The notes below the pieces were generated by a model that was not told the origin of the DNA, ran no database searches, and saw only the letters and a program-made list of their open reading frames with translations. Of a stretch of 64,000 nucleotides of DNA, positions 1 through 64,000 are shown one piece after another. The translations under genes and the position numbers were made by a program. This DNA is from a phage, in the NCBI GenBank assembly GCA_012628545.1, contig GCA_012628545.1_3035.1; one strand, written 5' to 3'. Positions within the stretch are counted from its first letter, which is position 1; each line of letters begins with the position of its first letter.

Positions 1-213
1 TAAATTTTATCATGTGATTTTTAAGCTGATACATATCAAGCCCACGAGCTTTTGCTTCTTTTCGCAGGGCTTTACCAGCGTCATCTAAAGCTTTCGCAGG
101 GTCTTCATCATTTAATACTACCCCACGGTCCAAATCCATATATACTGCACCATTACATGCATCAATGTAACGGTCTGAACATTCAATATAACGTTCTAGC
201 AGAGTTTTCATTT
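1..213 (-). CDS. hypothetical protein, partial (N-terminal 71 codons; 3' end lies beyond window start)
   Basis: ATG at 213 opens a minus-strand frame (MKTLLERYIECSDRY...) that runs off the window edge without a stop; position corresponds to the pseT-proximal cluster. Confidence 0.4.
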
Positions 214-444
214 ATTTTTCTCAACCAATGATTGAATATAATCATGCAGGTCTTTAGATGCTTTACCCCACTTATTTTGATATTCATTTTTAAGATTAGC
301 CCGAGATTGAGCTAATAAAACATCATTAGTTGGAGGTAAAGATTCTAATCGTTGAATCTGACGTCCATAAATCATTGCAGCCATCTCAGATTCATAAATC
401 AATCCTTTGAGATGTTCAAATTGATGCCATGAAATCATTTGCAT
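208..444 (-). CDS. hypothetical protein, 78 aa
   Basis: ORF track; tightly packed with neighbours in the pseT.x/alc cluster position. Confidence 0.45.
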   Translation of the reverse strand: MQMISWHQFEHLKGLIYESEMAAMIYGRQIQRLESLPPTNDVLLAQSRANLKNEYQNKWGKASKDLHDYIQSLVEKNK

Positions 445-734
445 TTATCCTCTTTTAACTCTTGACGATAATAACATATCATAGTTTTTTGGTCATGTAC
501 ATATCGTTTTACATCATTAAGCCAAATACGAAATTCCTGAGAATCTTCAAATGGCATACCGACCCAAGCTTTACCATCAATAACTTTAACTTGCCAAGAT
601 AGTTTAGCTTCGTCATATGACTTTATTTGCACAGGCCAATTAGGATGAACTGTTTCTTTCTTTACTTCTAGAGGCTTTGTAGAACAACCAACTAGAAGAC
701 CAATAGATAATATTACTGCTGATAGTTTAATCAT
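435..734 (-). CDS. predicted lipoprotein, 99 aa
   Basis: N-terminal signal peptide with lipobox LVGC (MIKLSAVILSIGLLVGCSTK); overlapping start/stop with neighbours. Confidence 0.5.
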   Translation of the reverse strand: MIKLSAVILSIGLLVGCSTKPLEVKKETVHPNWPVQIKSYDEAKLSWQVKVIDGKAWVGMPFEDSQEFRIWLNDVKRYVHDQKTMICYYRQELKEDKCK

Positions 735-1084
735 TTAGAAAGGTCCTGGATGTCTTCTGCGAACTTGTTGAAGGAATTGTTGATTTGTTTTTCAACCAAT
801 CCTGGCTTACGAGCCACCACATCCGCCTTCTTTGCGTCTTTGCGCAGCTTTTCATTTTCACGCTCAATAGCAGCAATTGCCTCACGATTTTTAGTATTCA
901 TCGCATCAATATAATTATACTGAATTCGCAAATTATTTAATGCTAAAGCGTTTTCATTGGCTGTTTTTGTAATTTCAGTAACTGATGTTTCTAATCTTTC
1001 TACCTTATTTTTTAAAATAATAGATGTTCCGCCCAATGCTATTACAATTAATAGCAAACCTGCTGTCGTATTACTTAATTGCAT
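731..1084 (-). CDS. membrane-anchored coiled-coil protein, 117 aa
   Basis: N-terminal hydrophobic helix (AGLLLIVIALGGTSIIL) followed by a charged heptad-like region. Confidence 0.5.
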   Translation of the reverse strand: MQLSNTTAGLLLIVIALGGTSIILKNKVERLETSVTEITKTANENALALNNLRIQYNYIDAMNTKNREAIAAIERENEKLRKDAKKADVVARKPGLVEKQINNSFNKFAEDIQDLSK

Positions 1085-1578
1085 AAAGTTTTAATAACCT
1101 CTATAATATCGTCTTGAGAAAGACCGTTAATTAAAATATGATGTTCAGCCGGAGATTTAGAAATTTTAAAGCATGCCTCAACATCTTCTGCCATATCCGA
1201 TGCGCTACGATTTGGATTACTAATTCCAAGACGATGTTTTCCCGTCAAAGGATTGACGATGATATAGCATTTGCAGCTATTGATATGAACATTAGGTTGA
1301 GTCTGATTAATGAACACTTCGCAATCATACTTAGCGAGTTGATTTTCTAAAAAGACTTTCATCTCCTCAACCGCATCAGGAAGCATATCACGGGCTTGCT
1401 CAAGACGACGATTTCGATATTCTTTAATGGTCGTTTTCCGCTTGACTTGCTTAGCTAAATCTTTCTTAAGATCGGTGATATATCCAACTCGACGATTTCC
1501 TTTGAATACAGAAATCCCATCTGTAGTATCACCGTATGCTTCAACGACCATTTCAGTAGTAATAAGCTGCAAATCCAT
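1075..1578 (-). CDS. alc: Alc, inhibitor of host transcription on cytosine-containing DNA
   Basis: Translation MDLQLITTEMVVEAYGDTTDGISVFKGNRRVGYITDLKK... recognised as T4 Alc (about 167 aa); position upstream of rnlA; start taken at second Met. Confidence 0.8.
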   Translation of the reverse strand: MDLQLITTEMVVEAYGDTTDGISVFKGNRRVGYITDLKKDLAKQVKRKTTIKEYRNRRLEQARDMLPDAVEEMKVFLENQLAKYDCEVFINQTQPNVHINSCKCYIIVNPLTGKHRLGISNPNRSASDMAEDVEACFKISKSPAEHHILINGLSQDDIIEVIKTLCN

Positions 1579-1642
1579 CATAAAGTCCTCATGTTATGTC
1601 AGTAAGACTACTGTAACACAACACGAGGGACTTGTAAACAGC

Positions 1643-3230
<1,588 letters not shown>

Positions 3231-3237
3231 AATAAAA

Positions 3238-3253
3238 TGGGCCTTGCGGCCCA
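3238..3253 (-). terminator. hairpin terminator downstream of nrdB
   Basis: TGGGCC-TTGC-GGCCCA stem-loop followed on the minus strand by TTTTATT. Confidence 0.5.
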
Positions 3254-3257
3254 CTCC

Positions 3258-4436
3258 TTAAAAATATTTTTTAAAACTCATCATAACTTTATCATCAACA
3301 TCATTATCAATCTGTGCAACAAGGTAAGATGACAGTTCTACTTCTTGCGGCGCGGATTGAACATTATCAGAATTAAGGTATTCACGAATCCAAGGATATG
3401 GATGTTTAACCGGAGCATCGGTAATTGGGCATGGAAGACCGCACTGTTTCATACGAGATACAGTTAAGTAATCAATAAAGCTCCACATGCTATTTGTATT
3501 TAATCCAGGAACATCGCCATCTTTAAATAAATGAACTGCCCAATCTTTTTCTTGGCGGTTAACTTCCATGAAAATATCAACTGCTTCTTGTTCACACTCT
3601 TTGGCAATTTTAACCCATTCATCACCATCAGTGCCAAGTTGAAGTTGACGAATAATATATTGTGTACCTTTAAGATGAAGCTGCTCATCACGTGCAATGA
3701 ACTTCATAATCTTGGCATTACCTTCCATGATTTCCATATTCTTGTGGAAGTTAAAGGTACATGCAAAAGATACATAAAAACGAATAGCTTCCAATGCGTT
3801 GATTACGTGCAGGCAGAGGTAAAGAGAGCGCATTAGTTCACGTTTCCAATACATTTCATGCTCTATGGCATCTTCAATAACGTCTTCGTCTGCATTAATT
3901 TCTTTTTGGTATTCGATATCAGCTTTAGCGTTTTCCCAATAACGAGTTTTAATCAGAACATCATCATAATAACGACCAATAGATTCAGCGCGTTTCATAA
4001 TAGCTTCATCTAATACAATCTCATCAAATACCTTTGACGGATCAGTATAAAGATTTCGCATGATATGAGTATATGAACGACTGTGAATAGTTTCACTAAA
4101 AGTCCACGTAGCAACCCATGTATCAAGGCTTGGGTCTGAAATCAATGACATAAGTACAGCAGACGGCGCACGACCCTGAATGCTATCCAAAAGTGATTGA
4201 TACTTCAGATTATTAGTAAAAATATCTTGCTGATATTGAGGAAGCTTGTTAAATTGCGCAGCATCCATCATTAAGTTTACTTCTTCAGGGCGCCAGAAAA
4301 ATGACAACTGCTTTTCGGTTAAATCTTCAAAAACTTTATGACGTTGAATATCATAACGCGCAATACCAAGACCTGAACCAAAAAACATAGGTTCTTTTAA
4401 AACATCAACTGGATTTGTATTAAAAACTGTGCTCAT
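3258..4436 (-). CDS. nrdB: ribonucleotide reductase small (beta) subunit
   Basis: 392-aa uninterrupted ORF recognised as aerobic RNR R2 by overall similarity to T4 NrdB; contiguous (no intron). Confidence 0.9.
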   Translation of the reverse strand: MSTVFNTNPVDVLKEPMFFGSGLGIARYDIQRHKVFEDLTEKQLSFFWRPEEVNLMMDAAQFNKLPQYQQDIFTNNLKYQSLLDSIQGRAPSAVLMSLISDPSLDTWVATWTFSETIHSRSYTHIMRNLYTDPSKVFDEIVLDEAIMKRAESIGRYYDDVLIKTRYWENAKADIEYQKEINADEDVIEDAIEHEMYWKRELMRSLYLCLHVINALEAIRFYVSFACTFNFHKNMEIMEGNAKIMKFIARDEQLHLKGTQYIIRQLQLGTDGDEWVKIAKECEQEAVDIFMEVNRQEKDWAVHLFKDGDVPGLNTNSMWSFIDYLTVSRMKQCGLPCPITDAPVKHPYPWIREYLNSDNVQSAPQEVELSSYLVAQIDNDVDDKVMMSFKKYF

Positions 4437-4487
4437 AAATTTTCCACTTAGTTAATAGATAGTGACTCGTCCATGAGTCAAATTATA

Positions 4488-6752
4488 TCATAATTTACAG
4501 GATGAACAATCTTCAGCTTTTGGAGTTTCTATTTCATAATCATCAGTACCAGAACCATCACGGGTATTATGATAATAGAAATTTTTTCCGCCAAAATACC
4601 AAAAATACAAAAGGTCATCAATCATTATTGACATTGGAACCTTTCCTTTTGGAAAAATCTGTGGGTCATAATATGTATTCGCCGAAGCTGATTGACAAAC
4701 CCATTTCAGCATAATAGCTACCTGCGTAAGATAAGGTTTATTACCTTTCTTAGCTAATTTCCATGTATAATCATAGAGGTCTATGTTATGCTCAATATTG
4801 GGCACGACTTGATTAAAGGAGCCCTCTTTTGATTCTTTAACAGAGACTGGTCCACGTGGAGGCTCGATACCGTTTGTACTGTTAGAAACTTGGGAAGATG
4901 ACTCACATGGCATAAGTGCTGATAATGTGCTATTACGGATGCCAAAGAGCTTAAGGTCTTCCCGCAGCGACGACCAGTCACAAACGTATTTTGGAGCTGC
5001 GATTTGGTCAATCTTTTTATTGTACCAGTCGATAGGTAATTCGCCTCGAGACCAACGAGTGTCTGAATAATATTCGCAAGGTCCTTTTTCTTTGGCGAGC
5101 TTAATGGATGCTTTAATGAGTCCATACTGTAATCTCTCAAATAGTTCATGTGTTAAATCGTTAGCATCTTCATAAGAAGCAAAGTTACTTGCCAGCCAAG
5201 CTGCATAGTTAGTAACACCTACACCGAGGTTACGACGCTTTTTAGCTTTTTCTGCTTCAGGAACTGGATATCCTTGGTAATCCAAAAGATTATCAAGAGC
5301 ACGAACTTGAACTTCTGCTAATTCATTAATTTTATCTTGGTCTTGCCAATCGAAGTTATCCAGCACAAATGCAGATAACGTGCACAATCCAATTTCAGCA
5401 TCGGGGCTATTCACATCATTTGTTGGAATAGCAATTTCACAGCACAAGTTACTCTGACGAATAGGTGCCTTTTCACGAATAAATGGAGTATAGTTATTCG
5501 TATTATCAATGAACTGTACATAAATCCTTGCTGTTCCTGAGCGTTCAGTCATGAGCAATTCAAATAGTTCACGGGCTTTAATACGCTTTTTACGAATATT
5601 AGGGTCTTTTTCTGCTGCTTCGTATAATTCACGGAAACGGTCTTGGTCTTTAAAATAAGAATAATAAAGCTCGCCACCCATTTCATGCGGACTGAACAAA
5701 GTAATGTAATCGTTCTTTCCGAATCGTTCCATCATCAAATCATTCAGCTGAACACCATAATCCATATGACGAATGCGGTTTTCTTCTACGCCTTTGTTAT
5801 TTTTCAAAACGAGAAGATTTTCAACTTCCAAATGCCAAATAGGATAATAAGCAGTAGCAGCACCGCCACGAATTCCACCCTGTGAGCATGATTTAACTGC
5901 AGTCTGAAAATGTTTCCAAAAAGGAATAACACCGGTATGGCGTACTTCACCCATGCCAATCTTAGAACCTTCGGCACGAATCATACCAACGTTAATACCA
6001 ATTCCAGCGCGTTTAGAGATATATTCAACAATTGAAGCGGAAGCCTTATTGATAGACTTCAGCGAATCACCTGCCTCAATAACAACACATGAACTAAACT
6101 GTCGAGTCGGAGTACGACAACCAGCCATAATAGGAGTTGGCAGTGAAATCTGTCGAGTAGATACTGCTTCATAAAAACGGATAACATGTTTTAATCTATC
6201 AACAGGTTCATCTTGATGCAATGCCATTCCAATAGTCATAAATGCAAACTGTGGAGTTTCATAAATTTGACCAGTGGTTTTATCTTTAACTAGATATTTT
6301 TCTTTTAATTGCATCGCCCCGGAATAAGTAAATTCCATATCCCGCTCGTGCTTAATTTTTGATTCTAAAAATGTAATTTCTTCTGCTGAATATTTTGACA
6401 ATAATTCAGGGTCATATTTACCTGCATTTACACAATAAGAAATATGGTCAATAAATGAACGCGGTTCATACTGCCCATAAACATGCTTACGAAGAGCAAA
6501 CATTAAACAACGTGCAGCTACATATTGGTAATCAGGCTCTTCAACCGAAATAGAATTCGCAGCGGCCTTAATGACAATAGTCTGAATATCATCAGTGGTC
6601 ATTCCATCACGGAGATATGATTTAATATTTTCATATAATTCATAAGGATCTACAGATGTTCCTTCAGCTGCCCAAGATAAAACTTTAATAATTTTTTGCG
6701 GGTCAAAGCTCTGAGAAACACCACTACTTTTGATAACATTAATTAATTGCAT
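4488..6752 (-). CDS. nrdA: ribonucleotide reductase large (alpha) subunit
   Basis: 754 aa, N-terminal ATP-cone region, conserved catalytic cysteines (NLCCEI context); same length as T4 NrdA. Confidence 0.95.
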   Translation of the reverse strand: MQLINVIKSSGVSQSFDPQKIIKVLSWAAEGTSVDPYELYENIKSYLRDGMTTDDIQTIVIKAAANSISVEEPDYQYVAARCLMFALRKHVYGQYEPRSFIDHISYCVNAGKYDPELLSKYSAEEITFLESKIKHERDMEFTYSGAMQLKEKYLVKDKTTGQIYETPQFAFMTIGMALHQDEPVDRLKHVIRFYEAVSTRQISLPTPIMAGCRTPTRQFSSCVVIEAGDSLKSINKASASIVEYISKRAGIGINVGMIRAEGSKIGMGEVRHTGVIPFWKHFQTAVKSCSQGGIRGGAATAYYPIWHLEVENLLVLKNNKGVEENRIRHMDYGVQLNDLMMERFGKNDYITLFSPHEMGGELYYSYFKDQDRFRELYEAAEKDPNIRKKRIKARELFELLMTERSGTARIYVQFIDNTNNYTPFIREKAPIRQSNLCCEIAIPTNDVNSPDAEIGLCTLSAFVLDNFDWQDQDKINELAEVQVRALDNLLDYQGYPVPEAEKAKKRRNLGVGVTNYAAWLASNFASYEDANDLTHELFERLQYGLIKASIKLAKEKGPCEYYSDTRWSRGELPIDWYNKKIDQIAAPKYVCDWSSLREDLKLFGIRNSTLSALMPCESSSQVSNSTNGIEPPRGPVSVKESKEGSFNQVVPNIEHNIDLYDYTWKLAKKGNKPYLTQVAIMLKWVCQSASANTYYDPQIFPKGKVPMSIMIDDLLYFWYFGGKNFYYHNTRDGSGTDDYEIETPKAEDCSSCKL

Positions 6753-7069
6753 AAGTCCTCAACTTGAAAATCGTCTTTAAACAATCGGTTAACTATATGA
6801 GCTATTATATCACCATGACACGGCTTTGGTTTACATGTGCATCCTAGCCTCATTCCACGTAAAGGCTCTAAATGTGCTTTAGTTATTTCTCCGGATTTAA
6901 TTCGACGTATAAAATCTTTTTTGAATAATTCAATGGCAGCCTCCCGGCTGCCAGCATCTTTACCGACGTAATTTCCCCAAAATGTACCACGGTGAATATT
7001 AACATCAAAGTCGGATTTGTATTTATTCACTACCCGGCATAGACGGCCCACGCTGGAATAATTCGTCAT
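6743..7069 (-). CDS. hypothetical protein, 108 aa
   Basis: ORF between nrdA and td (nrdA.x position); Cys/His-rich segment [11 protein letters not shown]. Confidence 0.45.
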
Positions 7070-7298
7070 ACTGTTTTTCCGTTAATACAGTAATATCATA
7101 GTAACAGTCAGAAGAAGTTTTAACTGTGGAAATTTTATTATCAAAATACTCACGAGTCATTTTATGAGTGTAGTATTTTTTACCATAAATGGTAATAGGC
7201 TGTTCTGGTCCTGGAACTTCTAACTCGCTTGGGTTAGGAAGTGTAAAAAGAACGGCACCAGAAGTATCTTTAAATCGTAAAATCATACATCCTCGCAA
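7023..7298 (-). CDS. hypothetical protein, 91 aa
   Basis: ORF between nrdA and td; overlaps neighbour as in compact phage operons. Confidence 0.4.
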
Positions 7299-7306
7299 TA
7301 ATAAAA

Positions 7307-8167
7307 TTACACCGCCATTTTTCCTTTAATTGGCAGATGAGATACATAGTTGTTAAGAACAAAATTATGAGGCTTTGCAAATTGACTCAACCAAAATACC
7401 TGCGATTCTGTGTCCCATTCATCAAATTCATCTGGAAATTTTAATTGTAATTCGCATAAATCCATAGGTTCACGACGTAAAATTTCTTTACATTGTTCTA
7501 CGTGATTCATATAGATATGAGTATTACCACCAGAAAATATCAAATCTCCAGGAATAAGATTACACATTTTAGCTACAATATGAACTAACGTAGCATATGA
7601 TGCAATATTAAATGGAAGACCGAGGAAAACATCTACCGAACGTTGATACCACTGCAAATCTAAATAGCCATTACGCACATTAAACTGATAGAACATATGA
7701 CAAGGCGGTAATGCCATATATTTAAGTTCAGCTGGATTCCACGCAGAAACAATTTGACGCCTATCATTCGGCAGTTTTTTAATACGATCAATAACTTCTA
7801 CAATTTGGTCTACACCGCCAAAATCACGCCATTGTTTTCCATAAATTGGACCAAGTTCACCGCTATGATATCCTAAATCTTTTGCCTGATTTTCGTAATT
7901 TTCATCCCAGACTGTTTTGCCTTGGATTAACGAATCGTGTTGAATTAATCGTAAATCATTGACATTTGTGCTTCCTGATAAAAACCATATTAGCTCAGCA
8001 ATGCATGCATTCCAGGCGAGCTTTTTAGTTGTTACTGCAGGAAAGCCTTTAGTTAAATCCCAACGCAATTTAGTACCGAACAGAGCAATTGTTCCTGTGC
8101 CTGTGCGATCATCGGTTTCATAGCCATTTTCAAAAATGTCTTTAATTAAATCTTGGTATTGTTTCAT
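7307..8167 (-). CDS. td: thymidylate synthase
   Basis: 286 aa; active-site region [11 protein letters not shown] and folate/dUMP binding motifs; uninterrupted (no group I intron). Confidence 0.95.
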
Positions 8168-8212
8168 TTAGTACCTTATATAAATTATAATACATTTTAT
8201 GAAGCTAAATAA

Positions 8213-8560
8213 TCAATACGGTTTAGCATCAAATTTTCTCTCAATTTCAGGTGTGAAATATAATTCTTTACCGCGTTTGGAAAAGCGACCAATAATATGA
8301 TAATTATTCTCATCAAACGTAATATTACCAATATCCATAGCTTTCAACCAAATATCGATATTTCTATCCAGCTTTATGTCAAAATTCCAATACGGAGAAC
8401 TATTACCGAAAATACTGCAAGCGGATTCAGTGAAACAACTGCTATAAATCTTGTCTTTAGGAACTACTAATTGATAGACACCTTTAATAAACTGAGGACC
8501 CTGCCACTTTGGCTGTTTCGCGTCTTTTTCTAATAGAATAGGGTAATAATTAAAATTCAT
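8213..8560 (-). CDS. hypothetical protein, about 115 aa, inserted between frd and td
   Basis: Clean ORF (MNFNYYPILLEKDAKQPKW...) filling a ~410 bp spacer; track ORF 8213..8572 uses a GTG, first ATG is at 8560. Confidence 0.5.
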   Translation of the reverse strand: MNFNYYPILLEKDAKQPKWQGPQFIKGVYQLVVPKDKIYSSCFTESACSIFGNSSPYWNFDIKLDRNIDIWLKAMDIGNITFDENNYHIIGRFSKRGKELYFTPEIERKFDAKPY

Positions 8561-8580
8561 ATTTTCCGCCACGTATTATT

Positions 8581-9407
<827 letters not shown>

Positions 9408-9418
9408 ATTATCTCCTA

Positions 9419-9751
9419 TTAAAAAGGATCAGGAATATATCCGCTAGCTTTAATCATTTTAATTAACGTTAGCATTCCTTTATTAACCGCTAGTGAGATT
9501 TCATCAAAAACTTCATCACTAAAAAGTTCTAACACACCCTTCTGAACTTTTAATTTACAGCCAACAATTTCGTCATCGCCTATAGTAAATTCATTACCAC
9601 CAATTCCTCCGAAAAACTTAATTACACCAGTTAACTGTCTTCCACGAGAATATGGGTCGTGTGATAAAGTAATATGAGTCACCCCGGGTACAGTTTTAAA
9701 TTGGCAGCGAATATTTACTTGTGAAATTCCAGTTACATGAATATCAGACAT
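9419..9751 (-). CDS. hypothetical protein, 110 aa
   Basis: ORF in frd-to-32 spacer. Confidence 0.45.
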   Translation of the reverse strand: MSDIHVTGISQVNIRCQFKTVPGVTHITLSHDPYSRGRQLTGVIKFFGGIGGNEFTIGDDEIVGCKLKVQKGVLELFSDEVFDEISLAVNKGMLTLIKMIKASGYIPDPF

Positions 9752-9761
9752 AATATTTTCC

Positions 9762-10004
9762 TCAAATAGACTTTTTCACAATTTTCCAATCAGCTTTAAA
9801 CTGATCGACGTCAGAGTGATAAATCCAAAATCCTGCGCTTTCTCCGTCTTCATAAAGAGGACATCCATCGCATTCATCTTCCCATCCCATATCACGTAAA
9901 AGATGTTCAGCTTTTTCAATAAGTTCAGAATCTTTACCAATAATATTAAAATACCATTTACCTCTAACTTCTGAATCTTTGATACTCTGACGTTGTAATC
10001 TCAT
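9762..10004 (-). CDS. hypothetical protein, about 80 aa
   Basis: Track ORF 9762..10061 reads through a promoter cassette; start placed at internal Met (MRLQRQSIKD...) downstream of the promoter at 10030..10059. Confidence 0.4.
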   Translation of the reverse strand: MRLQRQSIKDSEVRGKWYFNIIGKDSELIEKAEHLLRDMGWEDECDGCPLYEDGESAGFWIYHSDVDQFKADWKIVKKSI

Positions 10005-10029
10005 TTTATTCTCCTTAGTTGATAAGGCT

Positions 10030-10059
10030 ATAGTATCACTACCATAGCCTGTTGTAAAC
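10030..10059 (-). promoter_or_regulatory. early promoter cassette (sigma70-type)
   Basis: Minus strand GTTTAC, 18 nt spacer, TGGTAGTGATACTAT-type -10; member of the repeated cassette family. Confidence 0.5.
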
Positions 10060-10061
10060 AA

Positions 10062-10355
10062 TTATTTTTGAATTTTATCGAGCCACTTACCAAGCTTAAT
10101 CATTTCTTTAGTAGCCTTTTCCATACTTCTGAACTTAACCAATAGAGGATAGGTATCGACACCCATAACTAAACTGGTTACAAGACTGTGTTCACCCACA
10201 AGCCATAACGAATACGTTTGAATATCGAGCCCGTAATTTCTGTCTTTGTGGACCCGTACACCCATCACTTCAAATTTCTCACTAGCTTTTTCTACTGCAT
10301 CCAGGAAATCATCTTTAGTCATATTAGGCCTTAAAAGTTTTTCGCAAAAGTTCAA
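10062..10355 (-). CDS. hypothetical protein, 97 aa
   Basis: ORF in frd-to-32 spacer. Confidence 0.4.
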   Translation of the reverse strand: MNFCEKLLRPNMTKDDFLDAVEKASEKFEVMGVRVHKDRNYGLDIQTYSLWLVGEHSLVTSLVMGVDTYPLLVKFRSMEKATKEMIKLGKWLDKIQK

Positions 10356-10701
10356 TGATTTCGTCTACATTGTTTTCATCTACAATGCAGTGAATTTTTG
10401 TTACGCCAGAAACCTTGTCTTCGACTTCATCTTCAGAAGTCGGTTCTTTATACTCACGAAAACAATGAAATTCATCTTCGCAAATTTCTAAAAGTCTATC
10501 TTTGAGGTAAAAATGCTTTCCATTTGCGCATTCAATGTGTTTTACTGCTTTATATCCATTAGCGACGGAAACTTCTTTAACTTCAAACCATCCGCCATTA
10601 TCTCGAATAGCTTTAACGATTGATGAATTAGAACGTGGGCTATAATTAATAAATGTATCAATAAGTCTTGGAACAAGTTCATACTTTTTGCCAATATACA
10701 T
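10324..10701 (-). CDS. hypothetical protein, 125 aa
   Basis: ORF in frd-to-32 spacer. Confidence 0.4.
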   Translation of the reverse strand: MYIGKKYELVPRLIDTFINYSPRSNSSIVKAIRDNGGWFEVKEVSVANGYKAVKHIECANGKHFYLKDRLLEICEDEFHCFREYKEPTSEDEVEDKVSGVTKIHCIVDENNVDEIIELLRKTFKA

Positions 10702-10744
10702 TACGTTTCCTCATTTTGATAGGGGCTTGATAGCCCCTTGATAA

Positions 10745-10972
10745 TTATTGTTCAATCAGTCCCATGTAAAATTCTGCGTCTTCGGCATCCATGCCATCAC
10801 AATATTCATTAGCCATAAAGCGGGTGAGGTCTTCAAGAGGACCTTCAACAACAATTTGAATACTCCAAAATTTAGAATCTTGCACACTTGTGATACTAAG
10901 TTCAGGATAACGATTACGAATAATTTCTTCGATATATTCAAAATCAACGATGTCAATATCAACTTTAGCCAT
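10745..10972 (-). CDS. hypothetical acidic protein, about 75 aa
   Basis: Track ORF 10745..11098 includes translated promoter sequence (FHGTIQLS artefact); start placed at [11 protein letters not shown] with upstream GGAG RBS. Confidence 0.45.
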
Positions 10973-11015
10973 ATTATTTTCCTCTTTAATCATCAGCAGT
11001 ATTGCCGATAGTTGT

Positions 11016-11045
11016 ATAGTACCATGGAAGGACAAGGATGTAAAC
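11016..11045 (-). promoter_or_regulatory. early promoter cassette
   Basis: Minus strand GTTTAC-N18-TACTAT with A/T-rich UP-like tract upstream; near-identical to copies at 27366, 30999, 57516. Confidence 0.6.
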
Positions 11046-11077
11046 CATTTTGTGAAAAAAATTTTTGAAATAAAAAA

Positions 11078-11096
11078 GGGGACCCTAGAGGTCCCC
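11078..11096 (-). terminator. intrinsic terminator downstream of gene 32
   Basis: GGGGACC-CTAGA-GGTCCCC hairpin followed on the minus strand by TTTTTTATTT. Confidence 0.7.
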
Positions 11097-11118
11097 AATT
11101 AATTAGTAATATAATCTA

Positions 11119-12027
11119 TTAAAGGTCATTCAAAAGGTCATCCAGGTCCGTGTCATCAGCACTAGATGAACTGCTAGAGCTTGAGCTCATAAAATCATCT
11201 TCAGTTTTTGTATTGAAGTCATCAACATTGAATGCATCCAAATCATCAGCAACTTTATCAGCTTTCTTAGCGGCAGTTGCTGCGGCACCGCCCATCACAG
11301 CAGTTCCCATAACTTGACCGAATTTAGTGCTCAGTTCTTCAAACGATTTGAATTTATCTTTAGAAGTCATTTCAGAAAGGTCAACCATTTGTTCGAACAG
11401 TTCTTTCTGGAAAGATTCATCATCAATGTTTGGAATCGCAGATTGATTCAGGAATTTAGATTCGTCGTAGTTACTAAAACCAGAAACTTGTTTAACTTTC
11501 AGTACAAAGTTAGCACCTTCCCACGGACAAGTTACATCAACCGGAGTTTCACCCATTTCAACATCAACTGCAATCATTGCATTGATTTTATCCCAGATTT
11601 TCTTACCGAAACGGTATTTAAATACTTTACCTTCGTTTTCTGGAGCAGCTGGGTCTTTTACAACAAGAATGTTAGCCCAGTAAGAAGTTTTACGTTTAAC
11701 AAGACTGTACTCTTTATTGTCAGTGTTGTACAGATCATTTTTACTAATGTATTGACATACTGGGCAAGAATCGTAATCACCGTGGGTAGATGAACAGTTT
11801 TCAATATACCATTTACCATTTTTCTTGAAACCGTGATTTACAAGAATTGCGAACGGTGCTTGTTCATCATTTTTAGACGGAAGAAAACGAATTACTGCTT
11901 GACCGTTACCCGCATTGTCGAGTTTCAGTTTCCACTCGCCTTTATCTTCAGAAGAAAAACCACCTTTATTTCCAGCCAGTTTAGCCATTTGTGCAGCGAG
12001 TTCAGCAGTAGATTTACGTTTAAACAT
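11119..12027 (-). CDS. 32: single-stranded DNA-binding protein gp32
   Basis: 302 aa; [17 protein letters not shown]..., zinc-binding Cys/His region and acidic C-terminal tail with poly-Ser ([21 protein letters not shown]). Confidence 0.95.
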
Positions 12028-12060
12028 TTTTATTTCCTTTTAATTTAATTAACAGTTGGT

Positions 12061-12093
12061 GCTATGACGATGTATGACCTCATAGCTGGTCAG
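12061..12093 (-). promoter_or_regulatory. gene 32 autoregulatory translational operator (pseudoknot-forming leader)
   Basis: Minus-strand leader ...TGACCAGCTATGAGGTCATACATCGTCATAGCAC... followed by an unstructured A/T-rich stretch and RBS; matches the remembered gp32 mRNA pseudoknot. Confidence 0.7.
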
Positions 12094-12110
12094 TGAGATA
12101 ATTATAATCT

Positions 12111-12118
12111 ATTTATAA
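12111..12118 (-). promoter_or_regulatory. late promoter (TATAAATA on minus strand) for gene 32
   Basis: Reverse complement TATAAATA upstream of the gene 32 leader. Confidence 0.6.
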
Positions 12119-12125
12119 TAAGCAA

Positions 12126-12779
12126 TTAATACTTGCAAGATTTCACAGTTTCAATGAAAACACTTTTAGCTTTCTGTGAATCAATATTTAAAATTTTTCT
12201 ATAAGCCTTTAACTTTATAGAATAATTATTCCAGACTAAATTATCAGTCTGTTCATCATGTTTATCAATTATATTTAAAAATGAATCAAGCAAGATAAAC
12301 GTCTCAAACGAAATTATGTTCGATTGCAGAAGTTTAAAAATATAACTTGACTGAACCTTTGGATTATATTCAAAGATTTCTTTAAAAGCAGAAACTTCAA
12401 CTTTTTTACTAAAATAATAAATGTTGCGAATATCTTCTTCAAACTTAAATTTAATTTGCTTTAAGCGTCCGATATATTCACGATAAAACACAAGTGCATC
12501 AGCGTCAGAGATGTCACCAATCCAAGCATCTTGGTTAGCTACAAGATTGCTAATAAAAATTAAAGTCAATTCTTTTAATTTATACTTTTCTGATAGCTTT
12601 TGGAAAAAATACTTATCCCTTCGCTTTTGATAAGCGGCATCAGACACCCGCATGCACCAATTATACTTAATAACATCATACTTTCCATTCATATGTTGTT
12701 TTATCATTAAGTATAATTTATAAACTGATTTACCATCAATATATCTTTCACCACCAGCAGGCATGCGGAGTTTAATCAT
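12126..12779 (-). CDS. 59: gp59 helicase loader
   Basis: 217 aa, same length and position as T4 gp59 between 33 and 32. Confidence 0.8.
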   Translation of the reverse strand: MIKLRMPAGGERYIDGKSVYKLYLMIKQHMNGKYDVIKYNWCMRVSDAAYQKRRDKYFFQKLSEKYKLKELTLIFISNLVANQDAWIGDISDADALVFYREYIGRLKQIKFKFEEDIRNIYYFSKKVEVSAFKEIFEYNPKVQSSYIFKLLQSNIISFETFILLDSFLNIIDKHDEQTDNLVWNNYSIKLKAYRKILNIDSQKAKSVFIETVKSCKY

Positions 12780-13114
12780 AGCAGAAAATCTAATGTATTA
12801 GTTTTTTCACAACGAACAACAGAAGGACGTAAAAGATTTTCGTCAATGGCTTCTGACTGAATTTTTTCAATTATACCCGAAGGAATAAATTTAGCAAATT
12901 GAGTTTCAGGAATAGAATTTTCTTCCAAGAATGCTGTTGTAGCTTCAAGATAACTCATTCCAAACTCTTCTACCATTTTTTCAATAATAAATCCATTTTC
13001 TTGACGATCAAGAAGCTTTGCTATTTCATCCTTTTCTTTCTTAATTGAAAGTTCTTTTTCTGAAAGACCGGTCTCATCGACCGGACGAATATCATTTAGA
13101 GAAAACTGTGTCAT
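12776..13114 (-). CDS. 33: gp33 late-transcription co-activator
   Basis: MTQFSLNDIRPVDETGLSEKELSIKKEKDE... recognised; start taken at internal Met (112 aa); ATGA overlap with gene 59 start. Confidence 0.8.
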   Translation of the reverse strand: MTQFSLNDIRPVDETGLSEKELSIKKEKDEIAKLLDRQENGFIIEKMVEEFGMSYLEATTAFLEENSIPETQFAKFIPSGIIEKIQSEAIDENLLRPSVVRCEKTNTLDFLL

Positions 13115-13361
13115 AAAGTTCAACTACCTCTTCAGTTTCAGCTTCAAACACATCACGGTTATCTTTATGATACAAAGCTAATAGACGATTAAACATCTTA
13201 CCATCAACGCCAAGTTCATCTTTAGCACGAATTCGAATATCTTTAATCAGTTCATTATAACCGGAAATTTTCAGTTTATGATCAGATGCTTCTTTAATAA
13301 ATTTAGCCAAATCTTCGCCGTGGATAGCTTCATCAAATTCAACCATTTCTTTTTTAGCCAT
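13092..13361 (-). CDS. dsbA: DsbA double-stranded DNA-binding protein (late transcription)
   Basis: 89 aa, position between rnh and 33 as in T4; size matches. Confidence 0.7.
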   Translation of the reverse strand: MAKKEMVEFDEAIHGEDLAKFIKEASDHKLKISGYNELIKDIRIRAKDELGVDGKMFNRLLALYHKDNRDVFEAETEEVVELYDTVFSK

Positions 13362-13369
13362 TATTCACC

Positions 13370-14287
13370 TCAAAATTCATTAATGCTATTAGTTAATTTA
13401 GAAAGACCCGCTTTTACAAAATATGAATAAATTTTGCCACGCGGTGGTAATTTATATGAATTATAGTAATTCACAATGTTTGAAGCAATATTATCAGGAA
13501 TATAATCAAAATCAATTAGAACTAAATTTTCTTTATAACGATTATATTCAGATTCTGTGAGAAGCACCTTAGCTTGCTCACGGTCATTAGCAATAGCTTC
13601 AACGATTGAAGTTTTCATTGAAGGAGTTCGTTCACCTTCAACTCTGGTAAACCAAAAGTCAGATCGTACTTTAACTGAAGCAACGTTATCCTTTTTGTCG
13701 CCTTTAAGGATTTTAGTCATACAGTCAATTTCAGCAGAACCGCTTTTAATTTTAACCCATTTCTTATGCATCGGTGACCATTGCTTAACATTTGGGTATT
13801 TGTGAAGCTGTGTAAAGTCACCATCCGATGAAATGATTAAAATCTTGTGTCCTTCTAAAGAGAACTTTTTAACAAGAACAGCAATGTGGTCATCTGCTTC
13901 ATACTTATCAATATCCATAACAATGTATGGCATATAAGCTTTCAATTCATCTATAACTTTATGGCTGGATTCAAAATAACCTTCCCAGTCCCAAGTAGAT
14001 TCTTCTCGTGCTTTTCCACGGTTTTTCTTATAATAATACGCGAAATCACGACGCCAGTATCCAGATTTCGCGTTATCAATACACAATACAATTTTAGTGT
14101 ATCCAAGAGCTTTTGCTTTTTTGACATTAAACTTAATTGAGTTCAATATCAAATGACGAACCATTGATAAATTAATTTTTTCTTTATCTGGGAAGTTTAC
14201 CAAAGCAGTTGAAAGCGCAATTTGACTAAAGTCAATTAAGCAGATTCCTTCTTTGTAATCTTCATCCAGCATCATTTCTAAATCCAT
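13370..14287 (-). CDS. rnh: RNase H / 5'-3' exonuclease (FEN-family)
   Basis: MDLEMMLDEDYKEGICLIDFSQIAL...; FEN-1-like acidic residues; divergent from gene 34; start at internal Met (305 aa). Confidence 0.9.
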   Translation of the reverse strand: MDLEMMLDEDYKEGICLIDFSQIALSTALVNFPDKEKINLSMVRHLILNSIKFNVKKAKALGYTKIVLCIDNAKSGYWRRDFAYYYKKNRGKAREESTWDWEGYFESSHKVIDELKAYMPYIVMDIDKYEADDHIAVLVKKFSLEGHKILIISSDGDFTQLHKYPNVKQWSPMHKKWVKIKSGSAEIDCMTKILKGDKKDNVASVKVRSDFWFTRVEGERTPSMKTSIVEAIANDREQAKVLLTESEYNRYKENLVLIDFDYIPDNIASNIVNYYNSYKLPPRGKIYSYFVKAGLSKLTNSINEF

Positions 14288-14349
14288 ATGAACCTCGTTC
14301 AATTAGTGAGATTTCTATTATATACCATCCAAATCTTAAAGTAAACAAG

Positions 14350-14357
14350 TATAAATA
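14350..14357 (+). promoter_or_regulatory. late promoter (TATAAATA) for gene 34
   Basis: Exact TATAAATA about 35 nt upstream of the gene 34 ATG, followed by AGGAG RBS. Confidence 0.75.
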
Positions 14358-14391
14358 CTTATTATTGAAAACACAATAGGAGCCCGGGAGA

Positions 14392-17300
14392 ATGGCCGAG
14401 ATTAAAAGAAAGTTCAGAGCAGAAGATGGTCTGGACGCAGGTGGTGATAAAATAATCAACGTAGCTTTAGCTGATCGTACCGTAGGAACTGACGGTGTTA
14501 ACGTTGATTACTTAATTCAAGAAAACACAGTTCAACAATATGATCCAACTCGTGGATATTTAAAAGATTTTGTAATCATTTATGATAACCGCTTTTGGGC
14601 TGCTATAAATGATATTCCAAAACCAGCAGGAGCTTTTAATAGCGGACGCTGGAGAGCATTACGTACAGATGCTAACTGGATTACGGTTTCATCTGGTTCA
14701 TATCAATTAAAATCTGGTGAAGCAATTTCGGTTAACACTGCAGCTGGAAATGACATTACGTTTACTTTACCGTCTTCTCCAATTGATGGTGATACTATCA
14801 TTCTCCAAGATATTGGAGGAAAACCTGGAGTTAACCAAGTTTTAATTGTAGCTCCAGTGCAAAGTATTGTAAACTTTAGAGGTGAACAGGTACGTTCAGT
14901 ACTAATGACTCATCCAAAGTCACAGCTAGTTTTAATTTTTAGTAATCGTCTGTGGCAAATGTATGTTGCTGATTATAGTAGAGAAGCTGTAATTGTAACA
15001 CCAGCGAATACTTATCAAGCGCAATCAAATGATTTTATCGTACGTAGATTTACTTCTGCTGCACCAATTAATGTTAAACTTCCAAGATTTGCTAATCACG
15101 GCGATATTATTAATTTCGTTGATTTAGATAAACTGAATCCACTTTATCATACAATTGTTACTACATACGATGAAACGACTTCAGTACAAGAAGTTGGAAC
15201 TCATTCCATTGAAGGCCGTACATCGATTGACGGTTTCTTGATGTTTGATGATAATGAGAAATTGTGGAGATTGTTTGACGGGGATAGTAAAGCGCGTTTA
15301 CGCATTATAACGACTAATTCTAATATTCGTCCAAACGAAGAAGTTATGGTATTTGGTGCGAATAACGGAACAACCCAAACAATTGAGCTTCAGCTTCCAA
15401 CTAATATTTCTGTTGGTGATACTGTTAAAATTTCCATGAATTACATGAGAAAAGGACAAACAGTTAAAATCAAAGCTGCCGGTGAAGATAAAATTGCTTC
15501 TTCAGTTCAATTACTGCAATTCCCAAAACGCTCAGAATATCCGCCTGAAGCTGAATGGGTTACAGTCCAAGAATTAGTTTTTAACGGTGAAACTAATTAT
15601 GTTCCAGTTTTGCAACTTGCTTACATAGAAGATTCTGATGGAAAATATTGGGTTGTACAGCAAAACGTTCCAACCGTAGAAAGAGTAGACTCTTTAAATG
15701 ATTCTACTAGAGCAAGATTAGGCGTAATTGCTTTAGCTACACAAGCTCAAGCTAATGTCGATTTAGAAAATTCTCCACAAAAAGAATTAGCAATTACTCC
15801 AGAAACATTAGCTAACCGTACTGCTACAGAAACTCGTAGAGGTATCGCAAGAATAGCAACTACTGCTCAAGTGAATCAGAACACCACATTCTCTTTTGCT
15901 GATGATATTATCATCACTCCTAAAAAGCTGAATGAAAGAACTGCTACAGAAACTCGCAGAGGTGTTGCAGAAATTGCTACTCAGCAAGAAACAAACGCAG
16001 GAACAGATGATACAACCATCATTACTCCTAAAAAGCTTCAAGCTCGTCAAGGTTCTGAATCATTATCTGGTATTGTAACTTTTGTATCTACTGCAGGTGC
16101 TACTCCAGCTTCTAGCCGTGAATTAAATGGTACGAATGTTTATAATAAAAACACTAATAATTTAGTTGTTTCGCCAAAAGCTTTGGATCAGTATAAAGCT
16201 ACGCCTACTCAACAGGGTGCAGTAATTTTAGCAGTTGAAAGTGAAGTAATTGCTGGACAAAGTCAGGAAGGATGGGCAAATGCTGTTGTAACGCCAGAAA
16301 CGTTACATAAAAAGACATCAACTGATGGAAGAATTGGTTTAATTGAAATTGCTACGCAAAGTGAAGTTAATACAGGAACTGATTATACTCGTGCAGTCAC
16401 TCCTAAAACTTTAAATGATCGTAGAGCAACTGAAAGTTTAAGTGGTATAGCTGAAATTGCTACGCAAGTTGAATTCGACGCAGGCGTCGACGATACTCGT
16501 ATCTCTACGCCATTAAAAATTAAAACTAGATTTAATAGTACTGATCGTACTTCTGTTGTTGCTCTATCTGGATTAGTTGAATCAGGAACTCTCTGGGACC
16601 ATTATACCCTTAATATTCTTGAAGCAAATGAGACACAGCGTGGTACACTTCGTGTGGCTACACAAGTTGAAGCTGCTGCAGGAACATTAGATAATGTTTT
16701 AATAACTCCTAAAAAGCTTTTAGGTACTAAATCTACCGAATCGCAAGAAGGTGTTATTAAAGTTGCAACTCAGTCTGAAACTGTGACTGGAGCATCAGCA
16801 AATACTGCTGTATCTCCAAAAAATTTAAAATGGATTGTGCAGAGTGAACCTACCTGGGCAGCTACTACTGCGGTAAGAGGTTTTGTTAAAACTTCATCTG
16901 GTTCAATTACGTTCGTTGGTAATGATACAGTCGGTTCTACCCAAGATTTAGAACTGTATGAGAAAAATAGCTATGCAATATCACCATATGAATTAAACCG
17001 TGTATTAGCAAATTATTTACCGTTAAAAGCAAAAGCTGCAGATAGTAATTTATTGGATGGTCTAGATTCATCTCAGTTCATTCGTAGGGACATTGCGCAG
17101 ACAGTTAATGGTTCACTAACCTTAACCCAACAAACGAATCTGAGTGCCCCTCTTGTATCATCTAGTACTGCTGCGTTTGGTGGTTCAGTTTCGGCAAATA
17201 GTACATTAACTATTTCTAATACTGGAACGGCAACTCGTCTGATTTTTGAGAAAGGACCTCAAACTGGAACTAACCCAGCACAGACGATGACTATCAGAGT

Positions 17301-18261
17301 TTGGGGAAATCAGTTTAGTGGCGGATCAGATACAACGCGTTCTACTGTATTTGAAGTTGGTGATGAAACGTCTAATCACTTTTATTCTCAACGCAATAAA
17401 GCTGGGAATATAACGTTTAGTATCAATGGTACTGTAATGCCAATAAATGTTAATGCTTCGGGTTCTTTGAATGCGAATGGCGTAGCAACATTTGGTAGTT
17501 CAGTTACAGCCAATGGTGAATTCATTAGCAAGTCTGCAAATGCTTTCAGAGCAATAAACGGTGATTATGGATTCTTTATCAGGAATGATGGCGGCAGCAC
17601 ATATTTTATGCTTACTGCATCTGGTGATCAGACCGGTGGATTTAATGGATTACGTCCATTATCAATTAATAATCAATCCGGTCAAGTCACAATTGGTGAA
17701 AGCTTAATCATTGCCAAAGGTGCTACTATAAATTCAGGCGGTTTAACTGTTAACTCGAGAATTCGTTCTCAGGGTACTAAAACATCTGATTTATATACCC
17801 GTGCGCCAACATCTGATACTGTAGGATTCTGGTCAATAGATATTAACGATTCAGCCACTTATAACCAGTTCCCAGGTTATTTTAAAATGGTTGAAAAAAC
17901 TAACGAAGTGACTGGACTTCCGTACTTAGAACGTGGCGAAGAAGTTAAATCTCCTGGTACACTGACACAGTTTGGTAACACACTTGATTCGCTTTACCAA
18001 GATTGGATTACTTATCCAACGACACCAGAAGCGCGTACCACTCGCTGGACACGTACATGGCAGAAAACCAAAAACTCTTGGTCAAGTTTTGTTCAGGTAT
18101 TTGACGGAGGTAACCCTCCTCAACCATCTGATATCGGTGCTTTACCATCTGATAATGCTACAATGGGGAATCTTACTATTCGTGATTTCTTGCGAATTGG
18201 TAATGTTCGCATTGTTCCTGACCCAGTGAATAAAACGGTTAAATTTGAATGGGTTGAATAA
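14392..18261 (+). CDS. 34: long tail fibre proximal subunit gp34
   Basis: 1289 aa; MAEIKRKFRAEDGLDAGGDKIINVALADRT...; internal ~40-aa repeats; preceded by late promoter TATAAATA. Confidence 0.95.
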   Translation: MAEIKRKFRAEDGLDAGGDKIINVALADRTVGTDGVNVDYLIQENTVQQYDPTRGYLKDFVIIYDNRFWAAINDIPKPAGAFNSGRWRALRTDANWITVSSGSYQLKSGEAISVNTAAGNDITFTLPSSPIDGDTIILQDIGGKPGVNQVLIVAPVQSIVNFRGEQVRSVLMTHPKSQLVLIFSNRLWQMYVADYSREAVIVTPANTYQAQSNDFIVRRFTSAAPINVKLPRFANHGDIINFVDLDKLNPLYHTIVTTYDETTSVQEVGTHSIEGRTSIDGFLMFDDNEKLWRLFDGDSKARLRIITTNSNIRPNEEVMVFGANNGTTQTIELQLPTNISVGDTVKISMNYMRKGQTVKIKAAGEDKIASSVQLLQFPKRSEYPPEAEWVTVQELVFNGETNYVPVLQLAYIEDSDGKYWVVQQNVPTVERVDSLNDSTRARLGVIALATQAQANVDLENSPQKELAITPETLANRTATETRRGIARIATTAQVNQNTTFSFADDIIITPKKLNERTATETRRGVAEIATQQETNAGTDDTTIITPKKLQARQGSESLSGIVTFVSTAGATPASSRELNGTNVYNKNTNNLVVSPKALDQYKATPTQQGAVILAVESEVIAGQSQEGWANAVVTPETLHKKTSTDGRIGLIEIATQSEVNTGTDYTRAVTPKTLNDRRATESLSGIAEIATQVEFDAGVDDTRISTPLKIKTRFNSTDRTSVVALSGLVESGTLWDHYTLNILEANETQRGTLRVATQVEAAAGTLDNVLITPKKLLGTKSTESQEGVIKVATQSETVTGASANTAVSPKNLKWIVQSEPTWAATTAVRGFVKTSSGSITFVGNDTVGSTQDLELYEKNSYAISPYELNRVLANYLPLKAKAADSNLLDGLDSSQFIRRDIAQTVNGSLTLTQQTNLSAPLVSSSTAAFGGSVSANSTLTISNTGTATRLIFEKGPQTGTNPAQTMTIRVWGNQFSGGSDTTRSTVFEVGDETSNHFYSQRNKAGNITFSINGTVMPINVNASGSLNANGVATFGSSVTANGEFISKSANAFRAINGDYGFFIRNDGGSTYFMLTASGDQTGGFNGLRPLSINNQSGQVTIGESLIIAKGATINSGGLTVNSRIRSQGTKTSDLYTRAPTSDTVGFWSIDINDSATYNQFPGYFKMVEKTNEVTGLPYLERGEEVKSPGTLTQFGNTLDSLYQDWITYPTTPEARTTRWTRTWQKTKNSWSSFVQVFDGGNPPQPSDIGALPSDNATMGNLTIRDFLRIGNVRIVPDPVNKTVKFEWVE
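15790..16800 (+). repeat. intragenic ~120-bp degenerate repeats in gene 34
   Basis: Repeated peptide module RTATETRRG[IV]A.IAT..E...G.DDT.IITPKKL seen about seven times in the translation. Confidence 0.6.
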
Positions 18262-18269
18262 GAGGTATT

Positions 18270-19385
18270 ATGGAAAAATTTATGGCAGAGTTTGGACAAG
18301 GATATGTCCAAACGCCATTTTTATCGGAAAGCAATTCAGTAAGATATAAAATAAGCATAGCGGGTTCTTGCCCGCTTTCTACAGCAGGACCATACGTTAA
18401 ATTTCAGGATAATCCTGTCGGAAGTCAAACATTTAGCGCAGGACTTCATTTAAGAGTTTTTGACCCTTCCACCGGAGCATTAGTTGATAGTAAGTCATAT
18501 GCTTTTTCGACTTCAAATGATACAACATCTGCTGCTTTTGTTAGTTTCATGAATTCTTTGACGAATAATCGAATTGTTGCTATATTAACTAACGGAAAGG
18601 TTAATTTTCCTCCTGAAGTAGTATCTTGGTTAAGAACCGCCGGAACGTCTGCTTTTCCATCTGACTCTATATTGTCAAGATTCGACGTATCATATGCTGC
18701 TTTTTATACTTCTTCTAAAAGAGCTATTGCATTAGAGCATGTTAAACTGAGTAATAGAAAAAGCACAGATGATTATCAAACTATTTTAGATGTTGTATTT
18801 GACAGTTTAGAAGACGTCGGAGCTACCGGGTTTCCAAGAAGAACGTATGAAAGCGTTGAGCAATTCATGTCAGCGGTTGGTGGAACTAATAACGAAATTG
18901 CGCGTCTACCAACTTCAGCTGCTATAAGTAAACTCTCTGATTATAATTTAATTCCTGGTGACGTTCTTTATCTTAAAGCCCAGTTATATGCTGATGCCGA
19001 TTTACTTGCTCTTGGAACAACAAATATATCTATCCGTTTTTATAATGCATCTAACGGATATATTTCCTCGACACAAGCTGAATTTACCGGACAAGCTGGG
19101 TCTTGGGAATTAAAGGAAGATTATGTAGTTGTTCCAGAAAATGCAGTTGGATTTACGATATATGCACAAAGAACTGCTCAAGCTGGACAAGGCGGTATGC
19201 GAAATTTAAGCTTTTCTGAAGTATCAAGAAACGGCGGCATTTCAAAACCTGCTGAATTTGGCGTCAATGGTATTCGTGTTAATTATATCTGTGAATCTGC
19301 TTCACCTCCGGATATAATGGTACTTCCTACACAAGCATCGTCTAAAACTGGTAAAGTGTTTGGGCAAGAATTTAGAGAAGTATAA
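18270..19385 (+). CDS. 35: tail fibre hinge connector gp35
   Basis: 371 aa immediately downstream of 34 (8 nt spacer); T4 gp35 is about 372 aa. Confidence 0.85.
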   Translation: MEKFMAEFGQGYVQTPFLSESNSVRYKISIAGSCPLSTAGPYVKFQDNPVGSQTFSAGLHLRVFDPSTGALVDSKSYAFSTSNDTTSAAFVSFMNSLTNNRIVAILTNGKVNFPPEVVSWLRTAGTSAFPSDSILSRFDVSYAAFYTSSKRAIALEHVKLSNRKSTDDYQTILDVVFDSLEDVGATGFPRRTYESVEQFMSAVGGTNNEIARLPTSAAISKLSDYNLIPGDVLYLKAQLYADADLLALGTTNISIRFYNASNGYISSTQAEFTGQAGSWELKEDYVVVPENAVGFTIYAQRTAQAGQGGMRNLSFSEVSRNGGISKPAEFGVNGIRVNYICESASPPDIMVLPTQASSKTGKVFGQEFREV

Positions 19386-19390
19386 ATTGA

Positions 19391-19408
19391 GGGAGCCTTC
19401 GGGTTCCC
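19391..19408 (+). terminator. intrinsic terminator downstream of gene 35
   Basis: GGGAGCC-TTCG-GGTTCCC hairpin followed by TTTTTCTTT. Confidence 0.7.
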
Positions 19409-19416
19409 TTTTTCTT

Positions 19417-19424
19417 TATAAATA
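19417..19424 (+). promoter_or_regulatory. late promoter (TATAAATA) for genes 36-37-38
   Basis: Exact TATAAATA about 24 nt upstream of gene 36 ATG, directly after the gene 35 terminator hairpin. Confidence 0.75.
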
Positions 19425-19447
19425 CTATTAAAATAAAGGGGCATACA

Positions 19448-20110
19448 ATGGCTGATTTAAAAGTAGGTTCAACAACCGGAGGCTCTGTCATTTGGCATCA
19501 AGGAAATTTTCCATTGAATCCAGCCGGTGACGATGTACTCTATAAATCATTTAAAATATATTCAGAATATAATAAACCGCAAGCTGCTGATAACGATTTC
19601 GTTTCTAAAGCTAATGGTGGTACTTACGCCGCGACTGTTCGATTTAATGGAGGAGTACATGTTCCTACTATAGGTAGTAGTCAACAGTGCGGTGTTTATC
19701 CAGGTAACGGTGATGCAGCTACCTTTGCTATGGCAAATATTGACATCGTTTCGTGGAATGGTATTGGTTTTAAATCATCACAAGGTTCAGCAGACCGAAC
19801 TGTTGTAATTAATGCACGTAATGGTGATATTAGTACAAAAGGCGTTATGACAGCAGTAGGTCAAATAAGAAGTAATGCAGTTGCTCCTGTAGCAGCAAAT
19901 GACCTTACTAGAAAGGACTATGTCGATGGAGCAATAAATACTGTTACGGCAAATGCGAACTCTAGAGTGTTACGATCTGGTGACACTATGACGGGTAACT
20001 TAACCGCACCAAACTTTTTCTCGCAGAATCCTGCGTCTCAACCTTCACATGTTCCACGATTTGACCAAATCGTAATTAAGGATTCTGTTCAAGATTTCGG
20101 CTATTATTAA
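19448..20110 (+). CDS. 36: tail fibre protein gp36 (proximal part of distal half-fibre)
   Basis: 220 aa; own late promoter upstream; followed 8 nt later by gene 37. Confidence 0.85.
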
Positions 20111-20118
20111 GAGGACTT

Positions 20119-23100
20119 ATGGCTACTTTAAAACAAATACAATTTAAAAGAAGCAAAACCGCAGGTGCACGTCCTGCTGCTTCAGTATTAGCCGAAGGTG
20201 AATTGGCTATAAACTTAAAAGATAGAACAATTTTTACTAAAGATGATTCAGGAAATATCATCGATTTAAGCATTTCTGCTGGTGGTAATATCAGTGGTAA
20301 TATTACTCAAACTGGTGATTATACACAGACTGGAAAATTTAATTTAATTGGTCCGCAAATTGTAGAAAGCGGTGGATATATTGAGTTTAATTATCGTACT
20401 ATTGGAAGTGGGGCTTGGTCTGGTCAACACACTGCAAAAGCTCCAATTTTTGTAGATTTAAGCTCAGCTACTTCCACATCTGAATATAATCCTATAATTA
20501 AACAGCGCTTTAAAGATGGAACTTTTTCATTAGGTACTTTAGTTTCTGAAGGTTCGTTGAAGATTCATTATATCAATGAATCTGGCGATTCGAAATATTG
20601 GACGTTTCGACGTGACGGCGGATTTGTTGTTGACGGTGGAGGTTTAGCAGTATCAGGAGGTAGTATAACTACATCTGGAAATATTGCAGCTCTCGGAAAT
20701 ATTACTTCGCCTCAGATTAATACTAAAAATATTATTTTAGATACAAAAGCATTTGGACAATACGATTCGCAATCATTAGTTCAATATGTTTATCCTGGAA
20801 CAGGTGAAGAAAATGGTATAAACTATCTTCGTAAAGTTCGAGCTAAATCAGGCGGAACCATTTACCATGAAATCGCTTCAGCTCAAACCGGTAAAAATGA
20901 TGAAATTTCTTGGTGGACCGGAAATACACTTACTACTAAATTAATGGGTCTTCGTAATGATGGCGCAATGGTATTACGTCGTTCACTTGCTATTGGCACA
21001 ATTACCACTGACGAAAATACTAACAACTATGGTTCTCCTACTCCAATGGGAGAAAGATATATTGCTTTGGGCGATGCTGCCACTGGTTTAAAATACATTA
21101 AGCAGGGTGTTTATGATTTAGTAGGTAATTGGAATTCTGTTGCTTCTATTACTCCTGATAGTTTCCGTAGTACTCGTAAAGCGTTATTTGGACGTTCAGA
21201 AGACCAAGGCGGAACCTGGACAATGCCTGGAACGAACGCTGCCTTTTTATCAGTTCAAACACAGGCTGATGAAAACACTGCTGGAGACGGCCAGACGCAT
21301 ATTGGCTATAACTCAGGCGGAAAAATGAACCACTATTTCCGTGGTAAAGGCAAAACTAATATTAATACTCAGGAAGGTATGGAAGTTAATCCGGGTATTT
21401 TGAAATTGGTAACTGGCTCTAATAATGTAATGTTTTATGCTGATGGCGGTATTACATCTGTTAAGCAGCTTTCAATATATAATGGCATATATTTAGCAGC
21501 TAATAATTCTACTGCTGGGCTAACATTCGCTCCAACTACTACAATTGATGGCACTAAGCAAATTTTGTGGGAAGGCGGTACTCGTGCTGGTCAGAATAAA
21601 AGCTATGTAACTGTTAAAGCATGGGGTAATTCATTTAACGCATCTGGCGATCGTAATCGTGAAACGGTTTTTGAAGTAGCTGATGGACAAGGATATTATT
21701 TTTATTCACAGCGTGTGGCTCCAAGTGGCTCTGAAACTACTGGGCCTGTTGTAACCCAGTTCAATGGACAAGTTAATGCTAGAGGAAGTATTATTACTGA
21801 CGGAAGTTTTAAAGTTAATGGATTAAGCACTTTAGTCGGTAATGTTACCATGTCTAATGGTTTGTTTGTCCAAGGTGGTTCTTCTATTACTGGACAAGTA
21901 AAAATTGGTGGAACTGCTGATGCATTAAGAATTTGGAATGCCGAATACGGTGCTATTTTCCGTCGCTCAGAAACAGCATTACATATTATCCCGACTCCTA
22001 AAGATGCCGGTGAAAGTGGTGGAATAAGTAATCTCCGCCCACTTAGTATTAGTCTTAATAATGGTATGGTACAAATGCGCCATTCTGTTACGTTAGGCGA
22101 TGATGGCGCTGGCGGTAATATGATTACTGTGGACAACGATACCAAACTTGTTGTTGTTACTAGTCATAGTCGTATTTCTCCTAATTACCGTATGCAGGTA
22201 GGACAAGCAGCTTATATTGATGCTGAATGTACTGACACCGTTCGCCCGGCTGGTGCAGGGTCTTTTGCTTCACAAAATAATGAAAACGTTCGTGCTCCGT
22301 TCTATATGAATATTAATCGCACAGATACAAGTACTTACGTTCCTATTTTAAAACAACGTTATGTTCAAGGAAATAGCTGTTATTCTTTAGGTACTTTAAT
22401 AAATGGCGGTAACTTCAGAGTTCATTATCATGAAGGTGGAGACGGAAGTTCAACAGGCGCAATTATAAAAGATTTAGGCTGGGAATTTACACGTTCTGGT
22501 GATTTTATATCTCCTAAGCGCATTTCTGCTGGGGGTTCAGTTTATTTAGGTACAGACGGTAACATTACTGGTGGTTCTGGTAATTTTGCCAACTTAAATA
22601 GTACAATTGAATCACTTAAAACTGATATTGTTTCAAGTTATCCTATTGGAGCTCCGATTCCTTGGCCTACTGATACACCTCCTGAAGGTTATGCCATAAT
22701 GGAAGGTCAAACATTTGATGTTGGCTTGTATCCTAAGTTAGCTGCGGTGTATCCTTCCGGCTCTCTGCCTGATATGCGCGGGCAAACTATCAAGGGTAAA
22801 CCATCTGGGCGTGCTGTATTAAGTACAGAAGCAGACGGTGTTAAGTCACATAGTCATAGTGCAAGTGCATCAAGCACGGATTTGGGTACTAAGACCACAT
22901 CAAGCTTTGACTATGGTACTAAGACGACAAGTAGTTTCGACTATGGTACTAAGACCAGTAATAATACTGGTGCTCATACGCATAGTTTGAGCGGTTCCAC
23001 AAACACCGCCGGTGCGCACAGCCACACAAGCGCTCTTTATGCGGGAAGTAACAACTCTCCTGGTACTGGTTCTATAAGAGGATCCGCCGGTGGTGGTAAT

Positions 23101-23340
23101 ACGCTTGGAACTTCTTCTTCTGGGGCACATTCGCACTCTATATCTGGTACTGCTGCAAGCGCAGGCGCTCACGCGCATACTGTTGGTATTGGTGCTCATA
23201 CCCATACTGTAGGTATCGGTGCTCATACCCACACGGTAGCAATTGGCTCGCATGGTCATACTATCACTGTAAATAGTACAGGTAATACAGAAAACACGGT
23301 TAAAAACATTGCTTTTAACTATATTGTTCGTTTAGCATAA
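20119..23340 (+). CDS. 37: long tail fibre distal subunit gp37 (receptor-binding tip)
   Basis: 1073 aa; Gly/Ser/Thr-rich beta-structure; C-terminal His-x-His repeats ([28 protein letters not shown]) typical of the T4-type metal-binding needle domain. Confidence 0.95.
22885..22965 (+). repeat. 30-bp tandem repeat (2.7 copies) within gene 37
   Basis: GGTACTAAGACCACATCAAGCTTTGACTAT / GGTACTAAGACGACAAGTAGTTTCGACTAT / GGTACTAAGACC...; encodes [10 protein letters not shown] x2. Confidence 0.8.
23170..23260 (+). repeat. 27-bp tandem repeats encoding His-x-His motifs in gene 37
   Basis: GCTCATACCCATACTGTAGGTATCGGT-like units encoding GAHTHTVGI repeats. Confidence 0.75.
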
Positions 23341-23344
23341 GGAG

Positions 23345-23360
23345 AGGGGCTTCGGCCCCT
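23345..23360 (+). other. UUCG-loop hairpin between genes 37 and 38
   Basis: AGGGGC-TTCG-GCCCCT; not followed by a U-tract, so more likely an RNA structural/stability element than a terminator. Confidence 0.5.
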
Positions 23361-23367
23361 TCTAAAT

Positions 23368-23919
23368 ATGAAAATCTATCATTATTATTTTGACACTAAA
23401 GAATTTTACAAAGAAGAAAATTACAAACCTGTTAAAGGTCTCGGTCTTCCTGCTCATTCAACAATTAAAAAACCTTTAGAACCTAAAGAAGGATACGCAG
23501 TTGTATTTGATGAACGTACTCAAGATTGGATTTATGAAGAAGACCATCGCGGCAAACGAGCATGGACTTTTAATAAAGAAGAAATTTTTATAAGTGACAT
23601 TGGAAGCCCGGTTGGTATAACCTTTGATGAGCCCGGCGAATTTGATATATGGACTGATGACGGTTGGAAAGAAGACGAAACATATAAACGCGTTTTAATT
23701 CGCAATAGAAAAATTGAAGAATTATACAAAGAATTTCAAGTTTTAAATAATATGATTGAAGCTTCTGTCGCGAATAAAAAGGAAAAATTCTATTATAAAA
23801 ACCTTAAGCGATTCTTTGCTCTTTTAGAAAAGCATGAGCATTTAGGTGGTGAATTTCCCGCATGGCCTGAAAAAGAACGGAAACCTTGGTATAAGCGTTT
23901 ATTCAAGCATTACGTATAA
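23368..23919 (+). CDS. 38: gp38 tail fibre assembly chaperone (T4 type)
   Basis: 183 aa MKIYHYYFDTKEFYKEENYKPVKGLGLPAH...; size and sequence of the T4-type (chaperone) gp38 rather than T2-type adhesin. Confidence 0.85.
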   Translation: MKIYHYYFDTKEFYKEENYKPVKGLGLPAHSTIKKPLEPKEGYAVVFDERTQDWIYEEDHRGKRAWTFNKEEIFISDIGSPVGITFDEPGEFDIWTDDGWKEDETYKRVLIRNRKIEELYKEFQVLNNMIEASVANKKEKFYYKNLKRFFALLEKHEHLGGEFPAWPEKERKPWYKRLFKHYV

Positions 23920-23922
23920 ATA
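23915..23922 (+). promoter_or_regulatory. late promoter (TATAAATA) for holin t
   Basis: Exact TATAAATA inside the last codons of gene 38, 18 nt upstream of t ATG. Confidence 0.7.
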
Positions 23923-23939
23923 TCTTAAAAGGAGGGTCT

Positions 23940-24596
23940 ATGGCAGCACCTAGAATATCATTTTCGCCCTCTGATATTCTGTTTGGTGTTCTAGATCGCT
24001 TGTTCAAAGATAACGCTACCGGGAAAGTTCTTGCTTCCCGGGTAGCTGTCGTAATTCTTTTATTTATGATGGCGATTGTTTGGTATAGGGGAGATAGTTT
24101 CTTTGAGTACTATAAGCAATCAAAGTATGAAACATACAGTGAAATTATTGAAAAGGAAAGAAATGCACGCTTTGAATCTGTCGCCCTGGAACAACTCCAG
24201 ATAGTTCATATATCATCTGAGGCAGACTTTAGTGCGGTGTATTCTTTCCGCCCTAAAAACTTAAACTATTTTGTTGATATTATAGCATACGAAGGAAGAT
24301 TACCTTCAACAATAACTGAAAAATCACTTGGAGGATATCCTGTTGATAAAACTATGGATGAATATACAGTTCATTTAAATGGACGTCATTATTATTCCAA
24401 CTCAAAATTTGCTTTTTTACCAACTAAAAAGCCTACTCCCGAAATAAACTACATGTACAGTTGTCCATATTTTAATTTGGATAATATCTATGCTGGAACG
24501 ATAACCATGTACTGGTATAGAAATGATCATATAAGTAATGACCGCCTTGAATCAATATGTGCTCAGGCGGCCAGAATATTAGGAAGGGCTAAATAA
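23940..24596 (+). CDS. t: holin T
   Basis: 218 aa; single N-proximal TMD (VAVVILLFMMAIVWY) and large periplasmic domain; late promoter inside 3' end of gene 38. Confidence 0.9.
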   Translation: MAAPRISFSPSDILFGVLDRLFKDNATGKVLASRVAVVILLFMMAIVWYRGDSFFEYYKQSKYETYSEIIEKERNARFESVALEQLQIVHISSEADFSAVYSFRPKNLNYFVDIIAYEGRLPSTITEKSLGGYPVDKTMDEYTVHLNGRHYYSNSKFAFLPTKKPTPEINYMYSCPYFNLDNIYAGTITMYWYRNDHISNDRLESICAQAARILGRAK

Positions 24597-24869
24597 TTAT
24601 TTGTTCGTATACATCTCTAGATATCGATATACACCCTCAAAACCCTCGTTGAATTCGTCGATGAGGGTTTTCTTATCTTCTTGAGTTAATTCAGAAACAA
24701 TTTTACGGAATGAATTCTGATTTAATTTTCTACCTTCATGCGTTACTCCAATCTCATTCAGAAATGCAATAAAATTAGCACGATTCTCAACAATATCTTC
24801 TCGGGAAAATTTAATCAAAATAGACGCAACAGTAATAATTTCACGAACTGTATCAATGTTTTTATTCAT
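24597..24869 (-). CDS. asiA: AsiA anti-sigma70 factor
   Basis: 90 aa MNKNIDTVREIITVASILIKFSREDIVENRANFIAFL... recognised; convergent with t. Confidence 0.9.
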   Translation of the reverse strand: MNKNIDTVREIITVASILIKFSREDIVENRANFIAFLNEIGVTHEGRKLNQNSFRKIVSELTQEDKKTLIDEFNEGFEGVYRYLEMYTNK

Positions 24870-25030
24870 TAACTATACCACTCAATTAGTTGACTTTATT
24901 ATAATATCATCAGACACTTGATTTGTAAACTGATCTGTGTTATTTTCTTTAAAAATTTTTTCTACGAATTCCTTGAACGACTCACGTTCCTGAGCTACAT
25001 TATGCTCGATTACCTTTTCAAGATTATGAC

Positions 25031-25309
25031 TCATTCGAAATAATCTTCAATTTCATAATCATGGACATAAATCATTATAGTTTTTAATACATCATCAATA
25101 CTTTTTCCTGGAGCTGGAATTACGTAAAAATATCCTGCTTTTGAGAGGTCTTTGTAAGTTCCAATCAAGAAATCATTATTCTCAAGATGTAGTTCTTCAA
25201 CTAATTCATTAACAATTGAGTGGTATAAATTTGGTAGAAACTTATATAGCTTTTCTAGAATATCAATTTTGATTGTATATTGAACCACGGACTGAGAATC
25301 AATAATCAT
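25031..25309 (-). CDS. arn: Arn-like anti-restriction (McrBC inhibitor) protein
   Basis: 92 aa acidic protein in the position following asiA; size matches T4 Arn; sequence identity not verifiable from memory. Confidence 0.55.
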   Translation of the reverse strand: MIIDSQSVVQYTIKIDILEKLYKFLPNLYHSIVNELVEELHLENNDFLIGTYKDLSKAGYFYVIPAPGKSIDDVLKTIMIYVHDYEIEDYFE

Positions 25310-25392
25310 AGACCTTCCCCTTATGTTTCTGTTTGCGATTAGATTCTTTAAACGCTTTCTTCTTATCTTTATGAACAGAAGCTTTATTAAAA

Positions 25393-25611
25393 TTATGTTT
25401 TGCGACTAAATTGTTCATAGTGCTGAATTACCTCTCTTAAACATTTGCATGTGAATGAAAACTTTTTAGCTACACCACATTCAAATATATGTTCTCTTAA
25501 ATCGCGTGTATCGGTATATCCCATCTCAACAATAAAGTGCCTTATCAGATTTTTATCTTTATCATTCAGAGAGTTAAAATAGTCAGATTTTGAATTAATT
25601 TCCCTGGCCAA
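25393..25611 (-). CDS. hypothetical protein, 72 aa
   Basis: ORF in arn-to-motA spacer; several Cys (CGVAKKFSFTCKC). Confidence 0.4.
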   Translation of the reverse strand: MAREINSKSDYFNSLNDKDKNLIRHFIVEMGYTDTRDLREHIFECGVAKKFSFTCKCLREVIQHYEQFSRKT

Positions 25612-25891
25612 ATTGAATCACCTTCAGTTGACGTTTTAGCTCTTTTATCATCTCTTCGTTCATCGCAATATAAAGATCGCGTAAAGCAGGTTTTAGCATG
25701 TCATTTATTATAGAACTAAATGGACATACATAATCTTTTCCTACAAGCTTTTTGGTGAATTCCATATCGCAGAACTTAAATCCCGGCTCATTGGTATAAA
25801 TTCCCCAATTAGTTGACATCATTTTATTAGCATATTCCAGTGCCTGGATTTGATTCATAATTCCATCGATTTGAAACTTTTTAATATTCAT
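25595..25891 (-). CDS. hypothetical protein, 98 aa
   Basis: ORF in arn-to-motA spacer. Confidence 0.4.
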   Translation of the reverse strand: MNIKKFQIDGIMNQIQALEYANKMMSTNWGIYTNEPGFKFCDMEFTKKLVGKDYVCPFSSIINDMLKPALRDLYIAMNEEMIKELKRQLKVIQFGQGN

Positions 25892-26352
25892 TAGTAAAGG
25901 TCCTCAGAGTAAAGTTCTTTTTCACTACCACCGCGTTCAATACGTACTTGTCCGGCGTAAGTTGCAATAATCATTGCTTCTTCACGTGTCCAATAATTAC
26001 TATATTGGTCAATAAACCCTTGGTCATCATCACAAACTTGCTGAGTAACTAATTGAGGTTTAACTACATCTAAAACTTCTGCCATATCTTTAGAATAATG
26101 ACGAGCACCTGGAATAATAAGAGTTCGTCCATCTTTTAATTTAAAACGGTTGGCTGCGCAAACAATTCGTCGTTGATATTTTTGATTTTCGTCCCAATAT
26201 GCAGACTGCCAACAGATTTCAGGAACTTCTTTCAGAATATCTTCTTCTGTGCATTTATAACCATGCGCTTTAAATTTTTCAACAAGACTTTCTGGAGTCT
26301 CACGAGATAAAGGAACATTCAACATTTTTAAACGATTAATAAATGGGTTCAT
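25891..26352 (-). CDS. hypothetical protein, 153 aa
   Basis: ORF in arn-to-motA spacer; ATGA-type overlaps with neighbours. Confidence 0.45.
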
Positions 26353-26678
26353 TTAAACCATCCTTTAATACGCTGCCACAAAGTTTTCTGTTGAGCTTTG
26401 TTAACACCAATTGAGCGAATAACTGGTTGAGATTCCTGGAATTCTTTATAATCAGCAAGGTAAATTTCATAAGCCGCTTGAACAAAAGTACTGATCGCTG
26501 CCATAAAGTTCTTGCGAATTCCCATAGAGGCTTCAGAACCGCCACGGATGATTAAATATTTACCAGTCTTAATCTTTACGATACTTCCAAGATAAGCTCC
26601 ATGGTACCAGATATCCCAACCCTCTTGAGTAGGTTCTGCACAACGACGAAGTTCATTGATAATTTCTAACTTGTTCAT
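26349..26678 (-). CDS. hypothetical protein, 109 aa
   Basis: ORF immediately downstream of motA. Confidence 0.45.
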
Positions 26679-26688
26679 TATTTATTCC

Positions 26689-27324
26689 TCACAGTTCAGA
26701 TGCTACAGTGATTACAGCTTCAATGTTTTCTGCTGAACGTTTAATGTCAAGATACACATTACCGTTTTTAGCGATTTTACATGACATTCCGATATCAGTA
26801 AATTTCTGAATATGATGTTCCATCATTTTGTATCCAAAAATTCGCATGTTTCCATTGTTGTTAATTTCAAAATTACGAATTCCGTGAGTGCGTTTTTCTA
26901 AAATAGCGAGATAGTTACTGCGATAAGTTTCGACCTTTTTAAGAACAAATCCATTTTCATCTAAAAGTTTTAACATGAAGTCTTTATCTTCTTCCATATC
27001 AGAAGTAATCTCACGAGATTTACGAGTTGCTCGTTTTTTCAGCAGTTCCGGAGCATTTTCCTGTGCGTATAAAGTTGCTGCGTTTGAAATAATATCCTGA
27101 GCTTCACCAGTAATGATTAATCCATCACCAGATTTCTCTACCAGGCCCTTTTTAATCAATACACCAATATTACTATTAACTACTGCGTTACCTAAATCTG
27201 GATGCACCTCACGAACTTCTGCAGCTGTAATGAAATCTTTCTTAGCAATAGTAATTAAAATCGCAGCAGTTTTTTCATTCAGAACATCGTTAGAAGCTTT
27301 GATGATGTAAGTTACTTTAGACAT
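26689..27324 (-). CDS. motA: MotA middle-transcription activator
   Basis: 211 aa MSKVTYIIKASNDVLNEKTAAILITIAKKDFITAAEVREV...; early promoter cassette immediately upstream. Confidence 0.9.
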   Translation of the reverse strand: MSKVTYIIKASNDVLNEKTAAILITIAKKDFITAAEVREVHPDLGNAVVNSNIGVLIKKGLVEKSGDGLIITGEAQDIISNAATLYAQENAPELLKKRATRKSREITSDMEEDKDFMLKLLDENGFVLKKVETYRSNYLAILEKRTHGIRNFEINNNGNMRIFGYKMMEHHIQKFTDIGMSCKIAKNGNVYLDIKRSAENIEAVITVASEL

Positions 27325-27365
27325 TTTCTAATCTCCGTAATTCTGTATCAGTAGTTGATAGTTGT

Positions 27366-27395
27366 ATAGTACCACAGTATGCTTTGGTTGTAAAC
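27366..27395 (-). promoter_or_regulatory. early promoter cassette upstream of motA
   Basis: GTTTAC-N18-TGGTACTAT; conserved flanking GTAGTTGATAGTTGTATAGTACCAC on plus strand. Confidence 0.65.
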
Positions 27396-27428
27396 CGTTT
27401 TGTGAAAAAATTTTTGAAATAAAAAAAA

Positions 27429-27448
27429 GGGAGAGCCTCGGCTCTCCC
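27429..27448 (-). terminator. intrinsic terminator downstream of gene 52 operon
   Basis: GGGAGAGCC-TC-GGCTCTCCC hairpin followed on the minus strand by TTTTTTTT. Confidence 0.7.
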
Positions 27449-27453
27449 TAAAA

Positions 27454-27603
27454 TTACTGCATGACTGTGATAACTGTCATGATAACACGTTGAATTCCGA
27501 ACGCAAGAAGACCTCCTGCTACGGCTGGAACAACACCTAAACCCGCCAGTAAAATGCTACCAGATACTAATGCAGCGCTTGTAATACCAATGAATGGACT
27601 CAT
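27454..27603 (-). CDS. small hydrophobic membrane peptide, 49 aa
   Basis: MSPFIGITSAALVSGSILLAGLGVVPAVAGGLLAFGIQRVIMTVITVMQ; ATG overlaps the TGA of gene 52 (ATGA); followed by a strong hairpin terminator. Confidence 0.4.
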   Translation of the reverse strand: MSPFIGITSAALVSGSILLAGLGVVPAVAGGLLAFGIQRVIMTVITVMQ

Positions 27604-28928
27604 TTGATTTCCTCTAAATCTTTGGTGTATTCGGTAACTACATCAGTAGTTTTCCAATATTCGTTTTCTTCTTTTTTAGCTTTAGCTTCTTCAGCAAGTT
27701 TCTTTGCTTCATCGGAAGTCATATGAAAAATATTCATTCCAACTAGTTTATCAACATAAGAAGAATACATATCGATTTTCGAAAGTTCTTCGGTCAGTTC
27801 TTTACGAGTTTTACCCTGTACAACAATTTCACCTGAAATTACTTTCTTAATGAAATGTGCCTTGGCAAAGGCTAAACGAAAAGCTGACTCAGTTTCTTTG
27901 ATTTTGTTATCAATTCGTTTTTGGACATAAGTTTTACGAACTTCAACAAAGTCTTTGATTAAATCAACTACGTTATCGTAAACTTGTAGTTTTCCTTTCT
28001 CATTAATAACCGTAATATTCTGAGAACGACGCTCAATCAACCCGAAGTCTTTCATAATTTTTGCATGGCGTTCTTCTTCGTTATCGCTCAAAGAATATTC
28101 TTTGCGGAATTTAACTTTGAATCCAAAACCGTGCTCACCACAAGCATCATCCCATGTAATGAAGCCTTTATCTTCAAGTGGGTCTAAGATTTTACTCACA
28201 TAAGTTTCACGATCATACTTATACGGAATCTCAGTGATATGCATTTGAGTTCGTGAAGTAAACTTGTACGTTCCACGAATTTCATATTGACCGTCAATCT
28301 CAACGACTTCACCACGAAATTCTGGGAATTCTACCTTCGGTTTAGTTACTTTCTTTCCTTGAAGAGCTTGCAGTACAGCTTTCTTGACAGAAGAAACACT
28401 ATGAGGAAGAATGTAAGTTGCATAACCAGTTGCAATACCGGAAACACCATTAAGAAGAACAGTAGGAATAATAGGCAAATAGAAAGCAGGCGGAATGTGT
28501 TCTTTATCTTGATGTACCGGAGCATATTCAGTATCTTTATATACGTTATAGAAATTTTTACTTACACGAGCAAAAATATAACGACTTGCTGCTGCTTTTT
28601 GGACGGTACGAGAACCAAAGTTTCCTTGACCATCTAACAGAGGAAAGTTATTATTCCAAGTGTTAGCCATCAAAGCACCTGCATCTTGTGCAGAGTTTTC
28701 ACCATGATGATATCCAAGGTCCGCTACACCACCTGCAATAGAAGCGAGTTTATGAAATTTATCTTTATTTCCTCGTGCCAAATCAAGAGCTCGAGCAATA
28801 ACAAATCGTTGAACTGGCTTAAATCCGTCAATCATATTTGGGATAGCACGATTTTCAACCGTGTACATAGCATAAGCCAGTGCTTCATTATCAATGATAC
28901 TTTTTAAATCGCGATTATTCAGTTGCAT
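27600..28928 (-). CDS. 52: DNA topoisomerase II medium subunit gp52 (GyrA-like)
   Basis: 442 aa; region DGFKPVQRFVI...; active-site tyrosine-containing GyrA-homologous region; length equals T4 gp52. Confidence 0.9.
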   Translation of the reverse strand: MQLNNRDLKSIIDNEALAYAMYTVENRAIPNMIDGFKPVQRFVIARALDLARGNKDKFHKLASIAGGVADLGYHHGENSAQDAGALMANTWNNNFPLLDGQGNFGSRTVQKAAASRYIFARVSKNFYNVYKDTEYAPVHQDKEHIPPAFYLPIIPTVLLNGVSGIATGYATYILPHSVSSVKKAVLQALQGKKVTKPKVEFPEFRGEVVEIDGQYEIRGTYKFTSRTQMHITEIPYKYDRETYVSKILDPLEDKGFITWDDACGEHGFGFKVKFRKEYSLSDNEEERHAKIMKDFGLIERRSQNITVINEKGKLQVYDNVVDLIKDFVEVRKTYVQKRIDNKIKETESAFRLAFAKAHFIKKVISGEIVVQGKTRKELTEELSKIDMYSSYVDKLVGMNIFHMTSDEAKKLAEEAKAKKEENEYWKTTDVVTEYTKDLEEIK

Positions 28929-28932
28929 AAAT

Positions 28933-29073
28933 TTACCATACTAGTGAATGTAGTGCCATAATAACATCAGAAATGAAAAGCACGACTTGAATTAATCCGA
29001 ACATTATTCCGTAATATAACGCTACCAATAAAGTAGCAAGGGCTAGTGAATAGCCCAAGATTTTCTTAATCAT
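28933..29073 (-). CDS. small hydrophobic membrane peptide, 46 aa
   Basis: Hand-translated: MIKKILGYSLALATLLVALYYGIMFGLIQVVLFISDVIMALHSLVW; below the ORF-track size cutoff. Confidence 0.35.
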   Translation of the reverse strand: MIKKILGYSLALATLLVALYYGIMFGLIQVVLFISDVIMALHSLVW

Positions 29074-29224
29074 TAGTAGATAACAACACAAATGTTAAAT
29101 ATGCACACATACCCTGGGCTAAAGCTTGTGAAAACACACTGCTGGCATCAATACAGATAGTTAAAACACATGCTACTATCCAACAAATAAATGAAATAAC
29201 TCCTAATAATTTTGCGATATTCAT
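29066..29224 (-). CDS. ac: small membrane protein, 52 aa (Ac-like, acridine sensitivity)
   Basis: Hand-translated: MNIAKLLGVISFICWIVACVLTICIDASSVFSQALAQGMCAYLTFVLLSTND; position between 52 and stp; assignment by size and position only. Confidence 0.45.
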   Translation of the reverse strand: MNIAKLLGVISFICWIVACVLTICIDASSVFSQALAQGMCAYLTFVLLSTND

Positions 29225-29231
29225 ATTTTCC

Positions 29232-29312
29232 TCACTGGCGTCCGAAGACGCCTTTAGTTTTAAGATTGTTACGATAAAACTGCATCACATGTTCGTTGTG
29301 GAAATTACTCAT
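29232..29312 (-). CDS. stp: Stp peptide (26 aa; modulator of host restriction / PrrC anticodon nuclease)
   Basis: Hand-translated [26 protein letters not shown], matching the remembered T4 Stp sequence; start overlaps ndd stop. Confidence 0.8.
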
Positions 29313-29755
29313 TAATATGCCTGCAAAACGAATTTAAAGTTATCAGCCAACATACGGTTCATTTCTTCAAGTGTTTGATACTCAGAATGATGATTACGAG
29401 TAAACGCCAAAGCTAACTGACCTTTACCAAATCCTGTCGTCAGAGGTTTCATCTTAGAAGCAGGCAGATAAAATACTGTGTATGGAACATTGTTATTTGC
29501 AATAGTACGCGCAAGTTGAGACCGGCGTTGACGAATATGACTTAGAACTGCGCTGAATCCTTGCTTAGAACGCTGATTACCCACATAAAATCGTGCGGAT
29601 ACGCATGAACCATCGAATTCATTTACTAAAAAGTAAAATCCAGGTTTAGATAAAATATCTTTATGCGGAGTTCCCAAAAACCACTCACCACCCTTGATTG
29701 TACCAATAACAGTAGCGCCTGCATTATTCAGATCAGTAACAGTCATATATTTCAT
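29312..29755 (-). CDS. ndd: Ndd nucleoid disruption protein
   Basis: [33 protein letters not shown]...; start taken at internal Met of the track ORF (147 aa). Confidence 0.8.
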
Positions 29756-29813
29756 GTTAATTTCCTCTAAATTATTTTCTACTCCAAGGCCGCATGAATA
29801 CGCGGCCATTAAA

Positions 29814-30029
29814 TTAATCGTCGCAGTCGACGCTCAATTCCCAGAATTCTTCTACGGTGTAAGTTTCAGTATCATTTTCAATACAGAAACGTTCATTACT
29901 ATTATTTGCTAAAGTAGCATTAACTGTCGGTTTCTCGCTAGTGCTCTTAAGAGGTGAAATACGAATTAACTGATCACCGTTATCTAAACAGAAAATTTCA
30001 CCAACTTTTACATCTTTAAAACTTTTCAT
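29814..30029 (-). CDS. hypothetical protein, 71 aa
   Basis: ORF upstream of ndd (ndd.x position). Confidence 0.4.
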
Positions 30030-30144
30030 AATTCACCTCAAGGAGTATAAAATCCAAATGCAGTTGTTGACCATCCCATCCAATATGGGAAATTTGCACC
30101 AATGTAAAACATAAGAATATAAAACCAACCGCTCAACAAATTCA

Positions 30145-30363
30145 TCATTTTACACCATTCCAAATTGTTTCAACTACGGATTTTAAACCATTTTGATGAA
30201 TGTCCATTCCGACTACCGCCATCAAATAGATTCCAACTACAACTGAACCTAAGGCAAAAATCAGCATGAAAATGAATAAAGCCGGAAAAATATTATCGAA
30301 AAACCATTCAATAAATGTAAAAGCATTGCGTTTACGCTTCATATTTTCCTCACATAAATCCAA
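30145..30363 (-). CDS. small membrane protein, 72 aa
   Basis: Two predicted TM helices (IFPALFIFMLIFALGSVVVGIYLMAVVG). Confidence 0.4.
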   Translation of the reverse strand: MDLCEENMKRKRNAFTFIEWFFDNIFPALFIFMLIFALGSVVVGIYLMAVVGMDIHQNGLKSVVETIWNGVK

Positions 30364-30463
30364 AGTAAACGTTTAATACATCAATCATTAAAACGATTGG
30401 GAATATACTCAAAACTATTAGTATTATAACTACATTCCATATAGCTTTAATAATCTTTTTCAT
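30350..30463 (-). CDS. small hydrophobic peptide, about 37 aa
   Basis: Track ORF 30350..30598 reads through a promoter cassette; true start likely MKKIIKAIWNVVIILIVLSIFPIVLMIDVLNVYFGFM. Confidence 0.35.
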   Translation of the reverse strand: MKKIIKAIWNVVIILIVLSIFPIVLMIDVLNVYFGFM

Positions 30464-30491
30464 TTTCTGTTCCTCCGTAGTTGATAGGGTA

Positions 30492-30521
30492 ATAGTACCA
30501 CGGAAGAACAGTCTTGTAAAC
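30492..30521 (-). promoter_or_regulatory. early promoter cassette
   Basis: GTTTAC-N18-TACTAT family member. Confidence 0.55.
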
Positions 30522-30706
30522 AACTTTTTTAAAAATATTCGTAATAAATGTGAATACCAACTACTACCGCTGAAACCTGTGCAACCCACCATGCACAAGC
30601 AATAAGTACAGAATTTAAAATTTTCATAATAACCTCATTACAAAAGTAAATGTTAAACAAATTACTGGAATACTAATTAACCAAACAAAACACCACCATA
30701 GTGAAC

Positions 30707-30970
30707 TCATAGCTCAATCTCAATGATTTCAAGATTATTTTCTTTAATAGCTTTCTTTAAATCATCGTAAATAAGAACTTCCCAAGAATTGTTTAAATCA
30801 CCATTCAACAAACGCTCTTGTTGCAATTTATCAGTAAGATACGGTTGATCTGATTCATATTTAGACAATCCCAATGAAATAAATGATGTTGCATCGTCAA
30901 TTTCAGAATATTGTACATGAACAAATTCACCTGTGATTTTATGTTTAACATAAAAGAATTTAAATTTCAT
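30707..30970 (-). CDS. hypothetical protein, 87 aa
   Basis: ORF directly downstream of an early promoter cassette (30999..31028). Confidence 0.45.
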   Translation of the reverse strand: MKFKFFYVKHKITGEFVHVQYSEIDDATSFISLGLSKYESDQPYLTDKLQQERLLNGDLNNSWEVLIYDDLKKAIKENNLEIIEIEL

Positions 30971-30998
30971 TTTCCGCTCCTCCGTAGTTGATAGTTGT

Positions 30999-31028
30999 AT
31001 AGTACCACGGTCCTTGTGGTATGTAAAC
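30999..31028 (-). promoter_or_regulatory. early promoter cassette
   Basis: GTTTAC-N18-TACTAT family member with A/T-rich upstream tract. Confidence 0.6.
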
Positions 31029-31046
31029 TGTTTTGTGAAAAAATTT

Positions 31047-31604
31047 TTAAATGGAAAGATACCATCCGTTGTAGTTGCTTTTTCTTACAACCTTACGAAG
31101 GTCTTCTCTGTCACCGATGAACTTCGGAGTGTACTGGATGACACCTGGATGAATTTCTTTAGTGTTGAATATAATTATACAGTCAGCGACTTGATGATTT
31201 AGAATGGGCCCTAGATTTATTCCAGAACCATATGGATACTCTCCGCTGCATCCTGTTGTTACCGAAATCCAACGTGAGTCAGTTTGATGTGTCTTAACTT
31301 CTACGCGAAGCCCACAGTATTTTGGATGCGCCAATACATCCCATGCATACGTGTACGGATCATCGACATCTTCTTGACCTTTATTAACATACCCGCTTAA
31401 CCAATCTGCTACAAAAAACTCTGCGTACACAGCGATACGACATCTTTCGATAACTTCTGCCTTATCCTGGTTCGGGTTTTGTTTTAAAGAGTATCTTGCT
31501 GTATCAGCAATTTTGACCTTCATTTCATTGGTTAAATCGCTGTTCGATAGAGTAAATGTCGGAATCTGAAATAGTCTCTGCAAACCCGGATTCGTTTTCT
31601 GCAT
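31047..31604 (-). CDS. denB: endonuclease IV
   Basis: 185 aa, same length and position (ndd cluster to rIIB) as T4 DenB. Confidence 0.75.
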   Translation of the reverse strand: MQKTNPGLQRLFQIPTFTLSNSDLTNEMKVKIADTARYSLKQNPNQDKAEVIERCRIAVYAEFFVADWLSGYVNKGQEDVDDPYTYAWDVLAHPKYCGLRVEVKTHQTDSRWISVTTGCSGEYPYGSGINLGPILNHQVADCIIIFNTKEIHPGVIQYTPKFIGDREDLRKVVRKSNYNGWYLSI

Positions 31605-31648
31605 TTAAACTTTCCTTTATGTCGGAATCATAATTTCTCTTAAAACAA

Positions 31649-31664
31649 AAGGGCCGAAGCCCTT
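31649..31664. terminator. GC hairpin (GGGCCGAAGCCC) with U-tracts on both sides
   Basis: AAGGGCCGAAGCCCTT with T-rich flanks in both orientations; between denB and the 64-aa ORF. Confidence 0.5.
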
Positions 31665-31667
31665 ATT

Positions 31668-31862
31668 TTATTTGAATTGTGCGATTCTTTTCTCTAAACA
31701 TTCAGCATAAGATTTCATTGAGATGAACTGTGAAAGCAGTAATTCTTGCTCAACTTCATTAATCGTTAGAAACTTTGTGCTTTCTAAAAATTTGCTCAGT
31801 GCATTAATTTTGAGCATTAATTGATCGTATTCTTCTTTTACTCGTGCTTGATAACCTAACAT
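31668..31862 (-). CDS. hypothetical protein, 64 aa
   Basis: ORF between rIIB and denB, flanked by two GGGCCGAAGCCC hairpins. Confidence 0.4.
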   Translation of the reverse strand: MLGYQARVKEEYDQLMLKINALSKFLESTKFLTINEVEQELLLSQFISMKSYAECLEKRIAQFK

Positions 31863-31880
31863 AATTTTCCTTAATATGAT

Positions 31881-31896
31881 AAGGGCCGAAGCCCTT
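31881..31896. other. GC hairpin (GGGCCGAAGCCC) overlapping rIIB stop codon
   Basis: AAGGGCCGAAGCCCTT; same cassette as 31649 and 62591. Confidence 0.45.
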
Positions 31897-32833
31897 ATTT
31901 AAATTGTTCAGTAACGTCTTCAACTACTTCGTATTGGCAGGTACGCATTTTAGCATCGTTGTAATCAATCGGAATTGATACTACATCACGTGGATGTACT
32001 TTAACTTTTACAACTCGGCTGGTTGAACTGCCAAAGTGACGAATATAAGATTTAGAACACACATGCAGACCACGAGAACAAGTTTGTGTATCATCGTCAT
32101 TCACACGAGTACGTGGCATTTTAACTACTTTACCAGGACTGTTATCAAAGGTGTTTGAGTGACAGTCAAAGTAGTTGTCACGAACTACTTTCCAAGCATA
32201 GAAGTAACCATCTTCTGTAATTTCAATATCGTTTGCTACCAAGAAATCAAAGAGTCGAGATACCGCTTTCTGGCTTGGGTTTTCCAGCAGATTTTCCAAG
32301 AACGGAAAATAAAATTCAAAGTTTTCACCTTTTTCCATCGAGTCAAGAATACGATCAACTAAACCAGATCGCAATTCAATATTTTGATAGAACAAGCTTC
32401 CACCTTCAATTCGAACATCACCGGAAATATATTTTTCAACAGCGCGGCGAACATTAATTTTTTGTGCCGCTTCTTCCAATTTATCTGCAACAAGCAGATT
32501 AAGAATTTCCTGGAAGTTTGAATGAGTATTAGGAGTTGCGTTATAAGTTACACCATCAACAGTAATTGAAATGAATTTTTTAGATGCATTCCAAATAATG
32601 TCAGATTTAGCAACTGGAGCAATAGCTACATCACTCTTAACTTCAACTGTAATGTCACCGCTAATGGTAACTTTAGGACGTTTAGCTTCTTCAGCATTTT
32701 TCAAAACACGACGGATTGTGTCAACCGATACACCTTGCCAATCAGCCAATTCCTGTTGGGTGTAATTACCACTTGAATACAGTTTGACAATTTCAGCTTG
32801 TTCGTTTTTGGTCAGGCATTTAATATTGTACAT
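31895..32833 (-). CDS. rIIB: rIIB protein
   Basis: 312 aa, directly downstream of rIIA; N-terminal region MYNIKCLTKNEQAEIVKLYSSGNYTQQELADWQGVS. Confidence 0.85.
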   Translation of the reverse strand: MYNIKCLTKNEQAEIVKLYSSGNYTQQELADWQGVSVDTIRRVLKNAEEAKRPKVTISGDITVEVKSDVAIAPVAKSDIIWNASKKFISITVDGVTYNATPNTHSNFQEILNLLVADKLEEAAQKINVRRAVEKYISGDVRIEGGSLFYQNIELRSGLVDRILDSMEKGENFEFYFPFLENLLENPSQKAVSRLFDFLVANDIEITEDGYFYAWKVVRDNYFDCHSNTFDNSPGKVVKMPRTRVNDDDTQTCSRGLHVCSKSYIRHFGSSTSRVVKVKVHPRDVVSIPIDYNDAKMRTCQYEVVEDVTEQFK

Positions 32834-32844
32834 AATTTTCCTTA

Positions 32845-35022
32845 TTAGGCCGCAAGGGCCTTCATAGTTTTAGCGATTTGGGAAACTTCATCATCACTTA
32901 AAGAGTTGCGATAACCGATGAAGTCGGAAACAATACGGAATTTCTTGGTAAACTCAGCAACCATTTTATCACTATTTTTTGAAGCATTACGTGATAATTC
33001 ATCAAAGAGATTAGTTACTGTCCAGATATCATGACCGATGGTATCTTTTCCACCATTGAAATACACACCGCGTAATGAACTAACCATATTACCAAGTCGT
33101 GTATATTCTTCAGAAACTTCATCTGTACTGAAGTACTTCATCATAAAATCTAGTTCAGGATACTTGATAATTTTATCAATATATCGTTGAGCTGAACTTG
33201 AATAACCTACATACTTATCATAATCTACATCATCAAAAGCATCTACATATAAATCACGCAAAGCTTCAAAAATACATTGGCACTGACCGAGTTCTTTTAC
33301 CTTTTTCTGTAAAAGCGGACGAATAACATAAAATTCATTAATGCCAATAAGATTAGCCATACGAATCAAAATATTCATAGATGGATGACAAAGTGATGTA
33401 GTACCATCCATAGAGAAAATATCAGAACGATGCATATACGCTACATAACCAGTAATTTCATCTGCTTCTGACGTAAGTGTAAATAATTCCTCTTTTTCCC
33501 AACGCCCGTCTTTAATTTCAAACTTAAATGCTGTAGCAGCTTTAGGACGAGGAGCTTTACTTTTAACTACCTTTGGAATATAGCTTTTAACTAAAGCTTC
33601 AATTTCTGACAAATAATGAATGTTAACTTCATCACTTTCAAACATTGCCATAATATCAGGTAGTAAATCAATCTGCGATTCTACTTCCGGATTAATAAAC
33701 AGAAGACGCTCATTGTGATGAATATTTAAAGTGTTATTAAATTCACTATCATCTAGCGCATGTGCTAATCCACGGACAATATTAACACGATTTTTAATAT
33801 TATCAATAACGATATTAATTTTTGTTGTATTAATACCAAACAGACGATAACTTGACGCAACGGCTGATGTTTCATGACTTTGCTTAATGCGTTTCAGTCG
33901 AGGGTCAAGATTTACTTCATACACAACTCCTGCATTGCATAACTTACTGTCAGGTTCAAACATGCTCTGCATCTTTTTATATGACAGATTTTTAGTCGTG
34001 AATTTGACTGAATTACTAATCATATAATCTCGAGCAGAATACCCCATCTTCATCAATTCACGATATGTGTGACGAGGAGATGTAGATTCTTTAAATCGTT
34101 TTACATCTTCATTAAATGCTTTCTCACTGAGTTCTTTAACTCGTTCAATAATATTTTTACGAGTACGATCATCCAGTGAAAGAGCCTCGCGAGATGGAGC
34201 AATATCCAGTGAACCCATTGGAAACTTAATGTAATTCACTTCATTGCGAATGCTTAGCCAGTTACGGTCTCTAATAACACCATCGATAGGATAAACAATA
34301 CCGCCATAGATAGCATATAATCCACCACGATCAGGCCAGTATCTTTCTGGATTTACACCATAATAATCATCAAAATCAGGAAAATAATCAATTTCGCGGT
34401 CAAGACCATTAATGATAGCCAAATCTTTGAACGGTCGCATGATATAAGAAACTTCATAAGCAAAGTTTCTAAAGTCTTTTTCTTCAACTGGAACTACGAT
34501 TTCAATACCAGTTTTATCATCTGGACCCATTTCTTTTACGAATGTAGGTTTAATCTGTGGGCCATCACCATCCATGTAAGCTACATAACCACGAATTTCA
34601 CCTTTATGATACGAAGTAATACTAAACGTATCAGTATAACTAAACGGAGATTTAGAACCTAAACCAAATCCGCCAATAAAGTCATTAGATTCAGCCTTAG
34701 ATGAACTGAAGTATGAATTATACAGCCCAGGAGAATTATCATCACCCTGAATATCAAAATCACTCATACCCGGACCAAAATCTCGACAAACAAATCGTGG
34801 ATCTAATCGTCCTGGAACTTGAATGATAAATTTTTCAGGATTTCCATTAAGTGCATGAGCATCAATCATGTTAGTAATCAATTCACGGACTACTGCGCGA
34901 ATCTTGTTTGTATACAAATCAGATGACAGAATTTTAAATACTTTAGGATTTGCTGCGATGCTAAATGCTTTTGATTTAGAACCATTGCCAAGAATTGTTT
35001 CTTTTTCAGTGGTGATAATCAT
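32845..35022 (-). CDS. rIIA: rIIA protein
   Basis: 725 aa; N-terminal GHKL-like ATPase-type motifs; same length as T4 rIIA. Confidence 0.9.
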
Positions 35023-35032
35023 AATTTCCTCA

Positions 35033-35305
35033 TTAATTCATATTACGTTTAATAACTTCAGCAACTTCTAGTAGTTCATCTTTAGTTGCGGTGTCGGATT
35101 GAATTTTATCTCTAATATCTTTAAAGCGGTTTTTAAATTCTTCGGCTTCTCCCATATCGAAAAAGCGTTGAATGATTCTATATTCTCGATGAACTGCTTT
35201 ATCAAAAAGTTCTAAATTTACTCTATATGATTTCATTTCAATATCCTCATTTGCCCAATTAATTATACCACATCCTTGTGTAAAGTAAACTACTGGCTCA
35301 TCCAT
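35033..35305 (-). CDS. hypothetical protein, 90 aa (rIIA.1 position)
   Basis: ORF between 39 and rIIA; early promoter (35262..35290) upstream. Confidence 0.45.
35262..35290 (-). promoter_or_regulatory. early promoter inside 3' end of gene 39
   Basis: GTTTAC-N17-TATAAT on minus strand, upstream of rIIA.1/rIIA. Confidence 0.5.
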
Positions 35306-37107
35306 TCTTTACGAAGGTCAGCATTATCTCCCATGAGCATTTCAAAAAGCTCTTTCCAATTCTCAGGAAGTTTAACAACATCATATACTGGATTTTGAAT
35401 CATCTCACGATATTCAGATTTTTCCAAAGAGCCAAGTCCCTTAATATAACGGATGCTATGTTTAGGTAGAGCATCTTTGGCACTCTCATATTCAGCGACT
35501 GTATAAAACCATTCTTGTTTTTTACCGACCTGAGCGATGATTACAGGAGTTTTGACAAAGCGAATTCGTCCTTGCTCAAACAATTCTGGCCAATTACTAA
35601 AAAATCCGAGCAGAGAAGGATAAATGCTTCCTAGACCATCATGGTCAGCATCAGTCATAATAGCAATATTGCGATAATTCAAGTTTTCAGCTTTTTCACC
35701 AAGAACTAGACCAGTGATTGCGCAAATATCAAATAGTTCTTTGTTTTTAAGCATATCGGCATATGACATACCCCAGCTATTAAGAACTTTACCGCGCAAT
35801 GGATAACCACCATGAAGTTCTTTATCGCGAACATCAATAAGATATCCGATAGCTGAATCACCCTCAGTCAAGAACAATGTAGTGTCAGCATCTTTACCGC
35901 AAAGATTCGCTTTAATATGTTTATGAACCTTAGCTTTAGAAGCCTTTTTAGCTGCTTTAGTTTCTGCTGCTTTTTCTGCCGCCAATTTACGAGCCAAAGC
36001 AGCTTCAATAATCGGCATCAGAATTGCTTCATTATTTAGAATAGCGCGTGAAATCTTTTTAGCGTCAAGTTGAATATGACTACGAATTTCGCCAAATGGA
36101 GAAGTCAAACGCTCTTTAGTTTGAGAATCAAATCGCATGTTTTTCATATCACGAACAAACATAACGATAGTCAAACATTCTTTGACACGTGCTTTAGTTA
36201 CATCAATTTTGAACTTACGTTTGATTTGTGGAATAAGGTCTTCACAAATATCATCCATAACACAGTCAATGTGATGGCCACCATTCTTAGTGTGAATGTT
36301 ATTCACGTAAGTTAATTGACGAAATCCATCCGGCGAACGACCAACCGCAATAGAACAATTTTCTTGTTCTTGAACAATAGCATGTTCATCATACTGTCGT
36401 GCATATTTCTTAAAATTACCCTGAACCTTTTTACCATTAAAGGTAAATTGAATATCAGGATAAACAACAGCAAGTGTCTGGAGACGATCTAGTGTAATGT
36501 CAAGATAAACTTGGGACAGCTCATTAGTTTCAAATGACATAAAATCAGGAATGAAAGTAACACGGGTTCCTTTCCATTTTCCAGGAATATCTTCCCATGA
36601 TTTATTTTCCATGCCGTTTGAACAACGAACTACAATATTATTTTGACCATCGCCAGTTTCACCAACAAACATCACAGAAAAAATGTTTGTCAAACTAGAA
36701 CCAACGCCATTCATACCACCGGTGACACGTTCTTTATCATCACCGAAGTTACCACCTGCTTTTGGAATAGTCCACGCAGCAACAGGACCAGGAATTTCTT
36801 CACCGGTAGGTGTTTTAACCATCGCCTGTGGAATACCACGACCGTTATCTTCAACTGTTACTTGATTATTTTTAATAGTAACATTAATTTTATTTGCGAA
36901 TTTAAACTTAGTACGAATACCTTCATCTACTGAGTTATCGATAATTTCATCAATAAGCTTAACAAGACCAGGTACATACTGAACACTTTCCCATTTACCA
37001 AACAGAAATCGCTCATGCATTTCATTAGCTGAAGAGCCAATGTACATGCCGCTACGCTTTTTGATATGTTCAATATCGCTCAGAATTTTAATTTCATTCT
37101 TAATCAT
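35290..37107 (-). CDS. 39: DNA topoisomerase II large subunit (GyrB-like ATPase + TOPRIM), uninterrupted
   Basis: 605/606 aa; GHKL ATPase motifs (DNGRGIP, GGMNGVGSS) and TOPRIM region (IAIMTDADHDGLGSIYP) in one frame; no coding gap at the DHDG/LGS junction. Confidence 0.9.
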   Translation of the reverse strand: MIKNEIKILSDIEHIKKRSGMYIGSSANEMHERFLFGKWESVQYVPGLVKLIDEIIDNSVDEGIRTKFKFANKINVTIKNNQVTVEDNGRGIPQAMVKTPTGEEIPGPVAAWTIPKAGGNFGDDKERVTGGMNGVGSSLTNIFSVMFVGETGDGQNNIVVRCSNGMENKSWEDIPGKWKGTRVTFIPDFMSFETNELSQVYLDITLDRLQTLAVVYPDIQFTFNGKKVQGNFKKYARQYDEHAIVQEQENCSIAVGRSPDGFRQLTYVNNIHTKNGGHHIDCVMDDICEDLIPQIKRKFKIDVTKARVKECLTIVMFVRDMKNMRFDSQTKERLTSPFGEIRSHIQLDAKKISRAILNNEAILMPIIEAALARKLAAEKAAETKAAKKASKAKVHKHIKANLCGKDADTTLFLTEGDSAIGYLIDVRDKELHGGYPLRGKVLNSWGMSYADMLKNKELFDICAITGLVLGEKAENLNYRNIAIMTDADHDGLGSIYPSLLGFFSNWPELFEQGRIRFVKTPVIIAQVGKKQEWFYTVAEYESAKDALPKHSIRYIKGLGSLEKSEYREMIQNPVYDVVKLPENWKELFEMLMGDNADLRKEWMSQ

Positions 37108-37176
37108 CACTTATCCTCGTTTGGTTTCGGGAATATTATACTCCGGTAATCATAAAGCTAAAGGCCCGAAGGCCTT

Positions 37177-37446
37177 TTATTTAAAACGAATAGTTGAATC
37201 CTTAAAGAACAGCCCAGAACATACTGTTCCTTCTACTTTCTGCCCGGTAGGTCCAATAGCACGAAATCCAGTATGTTGGAAATCATTTTCAGAACAACCG
37301 AACCAGTTATATCCAGTGATTTCAATATTAGTAAAACCGCTTGAAGATAAAACTTTGGTTGCATTATCAGCATCAGTACATCCTACTAAAGACACTGTTA
37401 ATACTAATGCTGCAATAGAACGATTAATATATTTCATAATTTTCAC
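37177..37446 (-). CDS. predicted lipoprotein, 89 aa
   Basis: Signal peptide with lipobox LVGC (MKYINRSIAALVLTVSLVGCTD). Confidence 0.45.
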   Translation of the reverse strand: MKIMKYINRSIAALVLTVSLVGCTDADNATKVLSSSGFTNIEITGYNWFGCSENDFQHTGFRAIGPTGQKVEGTVCSGLFFKDSTIRFK

Positions 37447-37814
37447 TTAAATTTAATGGCTTGAAGAAGACTAATAATTCTCAAGCGACTTCTTTCATCT
37501 TTAACTGTAAAAGAAAGAGGGTCACCAGATTTCATAGTAATAGTACATTCAAAATCAAAATCTTCGGAAACTTCTTTGAAGAAGTCAAATTCTTCATCAT
37601 AAATTAGAACATTACTCTGACAACTATGAAGAATTTTTCCATCATTTCCAGATGCTGTACTAATCATTGTAACATTATGACCTTTCATACCTTCAATGAT
37701 AAATTCACTAGTCAATATTACAGCATTAATAGAACTATTCCTATTACTAGCAGAAAGTAGATATTTCTGTTCTTCACCTTCACGAATGCAATATTTCTTA
37801 CCGATTTTAAACAT
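37443..37814 (-). CDS. hypothetical protein, 123 aa
   Basis: ORF in 39-downstream cluster. Confidence 0.4.
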   Translation of the reverse strand: MFKIGKKYCIREGEEQKYLLSASNRNSSINAVILTSEFIIEGMKGHNVTMISTASGNDGKILHSCQSNVLIYDEEFDFFKEVSEDFDFECTITMKSGDPLSFTVKDERSRLRIISLLQAIKFK

Positions 37815-37816
37815 AA

Positions 37817-37993
37817 TTATCCTTTAAGTAAGTCGTAAAATCCGCCATTCACATGCTTAGGAGCAGAAGGCCGACGAGTAGACAAACGATGACATTTAGG
37901 GCAAACATCATTTTCTCGTTCAGAAATCTTTTTAATTTTTTCATATTCATGCCCGCAATCTTCGGATTGGCATTTATAATCATACATTGGCAT
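37817..37993 (-). CDS. small zinc-ribbon protein, 58 aa
   Basis: Hand-translated MPMYDYKCQSEDCGHEYEKIKKISERENDVCPKCHRLSTRRPS...; CxxCGH...CPKC pattern. Confidence 0.45.
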   Translation of the reverse strand: MPMYDYKCQSEDCGHEYEKIKKISERENDVCPKCHRLSTRRPSAPKHVNGGFYDLLKG

Positions 37994-37995
37994 AA

Positions 37996-38421
37996 TTATT
38001 CCTTAAAGTGTGCTTTCAGCATTTGATACAAGGACCATGCCTGTTCATTATTTTCAATAGTAACTTTCATGACAGGAAATTCTGTGAAATCTTCTATTTG
38101 TTCTTGCTCTTTCTCTTCCTGCTCTTGCTCTTCAGCTGCCTGATATGGATTTTCCACTTCATCAAAGAACCCAGCTTCGTTAGTAGAAAGCCAAATAAAG
38201 TTTTCGTCAAGGATATCACCATGTGTTGCATATCCAACTGTGCCAGTAGATGTCACAATTTTAGTAGGACGACCAAGATGGTCAACATCTAAAATTTTAA
38301 AAGGATGCATACCTAAACGGCGTGCATAGATTCCGTTATCAGTATGATCTTTAATAAAATTTTCTTGAGCTTGTTTATTTTTAAATTGATACCATTTATT
38401 AACTTCAAATCTAATAGCCAT
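37996..38421 (-). CDS. hypothetical protein, 141 aa (goF-sized, position-based)
   Basis: Acidic Glu/Gln-rich linker ([12 protein letters not shown]); size equals remembered T4 goF but sequence not verified. Confidence 0.4.
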
Positions 38422-38636
38422 TAATAAATTTCCTTCCAGTAAGTTGTGCCATCTTCAGTAATTTCACGAAATACACCGTAAATTGGTTGTTTATCACCAA
38501 CCTTTTCATACACATAAACCGAAGTCAAGTGAGTAAACTTAACGGTATGTTCCTTTTGAACCACTACCAAATCTGGATCAAATAATACATCTTCAAATTC
38601 GTCATTAGTGCAATTCTGAACAATTTTGCGTTTCAT
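38421..38636 (-). CDS. hypothetical protein, 71 aa (cef-sized, position-based)
   Basis: ORF overlapping start/stop with neighbour. Confidence 0.35.
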
Positions 38637-38649
38637 TACAATTTCCTCA

Positions 38650-38931
38650 TTAATTGAACAGTGGAGCGATACGTTTCAGAAGAGTAGCAGCACCTTTAGC
38701 GAATTTTACATCATGAAAAACAGTTTCTTCTTCTGTAACAACACGAGCTTTAATGTTTTCACAATCCCAATTTTTGCGAACAATCTTCAAAAGCTGCAGT
38801 AAATCTTTACATTCAGCAATATCGATAACACATCCACGAGAATCTTCCATTATCGCACGATAACCGTAAGCCATACCATAATCATTGAAAGATTGCTCGA
38901 TGATAATTAAGTTTTCCATTTTATTCTCCAA
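38650..38931 (-). CDS. hypothetical protein, about 90 aa
   Basis: ORF downstream of a degenerate early promoter cassette. Confidence 0.4.
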   Translation of the reverse strand: MENKMENLIIIEQSFNDYGMAYGYRAIMEDSRGCVIDIAECKDLLQLLKIVRKNWDCENIKARVVTEEETVFHDVKFAKGAATLLKRIAPLFN

Positions 38932-39015
38932 GTTGTTTTCTGTATCAGTAGTTGATATTGATATAGTACCATAATCAACTACTGATGTATATAGTTTTAT
39001 GAAAAAATTTAAACT

Positions 39016-39507
39016 TTATGCATAGCGAGCTTTGCTGTAGTGTTTAATCCAACTTTCAGGAATGACTTTGTATGTTCCTAAAAATACCGCGTTGTACAGC
39101 TTAACACCGTCTTCTACCCATTGATCAGTAATGTATGCACACATAGCGCGAGTACGGTTAACAACACCTTCCTCACCTTCAGTAAATTCAAACTCATAAG
39201 GAGCAACGAACTTGATAGCTTGACCGAGTTTCCACTTAAAGTCTACACCTACATGCGAAGTATCAATCGTTTCAATTCCTTTAGCGGGAACAGCTTTCAA
39301 AAACGCAGGCTCAAGAAATTTCCATCGAACATAACCAAACTGAGGTTTAGACATTCCATCTTTAGGAATGATACGCACTTTTACTTCAGAATCTTCATCT
39401 TTAACACCATGTTTAAGCTGAATGCTTACGACTTCAACCAATTTTCCTGCTGCCTTAGAACGGGATTTATCAGATACACGAGCAATTTCACCGATATTAA
39501 TATTCAT
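39016..39507 (-). CDS. hypothetical basic protein, 163 aa (MotB-sized); shares C-terminal domain with 39581..40018
   Basis: Lys-rich N-terminus; C-terminal ITDQWVEDGVKLYNAVFLGTYKVIPESW resembles the neighbour's VTDQWIEDGVELLNVVHAGEYSVVPRSA. Confidence 0.45.
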   Translation of the reverse strand: MNINIGEIARVSDKSRSKAAGKLVEVVSIQLKHGVKDEDSEVKVRIIPKDGMSKPQFGYVRWKFLEPAFLKAVPAKGIETIDTSHVGVDFKWKLGQAIKFVAPYEFEFTEGEEGVVNRTRAMCAYITDQWVEDGVKLYNAVFLGTYKVIPESWIKHYSKARYA

Positions 39508-39551
39508 AATTATCTCTCACTTGTTAAAAAGATTTTATACTCCACAGGACC

Positions 39552-39581
39552 ATTATACTCTGGTCCCAAGAGTTTGTAAAC
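39552..39581 (-). promoter_or_regulatory. early promoter
   Basis: GTTTAC-N18-TATAAT on minus strand. Confidence 0.55.
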
Positions 39582-40018
39582 TAGCTTACACGAACATTAA
39601 TCACTGCGCTACGAGGAACTACAGAGTATTCTCCAGCATGAACTACGTTCAGAAGTTCAACACCATCTTCAATCCACTGATCAGTCACCCATCCACCCAC
39701 AGGATTCGCGAATGGACGACGAATATAAACTGCCTTACACAGCAGATCAGTTGGATCTTCAGGTTTTTCAATTTCTGTCAATAGACTAAAATCTTTTTCA
39801 TAAATAATAAGCGGTGATACCATTCCATAATAGTTTCTAATTTCAATATACATCATACCGATAAGAATTCCGCTATTAACACTAATAACAGTAAAAGGAT
39901 ATCCGCCAGTTAAACCAAGAAGTTCACAAAACTTATTATGAGCTGTATTAGACAGTACCGAAAAATTCTTAATTTCATCAAATTTTTTCAATTGATAAAC
40001 AGCATTATTTTTAATCAT
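39581..40018 (-). CDS. hypothetical protein, 145 aa; paralogous C-terminal domain
   Basis: See 39016..39507; own promoter (39552..39581) upstream. Confidence 0.45.
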   Translation of the reverse strand: MIKNNAVYQLKKFDEIKNFSVLSNTAHNKFCELLGLTGGYPFTVISVNSGILIGMMYIEIRNYYGMVSPLIIYEKDFSLLTEIEKPEDPTDLLCKAVYIRRPFANPVGGWVTDQWIEDGVELLNVVHAGEYSVVPRSAVINVRVS

Positions 40019-40028
40019 AATTTTCTCT

Positions 40029-40541
40029 TTAATCTAAGGTAATAAAGCCTTTTAATTCGGCATGGGATTTACGGAACATTACTTGGTGCCCGCCAATGAT
40101 AACTTGGTCATCTGGCACTTCATAAATCGCAATGTACATTCCACGTTCTTTTAAGTCTTCACGCTCTTCTCGAGTGAACCATCTCATCATATCATATTCA
40201 CTAGCGAAAGCAAAATGATATAATGCAATAAACCACAATGGAATATAATTTTCAATTCGTGAATAATCTTTATTCCATTTAGTTTTAATAACATCATTAG
40301 CATTTTCAACTAATAACTTATCATCGTGTGGAATAGGAATACTTTCATGGCTTTCATAATTATCGCTATGATGATGAAATGACGATGAATTAATACCACA
40401 AAATTTTAGCCAAGTTCGAGTTTTCATAGAATCAAATCCACGATAAGGAGTTGATTGAACGCATAACTCTTGCCTAATTTTGACTATACCACTATCATCA
40501 TTTAATGCGCTAAACGATGATTCAACACGATAAATTTTCAT
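40029..40541 (-). CDS. hypothetical protein, about 170 aa
   Basis: Track ORF extends into the promoter; start placed at MKIYRVESSF with GAGGA RBS. Confidence 0.4.
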   Translation of the reverse strand: MKIYRVESSFSALNDDSGIVKIRQELCVQSTPYRGFDSMKTRTWLKFCGINSSSFHHHSDNYESHESIPIPHDDKLLVENANDVIKTKWNKDYSRIENYIPLWFIALYHFAFASEYDMMRWFTREEREDLKERGMYIAIYEVPDDQVIIGGHQVMFRKSHAELKGFITLD

Positions 40542-40568
40542 TTTATTATCCTCAGTAGCTATGGTGTT

Positions 40569-40598
40569 ATAATACCACAACTAACCGAGGAAGTAAAC
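40569..40598 (-). promoter_or_regulatory. early promoter
   Basis: GTTTAC-N18-TATTAT on minus strand. Confidence 0.5.
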
Positions 40599-40604
40599 AA
40601 CTTT

Positions 40605-41288
40605 TTATCGTTTTGTTGGAAGAGACAGAGGATCGCACTCTTCCTCTGACGGAGCATCTTCAAGACCCATAGCGTATCGCAAAGCATACTTCATCATCAG
40701 GATGTCTTTCGCACAGTCATGAATAGAATCATGTGCAACGAATCCATCTAAAGTTCCCTTTGGAAGAGGACATGTGGTCATATCACGAACAAGTAGAAGT
40801 GCTTCAATTCTGGTACGAATATCACGCTGATTCCAGAATTTACACGGTTCTAACTTAAATGTGTCAAGCTCATTCTCAGATACACCATTAAGGCGTTGAA
40901 TATCACGAATGAGATCGACTAAAATTGGAAAATCAAACGACATTCCACGGCACCAGCCTTGAGATTTCCAAGGATCGATATTATGCGCATTGATGTAATC
41001 ATTAAATTTTACAATACCATCGATAGTGCTTACATCTTCATCTGATGGTGCAATATTTTTTCGAGCTTCAGGGGATTGATTCTTCCACCATTCGATAGTG
41101 CTTTTAGTAAAAAGACGATGTCCTTTTTGGCTTTTTAAATCAAATTTGATTTTAATGCCACGTGAAACTAATTCATCAAATGTTTCAACGACTTCTGGAT
41201 TAGGGTCAAAAGCAATTACAGCCAAATCAATAACAGCTGCTTTTTCACCACTTCCCATTGTTTCAAAATCTATAATAAAATCAAACAT
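40605..41288 (-). CDS. dexA: exonuclease A (DnaQ-like 3'-5' exonuclease)
   Basis: 227 aa; N-terminal MFDFIIDFETMG exonuclease motif I; length equals T4 DexA. Confidence 0.85.
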   Translation of the reverse strand: MFDFIIDFETMGSGEKAAVIDLAVIAFDPNPEVVETFDELVSRGIKIKFDLKSQKGHRLFTKSTIEWWKNQSPEARKNIAPSDEDVSTIDGIVKFNDYINAHNIDPWKSQGWCRGMSFDFPILVDLIRDIQRLNGVSENELDTFKLEPCKFWNQRDIRTRIEALLLVRDMTTCPLPKGTLDGFVAHDSIHDCAKDILMMKYALRYAMGLEDAPSEEECDPLSLPTKR

Positions 41289-41545
41289 TAAACTTTCCTC
41301 GCTAAATCGCGAATTTGGCCTACAGTATAGTCTTGAATATAAACTTTATTAATAGGCTCATCAATAAATTTTGCCATAGATTCAATGTCTTTTTGTATCT
41401 CTTCAAGACTGTATACTATCTTTGAAGCTTTTTCGCGAATAGTAACATTATCAGGTCCTGGATTTTCTTGAATGACAGCTTTAACATTTGTCATAAGAGA
41501 TTTAAACTGGTACCAACTTAATTCAATCATTAATAATCGCCTCAT
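41288..41545 (-). CDS. hypothetical protein, 85 aa (tandem paralogue A)
   Basis: Similar architecture to the next ORF (M-R-[RK]-L..., conserved LEEI[EQ][RK]D and DY[TV][LV]G[QE]I motifs). Confidence 0.4.
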   Translation of the reverse strand: MRRLLMIELSWYQFKSLMTNVKAVIQENPGPDNVTIREKASKIVYSLEEIQKDIESMAKFIDEPINKVYIQDYTVGQIRDLARKV

Positions 41546-41783
41546 AAAGATAGCTAATTTCGCCTAAAACGTAATCATTGATTGTAACAGTTTTCACTTC
41601 ACCACAAAAGAATTCTAACGCAATTAAATCTCGTTCAATTTCTTCTAATTGAAGCATCAACTTACTAGATTCAATTTTTACAGTTTCACGATTTTTACCA
41701 TGAGCAATTTCATAAATTTCGCTAACTTTATCCTGAAGAAGATAAAACTGATCTTTAGTTATTTCCACGAATAGCTTCCTCAA
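41523..41783 (-). CDS. hypothetical protein, 86 aa (tandem paralogue B)
   Basis: See 41288..41545. Confidence 0.4.
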   Translation of the reverse strand: MRKLFVEITKDQFYLLQDKVSEIYEIAHGKNRETVKIESSKLMLQLEEIERDLIALEFFCGEVKTVTINDYVLGEISYLYEAIIND

Positions 41784-42015
41784 ATTTAATTAGTAATTTA
41801 CAGACACTTTCATCTAGTGTAATTACCGTATCTGTATTACTGTGATATGATTGTTTTTCAATTCGTTTAATTGCTAATATAGTATCACTTATAAGATAAA
41901 GCTTATGAAGGAGCTCAGCTCCTGTTACCATAACATTAAGATTATCTTGCTTATTAGTATGCTTCCTTATACCATCTATTAGACGATTTAAATATTTTGA
42001 ATTGATGTTAATCAT
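41755..42015 (-). CDS. hypothetical protein, 86 aa
   Basis: ORF directly downstream of dda. Confidence 0.4.
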   Translation of the reverse strand: MININSKYLNRLIDGIRKHTNKQDNLNVMVTGAELLHKLYLISDTILAIKRIEKQSYHSNTDTVITLDESVCKLLIKFEEAIRGNN

Positions 42016-42021
42016 ATAACC

Positions 42022-43341
42022 TCACACATAAAATACGTCATAACGACCACGGGTAACACCAACATAAAGAAGTTGTTGAGCCAATTCAGCATCTGCATAA
42101 TGAATACAAGGCGTATAAATGAAAGCACGGTCTACAGACATACCCTGAGCTTTATGGAATGTTGATGCAGGAAGTGCTTTCACTTTACTAAACTGTGATT
42201 TAGCATCCCAAAAATCACTCCACGGAGCTTTTCCGCCTTTGTTCCAATTTTTATAAGTTTCTGCCGTTTTACCTAAAAATAGGTTAAACTTATATAGCTC
42301 TTCATCAGATGAAATTATTTTAATCTTTTCACGATAATATTCATCATCGCCATAAGTTTCTACTGTTAAATCCCAATGACGAATTAAGTATTCTCCAGGA
42401 ACACCACGAGCTTTAACAAAGGTTGATGTATACTCTGCTTCTATAATACGAACTAATTGTCCATTATTAAAAATAATTTCTGACACAGGCTTTCCATCAA
42501 TTTTATATGTTTTAATTAATGGTTCCTGCATTACAATAATTTCACCGACAATAAAATCTTTATCAGTTTCAAAAATCTTTTTACGAATAATGCTATTTAA
42601 CTTGTCAACAGATTTATTCGTAAATGCCATTACGCGATTTTCAAACAAATCATCTAAAGATTTGACGATTGAAAAATAATTTACCATAAAATCGCGTAAA
42701 GCGGTATCACCAGTAAATCCACGTACTCCATGCCCGTCAACAACTTTATCATAAATCCACTTACCGTTACGAACGTCAGTAGCTACATCAATAATAGGAG
42801 CATTACTGCGTTTAACTTCAGTGAGTTCACACTGATAAAAATCTTTATGCGTAAAGAATGGACTGATATAAGCAGTATTTTCTCCTGGGTCAACAGGTCT
42901 AATTTGCTTATTATCACCTATTCCAATTATAGTACACCACGGCGGGATAGTTGAAAGCAGAATTTTAAATAGCTTTCTATCATACATTGACACTTCATCG
43001 CAGATTAATACTCTGCATTTAGCTAAATCTGGTACTTCCTTCTGCTCAAAGAGGACATTTTCTTCATATGTTACCGGGTTAATTTTGAGAATACTGTGAA
43101 TAGTACTCGCTTCTTTCCCTGATAGTTTTGAAAGAATCTTTTTAGCTGCATGAGTAGGAGCTGCTAAAATAATGCCAGTTTCGCCCGTAGATATTAAGGC
43201 TTCAATGATGAACTTAGTAAGAGTAGTCTTACCAGTACCAGCAGGTCCATTAATAGTTACATGATGTTTCTTTTCTTTAATAGCCCTCATAACAATGTTA
43301 AAGGCATTTTTCTGGCCTTCAGTCAAATCATCAAATGTCAT
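42022..43341 (-). CDS. dda: Dda DNA helicase (SF1B)
   Basis: 439 aa; Walker A GPAGTGKTT, Walker B LICDEVSM; length equals T4 Dda. Confidence 0.9.
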   Translation of the reverse strand: MTFDDLTEGQKNAFNIVMRAIKEKKHHVTINGPAGTGKTTLTKFIIEALISTGETGIILAAPTHAAKKILSKLSGKEASTIHSILKINPVTYEENVLFEQKEVPDLAKCRVLICDEVSMYDRKLFKILLSTIPPWCTIIGIGDNKQIRPVDPGENTAYISPFFTHKDFYQCELTEVKRSNAPIIDVATDVRNGKWIYDKVVDGHGVRGFTGDTALRDFMVNYFSIVKSLDDLFENRVMAFTNKSVDKLNSIIRKKIFETDKDFIVGEIIVMQEPLIKTYKIDGKPVSEIIFNNGQLVRIIEAEYTSTFVKARGVPGEYLIRHWDLTVETYGDDEYYREKIKIISSDEELYKFNLFLGKTAETYKNWNKGGKAPWSDFWDAKSQFSKVKALPASTFHKAQGMSVDRAFIYTPCIHYADAELAQQLLYVGVTRGRYDVFYV

Positions 43342-43649
43342 CGTAAATTCCCTGCAATTGGTATACTAACAATACGCCCAGTATCTAAAATTCGCCGATA
43401 TAATCTTTGTGTGTCTACATCAGGCTTAACATGTTTAACTTCTATTTTATTAAACCAAAACTTGCGTGGAGTCTCAACTAATCTTGGAATTCCCTTACCT
43501 AAAGCTAATCGATACTGCTCTTTAAGAGTAGTAAATACTTTATCAGCAATATTCCATTCAAAAAATACAGCAGGACGATGTTCATCAAGCGGAACTGGCG
43601 CCGTAAATCCGTCTTTGTCTCGGTAAACTATCGCATATACATAAACCAT
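43338..43649 (-). CDS. hypothetical protein, 103 aa
   Basis: ORF overlapping dda start (dda.1 position). Confidence 0.4.
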   Translation of the reverse strand: MVYVYAIVYRDKDGFTAPVPLDEHRPAVFFEWNIADKVFTTLKEQYRLALGKGIPRLVETPRKFWFNKIEVKHVKPDVDTQRLYRRILDTGRIVSIPIAGNLR

Positions 43650-43650
43650 A

Positions 43651-44397
43651 TTATCCTCGGATAAGTTTAAAAATTGAACAATTTAGCGGGTATCCTCTTT
43701 TCAGTTTAAGTTTATCAATAAAAGACAAGTTTTGATACCGCTTTACACCTTGAATAATTTTATCACACATATCATATTGCATTTCTGCTTCTGACAACTT
43801 TTTCACAATTTTCCAATCCGAGCCTTTAAGAAGAACGTTCAGTTTAACAACTTCAGCGCCTTCTGCTATGCGAGAACCATCAATACGAGCTTTAAGTGCT
43901 ATAATCGTTAGCTTAACGTCAGAAGTTTGTTTTGATTTAGAAAGCTGAGAAATGTGTTCAATTCGATTTTCACGTTTTTTCTGTATAGCTTTAATTTGAT
44001 TATAAGTCTTTTTGATTTTAGCCCATTTCTTTTCATCTAAATTTAGTTTATGAACTTTTTTCGCAGATGAACGACCAATTCGCAAAGCAAATAAATCACG
44101 CTTTTCAATCAACTCTTCTAAAGTATAATCAGAACGAAATGTATTATACTTTTTCTTTACTGCAATAACATTCCCTTTAATGTATCCAACGTTATTATCA
44201 AAACGTTCTAATGATAATTTCTCTCCTTCAATACGATTATCAAAAGGTTCTCCCGAGTAAGCGCAAACTTTCTGATCTAAAATGTTCTTAATGTAATTGA
44301 AGTCTAAGTTAAAATCTTTAGAACGTCTTTTAGCAGATGCCTGAGTGTGCTCTAAACGACGTTTAATTTTACGAATTTGATTATTAGACAGTTTCAT
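43651..44397 (-). CDS. hypothetical basic protein, 248 aa (Srd position)
   Basis: Lys/Arg-rich; segment CAYSGEPFDNR...LSLERFDNNVGYIKGNV is HNH-like; located between dda.1 and modA where T4 has srd. Confidence 0.4.
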   Translation of the reverse strand: MKLSNNQIRKIKRRLEHTQASAKRRSKDFNLDFNYIKNILDQKVCAYSGEPFDNRIEGEKLSLERFDNNVGYIKGNVIAVKKKYNTFRSDYTLEELIEKRDLFALRIGRSSAKKVHKLNLDEKKWAKIKKTYNQIKAIQKKRENRIEHISQLSKSKQTSDVKLTIIALKARIDGSRIAEGAEVVKLNVLLKGSDWKIVKKLSEAEMQYDMCDKIIQGVKRYQNLSFIDKLKLKRGYPLNCSIFKLIRG

Positions 44398-44431
44398 ATT
44401 TTTCTCACATCTTACGGACGATTTAATACTT

Positions 44432-44461
44432 ACTATAACATTTTTACCTTAACTTGTAAAC
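44432..44461 (-). promoter_or_regulatory. early promoter
   Basis: GTTTAC-N18-TATAGT on minus strand upstream of 43651..44397. Confidence 0.5.
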
Positions 44462-44517
44462 AACTTTATGTAAAATGCTTTAAAAATTTCATGGTATAAT
44501 GAATCTAAGTCCTTCCA

Positions 44518-45120
44518 TTATAGATTAAATCCTTCAAAATCAAGAGTATAGATAGTGTATGTTGAATACTTTTTATACTCATATCTATCTGCAATTCTAA
44601 ATACACTTCCAGCTGGTATCATTACTTCTTGTTCATCTGAAACTAATTCCATATTACGATAGCGATGGCTATCCGGAAACTTAAAGTTTGGATTATATTC
44701 TTTGCAGCGTAGAGCTTTTATAGCATACTCCTGGAAATTGAATACCATAGGAGCTTTGAATTCAAAAATAACTTGTGTGTTATACTCTAAACCGGAAGCA
44801 AAATGTAGAGCTATATTTTTATCATATGAAGCTGATACGACTTTATCAAATGTAATAATATCAATTCCTTGATTTAATACTTGCTTAGTCTCAGCTGGAA
44901 CACCTCTCCAAAGAGGTTTATCGTTTGGAACCAAACGAGATTTGATTATTTCATTTAACCAAGTATGGTCATCTGGCTTATTAGTAATACAATGAATTAA
45001 AAGTTCAATTTCAGATAAATTAAACCCTTCAGAAAGTAATTCTTCACGAATAGAAGCACGCACCGATGCATCCATTGATTTTATTTTAAAATCTTTTAGT
45101 TGCATTATTGAGTATTTCAT
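44518..45120 (-). CDS. modA: ModA ADP-ribosyltransferase
   Basis: 200 aa, adjacent to a 207-aa paralogue; lengths and order match T4 modA/modB. Confidence 0.7.
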   Translation of the reverse strand: MKYSIMQLKDFKIKSMDASVRASIREELLSEGFNLSEIELLIHCITNKPDDHTWLNEIIKSRLVPNDKPLWRGVPAETKQVLNQGIDIITFDKVVSASYDKNIALHFASGLEYNTQVIFEFKAPMVFNFQEYAIKALRCKEYNPNFKFPDSHRYRNMELVSDEQEVMIPAGSVFRIADRYEYKKYSTYTIYTLDFEGFNL

Positions 45121-45740
45121 TCAACTACCTCAATATCATAAACTTTAAATGTTCCAAATGAATCGTGTAATTTTTCTTTTGAAATAGAAGTTATTCTATA
45201 CTTTCCAATTGGAATCATCCATTCTTGTTCATGCACAATCATCATTAAGTTATCAGTACGCTCTGAATCTAACCCATCAGTATCTTCATATGTATACTTA
45301 AACTCAGTATTAGGAGAAGAAAGTATAATATCGCTGATATGGTCAGAGTAATTAAAAGCTTTATCAGTTTTTAAACGAAGTATTGTTTCAGTGAAATATT
45401 CAGCATAAGAAAAAGAACACGCTGTATGCAAACTAGTAGTAAATGAATCTACCCTGTTCGTTGAAAACACTTCTCCAACTTGCAAATCTTTAATAAGTTC
45501 TTTTGTCGATTTTGATATACCACGATATAATTGATAAGGCGATTTAGTTAAATGCTTTTTAATGATTTTATTCAACTGTCTGTGAAGAGCTTCATTCTTT
45601 TTTGCTTCCATACATTGCCAAAGAACAGACTGCTCAAAATCAGTAAATTTTTCACAGACCTTTTTATACATATCATATTGAAAATCAACGCTTTCAGCTT
45701 TTATAGATAACTGTTCAACATCTGCAGGATTAATAATCAT
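45117..45740 (-). CDS. modB: ModB ADP-ribosyltransferase
   Basis: 207 aa; ATGA overlap with modA; promoter-like element upstream (45767..45796). Confidence 0.7.
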   Translation of the reverse strand: MIINPADVEQLSIKAESVDFQYDMYKKVCEKFTDFEQSVLWQCMEAKKNEALHRQLNKIIKKHLTKSPYQLYRGISKSTKELIKDLQVGEVFSTNRVDSFTTSLHTACSFSYAEYFTETILRLKTDKAFNYSDHISDIILSSPNTEFKYTYEDTDGLDSERTDNLMMIVHEQEWMIPIGKYRITSISKEKLHDSFGTFKVYDIEVVE

Positions 45741-45766
45741 GATAGCCTCCGTATACTTCAGAAGCT

Positions 45767-45796
45767 ATCATATCATCGTTAGAAAGGAAAGTAAAC
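45767..45796 (-). promoter_or_regulatory. early promoter upstream of modB
   Basis: GTTTAC-N18-TATGAT on minus strand. Confidence 0.5.
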
Positions 45797-45807
45797 AACT
45801 TTTTGAA

Positions 45808-45990
45808 TTATTTTGCCCAGGGAGCCCAAGGCGGAGGGTCAAGATGGTATGAAGCTAGTTCTTCTAGAAGAGCATCTGGGGCTTCAATTCCATAATTCTG
45901 TAATACTATACGGTACTCTTTCTTATAATCACTAGAATCATTCTGGATATTCGTAGAATGATTATCTTCTAACATCTCAAATAAATCCAT
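45808..45990 (-). CDS. hypothetical protein, 60 aa
   Basis: ORF track; modB-to-soc cluster. Confidence 0.35.
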   Translation of the reverse strand: MDLFEMLEDNHSTNIQNDSSDYKKEYRIVLQNYGIEAPDALLEELASYHLDPPPWAPWAK

Positions 45991-45998
45991 ATTAATTC

Positions 45999-46469
45999 CT
46001 AGCGATAAAAACCAAAGTGACGATTAGCTTCAACAATCTTTCTTTCTTCTTCAGACATTCTCCAGCGTAGTCCAACATCAAAATGAGCCCAGACCATCCT
46101 AACAAATGCATTTATATCTTTAATATCTTCAATAATGAATGTTTTACTTTTAGAAGGTTGACTCGCTAATTTAACTTTATCGTCTTCAAACATGTCAAAA
46201 AGACCATATTCATGAGCTCTTTTATAGCCTTTAATAGTTAAAGCTTCAGAAGAAGAAAATGGTGAATCTGTATTCTGCAAAATATCTTCAGTATGCTTTA
46301 TAATTAGAATAACATTTTCTGGATATTTTCTTTCTTTTATATCTTTAATTAAAATGTCCGGATTTTCTGCTAAAGGAATAATTAATGAGCACTTTTTATC
46401 AAGTGTATTTACTGATTTACCTTCTTTAGACATAAATTCTATTGAATATAATTTTGCTACTTCAATCAT
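45999..46469 (-). CDS. hypothetical protein, 156 aa
   Basis: ORF track; modB-to-soc cluster. Confidence 0.4.
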
Positions 46470-46622
46470 GTGATTTCCTTTTGCCTACTAATGGACCGTC
46501 AGGAATTTTGTTTTCCTGAATGTATTTCTCATTTTCTTCCATCATTTTACTACCGATTTTAAGAAGCAAATCCAATGCTTCATTTGCTTTAGCCTTTGCC
46601 TCTTCTAACGTCATATCTTTGG

Positions 46623-46826
46623 TCATGATTTATCACCATAGATGTCTCTCATCAATTTAAGCGCTGAGCGTTCTAATTTCTTTTCTTTCTCAGCACTAAT
46701 CATTGATTTCATCCATTCTTCTGACTCGTTCTGTATTTCTTTATTTGCCTGTTCAACCCAACCATCATCAATATACATTGAGTTTGGTCTATTGAACCAT
46801 TCAAGCATTTTCTTCAGAACTTTCAT
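46623..46826 (-). CDS. hypothetical protein, 67 aa
   Basis: ORF track. Confidence 0.35.
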
Positions 46827-47298
46827 TTGTTTTACCTAAAACGATAGTATGGACACCGTCAAATTCATGAATTTTTAGCAAATTTGGATTTAAATTATTC
46901 CATAAAGAGATAATAAAATATGATAGCGCACTTTCGTCCGTAATTATAAATTTATTTCCCTTATCAATTTTCCAGTCATATATTGAATCATATGAATAGA
47001 AGGATAACGGTTTATTATTATAGTATGCTTCAGCAACATCAATATAGTTAGATTTAGTAAATGCTTGAATTGCCATAAATGGAGAATTTTGTACAGTTTC
47101 AATAATTCCGATCTTTTTAAGTTTTATTTCAACATCTTCTGGAACTGGCATTGAAATAAAATCTTCTACTAGATACATGTCATTGTCATATCTTTTATCA
47201 ATCATTACTGCTACTGTAATTGGAACATCCTTGACAAACGCCATACTAATACTATTGATAGACATTTCAAACAAAATCGCTTCCATAATTTTCCTCAA
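46801..47298 (-). CDS. hypothetical protein, 165 aa
   Basis: ORF track. Confidence 0.4.
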
Positions 47299-47636
47299 TC
47301 ACAAGATGTAGATGAACAACTAGAATCACAAGAACTTCCACATGAATCGCCCGTCCATACATGAACAGGAACATTGGTGTCATATGAATCAGAACTAGAC
47401 TGTGCATTCTGTGCATTAGATGATGTAGTAGGTACTGACCAGCGCCAAGGATTTTTATAATATTCTTGGGCTTCTTCATAAGTCATAGTAACTGCTTCTA
47501 CTGTTCCATCTCCCATATAAACATATTCAACTACAGTTAAAGGAAGGTAGTCATTTGAAATAGGAACTACACCTTCCCCGGGAGTCGTAGAGAAAAAATC
47601 CGTAAAGAAACTTTTAAACCAATTAAAGATAAACAT
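47295..47636 (-). CDS. hypothetical protein, 113 aa, with Cys/Ser-rich C-terminal tail
   Basis: C-terminus [20 protein letters not shown]. Confidence 0.4.
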
Positions 47637-47842
47637 TACAAAAAGCCTCTTTTGAATTCGACTTGCTTCTCACCATAATCATACCTAATCTCTGCATTAA
47701 ATTCAACAGAACCATCTGCGTACATCATAAATGAATGCACAACAACTTCTGTAGACCATGGCTGTAGTTCATATTTCTTCATTACATGTCGTGAAATGAT
47801 AATATCTAAATCTTCATTTGGTTTAATCCAACGATTTAACAT
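47636..47842 (-). CDS. hypothetical protein, 68 aa
   Basis: ORF downstream of early promoter 47869..47898. Confidence 0.4.
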   Translation of the reverse strand: MLNRWIKPNEDLDIIISRHVMKKYELQPWSTEVVVHSFMMYADGSVEFNAEIRYDYGEKQVEFKRGFL

Positions 47843-47868
47843 AGTGCTCTCCTCTATAAGATAATTCT

Positions 47869-47898
47869 ATTATACCATACTCATTTTGATATGTAAAC
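47869..47898 (-). promoter_or_regulatory. early promoter
   Basis: GTTTAC-N18-TATAAT on minus strand. Confidence 0.55.
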
Positions 47899-47912
47899 CG
47901 GTAAAATGAAAA

Positions 47913-47934
47913 AAGGAACCCCGAAGGATTCCTT
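47913..47934 (-). terminator. intrinsic terminator downstream of soc
   Basis: AAGGAATCC-TTCGGGG-TTCCTT hairpin followed on the minus strand by TTTTTCATTTT. Confidence 0.6.
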
Positions 47935-47939
47935 AAATT

Positions 47940-48197
47940 TTAACCACCAATACCTGGAGTTGGCGTAACAGTCCAAAGACCTTCATTAGCAGTGATCCAT
48001 TCAGTACGCTGATTTTCTTCATATACTGTAGAATATGCTGCTTTTTCAGAAGGGAATGTCTGATAATGAGCACCAGAAATTTTGTGAACATCAGAATAAA
48101 GAGGGAAAGCTACAGAAATTTCTTTACCCTGAATTGTACCACCATCAACTGCTTGGTCAAATGTTTTGATATTAACATAACCGCGAGTACTAGCCAT
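47940..48197 (-). CDS. soc: small outer capsid protein Soc
   Basis: MASTRGYVNIKTF...GKEISVAFPLYSDVHKISGAHYQTFPSEKAAYSTVYEENQRTEWI; late promoter upstream, strong terminator downstream. Confidence 0.85.
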   Translation of the reverse strand: MASTRGYVNIKTFDQAVDGGTIQGKEISVAFPLYSDVHKISGAHYQTFPSEKAAYSTVYEENQRTEWITANEGLWTVTPTPGIGG

Positions 48198-48213
48198 GTA
48201 ATTCTCCTTTTAT

Positions 48214-48423
48214 TTAAATTACATGATTATTTATAATAAATTCTCGCGGAACGTTAAAATACCCGATTTTAGTTAATATAACAACATCACCGTTAATAAT
48301 TACCGGAGAATAATCTTCTGGAGCATTAAATTTCCAATGGGCTCTAATATTATATCCATCAGAACCAAATGCTCGACTAGCCGGTCTCCCGGCTTTTTGC
48401 CATACATAAAAATCAAATTTCAT
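48214..48423 (-). CDS. hypothetical protein, 69 aa
   Basis: ORF between 56 and soc (where T4 carries segF the spacer here holds only small ORFs). Confidence 0.4.
   Translation of the reverse strand: MKFDFYVWQKAGRPASRAFGSDGYNIRAHWKFNAPEDYSPVIINGDVVILTKIGYFNVPREFIINNHVI
48229..48236 (-). promoter_or_regulatory. late promoter (TATAAATA on minus strand) for soc
   Basis: Reverse complement TATAAATA about 30 nt upstream of soc ATG. Confidence 0.7.
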
Positions 48424-48618
48424 TTTGAATGCTCTATAATTAATTTTAAAGCTTCTTCACTGACAAAATTTCGTCAGGACCTTCTTCTATAACCCAATCA
48501 ACCATACGAAGTTGATTAGTTAAGAGCTCACATACGAGCTCCTTGTTATAATCTTTAAATAGCTGGTCAATACGTTTCTTATGGGCTTTCTTAAGCTGAC
48601 GCTTATTTAAACGAGCCA

Positions 48619-49137
48619 TTAATAACCTCGGTCTTGACGAGCGAAGTTTTCAGCATTTTTCAGGTAATAAAGTTTAAAGATTTCTTCAGCTGACATTCCA
48701 AGAGCAATAAATTTATTCATGAAAAAATGAAATTGGTCAATAAGTTCAAATTTAATTTCAAGCTGATCTTCGGGAGATAAATCTTGAATTTTCTTGGATT
48801 GCATTTCAGAATAACGTTTCTTCCAAGGTTTCCATACAGCAGAAGCTTCTTTTTCGCCATTACTCATACCACCGAGAGAAGTATATAGCTCGCGAGTTTC
48901 GTCTGCGATATAATCGTCTTGGTTTCGCAGCCAAGCAAGAACTTCTCCTGCAGTTTCAAGTGAATCAGGATGACGATTTGTTTCTGGTTTATCATTAGCC
49001 AAACGAATCTGTAAATGCCGCTGCATGTCAAGCATAACCTGCAGTGGGTCAATATTGTGCATAATATTCTCAGCATATGCACGATTTGCTTTATCAACAC
49101 CTTCGATCAAATGAGCGCATTCATTAAAGTAAGCCAT
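48619..49137 (-). CDS. 56: dCTP pyrophosphatase gp56 (MazG-like)
   Basis: MAYFNECAHLIEGVDKANRAYAENIMHNIDP...; start at internal Met (172 aa); middle promoter upstream. Confidence 0.8.
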   Translation of the reverse strand: MAYFNECAHLIEGVDKANRAYAENIMHNIDPLQVMLDMQRHLQIRLANDKPETNRHPDSLETAGEVLAWLRNQDDYIADETRELYTSLGGMSNGEKEASAVWKPWKKRYSEMQSKKIQDLSPEDQLEIKFELIDQFHFFMNKFIALGMSAEEIFKLYYLKNAENFARQDRGY

Positions 49138-49171
49138 TATTTTTCCTTTCAATTCATGGGTTAGTAGATTA

Positions 49172-49197
49172 ATTATACAATAAATATATAAAGCAAT
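49172..49197 (-). promoter_or_regulatory. putative MotA-dependent middle promoter for gene 56
   Basis: Minus strand ATTGCTTTA (MotA-box-like) then 11 nt then TATAAT. Confidence 0.5.
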
Positions 49198-49208
49198 AAG
49201 GATGACAT

Positions 49209-49409
49209 ATGGTACAAAAATTAATGGCACTTGTTAATGCCATAAAAGGTAATAAAAAACGTATAGCTTTTACTATTTCTGCTATGGTAGGAATTTTACT
49301 CTGGAACTTTATTCTATCACCTGTTGCAATTGCACATGGTATTAATATTCCAGTAGTTACTCTTGATACATTTGTAGATTTAGCATTTGCTTTAGTTGGG
49401 TTAATTTAA
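49209..49409 (+). CDS. possible small membrane protein, 66 aa (opposite strand to neighbours)
   Basis: AAGGA 7 nt upstream of ATG; two hydrophobic helices; stop codon interlocks with gene 61 stop; could be fortuitous. Confidence 0.25.
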   Translation: MVQKLMALVNAIKGNKKRIAFTISAMVGILLWNFILSPVAIAHGINIPVVTLDTFVDLAFALVGLI

Positions 49410-50434
49410 ATCTTAGCATATTTAGATAACCGCATTTTAGCCATTAACCCCTGGGCAATATTATTTTTCATATATTCCATAATTTGTTCAGGGGTTGCAC
49501 CTTCCTTTCTAATCATATCATTGACGTCTTTTGATTTCCAGGGAGATTTATCCCAAAACATAACCCTTTCTCCTGCATCAACTAATTTAGTCATTCGTTT
49601 GATAGTGTCAGGGTGACGAGGTTCATTATCTAAGACCCACACTCGTCTATCTTTAAATGGAACAACTTCTAGGTCTAATTGACCGCCCGTAATAGCTATA
49701 CCATTTTCAATAAAAAGTGAATCTATAGGTCCTTCTAGAACATATACATCGCCATCTTTAACTCGTTCGACTCCATATATTTTTGTTGCCTCAGGATAAG
49801 CTTTAATGGTGATATATTTTTGAGGAGCATCTTTCTTTAATGCACGTCCTTGAAAAGACTCAGCTTTTCCATTAGCATTATAAATTGGAATAACAAGACG
49901 AGGCTCAGAAATTTCCTTTTTGTATGTTCCCGGTGCTATGCTATTAACTAATTTAGGCCATTCAGTTGTAAACCAAAGATATTTCCATTTATCCTTTGGA
50001 ATACAACGAGCTTTTACATATTTTATAATTGCATGGTCTTCCGCCAGTTTATCTAATCTAACACATGACGGAAGAGATTTAATTATTTTCTTCTCAGGTT
50101 GTTTAGGAAGTTCTTTAGGTTTTTCTACTGGACGACTTTTACCTCTTTCTTTTCTTATTTCAAAGATATACTCACGATATAAATCAGGTTCAAACTCCTT
50201 TAAATATATTCCGATTGGTGCATGATAGTTACAGTTATAACAATGAATATTTCCTTCATTATTATCACCATAATACCATCCACGAGCTTTATTCTGATCG
50301 GTTTTTGAATCTCCACAAACAGGACATCTAAACCGTAATTTAAAAGTTGAACTATTATTTACTTGTGTGAATTTAGGTAAATGAGCTAATGCACGGTATG
50401 CAAACTCATTATCAATCCAAGGTATTGATGACAT
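49406..50434 (-). CDS. 61: DNA primase gp61
   Basis: 342 aa; zinc ribbon CPVCGDS...CYNC and TOPRIM-type region; length equals T4 gp61. Confidence 0.9.
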   Translation of the reverse strand: MSSIPWIDNEFAYRALAHLPKFTQVNNSSTFKLRFRCPVCGDSKTDQNKARGWYYGDNNEGNIHCYNCNYHAPIGIYLKEFEPDLYREYIFEIRKERGKSRPVEKPKELPKQPEKKIIKSLPSCVRLDKLAEDHAIIKYVKARCIPKDKWKYLWFTTEWPKLVNSIAPGTYKKEISEPRLVIPIYNANGKAESFQGRALKKDAPQKYITIKAYPEATKIYGVERVKDGDVYVLEGPIDSLFIENGIAITGGQLDLEVVPFKDRRVWVLDNEPRHPDTIKRMTKLVDAGERVMFWDKSPWKSKDVNDMIRKEGATPEQIMEYMKNNIAQGLMAKMRLSKYAKI

Positions 50435-50602
50435 TTTTACTCTTCTTTTTCTTTAGATTCCTCTTTTTTCTTTTTAGGAATCTGTTCAGGGCCTTTATTT
50501 ACTACAGCGCCCGACGTTGTTCCAGTAGAGATATTTTCAGGATTACCACCTGAATCTCCAGCTACCATATCTTCTTTAATAAATTCTTTATATGTTTTCA
50601 TA

Positions 50603-50959
50603 TTAACCTTTATTCATAAAAGCATTAAAAATTTGGTCATCAATAGAAGGTGCAGCAATATTTTCTGCATCATTTAGCAAATCATTAATTTCATCAGATA
50701 GCATAACACATGTACCTTTATTTCCCGTAATTGTTACTGCGCAATTACGAACGTTTTCTTTATTAAATTTTAGGTTAATATTTTCGTAATGAAAATCCTT
50801 TAATGCTGAATATATTTTTAAAATAAAATTGTCTTTTACTACAATAAACCCAACCTCACTATTAAAACGTGGTTCATGGAAACTGTAATAAACCTTTTCA
50901 TCTATAAAATCGTATGAAATTTTTTCCATTTTTAAATATGAAAATTCAGAACTATACAT
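50603..50959 (-). CDS. hypothetical protein, 118 aa
   Basis: ORF in 61-to-41 spacer. Confidence 0.4.
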   Translation of the reverse strand: MYSSEFSYLKMEKISYDFIDEKVYYSFHEPRFNSEVGFIVVKDNFILKIYSALKDFHYENINLKFNKENVRNCAVTITGNKGTCVMLSDEINDLLNDAENIAAPSIDDQIFNAFMNKG

Positions 50960-50971
50960 ATTAACCTCTAA

Positions 50972-51265
50972 TTACTCACCTACCACTTCAGCGATGATAT
51001 TTTTGTTATTAAAGTTTTTATCGCAATACAGAACATAATTATACTGCATTACACCACCAGACTTAAGTTGTTTTTGCACTTCAGCTTTCATTTCAGGACG
51101 ATCGCGCTCAACGATATTCATAATATCCGCTTCAATTTGAGTTTCAACTTCAGTCTGATCTGCAGTCATAGACCATTCACACAAATCTTTATCATATCCT
51201 GCCATAGCAGGCTGAGCAGCACAAGAAGCCAAAGTAAAAATTGTAGCAAAAATAAATTTTTTCAT
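50972..51265 (-). CDS. sp: secreted periplasmic protein, 97 aa (Spackle-like)
   Basis: Cleavable signal peptide MKKFIFATIFTLASCAAQPAMA; size and position match T4 Sp; assignment positional. Confidence 0.55.
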   Translation of the reverse strand: MKKFIFATIFTLASCAAQPAMAGYDKDLCEWSMTADQTEVETQIEADIMNIVERDRPEMKAEVQKQLKSGGVMQYNYVLYCDKNFNNKNIIAEVVGE

Positions 51266-51325
51266 GATAATCTCCTCAGTAGTTTATGTTTATATAGTAT
51301 CTCAATTTCCAACAAAAGTAAACAG

Positions 51326-51625
51326 CTATTTTAAAACTTCTGCGTAATCACATGTTACAAACTGTTTCTCTAGCTTAACGATCTTACGAAAATACCTTTT
51401 ATACTGACGAATCTGTCGCTTCGTAGGACGTACAGCAAACTTAATAAATTCCACTCGACCAAATGGAGGACTTTCTTCTGCTGGAATATCTAACACCAAT
51501 TCCCACGTATCTGCAATAAGTGCTTTGAATTGAGTATTTTTCCTGACGTTATACGGAGTAGGTTTAAATAAAACAATATGCATATTATCCTCGGCAATCC
51601 ACTTCACATACTTTCTTGTCATCAA
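51326..51625 (-). CDS. hypothetical protein, 99 aa
   Basis: ORF in 61-to-41 spacer. Confidence 0.4.
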   Translation of the reverse strand: MMTRKYVKWIAEDNMHIVLFKPTPYNVRKNTQFKALIADTWELVLDIPAEESPPFGRVEFIKFAVRPTKRQIRQYKRYFRKIVKLEKQFVTCDYAEVLK

Positions 51626-51767
51626 TGAAAGCTTTAACTAATGCTTTATTAACTTCAGCATATTGAGTAGTAGCCCATTGAACGTCATCTTTCATCATTG
51701 TGATTTCTTTAGTAAACATGCTTTCATTCTTAAACCACCCCATAAAAACTACCTTTACCAATTCCAT
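51585..51767 (-). CDS. dmd: Dmd-like antitoxin (60 aa)
   Basis: 60 aa ORF immediately downstream of gene 41, the size and position of T4 Dmd; sequence identity not verified. Confidence 0.5.
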   Translation of the reverse strand: MELVKVVFMGWFKNESMFTKEITMMKDDVQWATTQYAEVNKALVKAFIDDKKVCEVDCRG

Positions 51768-51796
51768 AACAATCTCCTCATTTAACCAACAAGACT

Positions 51797-51826
51797 ACTA
51801 TACCATAGTCTTGTCAGCTTGTAAAC
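51797..51826 (-). promoter_or_regulatory. early promoter upstream of dmd
   Basis: GTTTAC-N18-TATAGT on minus strand, abutting gene 41 stop. Confidence 0.5.
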
Positions 51827-53253
51827 TAAAATTTTAATTCATTTGCCAAAGCATCTAACTGTGCTCGAGTGGATTCATTTCTTTGATAGCGATTCTGTTC
51901 AGCCTGAATCTGTTGTGAACCTGCTACTTCACTCACTTCAGTTGGAGTAGAATCTTGTTCAATTTCTACCCATTTCTGATTTCCCTTTTGAACACCCATC
52001 AAAAACTTATTCCACTTATTCTTATCGCCATATCGTGATTTGATTTGCTTAATGAGTTGTTGTTCAGCAGCTGCTAGCTCCTCGGTTTCAATGACCGCAA
52101 GCATAAAATCAGCTGTTGCTGGAAGACCAGCAGATTCTGCGATATCACTCATGTTAACATCGGAAGAGTCCCAAGCTTGTTTACCAACCTGTGCTGCAGT
52201 CCAAAGAACAGTTTCGGTTTCAACAGCAAGAGCACGCAATTCCTCTGCAATAGCTTTAACAGTTGTGTAACTATTTTCTGAGTAAACTCTGATGCGGCAA
52301 GATTTACAAATACCTAGATAGTCGACAATAATGATTGTTGGAACAAAATTCTTTTTGAGCTTCAATTCATTCAAGAGAGACCTGAATGTGTTAGCATCTG
52401 CCCCACCAGTAGGGTACTGTTTAACAATTAAACGACCGAGAGTAGATTTCTCACGCCATTTTTCCATTTTTCCTTTATACTCAGCGTAAGAAATATGCCC
52501 ATCATCAATGTCATCAAGAGAAACATCGAGCATATTAGCGTCAATACGTTTAGCACAGACTTCTTCTGCCATTTCCATGGAGATATAAAGAACGTTATGT
52601 CCAAGCTGTAAATAATCTGCTGCTAATGAACACAATCCTAATGATTTACCAACGTTAACGCCAGCCATTAAAACGTTCAGTGTTCCAGTTTCAGCTCCGC
52701 CTTTAGTAATTTTGTTTAGAATTCTGAGTTTAAATGGAACCTTACGAGCTTTATTCATATAAGATAGCCAACGTGCTTCGTAGTCATCCATCCAATCATG
52801 ACCAACGTAACTATCAAATGAAATTGATAATGCTTGGCGCATGATGTCAGGAATAGCACCAACATCCGGCATTTTCTTATTTCGTTTTTCCGGAGGAAGC
52901 TCAGCATTAGTTTGAATTTCGATTATTTTAGACGTAGCATTAAACATCGCCCTCTGCTGAACATATTTTTCAGTTTCTTTTACTAACCAGCTGTGGTCTT
53001 CCGGAGAATCAGCTAGTTTTGAAATAAGTGTTTTTACACCAGAATATTCTGTTTCCGTAAATGAACTATTTTCTAATGCAACATTTAACGCATTAATAGA
53101 TGGAACGCTATGATACTCATTGACATGAGATTTAATTAATTTGAATGTATTTTTAGCTGGACCACTTTCAAAATATTCTGAATCCATATATGGCCAAACT
53201 TTTGAAAAATAAGCTTGATCAAATATGAGATGAGAAAGAATAATTTCTACCAC
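51826..53253 (-). CDS. 41: replicative DNA helicase gp41 (DnaB family)
   Basis: 475 aa; Walker A GVNVGKS, DnaB-like C-terminal RecA fold. Confidence 0.95.
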   Translation of the reverse strand: MVEIILSHLIFDQAYFSKVWPYMDSEYFESGPAKNTFKLIKSHVNEYHSVPSINALNVALENSSFTETEYSGVKTLISKLADSPEDHSWLVKETEKYVQQRAMFNATSKIIEIQTNAELPPEKRNKKMPDVGAIPDIMRQALSISFDSYVGHDWMDDYEARWLSYMNKARKVPFKLRILNKITKGGAETGTLNVLMAGVNVGKSLGLCSLAADYLQLGHNVLYISMEMAEEVCAKRIDANMLDVSLDDIDDGHISYAEYKGKMEKWREKSTLGRLIVKQYPTGGADANTFRSLLNELKLKKNFVPTIIIVDYLGICKSCRIRVYSENSYTTVKAIAEELRALAVETETVLWTAAQVGKQAWDSSDVNMSDIAESAGLPATADFMLAVIETEELAAAEQQLIKQIKSRYGDKNKWNKFLMGVQKGNQKWVEIEQDSTPTEVSEVAGSQQIQAEQNRYQRNESTRAQLDALANELKF

Positions 53254-53262
53254 ACTTACTCC

Positions 53263-53625
53263 TTAAAAGAATTTAAACTTTTTCTTTGACCTTTTATTAA
53301 ATGCATCTTGTAGTTGCATTGTAATACATTTTTCTACATGAGGAGCTAACTCAGCTTTTCTTTCTTGGTCAAGAACAGCAAAGTCCATTACGACTTTTCC
53401 ATTAACCCAATCTAATTTTGTCACATACACAATGTGTGTAGAACCATCTTCTAGTTTAATGACAATCTCCTGGATAACATTTTCCATGGCAGATTTAATT
53501 ATCTTAAGAGACTCATTAAAAAGACGTTCTTTTCTTTCTTCTTCCCCCTCCGAAGAGGGGGATTCATCGATAATTTCTAGATCTAAATCTAAATCATCTT
53601 TATTCATTAAATTCTTCCATATCAC
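53263..53625 (-). CDS. 40: gp40 head assembly protein (positional)
   Basis: 120 aa ORF between uvsX and 41; acidic N-terminus; overlaps uvsX 3' end. Confidence 0.5.
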   Translation of the reverse strand: MIWKNLMNKDDLDLDLEIIDESPSSEGEEERKERLFNESLKIIKSAMENVIQEIVIKLEDGSTHIVYVTKLDWVNGKVVMDFAVLDQERKAELAPHVEKCITMQLQDAFNKRSKKKFKFF

Positions 53626-54781
53626 TTAACTGTTCGAGGTCAGTTTCTAAATCAGCTGCCGATTTACTTTTACTTTCTGGGGATTTAAATTTTTCAACTT
53701 TTGAGTTAATTAATTCATCAACTTCAGCTTCAACAATTTCATTACTATCAATAGCACCTAACTGATAAGCACGTTTAATAGCATCTCGGAATGGTTGATG
53801 CTTAAATAAAGGACCCCAGAATGTAGTGCAGTTAGTATCTTTTGCACGCCAAGATTTTTCTTCGCGAATCATCTCGCCGGTTTCTTCATCAAGAAATTCA
53901 CGAGCATACCAACCATTTTTAGGTTTTACTACAAATCCTAATTCTAGAGCCATATCTAACAATCCAGAATAAGGATCGATACCACCATCAAATTTAACAT
54001 CAATAAAGAATTTACTTTTTTCTTTAACGGTACGAGATTTTTCTACATTTAGAACAAATTGATACCCCTGAAGATCAGAACCATCTTTAATCTGGCGCTT
54101 ACCGATAATGAATACAGTATCAGCCGAATACATTACGCCTGTACCACCTGTCATCACGGTTTTACTAAACATTTCAATTGTTTCAATTGTATGGTTAACC
54201 GCAACACATGGAATATTTTTAATGCTAAAATAAGGAGTAACAATACGGAATAATGACTTCAGTGATTTAGCACGAGTCATATCTGCCACAGATTTTTCAT
54301 TCAAGGCATCTTCCGTTTCTTTCTTAGAAGCCATATTACCAATTGAGTCGATGAATACTATAACCTTTTCACCACGCTCAATAGCTTCAAGCTGATTCAC
54401 CATATCAATTTTCAGCTGTTCAACTGATTGAATTGGCGTATGAATTACACGTTCCGGGTCAACTCCCATGGATCGCAAATAAGCTGGAGTAATACCAAAT
54501 TCGCTATCATAAAATAGACAAACCGCGTCAGGATATTTGTTCAAATATGCCGCAACCATAGTCAAAGACATATTTGATTTAAAGTGTTTAGAAGGCCCTG
54601 CGAAAATAGTTAAACCAGACTGCATACCGCCATCAATCGCACCAGAAATAGCAATATTAAGCATTGGAATTTTTGTACGAATTACATCCTTTTCATTAAA
54701 GAATTTAGATGTAGTCAGTTCAGCAGTCATTTTAGAAGTGGAAGCTTTAATCAAACGGGATTTTAAATCTGCAATAGACAT
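53600..54781 (-). CDS. uvsX: UvsX recombinase (RecA/Rad51 family)
   Basis: 393 aa; Walker A GPSKHFKS, RecA-fold motifs. Confidence 0.95.
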   Translation of the reverse strand: MSIADLKSRLIKASTSKMTAELTTSKFFNEKDVIRTKIPMLNIAISGAIDGGMQSGLTIFAGPSKHFKSNMSLTMVAAYLNKYPDAVCLFYDSEFGITPAYLRSMGVDPERVIHTPIQSVEQLKIDMVNQLEAIERGEKVIVFIDSIGNMASKKETEDALNEKSVADMTRAKSLKSLFRIVTPYFSIKNIPCVAVNHTIETIEMFSKTVMTGGTGVMYSADTVFIIGKRQIKDGSDLQGYQFVLNVEKSRTVKEKSKFFIDVKFDGGIDPYSGLLDMALELGFVVKPKNGWYAREFLDEETGEMIREEKSWRAKDTNCTTFWGPLFKHQPFRDAIKRAYQLGAIDSNEIVEAEVDELINSKVEKFKSPESKSKSAADLETDLEQLSDMEEFNE

Positions 54782-54858
54782 TCATTTTTTCCATAGGCAT
54801 CATTATATTTTCCTCACTGGTTAAAGATAGAGTAATTATAACACAATAAATTTAGGCA

Positions 54859-55707
54859 TTAATCAACTGCTATTGGATGAATAGCATTAAACTTATGAAA
54901 TGCTTCTGATTTTTCTTTACGCGAAACACACATGCGAAGAACCTTTAATGGCTCGTCTTCTTCACCCAACGATTTTCGTTTTTCAATATTCGACGTTTTC
55001 CAACGAGCTTGCTCTGGAAACTCTCTATTGATTTGCTCAAGCGCTCTATTATGTTTAGAATTACTACGAATTGAACTACACCCACCAGGAGCTTGCGCTT
55101 TACCTGATACAACCAGATATTTGAACAAGGCCAAATGCGGATAACCTTGATTAATTAAATTGAGAAATGCATACATATCTTCGCACAAATCAATTTTTCC
55201 ATACCCAATTTGTTCTGTCGTAAGTTTTCCAAGGTCATACCATGTATTCGTGAATCCATATGAATTTTCACGATAATTACCCCAAGATGAAGTAATTTTA
55301 AAAATTGGTAGGCGAGCATGACCGTGATAATACCCACAATCCATGGCATCTTCGACGTATTGAATCAATTCATAGAACTGTTCATGAGTCAATTGATTGA
55401 CTTTATCCACACAACGACGGTCATCTCTTTTTCGCATTGAACTCATACGAATAGTAGTATCATCGTCAATCATCCAGATTCGTTGGCCTGCATACATATC
55501 AGTAATTGCTTTACGAGTACCGGCAATTCCGTTTACATCATCAGGAATAGTTATAATTTTAGCTCTAGACCCATAGGCATCATAATAAGCTTTTTCTTCA
55601 TGTTCACGCACTACAATATGGGGTTCATAATCAGTCGGAAACATATCAAGGGCAGAAACTGCCCCGACCCGCTGATAACTTGGAATTACGAATTGAATCA
55701 TTTCCAC
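54859..55707 (-). CDS. putative DNA (hydroxymethylcytosine) glycosyltransferase, GT-A-like, 282 aa
   Basis: N-terminal FVIPSYQR and DxD-type motif IWMIDDDTTI; occupies the locus between uvsX and gene 42 where T4 encodes beta-gt; 10-nt overlap with gene 42. Confidence 0.55.
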   Translation of the reverse strand: MEMIQFVIPSYQRVGAVSALDMFPTDYEPHIVVREHEEKAYYDAYGSRAKIITIPDDVNGIAGTRKAITDMYAGQRIWMIDDDTTIRMSSMRKRDDRRCVDKVNQLTHEQFYELIQYVEDAMDCGYYHGHARLPIFKITSSWGNYRENSYGFTNTWYDLGKLTTEQIGYGKIDLCEDMYAFLNLINQGYPHLALFKYLVVSGKAQAPGGCSSIRSNSKHNRALEQINREFPEQARWKTSNIEKRKSLGEEDEPLKVLRMCVSRKEKSEAFHKFNAIHPIAVD

Positions 55708-56438
55708 TCACCGTTATAATCTTTTTTCACAATATGAGTTTCGCCAGTATTCCACCAATGATCAACCAAGTAAAAATGACGAGAATATACATGAAGACTT
55801 CCAACATTCCATATAATAGAACCTGCTTTATACTGACGAGTTGAATCGCCTGCATTCAAATCAGATACTAATTTATCTAATACGTATTTTTGCCATGCAT
55901 AATCATTACGGAATCCGAAGACCACGTCATTTGAGCGCATGCTTACTACTGCATTGACTTTCTTATCACGAATCAGGTACTGTACTGTATTCGTACACAT
56001 GAAATCTGACATACCATCTTTATTGTAGTCAAATTGCATGGATGGACGAGTATAAATCATGATACCACGTCGAGAATCAGGATTTTGACCAAGTTCAGCT
56101 AAACACATATCATATTGAGCATAGTTATCTTCTGACCAGATAGCCCAACCATAATTCGAGTTAATTTCACCTTTAGAAGATGCTACTTGTTGCCAAATCT
56201 TCGGTGTTTCACCTGGAATATCTTTAACAAACAGACTTTGAGACTTGTACCATTCAAGTTCACGCTGAATGTATTCATCATTAAGAGCGCCAAAAATAAA
56301 GGGTTCATCTGCTACAAATGATGCGCCAATAATTTCAATAGTTTTAACACCAGTTTTATCAACTACGAAATCTTTTTCCTTTAATGCAAGCCCCAAATGA
56401 AGACGGATTTCTTCAACTGTCATAGAGTCACTAATCAT
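55698..56438 (-). CDS. 42: dCMP hydroxymethylase
   Basis: 246 aa; thymidylate-synthase-like fold motifs; length equals T4 gp42. Confidence 0.9.
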   Translation of the reverse strand: MISDSMTVEEIRLHLGLALKEKDFVVDKTGVKTIEIIGASFVADEPFIFGALNDEYIQRELEWYKSQSLFVKDIPGETPKIWQQVASSKGEINSNYGWAIWSEDNYAQYDMCLAELGQNPDSRRGIMIYTRPSMQFDYNKDGMSDFMCTNTVQYLIRDKKVNAVVSMRSNDVVFGFRNDYAWQKYVLDKLVSDLNAGDSTRQYKAGSIIWNVGSLHVYSRHFYLVDHWWNTGETHIVKKDYNGEWK

Positions 56439-56591
56439 TTAAACCTCAATTGATGCATTCATATTTAAATTGTAACAGTAATAAACCCCACCCTATGATA
56501 AGAGTTGGAATCATAGCAGGAACTGTTACGCTATAGTATATACTTATTATAACCATCAAGATTAAAAGCAACACTGTTATAATTTTGCTTT

Positions 56592-56843
56592 TCATTCTTT
56601 CTCTCTGATGATAATTACCTGATTTGGCTGTGCAGACTTTTTAGTTTCACCAGCAATTGACCAAATAAGTGTAATAAACCAACCAATAATTGACCAGTTA
56701 AACAGTAAAGATGTGAAAAAGATTCCTACTGTCGATTTTGACCCACGCATCAAAGCAATAAACCATGGAAGCATGTATATAATAATAGCCAACACACCTG
56801 AAACTAAAACCATAAAAATTGAACCTGCTACTAAAGTTTCCAT
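56592..56843 (-). CDS. imm: Imm immunity (superinfection exclusion) membrane protein
   Basis: 83 aa with two TM helices; position between 43 and 42. Confidence 0.65.
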   Translation of the reverse strand: METLVAGSIFMVLVSGVLAIIIYMLPWFIALMRGSKSTVGIFFTSLLFNWSIIGWFITLIWSIAGETKKSAQPNQVIIIREKE

Positions 56844-56850
56844 ATTTTCC

Positions 56851-57231
56851 TCACTTAGTCAAATTTTTTACGCATGAATTATAAGAATTCACTACATACT
56901 CCATCGGAGCATTTTTACCAGTACGCCATTGGTAATTATTGGCCCAATTAGCCCAAAGCTCGGCGCAGTAGTTTTCAATTTTTTCTTCGCGTGTAATTAC
57001 ATCCGAATTACGATATGCTTGAGCAGATTCATCTGGACGAATAGCTTCGTCAAAATTCGCCTGCATTTGTTCGACTGTTTGCTTTGGAGCTTCTTTATAA
57101 CACTTGACATTAGGATTATAAAATTTGCTTGAACAGTTTACAATTTTTCCTGCATCAGACTGATTTACTACCGGTCCTTGAGCTACACAACCAGTAAGAC
57201 CTAATGCAATAACCAAAATAGCGATTTTCAT
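56851..57231 (-). CDS. predicted lipoprotein, 126 aa
   Basis: Signal peptide plus lipobox LTGC (MKIAILVIALGLTGCVAQG). Confidence 0.5.
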   Translation of the reverse strand: MKIAILVIALGLTGCVAQGPVVNQSDAGKIVNCSSKFYNPNVKCYKEAPKQTVEQMQANFDEAIRPDESAQAYRNSDVITREEKIENYCAELWANWANNYQWRTGKNAPMEYVVNSYNSCVKNLTK

Positions 57232-57241
57232 AATAATTTCC

Positions 57242-57478
57242 TCAAATGCAAGTAGTAATTACTCCAGTAGTGCTTATGCAGGTATTACCCATTTGCACAC
57301 CTAAAGATCCATTTGTATTCACATGAAGATTATCATCAATTTTAACTGATATTTTACCATTAGTGTGAATAACAGTGCTAGATTCAATCACAGGTTGAGT
57401 ATCATTTTCAACACTAACAAATGGAACTGCTGCTAATGCAACTAAACAAACTGCTAAGCATCCCATAACAATTTTCAT
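57242..57478 (-). CDS. secreted/membrane protein, about 78 aa
   Basis: Track ORF includes translated promoter (FFHGTIQLS artefact); start at MKIVMGCLAVCLVALAAVPFVSVE (signal peptide). Confidence 0.45.
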   Translation of the reverse strand: MKIVMGCLAVCLVALAAVPFVSVENDTQPVIESSTVIHTNGKISVKIDDNLHVNTNGSLGVQMGNTCISTTGVITTCI

Positions 57479-57515
57479 TTTATTCTCCAAATCCGTATCA
57501 GTAGTTGATAGTTGT

Positions 57516-57545
57516 ATAGTACCATGGAAGAACATTCTTGTAAAC
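57516..57545 (-). promoter_or_regulatory. early promoter cassette
   Basis: GTTTAC-N18-TACTAT; near-identical to the motA-upstream copy. Confidence 0.6.
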
Positions 57546-57633
57546 AGTTTTGTGAAAATTTTTTTAGGGAATTCTAAAGGTCCAGAATCATCTGTTTTTC
57601 ATAAGTATAGATTTATATTACTTGTATGAAAAA

Positions 57634-57649
57634 GGGACCCGGAGGTCCC
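57634..57649 (-). terminator. intrinsic terminator downstream of gene 43
   Basis: GGGACC-TCCG-GGTCCC followed on the minus strand by TTTTTCAT. Confidence 0.6.
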
Positions 57650-57662
57650 TAGATTTATTCTA

Positions 57663-60359
57663 TCAGCCAAACAGGAAGTCTAACGAAGCTTTTTCTTCAT
57701 AGTCCATACCAGCCGATTCACACATGCCTGCAAGCGGTTTAACAAACGATTTTTGGAACAAAGTTGAGTAGTCAATCCAAGACAGTACGTCAGAACGAAT
57801 TTCTTTTGGAAGTTCTGTACCCGACGGCCAAGCAATGCACTTGTCACCAAATGGATTTCCTTCACGCAATGGAAGAACCATTACTTTATTTCCATCCAAA
57901 ATTGGAGCTACACCCAGACCACTAACAGCTCGACGATAAGTTAGCACCCCACGAATATGGAACGGGCATTTAAATCCTGGCCAACCTTTATCATCATATT
58001 TCGCTATATCGTTCGCAGTTTTTACTTCAGCAATAACTTTATAGTCAAGTTGACGATATTCTTTCTCGAAGTTTTTGTAATATTCTTGGACAGACTCTTC
58101 ACCTTCCTGAAGAATACGACGAATACTTTCTTCGAGAGCTTCTTGAACCGCTTTAGGCGTTGAACTTTGCTGAGTTTCCATACCCATGATTTTTAGATGC
58201 GGTTCAGCAAATCGCTTATCTTCCATATCATAAACGTTCAGAGCATAACGCTTTTTCGCTTTCCAAAATCCACCGACACCCTTTGAACCAAGCGGAGGGC
58301 AAGAAATAGCTTCACGGTCCATATGCATCAGATGCTCGCGGTTATTCATATAATCACATAACTCACGATATGCAACATCAATCATCGGTTCCATCTTTTT
58401 CTTACCAAACTGATTCATGAATTCAACTAAATCATTTTGTTCTTTAAAGCGGTCAAGACCTACTTTTTCAATTACTTTATCTACGCAAACATATACCGAA
58501 TCAGTATCACCTGCTGCGATGAAATCTTCACCATTAGTTCCACACACTTTATTCAGATACTCATTAATTTTACGAGCAATCCACTGAATACCGACTTGAC
58601 CGAAAATTGTGATAGCAGTAGCATTTCGCAAATCATAGTAGCGGAAATGAATATTACCAAGAGCACCATAAAGACTGTTGATAAGAATTTTACGGTTCAG
58701 CTGATTTGTGTTAGCAAGTGTAGCTGCTTTTTCACATTCTTCAATCAAACTATTGAGAACAGATTCAGTATAATTCGATAGTTCATTTAAGAAATCATCA
58801 CTGAACTTAACATATCGTTCAACTTCAGGTTTAGTTGAACAAGACCCTGCGCCTTTCATAATAATCTTTTTAATAGCTTCGGCATTCATTTCTTCAGCGA
58901 ACATTTTCTTTTTCCAATCTTTACGCTGGAAAAATACTTTAGCGATTTCCTTTGGAATGATACCTTCTTGATGCTTATCGTACATCCATCCATTCGGAGA
59001 ACAAGAATATTCATCACTCGGTTTAGGAGCTGTTCCTGCGATATATTCATGAATTGGATGAACTTTAAACTGCCCACGAATAGTCTCAGGACTAATGTTA
59101 ACCTGACGAATAATGCTCGGATACAGAGACGTCAAGTCAAAACTCATAATATATCGACGAGCAATTGGTTTAGGTTCAAACACAAATGCACCCGGAAAAC
59201 TCTGTTTAACATGCGAACCTTGTTGAGGAATAACCTTATGTTCACCTTTCAATGAGTTAAAAATAATAGCATCCCAGGTTTTAATAGGACTCATTACACC
59301 AGAAAAAGGCATTTTAGCGTAATAAGACATACTTAAAACTAGATCGATAAACCCGCGGATTTTATCAATTGCTTGAACTGATTCTACGTCAATGATGTTA
59401 TAACTAATGTATCGTTGATGATTAGTCTCACGAAGTTTATTAATAGGACCGTCGTATGGTAATTTACCTTTTTTGGTTTCATGCTGAGCAACTGATTCCA
59501 AAGAGAATGACGGCAAATTAGTAAATGCGAATTTCTTATACAAATCTAAATAATCAAGAATAGATACGCCATCAATAGAATAAATTTCTTTGCTACCGTA
59601 CATATTTTGGATAAGTTTAGATTTTACTCGACCGATTGGAGAGAAGCGTTTCATACTACGTTCACCGAGAACCATTTTAACGCGATTCATGATATACGGA
59701 ACGTCAAATCCCTCAATATTCCAACCAGTAAAAATAGCAGGTCGTTTCTGTTCCCAAAGATTGATATATTCCATGAGCATATCACGCTCGTTATCGAATG
59801 GCATATAAATTACTCGGTCAAGAATTTCTTGAGGAACTTCATCACCACCTTCACAGTCAAGCTTAGCAGCTAACTTTGCATCCCATTTTGATACTGAACC
59901 GTACATTGAATTCAAAAGGTCGAAAACATAAAAACGGTCATCAATTGAATCGTAATGAGTGATAGCATCAATTTCATATTCTGCTTTCATTGGGTCAGGA
60001 AATTTATCACCAGTAACCTCAATGTCACAGTTAGCTACACGAACAAATTTTCGGTCATAAACAATTTCTGAACCATATGTATCACTGATATAAGCGAGTT
60101 TAAAATCGTTCATACCGAGAGCTTCGAGACCGATGTCTTCCATTCGCTTCATCCAGTCTCGAGCATCTTTCATTGATGGAAATTTTTGAGGAGCGCAATT
60201 TTTACCATAGATGTCTTTGTATTTTGACTCTTCCTTACAATGCCTAAACATAGTTGGAAGATATTCTACTTCACGAGTACGTTCCTTTCCGTTTTCATCA
60301 ATATAACGTTCAACAATGTTATTTCCGACTGTTTCAATAGAGATATAAAATTCTTTCAT
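57663..60359 (-). CDS. 43: DNA polymerase gp43 (family B, with 3'-5' exonuclease)
   Basis: 898 aa; exo motif region FDIEV-type and polymerase motifs (DTDS, KxxxNSxYG); length equals T4 gp43. Confidence 0.95.
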   Translation of the reverse strand: MKEFYISIETVGNNIVERYIDENGKERTREVEYLPTMFRHCKEESKYKDIYGKNCAPQKFPSMKDARDWMKRMEDIGLEALGMNDFKLAYISDTYGSEIVYDRKFVRVANCDIEVTGDKFPDPMKAEYEIDAITHYDSIDDRFYVFDLLNSMYGSVSKWDAKLAAKLDCEGGDEVPQEILDRVIYMPFDNERDMLMEYINLWEQKRPAIFTGWNIEGFDVPYIMNRVKMVLGERSMKRFSPIGRVKSKLIQNMYGSKEIYSIDGVSILDYLDLYKKFAFTNLPSFSLESVAQHETKKGKLPYDGPINKLRETNHQRYISYNIIDVESVQAIDKIRGFIDLVLSMSYYAKMPFSGVMSPIKTWDAIIFNSLKGEHKVIPQQGSHVKQSFPGAFVFEPKPIARRYIMSFDLTSLYPSIIRQVNISPETIRGQFKVHPIHEYIAGTAPKPSDEYSCSPNGWMYDKHQEGIIPKEIAKVFFQRKDWKKKMFAEEMNAEAIKKIIMKGAGSCSTKPEVERYVKFSDDFLNELSNYTESVLNSLIEECEKAATLANTNQLNRKILINSLYGALGNIHFRYYDLRNATAITIFGQVGIQWIARKINEYLNKVCGTNGEDFIAAGDTDSVYVCVDKVIEKVGLDRFKEQNDLVEFMNQFGKKKMEPMIDVAYRELCDYMNNREHLMHMDREAISCPPLGSKGVGGFWKAKKRYALNVYDMEDKRFAEPHLKIMGMETQQSSTPKAVQEALEESIRRILQEGEESVQEYYKNFEKEYRQLDYKVIAEVKTANDIAKYDDKGWPGFKCPFHIRGVLTYRRAVSGLGVAPILDGNKVMVLPLREGNPFGDKCIAWPSGTELPKEIRSDVLSWIDYSTLFQKSFVKPLAGMCESAGMDYEEKASLDFLFG

Positions 60360-60361
60360 AG

Positions 60362-60397
60362 ATATTCCTTAGTTTATAGCCCGAGTTATTAGGCTCT
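60362..60397 (-). promoter_or_regulatory. gene 43 translational operator hairpin
   Basis: Minus strand AGCCTAATAACTCGGGCT hairpin immediately 5' of AAGGAATATCTATG (RBS and start of gene 43). Confidence 0.7.
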
Positions 60398-60419
60398 TGA
60401 TATATTATACTCCAAATAA

Positions 60420-60433
60420 GGGGCCGAAGCCCC
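60420..60433 (-). terminator. hairpin downstream of regA / upstream of gene 43 operator
   Basis: GGGGC-TTCG-GCCCC followed by TTATTT on the minus strand. Confidence 0.5.
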
Positions 60434-60437
60434 TTGC

Positions 60438-60701
60438 TTAAATTAGTACTATTTGTCGGTGAAAAATTGTCATTCCATCTGCATTAATTGACTTAACGAC
60501 TGCAGTAAAGTGTTTTTGTTCTGGGTGAATTAATTTTTGAAATTCTACCTGAAATTTTAGTTGAAGGTTTTCTGGTAAATCGAAAAGTGTTTCTGTTGCA
60601 GAAAGATTATATTTTTCTTTAAGAGACGCCATGTATTCTTGTGGAGTTATAGCAGTCATATTAATTACCAATCGTATATTTAGGAACGAGTTTCCATTCA
60701 T
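60438..60701 (-). CDS. hypothetical ORF, 87 aa (may be shorter; overlaps regA 3' end)
   Basis: ORF in the regA-to-43 spacer; weak. Confidence 0.3.
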   Translation of the reverse strand: MNGNSFLNIRLVINMTAITPQEYMASLKEKYNLSATETLFDLPENLQLKFQVEFQKLIHPEQKHFTAVVKSINADGMTIFHRQIVLI

Positions 60702-61029
60702 GTTTTTGTTTAAAAGAAATAACTCGGAAGTTATTAGTTAAATCTTTCATAAAAGTTCTTTGACCAGGAACGATTTCAATCAATCCCCAATCTTCTAACA
60801 ACCATGCAATCGAATCACGACGAACTTCATCTTCTTCTGTCATTTCAACTTGACGACCATCCATACGAAGCATTTCTTTAAAATGAACGATATAGTATAG
60901 TCCTTTTTTCTGAAGAATATGACAGGACTGATACAGAACTTTATCTTTATTATTAGCAATTCCCATACGAGTCAAAGTTTCTTTTACTTTCAGAAAATCT
61001 TCAGGTTTTTTAAGAGTAATTTCAATCAT
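60661..61029 (-). CDS. regA: RegA translational repressor
   Basis: 122 aa MIEITLKKPEDFLKVKETLTRMGIANNKDKVLYQSCHIL... Confidence 0.85.
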   Translation of the reverse strand: MIEITLKKPEDFLKVKETLTRMGIANNKDKVLYQSCHILQKKGLYYIVHFKEMLRMDGRQVEMTEEDEVRRDSIAWLLEDWGLIEIVPGQRTFMKDLTNNFRVISFKQKHEWKLVPKYTIGN

Positions 61030-61030
61030 T

Positions 61031-61594
61031 TTACCATTCCAATGCTAGTTTTTTGAGTTGTTTCTGTTCTTTTACGTTCTTAGTCACTTCTTTCAAAAAA
61101 TCATCCGTGACTAAACCTTTTAGTTCTTTTAATACTAAAGGAAGTTTTCCATTTTTAGTAAGAATTGATTTATAGTTAATTGCATCATTTGTATTAACTT
61201 GATACCGCTTAGCAATTAACTTAATAATCAATACTTCGGTGGAATCTTCAACTAGTTTTGCCCATTTACCATATCTTTTACCACGAGGAACTGCAGCCAT
61301 TAGATAATTAAAATGAGCTTCATCACTTAAGCCTGATCCAATTAAATTCATAGCATATACAGCTGGCATGCACTCTGGAAATTGTGATAATGCATTTTCA
61401 ACCATGAATTTTGAATAATCTTTTTGAGCAATAGAGCATTTAGTTTTATTATTAATAGCTCCAATTATTTCAAAAAACTCATTTTCAGCTTTTTCTTTAA
61501 AAGAATCAGCAGCGGATTGGACAGCTGTCCAATCTTTTGAATACCAAGCAACTTGATGCTTGTTTAATTGAATATCATCTTCAAATAAGCTCAT
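61031..61594 (-). CDS. 62: clamp loader small subunit gp62
   Basis: [22 protein letters not shown]...; start at internal Met (187 aa), adjacent to gene 44 stop. Confidence 0.85.
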
Positions 61595-61595
61595 A

Positions 61596-62555
61596 TCACT
61601 TCCACTGCATTTCACATGCTAACTGAATGAAAAGATAAGCTAAATGCAATTCAGTATTAGCTGCAATACCATGATACTGATTATTTTCGCCGACAATTTC
61701 GTACATACGAATAATACTCTGTGGAGTTACACGTGAATAGATTTCTTCGGCAAGTTTACCCACGAACCATGAATAATCGGCTGCATATTTTGGTGCTAAA
61801 GCTCTGAGTTGTTTAACATCTTTATTTTTGAGAGACTCAAGAACATCATCAATAGCACCACGATCGTTAGTAACCAGTGATAAAATACCAGCATCCAAAA
61901 CACCTTTAGACGAATAACTATCGAGCTCGCCAATAGTTTTACGAAAATCAGGAAAATTCTTTTTAACCAAAGCTGCTACAACTTTCATATCAGCTATAGC
62001 AATTCCTTCATGCTTACAGATTTCAGTCAATCGACGAATCATCTGCTTCATCATTTCAATTTTATCTTCATCGGTCGGTTGACCGAATGTGATAACTCGG
62101 CAGCGTGACTGAAGCGGTTTAATAATACCATCAATATTGTTAGCAGTAATAATAATACTACAGTTCGAACTATAAGCTTCCATAAAGGAACGAAGATGTC
62201 GCTGAGACTCTGCTAACCCTGAACGGTCAAATTCATCAATAACGATTACTTTTTGACGACCATCAAATGAAGCTGCACTAGCAAAATTAGTTAAAGGACC
62301 ACGAACGAAATCAATTTTACAATCTGACCCATTCACAAACATCATATCAGCATTTACATCATGACACAATGCTTTTGCTACAGTTGTTTTACCTGTTCCT
62401 GGAGAAGGAGAATGAAGAATAATATGTGGAATCTTACCTTTACTTGTAATAGATTTAAAGGTTTCTTTATCAAAGGCGGGAAGAATACATTCATCGATAG
62501 TAGATGGACGATATTTCTGTTCAAGAATGTGTTCTTTTTCATTTACAGTAATCAT
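61596..62555 (-). CDS. 44: clamp loader large subunit gp44 (AAA+)
   Basis: Walker [11 protein letters not shown], Walker [12 protein letters not shown] motif (QSRCRV); start at MITVNEKEH (319 aa). Confidence 0.9.
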
Positions 62556-62590
62556 AATTTCCTCATTCAAGTTTTAGTGTAAATTATAAA

Positions 62591-62602
62591 GGGCCGAAGC
62601 CC
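62591..62602. other. GC hairpin (GGGCCGAAGCCC) between genes 45 and 44
   Basis: Identical 12-nt hairpin core to 31651 and 31883. Confidence 0.45.
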
Positions 62603-62606
62603 TCTA

Positions 62607-63293
62607 TTAAAAATCGTGGGTAGAATCAGCTTCAAGAGCTACTACATAATTCGCATGTTCACCTTCAAATTTAGCAGCACCTTGTTTACCTTTTGCCCAG
62701 AGCAGAAGTTTATAATTTCCTGGTTGCATTTTCATATTTGCCATATTGATAATGAAATTAAATGTATTTTCACCATCATAATCACCAAGAGTCAAAGAAT
62801 ATTTAACACGGGTCAGAGCAGAATCTTCTACTTTATTAAAACCGTTAATTACGATTTTACCTTCTTTTACCGTGATAGCAATTGTATCAATTTGCAGACC
62901 ACGAGATACACGCAACAGTTGTTGAAGGTCTTCAGCTTTAATTTCAGTAACAATAGATGCTACCGGGAATGGAATTGGTTTATTAGGAGCAACTACTGTA
63001 CTCGGATCGGCTGCTGGCCAAAAAATTGTTGAACGAGCATCAGCAATTTTAATATTACCATCTTCTGACTGGGAAATTTCTGCATCATCATTAACTAGAG
63101 ACAGAATACCGAGAAAACCGTTCAAATCGTAAATTGCTACATCAAAATCAATAACGTCAGAAATATTTGCTTCCGCATAAGTTGTACCATTAACTGCGCG
63201 AGTCATAATAAATTGACCGGATTTAAGCATAATTCCAGAGTTAATAGTAGCGAAATTTTTCAAAATATTCAGTGTATCTTTAGACAGTTTCAT
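62607..63293 (-). CDS. 45: sliding clamp gp45
   Basis: 228 aa MKLSKDTLNILKNFATINSGIMLKSGQFIMTRAV... Confidence 0.9.
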   Translation of the reverse strand: MKLSKDTLNILKNFATINSGIMLKSGQFIMTRAVNGTTYAEANISDVIDFDVAIYDLNGFLGILSLVNDDAEISQSEDGNIKIADARSTIFWPAADPSTVVAPNKPIPFPVASIVTEIKAEDLQQLLRVSRGLQIDTIAITVKEGKIVINGFNKVEDSALTRVKYSLTLGDYDGENTFNFIINMANMKMQPGNYKLLLWAKGKQGAAKFEGEHANYVVALEADSTHDF

Positions 63294-63348
63294 GTAATTT
63301 CCTTCAATTCAAATGAGATTTAATTTTATAACTAATTTAATAAAGCAA

Positions 63349-63738
63349 TTAACGATTAAAATCAGCAGCAATTGTTTCCGCAACAATTTGAGCAGCAACA
63401 ATTAGACGTTCATCTGCATTACCGCAATAATCATCTTCAAGGCGTTCACCACATGAAGTCATAATAAATTTAGCACCAGCGTTTAGGGATTCTGTAGTAT
63501 GTTTGCGCATTAGTTCAATCCATTTATTACTTACTTCACGATCGATAGCTTCATAATACGCATGACGAGCAGGTGCAGATTTAATTTTGTTCTGAATAAC
63601 TTCCATTGCGTTATCAGAAAGAGACAAAACCCATGCTCGACGAATTTTATTTTGGTTTTGTGGATTTGATTCAGAACGCACGTGTTTTGGCTGAATATCT
63701 TTTACATCAACAGTATAATTCACAGTAATTTTAGTCAT
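63349..63738 (-). CDS. rpbA: RpbA RNA-polymerase-binding protein
   Basis: 129 aa ORF immediately upstream of gene 45, same size and position as T4 RpbA. Confidence 0.65.
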
Positions 63739-63747
63739 AATACACCT

Positions 63748-63936
63748 TTAGTCATAATAATCAGTAACAGTCCAAGCTTCATTTCTATTGGACATTATTT
63801 TTGTATATTCTGCTTTAAATGCATTCCTAAGCATAGATTCAGTAACTATATGCTCTTCATTAGAAAAATTATTTCTCAGAATATATCGTTTTATTTCAGG
63901 AAAAGTTAATAGATGCTGTCCAGTTGAATATTCCAT
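63748..63936 (-). CDS. hypothetical protein, 62 aa (45.2 position)
   Basis: ORF track; position between gene 46 end and rpbA. Confidence 0.4.
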   Translation of the reverse strand: MEYSTGQHLLTFPEIKRYILRNNFSNEEHIVTESMLRNAFKAEYTKIMSNRNEAWTVTDYYD

Positions 63937-64000
63937 GTTTTTCCTCCATAGAGATTATACTCTAATAAATTAAAGCATAATCTCTTATAAATTAAACCAT

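Follow-up and report, generated by a model that had tools for sequence, protein, structure and literature searches.

Gene 39.2 of a T2-like Tequatrovirus: a short zinc-ribbon protein that probably modulates GroEL in the manner of T4 NwgI

The DNA analysed here is a stretch of 64,000 nucleotides from a phage (contig GCA_012628545.1_3035.1; hereafter the window). According to the ORF listing, a minus-strand frame of 58 codons runs from ATG to TAA at positions 37817..37993 of the window and specifies the product MPMYDYKCQSEDCGHEYEKIKKISERENDVCPKCHRLSTRRPSAPKHVNGGFYDLLKG, whereas the plus-strand reading of the same interval is broken by stops. The original prediction had placed a 58-residue ORF with this product at this position and had left its strand unstated; frame and product are confirmed, and the strand is minus. 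The ORF is part of a tightly packed, co-oriented string of genes, of which the following members and internal features are needed below.

35290-37110, minus strand: topoisomerase gene 39, unsplit, about 605 aa (ORF map)
37177-37446, minus strand: gene 39.1, 89 aa with a lipobox (ORF map, phrog_902)
37443..37814, minus strand: goF paralogue of 123 aa, directly downstream of 39.2 (phrog_622)
37817..37993, minus strand: coding sequence of gene 39.2, T2-type orthologue of T4 Gp39.2/NwgI, 58 aa plus TAA (ORF, identity, Pfam, dN/dS)
37820..37824, minus strand: AAGGA Shine-Dalgarno sequence of the downstream gene, embedded in the final 39.2 codons
37820..37867, minus strand: short C-terminal tail of the 39.2 product, residues 43-58, SAPKHVNGGFYDLLKG (alignments)
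37892..37972, minus strand: zinc-ribbon core, Cx4C-N17-CxxC (sequence, alignments)
37970-37972, 37955-37957, 37901-37903 and 37892-37894, minus strand: codons of C8, C13, C31 and C34, respectively
37996..38421, minus strand: goF, 141 aa, directly upstream of 39.2 in the packed string (ORF map, PHROG, T2)
38000..38004, minus strand: AAGGA Shine-Dalgarno sequence of 39.2, within the final goF codons
38421-38636, minus strand: cef (ORF map)

The packing around the ORF is close at both ends. The goF stop codon (TAA, 37996-37998) lies 2 nt ahead of the 39.2 ATG, and the window, re-sequenced T4 and the T4 reference all read AATAATTATG across the junction between the two genes. A missing translation signal had been named as a point against the gene; the AAGGA found 6 nt before the ATG provides one. 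At the other end, the 39.2 stop codon (37817-37819) is followed by the ATG of the next gene at 37812-37814, and the Shine-Dalgarno sequence of that gene falls inside the 39.2 frame, a layout that would be compatible with translational coupling. A scan for promoters and terminators returned 23 sites where shuffling led us to expect 24.8; its top promoter candidate, TTTACA-17-TATAAT at 39580-39552 on the minus strand, lies upstream of motB. Because the count of promoter-like sites shows no excess, we take the extent of the transcription unit from gene packing and from expression data on T4.

Several smaller features of this neighbourhood deserve mention. Both goF and the 123-aa gene downstream of 39.2 match phrog_622 (E-values of 1.5e-41 and 8.9e-29 among the two). 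The paralogue is also found in T2, where it is annotated in a shorter version of 105 aa, and is missing from T4, where 39.2 abuts 39.1. The start of 39.1 overlaps the stop of the ORF upstream of it (ATGA), and its product begins with MKIMKYINRSIAALVLTVSLVGC, apparently a signal peptide with the lipobox LVGC, so that it is probably a lipoprotein, judging from its N-terminus. Gene 39 is unsplit in the window, in T2 and in RB69, whereas in T4 it exists as two parts, 39 and 60, separated by mobA and 60.1.

Over 1.6 kb around the ORF, the DNA shares 99.3% identity with phage GiZh and 96.9% with T2: the window belongs to a T2-like Tequatrovirus. The encoded protein is 100% identical to T2 gp39.2 (BBC14621.1), and T2 annotates the same ORF as '39.2', in a slot between goF and 39.1/39; the minus strand of the window preserves this gene order, with 39.1 and gene 39 as synteny anchors. 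The description of the gene as unannotated is accordingly true of the ORF track only, given that it carries the name 39.2 in T2, GiZh, RB18 and hundreds of further records. Identity of the window protein to its homologues falls from 91% in RB69 through 81% in re-sequenced T4 to 44% in RB49 and 35% in RB43, and the RB69, RB49 and RB43 genes are all found just upstream of topoisomerase gene 39. Identity, the equal length of 58 aa, the position upstream of 39 and downstream of goF, and the strand all agree, and on these features of sequence and order the window protein is assigned to the T-even 39.2/NwgI orthologous group. In the extracted loci, the homologues occupy positions 1629-1802 (RB49), 3954-4115 (RB43) and 1501-1677 (Certrevirus).

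The comparison with T4 relies on the 58-aa ORF of re-sequenced isolates (MT984581, which yields the 81% given above; likewise HM137666), which reads MPLYDYKCQSKDCAKEYEKIKKISERDTDVCPDCHRLAVRLVSAPKHVNGGFYDLLKG. This T4 protein is like the window protein in its length, in its place in the goF-39.2-39 slot and in its Cx4C-N17-CxxC ligands, and the two share an identical C-terminus (SAPKHVNGGFYDLLKG), whereas 11 of the 58 residues of the window protein are substituted, in clusters at residues 11-15, 27-28, 33 and 38-42. A further difference is the goF paralogue, which separates 39.2 from 39.1 in the window and T2 but not in T4. A T4 protein that we had rebuilt by deleting one base from the reference was 74% identical to the window protein and has been superseded by the re-sequenced ORF.

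The T4 reference (NC_000866/AF158101) itself annotates 39.2 as a protein of 45 aa. Over 341 bp (NC_000866 5559-5899), its identity to each of the re-sequenced T4 isolates is just 95.9%, and within 39.2 one extra T together with several substitutions breaks the frame and leaves 45 aa. The adjacent 39.1 is similarly affected: the reference version has 65 aa and lacks a signal peptide, whereas re-sequenced T4 carries an 86-aa form with MKYINRSIAALVLAVSLIGC. These differences probably go back to old sequencing errors, which continue to be copied; the omics table of PMC9697503 is one place to which they have been carried over. In that table the 39.2 transcript is assigned to the early class, in line with the mention of phage early regions in the original prediction, and Gp39.2 is undetected in the time-course proteome (Class_P = NA; PMC9697503 Table S2). 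The proteome relied on the erroneous 45-aa reference sequence of Gp39.2 (PMC9697503), a truncation that could account for the missing detection. Small proteins commonly escape proteomic detection in any case.

Is the ORF a gene by sequence behaviour as well as by name? An ORF of this size could have arisen by chance in AT-rich DNA, or one of the frames that overlap it, at 37849-37983 (minus, 44 aa) or 37853-38026 (plus, 57 aa), could be the real one. In favour of a chance origin, 45 ORFs of 30 aa or longer fall wholly or partly within the 5 kb of AT-rich DNA around it, and the promoter-like sites do not exceed the shuffled expectation; a length of 58 codons is thus within chance here, and the case for a gene has to rest on other evidence. 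Such evidence comes from the pattern of substitution. Among Tevenvirinae orthologues, dN/dS ranges from 0.02 to 0.13, and dS reaches saturation at its upper end (Nei-Gojobori); a comparison of T4 with one of these orthologues counts 18 synonymous and 2 non-synonymous changes in the 39.2 frame. The changes in the 58-aa frame are overwhelmingly synonymous, and 39.2 is under strong purifying selection. Of 886 phage records matched by tblastn, 852 cover at least 80% of the protein and keep the frame, and curated profile models score above threshold (see below). Deletion of the gene from T4, moreover, is described as having a genetic phenotype (PMC5153855). Substitution pattern, profile scores and deletion phenotype together refute both the chance ORF and the overlapping frames. 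The diversity of homologues was judged from the tblastn search of phage records and from pattern-seeded searches of loci; a word-indexed protein search returned 7 near-identical clusters only.

The profile searches bear out the proposed FmdB-type zinc ribbon. The window protein scores 45.7 bits on Pfam Zn_ribbon_8 (PF09723; cut-off 34.4, E=6.7e-12, residues 1-41) and 44.9 bits on the NCBIfam model TIGR02605, 'FmdB family zinc ribbon protein' (cut-off 31.3), where the alignment spans model positions 1-39 of 52 only; its PHROG match is phrog_1076. It thereby shares an above-cut-off score with the bacterial FmdB/TIGR02605 'CxxC_CxxC_SSSS' proteins but lacks their Ser-rich, low-complexity 'SSSS' C-terminal region. 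A sequence search of the PDB gave nothing significant, the top match being ribosomal protein bL31 at E=0.78. The ligand spacing had been given as CxxC...CxxC. This is accurate for the second knuckle (CxxC; C31, C34) and for the canonical spacer of 17 residues, whereas the first knuckle (C8, C13) is C-x4-C, a variant found throughout the Tevenvirinae and in jumbo phages.

How well are these ligands kept? When T-even, RB49, RB43, Certrevirus, jumbo-phage and cellular sequences are aligned, C8 and C34 show no variation, and conservation of C13 and C31 is 90% or higher. The departures follow a pattern: RB49 replaces the first cysteine pair by C-x2-H, and RB43 and Certrevirus have CxC as the second pair. 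Such homologues still keep four ligands at altered spacing, so the exceptions do not amount to the loss of the four cysteines that had been put forward as an argument against the zinc ribbon. We would expect the four cysteines of the window protein to hold a single zinc ion within a zinc-ribbon fold, an expectation that draws on the zinc binding measured in the homologue Ruc (PMC7448276).

Conservation extends beyond the ribbon into the short tail. The tail contains a family-conserved [K/N]G[S/G]GFY motif that aligns with FKGSGFYxTDY of cellular members, and S43-K57 are invariant across close homologues, which makes the tail as constrained as the ribbon. The protein terminates about 5 residues past GFY, whereas cellular members run on for a further 20-60 hydrophilic residues. 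An AlphaFold2 model built from an alignment of 5 sequences reached a mean pLDDT of 48.4 and a pTM of 0.26, a confidence too low for a binding surface to be derived from the model.

How might so small a protein serve the phage? Two reports describe the T4 orthologue, Gp39.2 or NwgI, as a modulator of host GroEL, for which genetic and biochemical data suggest that it moves GroEL toward an open conformation that binds co-chaperone/GroES (PMC5153855; PMC4396842, summarising Ang and Georgopoulos, 2012, Genetics 190:989). According to the former, T4 deleted for 39.2 fails to grow on particular groEL mutants of the host (PMC5153855), and suppression of groEL/groES alleles is likewise described for the T4 gene. 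The gene in the window is hence one that is already known and named, and the GroEL role of its T4 version was published in 2012. The original prediction had offered two roles for the protein, regulator or binder of a host factor; the second is the right one, in that the T4 orthologue acts on GroEL, and for regulation we encountered nothing besides an inherited product name.

In the 2012 study, the gene was reportedly first selected from RB69, and the homologues of T4, RB43 and RB49 are said to have acted alike. By the same account, the RB49 and RB43 proteins, with their altered metal ligands, were reportedly active on GroEL, and the T4 39.2 phenotypes are said to be specific to particular groEL and groES alleles. 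Since the RB69, T4, RB43 and RB49 homologues reportedly behave alike, the divergence that has been sampled brackets the window protein, and we infer that the T2-type protein shares the function of T4 NwgI. We consequently regard the minus-strand frame at 37817-37993 as gene 39.2 of a T2-like Tequatrovirus, encoding an early host-takeover protein, a zinc ribbon that modulates GroEL like NwgI, and put the probability of this reading at roughly 80%.

We envision a scenario whereby 39.2 would be transcribed early, within the packed motB-cef-goF-39.2-...-39 string, and translated from its own AAGGA site, and whereby its product would act on the host GroEL chaperonin and not on DNA. The open/closed equilibrium of GroEL would then probably be pushed to the open form, to which either GroES or gp31, the co-chaperonin of the phage, can bind. 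In T4, GroEL-dependent folding concerns the major capsid protein and involves gp31. A shifted equilibrium would probably allow capsid-protein folding, and hence phage growth, to work still on hosts with a sub-optimal GroEL. Contact between Gp39.2 and GroEL is presumably direct, and we suspect that the surface involved is the GGFY-DLL tail.

An entirely different activity is implied by the current product name. RefSeq calls the protein an 'FmdB-like transcriptional regulator' and phrog_1076 is placed in the category 'transcription regulation', which, together with the transcription- or RNA-directed action of the neighbouring motB, goF and cef, could suggest a small regulator of the early-to-middle switch that binds DNA or RNA polymerase. 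The label is, however, inherited from a putative assignment for which our literature search found no supporting experiment; FmdB itself is not known to be more than a proposed regulator, a role suggested by its position in a formamidase locus. Matches of the window protein to DNA-binding families are weak and below cut-off, such as Ogr_Delta at 13.8 bits against a threshold of 26.3, and both studied members of the family, NwgI and Ruc, are linked to chaperones. We therefore consider such a regulator very improbable. The label is misleading, and annotators should cease to propagate it.

The second studied member, Ruc, is the Mycobacterium tuberculosis protein Rv0991c, which consists of a zinc ribbon (C8, C11, C29, C32) and a disordered tail (Becker et al. 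2020, PMC7448276). It holds one zinc and turns into an anti-aggregation chaperone upon oxidation, zinc loss or Cys-to-Ser changes, a holdase activity that requires the disordered C-terminal tail, Ruc 1-49 being inactive; it also co-purifies with DnaK and promotes refolding by DnaKJE (PMC7448276). For comparison, we used the mutagenesis primers of that paper to reconstruct residues 1-18, 23-40 and 42-49 of Ruc (PMC7448276). The resulting 1-49 fragment scores 49.4 bits on PF09723, and pairwise BLASTP aligns it with the window protein at E=9e-5 and about 24% identity. Common to both proteins are thus the Pfam family, a start of the form MPxYxYxC, four cysteines, the 17-residue spacer and a GFY-type motif, and both Ruc and Gp39.2 are functionally tied to major chaperone machines. 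They differ in that the first knuckle is CxxC in Ruc and Cx4C in the phage protein, in that Ruc extends into a long, disordered and hydrophilic tail whereas the phage protein is essentially tail-less, and in that Ruc is linked to DnaK/DnaJ/GrpE but Gp39.2 to GroEL/GroES. Only about 8 residues follow the N-terminal region of about 50 aa in the phage protein, and these are conserved and partly hydrophobic (GFYDLL). With tail lengths in the Ruc family ranging from 7 to 61 residues, this figure of about 8 stands at the lower edge (PMC7448276).

Given these similarities, might the phage protein be a stress-activated holdase of the Ruc type? It would be inactive while zinc-bound, would upon oxidation or zinc loss bind unfolded phage or host proteins and pass them to ATP-dependent chaperones, and would thus produce the GroEL phenotypes indirectly. 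The common profile match, the four-cysteine layout with its GFY motif, and the zinc-bound, oxidation-activated and DnaK-linked nature of Ruc (PMC7448276) all argue for such a mechanism. Against it stands the tail that Ruc needs for activity: the phage protein ends shortly after GFY, and it is for want of a long hydrophilic tail that we rank the holdase as a rival and not as the main explanation. The allele specificity that the T4 phenotypes are said to show likewise points to the chaperonin and away from a general holdase. Modulation of GroEL in the manner of NwgI remains the preferred reading, and we consider a Ruc-like holdase improbable, if less so than the transcriptional regulator.

Gene order offers a further view of the relation to chaperones. 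The ruc genes adjoin chaperone genes across many phyla (PMC7448276). T-even 39.2 has no chaperone gene beside it, its neighbours being goF, cef, motB, 39.1 and 39, and adjacency to GroES or GroEL was found at none of the T-even loci. Among 80 loci of cellular relatives that we examined, about 29, all from Planctomycetota, carry the order groES-groEL-dnaJ-grpE followed by the zinc-ribbon gene. These strings are co-directional, the zinc-ribbon ATG lies 1-70 nt past the grpE stop (for example in strings at locus positions 1108-5303 and 1212-5318), and Pfam confirms DnaJ, GrpE and Zn_ribbon_8. We do not present the Planctomycetota string as a new observation, because such an arrangement has already been published for ruc (PMC7448276). 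A linkage to chaperones throughout the family was also considered and rejected, given that Melioribacter/Ignavibacteria, Saganbacteria and Bacteroidota-like loci place the gene among unrelated neighbours. In a Lentisphaerales metagenome-assembled genome (locus 1418-5237), genes resembling those for trigger factor, ClpP and ClpX, as judged by their N-terminal sequences only, are located upstream of the zinc-ribbon gene in divergent orientation.

A second link to chaperonins is found in phages. In enterobacterial jumbo phages of the 121Q/PBECO4/Munch/fHe-Yen9-04 type, a Cpn10/GroES gene is immediately preceded by a 39.2-like zinc-ribbon gene with the Cx4C knuckle. At least 47 phage records contain the pair, with DNA identity falling as low as about 65%, and it is seen in Klebsiella phage fENko-Kae01, in Yersinia phage fHe-Yen9-04 and in 4 metagenomic jumbo contigs. 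With the window protein, the jumbo-phage zinc ribbons share the Cx4C knuckle and a KI.KIS.R[DE] stretch; they are 50-53% identical to it over residues 1-35 and score 39.3 bits on Zn_ribbon_8. They differ in having 67-69 aa and another C-terminus (GDKGASFRFKGNWFNTTGRY), and whereas the jumbo-phage gene is physically paired with a phage Cpn10, T-even 39.2 lies far from gene 31.

From an evolutionary perspective, these comparisons invite a broader, tentative proposal, to which we give rather less than even odds. NwgI and Ruc may be the two characterised extremes of a single ancient zinc-ribbon family that serves Hsp60 and Hsp70, in which the phage form would be tail-less, specialised for GroEL and possibly switchable by zinc or redox state. 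The GFY motif would then be the chaperone contact, and the zinc-ribbon-GroES pair of jumbo phages would be a second, independent use by phages. A corollary is that, if this family reading is true, no member of the phage branch is correctly labelled as an 'FmdB-like transcriptional regulator'. The connection between NwgI, Ruc and the jumbo-phage gene appears to be unpublished: the Ruc paper mentions neither phages nor 39.2 (PMC7448276), our literature search found no paper naming both Ruc and Gp39.2, and in the searchable literature the jumbo-phage zinc-ribbon/GroES pair is not discussed together with NwgI or Ruc. Bringing NwgI, Ruc and the GroES-linked jumbo-phage gene into one family opens a testable route to how a chaperonin might be tuned by 58 residues. 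In the extracted jumbo-phage loci, the zinc-ribbon and GroES genes lie at positions 1501-1994, 2001-2517 and approximately 2501-2993.

Follow-up and report, generated by a model that had tools for sequence, protein, structure and literature searches.

A probable T2/T6-type beta-glucosyl-HMC-alpha-glucosyltransferase in the T4 beta-glucosyltransferase slot of a T4-like phage genome

A TAGT-family glycosyltransferase gene lies between uvsX and gene 42

We identified a minus-strand gene (54859..55701) in a 64,000-nucleotide stretch of phage DNA (hereafter the window) that almost certainly encodes the T2/T6-type beta-glucosyl-HMC-alpha-glucosyltransferase. This enzyme, also known as ba-gt, ggt or g-gt, belongs to the TAGT family (TET-associated glycosyltransferase, Pfam accession PF20691). 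The predicted product, 280 amino acids from an ATG at 55701 to a TAA stop at 54861..54859, shares 100% identity with QIQ68104 of Citrobacter phage PhiZZ6, a protein annotated as beta-glucosyl-HMC-alpha-glucosyltransferase. It is 98.9% identical over its full length to the enzymes of T2 (AP018813, LC348380 and MH751506) and T6 (AP018814). Profile searches matched the protein to PHROG 842, ‘beta-glucosyl-HMC-alpha-glucosyltransferase’ (E 2e-89, profile positions 3-269 of 270), and to Pfam TAGT (39.1 bits against a gathering cut-off of 27.5, E 1e-9, profile positions 2-205 of 205), which is the sole Pfam domain match of the ORF.

The initial annotation, made from the letters of the DNA, had placed a GT-A-like glycosyltransferase in the slot that T4 gives to beta-gt, and the two profile matches, the predicted GT-A fold and synteny bear this out. 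It had called the enzyme ‘perhaps T2/T6-like’ and left room for a distinct transferase; the 98.9% identity to the proteins of both T2 and T6 settles this in favour of the known enzyme. The known T2/T6 enzyme has the same length of 280 amino acids, the same neighbours (gene 42 upstream with an ATGA overlap, uvsX downstream), the same motifs and the same predicted GT-A fold. Nothing in the data contradicts the assignment. Gene identity, fold, conserved motifs, synteny and coupling geometry were established directly in this analysis; activity, product and genetic requirement are taken from the literature.

The gene is widespread. Megablast with the 1.1-kb region matched 575 phage records, the best being PhiZZ6 at 99.8%, and tblastn found the protein in 689 phage records; together with the PHROG 842 match, this puts the gene well outside the range of chance. 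About 470 of the tblastn matches are at least 95% identical and come from Tequatrovirus phages of Escherichia, Shigella, Yersinia, Salmonella and Citrobacter; about 200 are 60-80% identical and come from phages of Klebsiella and Enterobacter. Matching phage records have the same gene 42/uvsX neighbours, and gene 42 adjoins the homologue among the matches listed by tblastn. Cloning of the T2/T6 genes was originally reported by Winkler and Rueger (Nucleic Acids Res, 1993). Most Tequatroviruses encode an alpha-GT together with a TAGT enzyme, and the alpha-GT and beta-GT pair of T4 is a rarity (PMC13216743). All of this is already published, from the enzyme and its fold to its genomic position and product; the gene is ordinary for a T4-like phage and is not a discovery.

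The surrounding DNA is a mosaic of the usual Tequatrovirus kind. Window positions 40000..64000 have no identical counterpart in the phage collection, the best match over these 24 kb being vB_Eco_EH2 at 97.4%. Identity to PhiZZ6 ranges from 91.8 to 98.0% by block and reaches 99.8% in the ba-gt segment alone.

The start codon and the junction with gene 42

The program-made ORF listing gave a GTG-initiated frame at 54859..55707 on the minus strand, 282 codons long. The in-frame GTG (55705..55707, minus strand) is the source of this 282-aa ORF and is probably not the start codon. A Shine-Dalgarno-like GGTGA element (55712..55708) directly adjoins this GTG with no spacing and stands 6 nt upstream of the ATG at 55701. 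That ATG shares 4 nt with the TGA stop of gene 42 in an ATGA junction (55698..55701, minus strand), and the annotations of PhiZZ6, T2 and vB_Eco_Some show an identical overlap of 4 nt. The annotated full-length homologues, including those of PhiZZ6, T2 (three records), T6 (AP018814) and vB_Eco_Some, all begin at the equivalent ATG. Given the ATGA overlap, the 6-nt spacing and the start annotation of the homologues, the product is most likely the 280-aa protein from 55701 rather than a 282-aa protein from the GTG.

These coordinates amend the initial annotation in two respects. Its 282 amino acids and 10-nt overlap with gene 42 hold only if translation starts at the GTG at 55707; from the ATG, the values are 280 amino acids and 4 nt. 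The placement of the ORF between uvsX and gene 42 stands, while the statement that its 3' end overlaps the start of gene 42 is reversed: since the ORF is on the minus strand with gene 42 upstream, it is the 5' end of the ORF that overlaps the gene 42 stop. Both reported sequence motifs occur, at residues 4-11 (FVIPSYQR) and 75-81 (IWMIDDD) of the 280-aa protein.

Predicted GT-A fold and conserved residues

Structure prediction and profile searching, which the initial annotation had put forward as checks, returned a GT-A fold and the TAGT family. An exhaustive HMMER search at E <= 0.001 yielded 2143 clusters at 50% identity, from which 97 diverse representatives, aligned down to 18% identity, were taken. 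AlphaFold2 run on these 97 sequences gave a confident model (pLDDT 94.1, pTM 0.92), whereas ten close homologues yielded a mediocre one (pLDDT 70). The best structural match in BFVD is the ba-gt of Klebsiella phage PKO111 (TM 0.96), followed by TAGT-domain proteins; a PDB sequence search returned no solved relative, only chance matches at E > 1. By this model, the fold of ba-gt is GT-A (nucleotide-diphospho-sugar transferase) with a DxD-type motif. A published model of the T6 enzyme likewise has a GT-A fold and places it as sister to GT2 (PMC13216743).

Five residues alone are invariant among the 97 representatives (R11, D80, D175, G186 and G207), and a further eight are at least 90% conserved (I6, P7, R63, D79, D81, L180, G206 and R212). 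The window allele carries the family consensus at every invariant position. The conserved residues fall on three elements. The first is the IPSYxR strand-loop within FVIPSYQR (F4-R11; 55669..55692, minus strand), which includes strand E3-7 of the model and comes first in the Rossmann-like nucleotide-binding half. The second is D79-D80-D81 of IWMIDDD (55459..55467, minus strand), a DxD-type motif that follows strand E74-78 in the model, as in GT-A enzymes. The third is E174-D175, an ‘ED’ motif. If GT2 enzymes are a guide, the three would serve as nucleotide-binding, metal/diphosphate-binding and catalytic-base elements, and DDD79-81 is predicted to bind metal and the diphosphate of the UDP-sugar.

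The likeness to cellular enzymes is distant. GT2-type GT-A enzymes of cells, such as BcsA, TarP, TarS and chondroitin polymerase, are only 8-15% identical to ba-gt. Unlike them, ba-gt has neither a membrane nor a polymerase domain, and its acceptor is a sugar on duplex DNA.

A shared slot with unrelated T4 and RB69 transferases

At the homologous position, T4 carries the 351-aa beta-gt (Pfam accession PF09198) and segA. [quoted passage not shown] T4 beta-gt resembles ba-gt in its slot between gene 42 and uvsX, in its UDP-glucose donor, in acting on hmC-containing DNA and in forming a beta linkage. The two differ in acceptor, which is the hydroxymethyl group of hmC for T4 beta-gt and the glucose of alpha-glucosyl-hmC for ba-gt. 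RB69 likewise has a DNA-base glycosyltransferase, gp46:47, in the equivalent slot adjoining the gene 42 homologue. The RB69/Mosigvirus arabinosyltransferases (gp46:47 and gp3) modify another base, 5-hydroxycytosine, with another sugar.

This common position raises the alternative that the window gene is a divergent homologue of T4 beta-gt or of an RB69-type arabinosyltransferase, kept at an ancestral location. The shared slot between uvsX and gene 42 (or its homologue), which T4 beta-gt and RB69 gp46:47 also occupy, is the one point in its favour, and we give this reading practically no weight. BLASTP of ba-gt against T4 beta-gt gave a best E of 1.7 over 10 residues, and nothing significant against alpha-gt; hhalign of the 97-member family alignment against T4 beta-gt returned a probability of 0.16%. 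The full-length alignment to T4 beta-gt that the initial annotation had named as evidence against its own reading is therefore not found by either method. The comparison with RB69 arabinosyltransferase, which it had also suggested, likewise revealed no homology, hhalign giving 0.12% for gp3 (ORF003c) and 0.20% for gp47. Homology to T4 beta-gt, T4 alpha-gt, RB69 gp3 or RB69 gp47 is thus refuted by BLASTP and hhalign (<=0.2% for beta-gt, gp3 and gp47). The folds differ as well, the modelled GT-A fold of ba-gt standing against the GT-B folds of the T4 enzymes.

A published table lists structures of sucrose-phosphate synthase and phosphatidylinositol mannosyltransferase as the best matches of the RB69 candidates (PMC13326640). 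The exchange of a GT-B beta-gt for a GT-A enzyme at this position is real and has been described before (PMC13216743, PMC13390438). The T2/T6-type assignment agrees with the modelled fold, the profile matches and the neighbours of the window gene. The two kinds of structure matched by the RB69 candidates have GT-B folds.

Predicted modification of the phage DNA

The high identity to the T2/T6 enzymes points to beta-1,6-glucosyl-alpha-glucosyl hmC as the probable product, and the pathway may be sketched as follows. Gene 42 would make hm-dCMP, and replication would incorporate hmC into the DNA. A phage alpha-glucosyltransferase, encoded outside the window, would place an alpha-linked glucose on hmC in DNA. 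The GT-A enzyme ba-gt would then take a second glucose from host UDP-glucose and join it to the first through a beta-1,6 linkage, forming gentiobiosyl-hmC. It would presumably employ a divalent metal held by DDD79-81 and a carboxylate base in E174-D175. The T2/T6 PF20691 protein is reported to add a glucosyl group onto alpha-glucosylated cytosine to yield 5-gentiobiosyl-methylcytosine (PMC13216743). HPLC/MS of Tequatroviruses that encode alpha-GT and a TAGT protein syntenic with T4 beta-GT detected alpha-5-gentiobiosylmethyl-dC and no beta-glucosyl form; these gentiobiosyl phages include vB_Eco_Some and vB_Eco_EH2 (PMC13390438). T6 deleted for g-gt no longer has the second glucose, and its DNA contains about 75% alpha-glucosyl-5hmC (PMC13160076).

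The initial annotation had anticipated a DNA sugar decoration different from that of T4, and the predicted gentiobiosyl hmC, as in T2 and T6, agrees. We predict T6-like DNA in which roughly one quarter to one third of hmC is bare, the rest is mostly gentiobiosyl-hmC and beta-glucosyl-hmC is absent; the exact ratios are inferred. The extent of the second glucosylation varies widely among phages with near-identical enzymes, so the ratio in this phage is not precisely predictable. Reported modification patterns include 1:2:2 versus about two-thirds (PMC13390438).

An alpha-gt gene was sought in the window by tblastn and none was found (E > 0.9). In PhiZZ6, alpha-gt lies 11.6 kb past the start of ba-gt. 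Colinearity between the window and PhiZZ6 extends to position 64000, the last of the window, and would put alpha-gt about 3.3 kb further on. Judging from its relatives, this genome probably has an alpha-gt. Neither a second TAGT copy (HMM search of all six frames) nor a beta-gt was found in the window.

A TAGT transferase could in principle use a different donor or acceptor (bare hmC, beta-glucosyl-hmC or another sugar) and so produce a decoration distinct from that of T2 and T6. The family is large and diverse, with its 2143 clusters and identities down to 18%, and TAGT homologues may accompany alpha-GT or beta-GT or stand alone, so that specificities across the wider family probably vary (PMC13216743). 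For the window protein we consider such a change of specificity very improbable. It differs from the T2 and T6 enzymes at three positions each, has the consensus residue at all invariant positions, and is 98.6% identical by tblastn to the enzyme of vB_Eco_Some, whose DNA carries gentiobiosyl-hmC (PMC13390438); the window also lacks a beta-gt.

The type of decoration that ba-gt signals, T6-like gentiobiosyl-hmC and not T4-like alpha and beta monoglucosyl-hmC, affects sensitivity to defences that read glucosyl-hmC and is therefore useful for annotation and host-range prediction. GmrSD-family enzymes cut gentiobiosyl-hmC DNA as well as monoglucosylated DNA, and Brig1 is specific for alpha-glucosyl-hmC (PMC13216743). 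The BapA deglucosylase is unable to remove glucose from gentiobiosyl-hmC, and the substrate of the Brig3 glycosylase is the bare hmC that remains in T2 and T6 DNA (PMC13160076).

Allelic variation in T2 and T6 records

Public T2 and T6 records carry several substitutions and lesions in this gene. The T2 allele differs from the window allele at three positions, R11H, H106R and P251S. R11H is present in all three public T2 records (L004:4283-5125(-), L007:3295-4137(-) and L008:3286-4128(-)), at the codon equivalent to window positions 55669..55671, while R11 is kept in the window, T6, PhiZZ6 and vB_Eco_Some. P251 is conserved in at least 90% of ten close homologues (alignment A1). Among IMG/VR contigs, a degenerate DNA pattern with His at codon 11 had 0 matches and the pattern with Arg had 5.

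The T6 allele differs from that of the window by Y40N, D55G and one further lesion that depends on the record. In AP018814 (L002, 3007-3846, plus strand), one GAT is gone from the GATGATGAT run, which shortens DDD to DD. In MH550421 (L006, 3138-3980, minus strand), Q10 is an amber codon (CAG to TAG), and the annotated CDS begins at a later ATG and encodes 261 aa. The window allele has the family consensus at all the conserved positions among those that differ in T2 or T6. Both T6 lesions are probable loss-of-function changes, and either may reflect a mutation in the stock or an error of sequencing. If they are real, laboratory stocks may not all have the textbook modification.

Reported gentiobiosyl-hmC levels are about 5% in T2 DNA and about 72% in T6. 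R11H could explain this difference, and the allele of T2 may be hypomorphic. One tentative possibility, which we put at somewhat below even, is that allelic variation at the ba-gt locus sets the ratio of mono- to di-glucosylation in T-even DNA. By the same token, the window gene might be inactive or only weakly active and the DNA mainly alpha-monoglucosylated, as in T2, given that probably defective alleles exist (R11H in low-gentiobiosyl T2, the Q10 amber in T6 MH550421 and the Asp loss in T6 AP018814). We regard this as very improbable, since the window allele is intact, retaining R11, DDD, D175 and all other invariant residues, and is the same as the PhiZZ6 allele. An active T2/T6-type enzyme with T6-like DNA is the reading that we prefer.

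Gene order and expression

The genes around ba-gt follow the T4-type order, with transcription running 43 > imm > 42 > ORF > uvsX. On the minus strand, gene 43 (57663..60359), imm.1 (56851..57231), imm (56592..56843), a small ORF between imm and gene 42 (56446..56595) and gene 42 itself (55698..56438) lie upstream of ba-gt; uvsX (53600..54781), gene 40 (53263..53625) and gene 41 (51826..53253) lie downstream. Gene 42 encodes dCMP hydroxymethylase, the source of the hmC precursor, and is so annotated at homologous positions in relatives.

The ATGA junction indicates that ba-gt is translationally coupled to gene 42, with which it would be transcribed. The initial suggestion of co-expression with gene 42 is thus plausible through ATGA coupling, although it had been drawn from a reversed orientation. 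Upstream of gene 42 and ba-gt, an element resembling T4 middle promoters was read by eye and its coordinates were checked (56546..56570, minus strand). It consists of TGCTT (56570..56566), a 12-nt spacer and TATAAT (56551..56546), and its MotA-box-like heptamer is TGCTTTT. T4 has an identical sequence upstream of gene 42. Judging from the known architecture of T4 middle promoters, gene 42 and ba-gt may be expressed from this element. A strict regular expression for this class of promoter (TGCTTNA, 10-14 nt spacer, TANNNT) had no match.

Generic scans were no better than shuffled sequence, both for sigma-70 promoters (13 promoter-like sites, 14.2 expected) and for terminators (4 terminator-like sites, 1.7 expected, sd 1.6). 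A hairpin-like site within the ORF (55665..55649) has a weak T tract and was taken as chance.

Several small features of the neighbourhood were also noted. The distance from the uvsX start to the ba-gt stop is just 77 nt (54782..54858) and holds no seg gene; in T4, the GIY-YIG homing endonuclease gene segA lies between uvsX and beta-gt. This spacer carries TGTTATAAT, an extended -10-like sequence upstream of uvsX.

On the other side of gene 42, the small ORF at 56446..56595 (minus strand) is a hydrophobic frame of 49 codons that occupies the 153-nt ‘42-imm intercistronic region’. The middle-promoter-like element of gene 42 falls in the same stretch. The start codon of the ORF overlaps the stop of imm in an ATGA junction, and the ORF matches PHROG 3610 (unknown function) at E 2e-26. 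The frame is uninterrupted in T4, T2, T6 and PhiZZ6. Between T4 and the window, 8 codon changes are nonsynonymous and 5 synonymous; those nonsynonymous changes that could be read off (A/T, V/I, A/L and L/I) are conservative. The ORF is annotated in vB_Eco_Some and unannotated in the T4, T2, T6 and PhiZZ6 records examined.

Finally, imm.1 and gene 43 flank an ORF of 97 aa (57242..57535, minus strand). Its counterpart is shorter in PhiZZ6 (237 nt) and in T2 (252 nt, ‘RB51ORF048’), and T4 and T6 have no annotated gene at this position, which is thus a variable small-gene slot.
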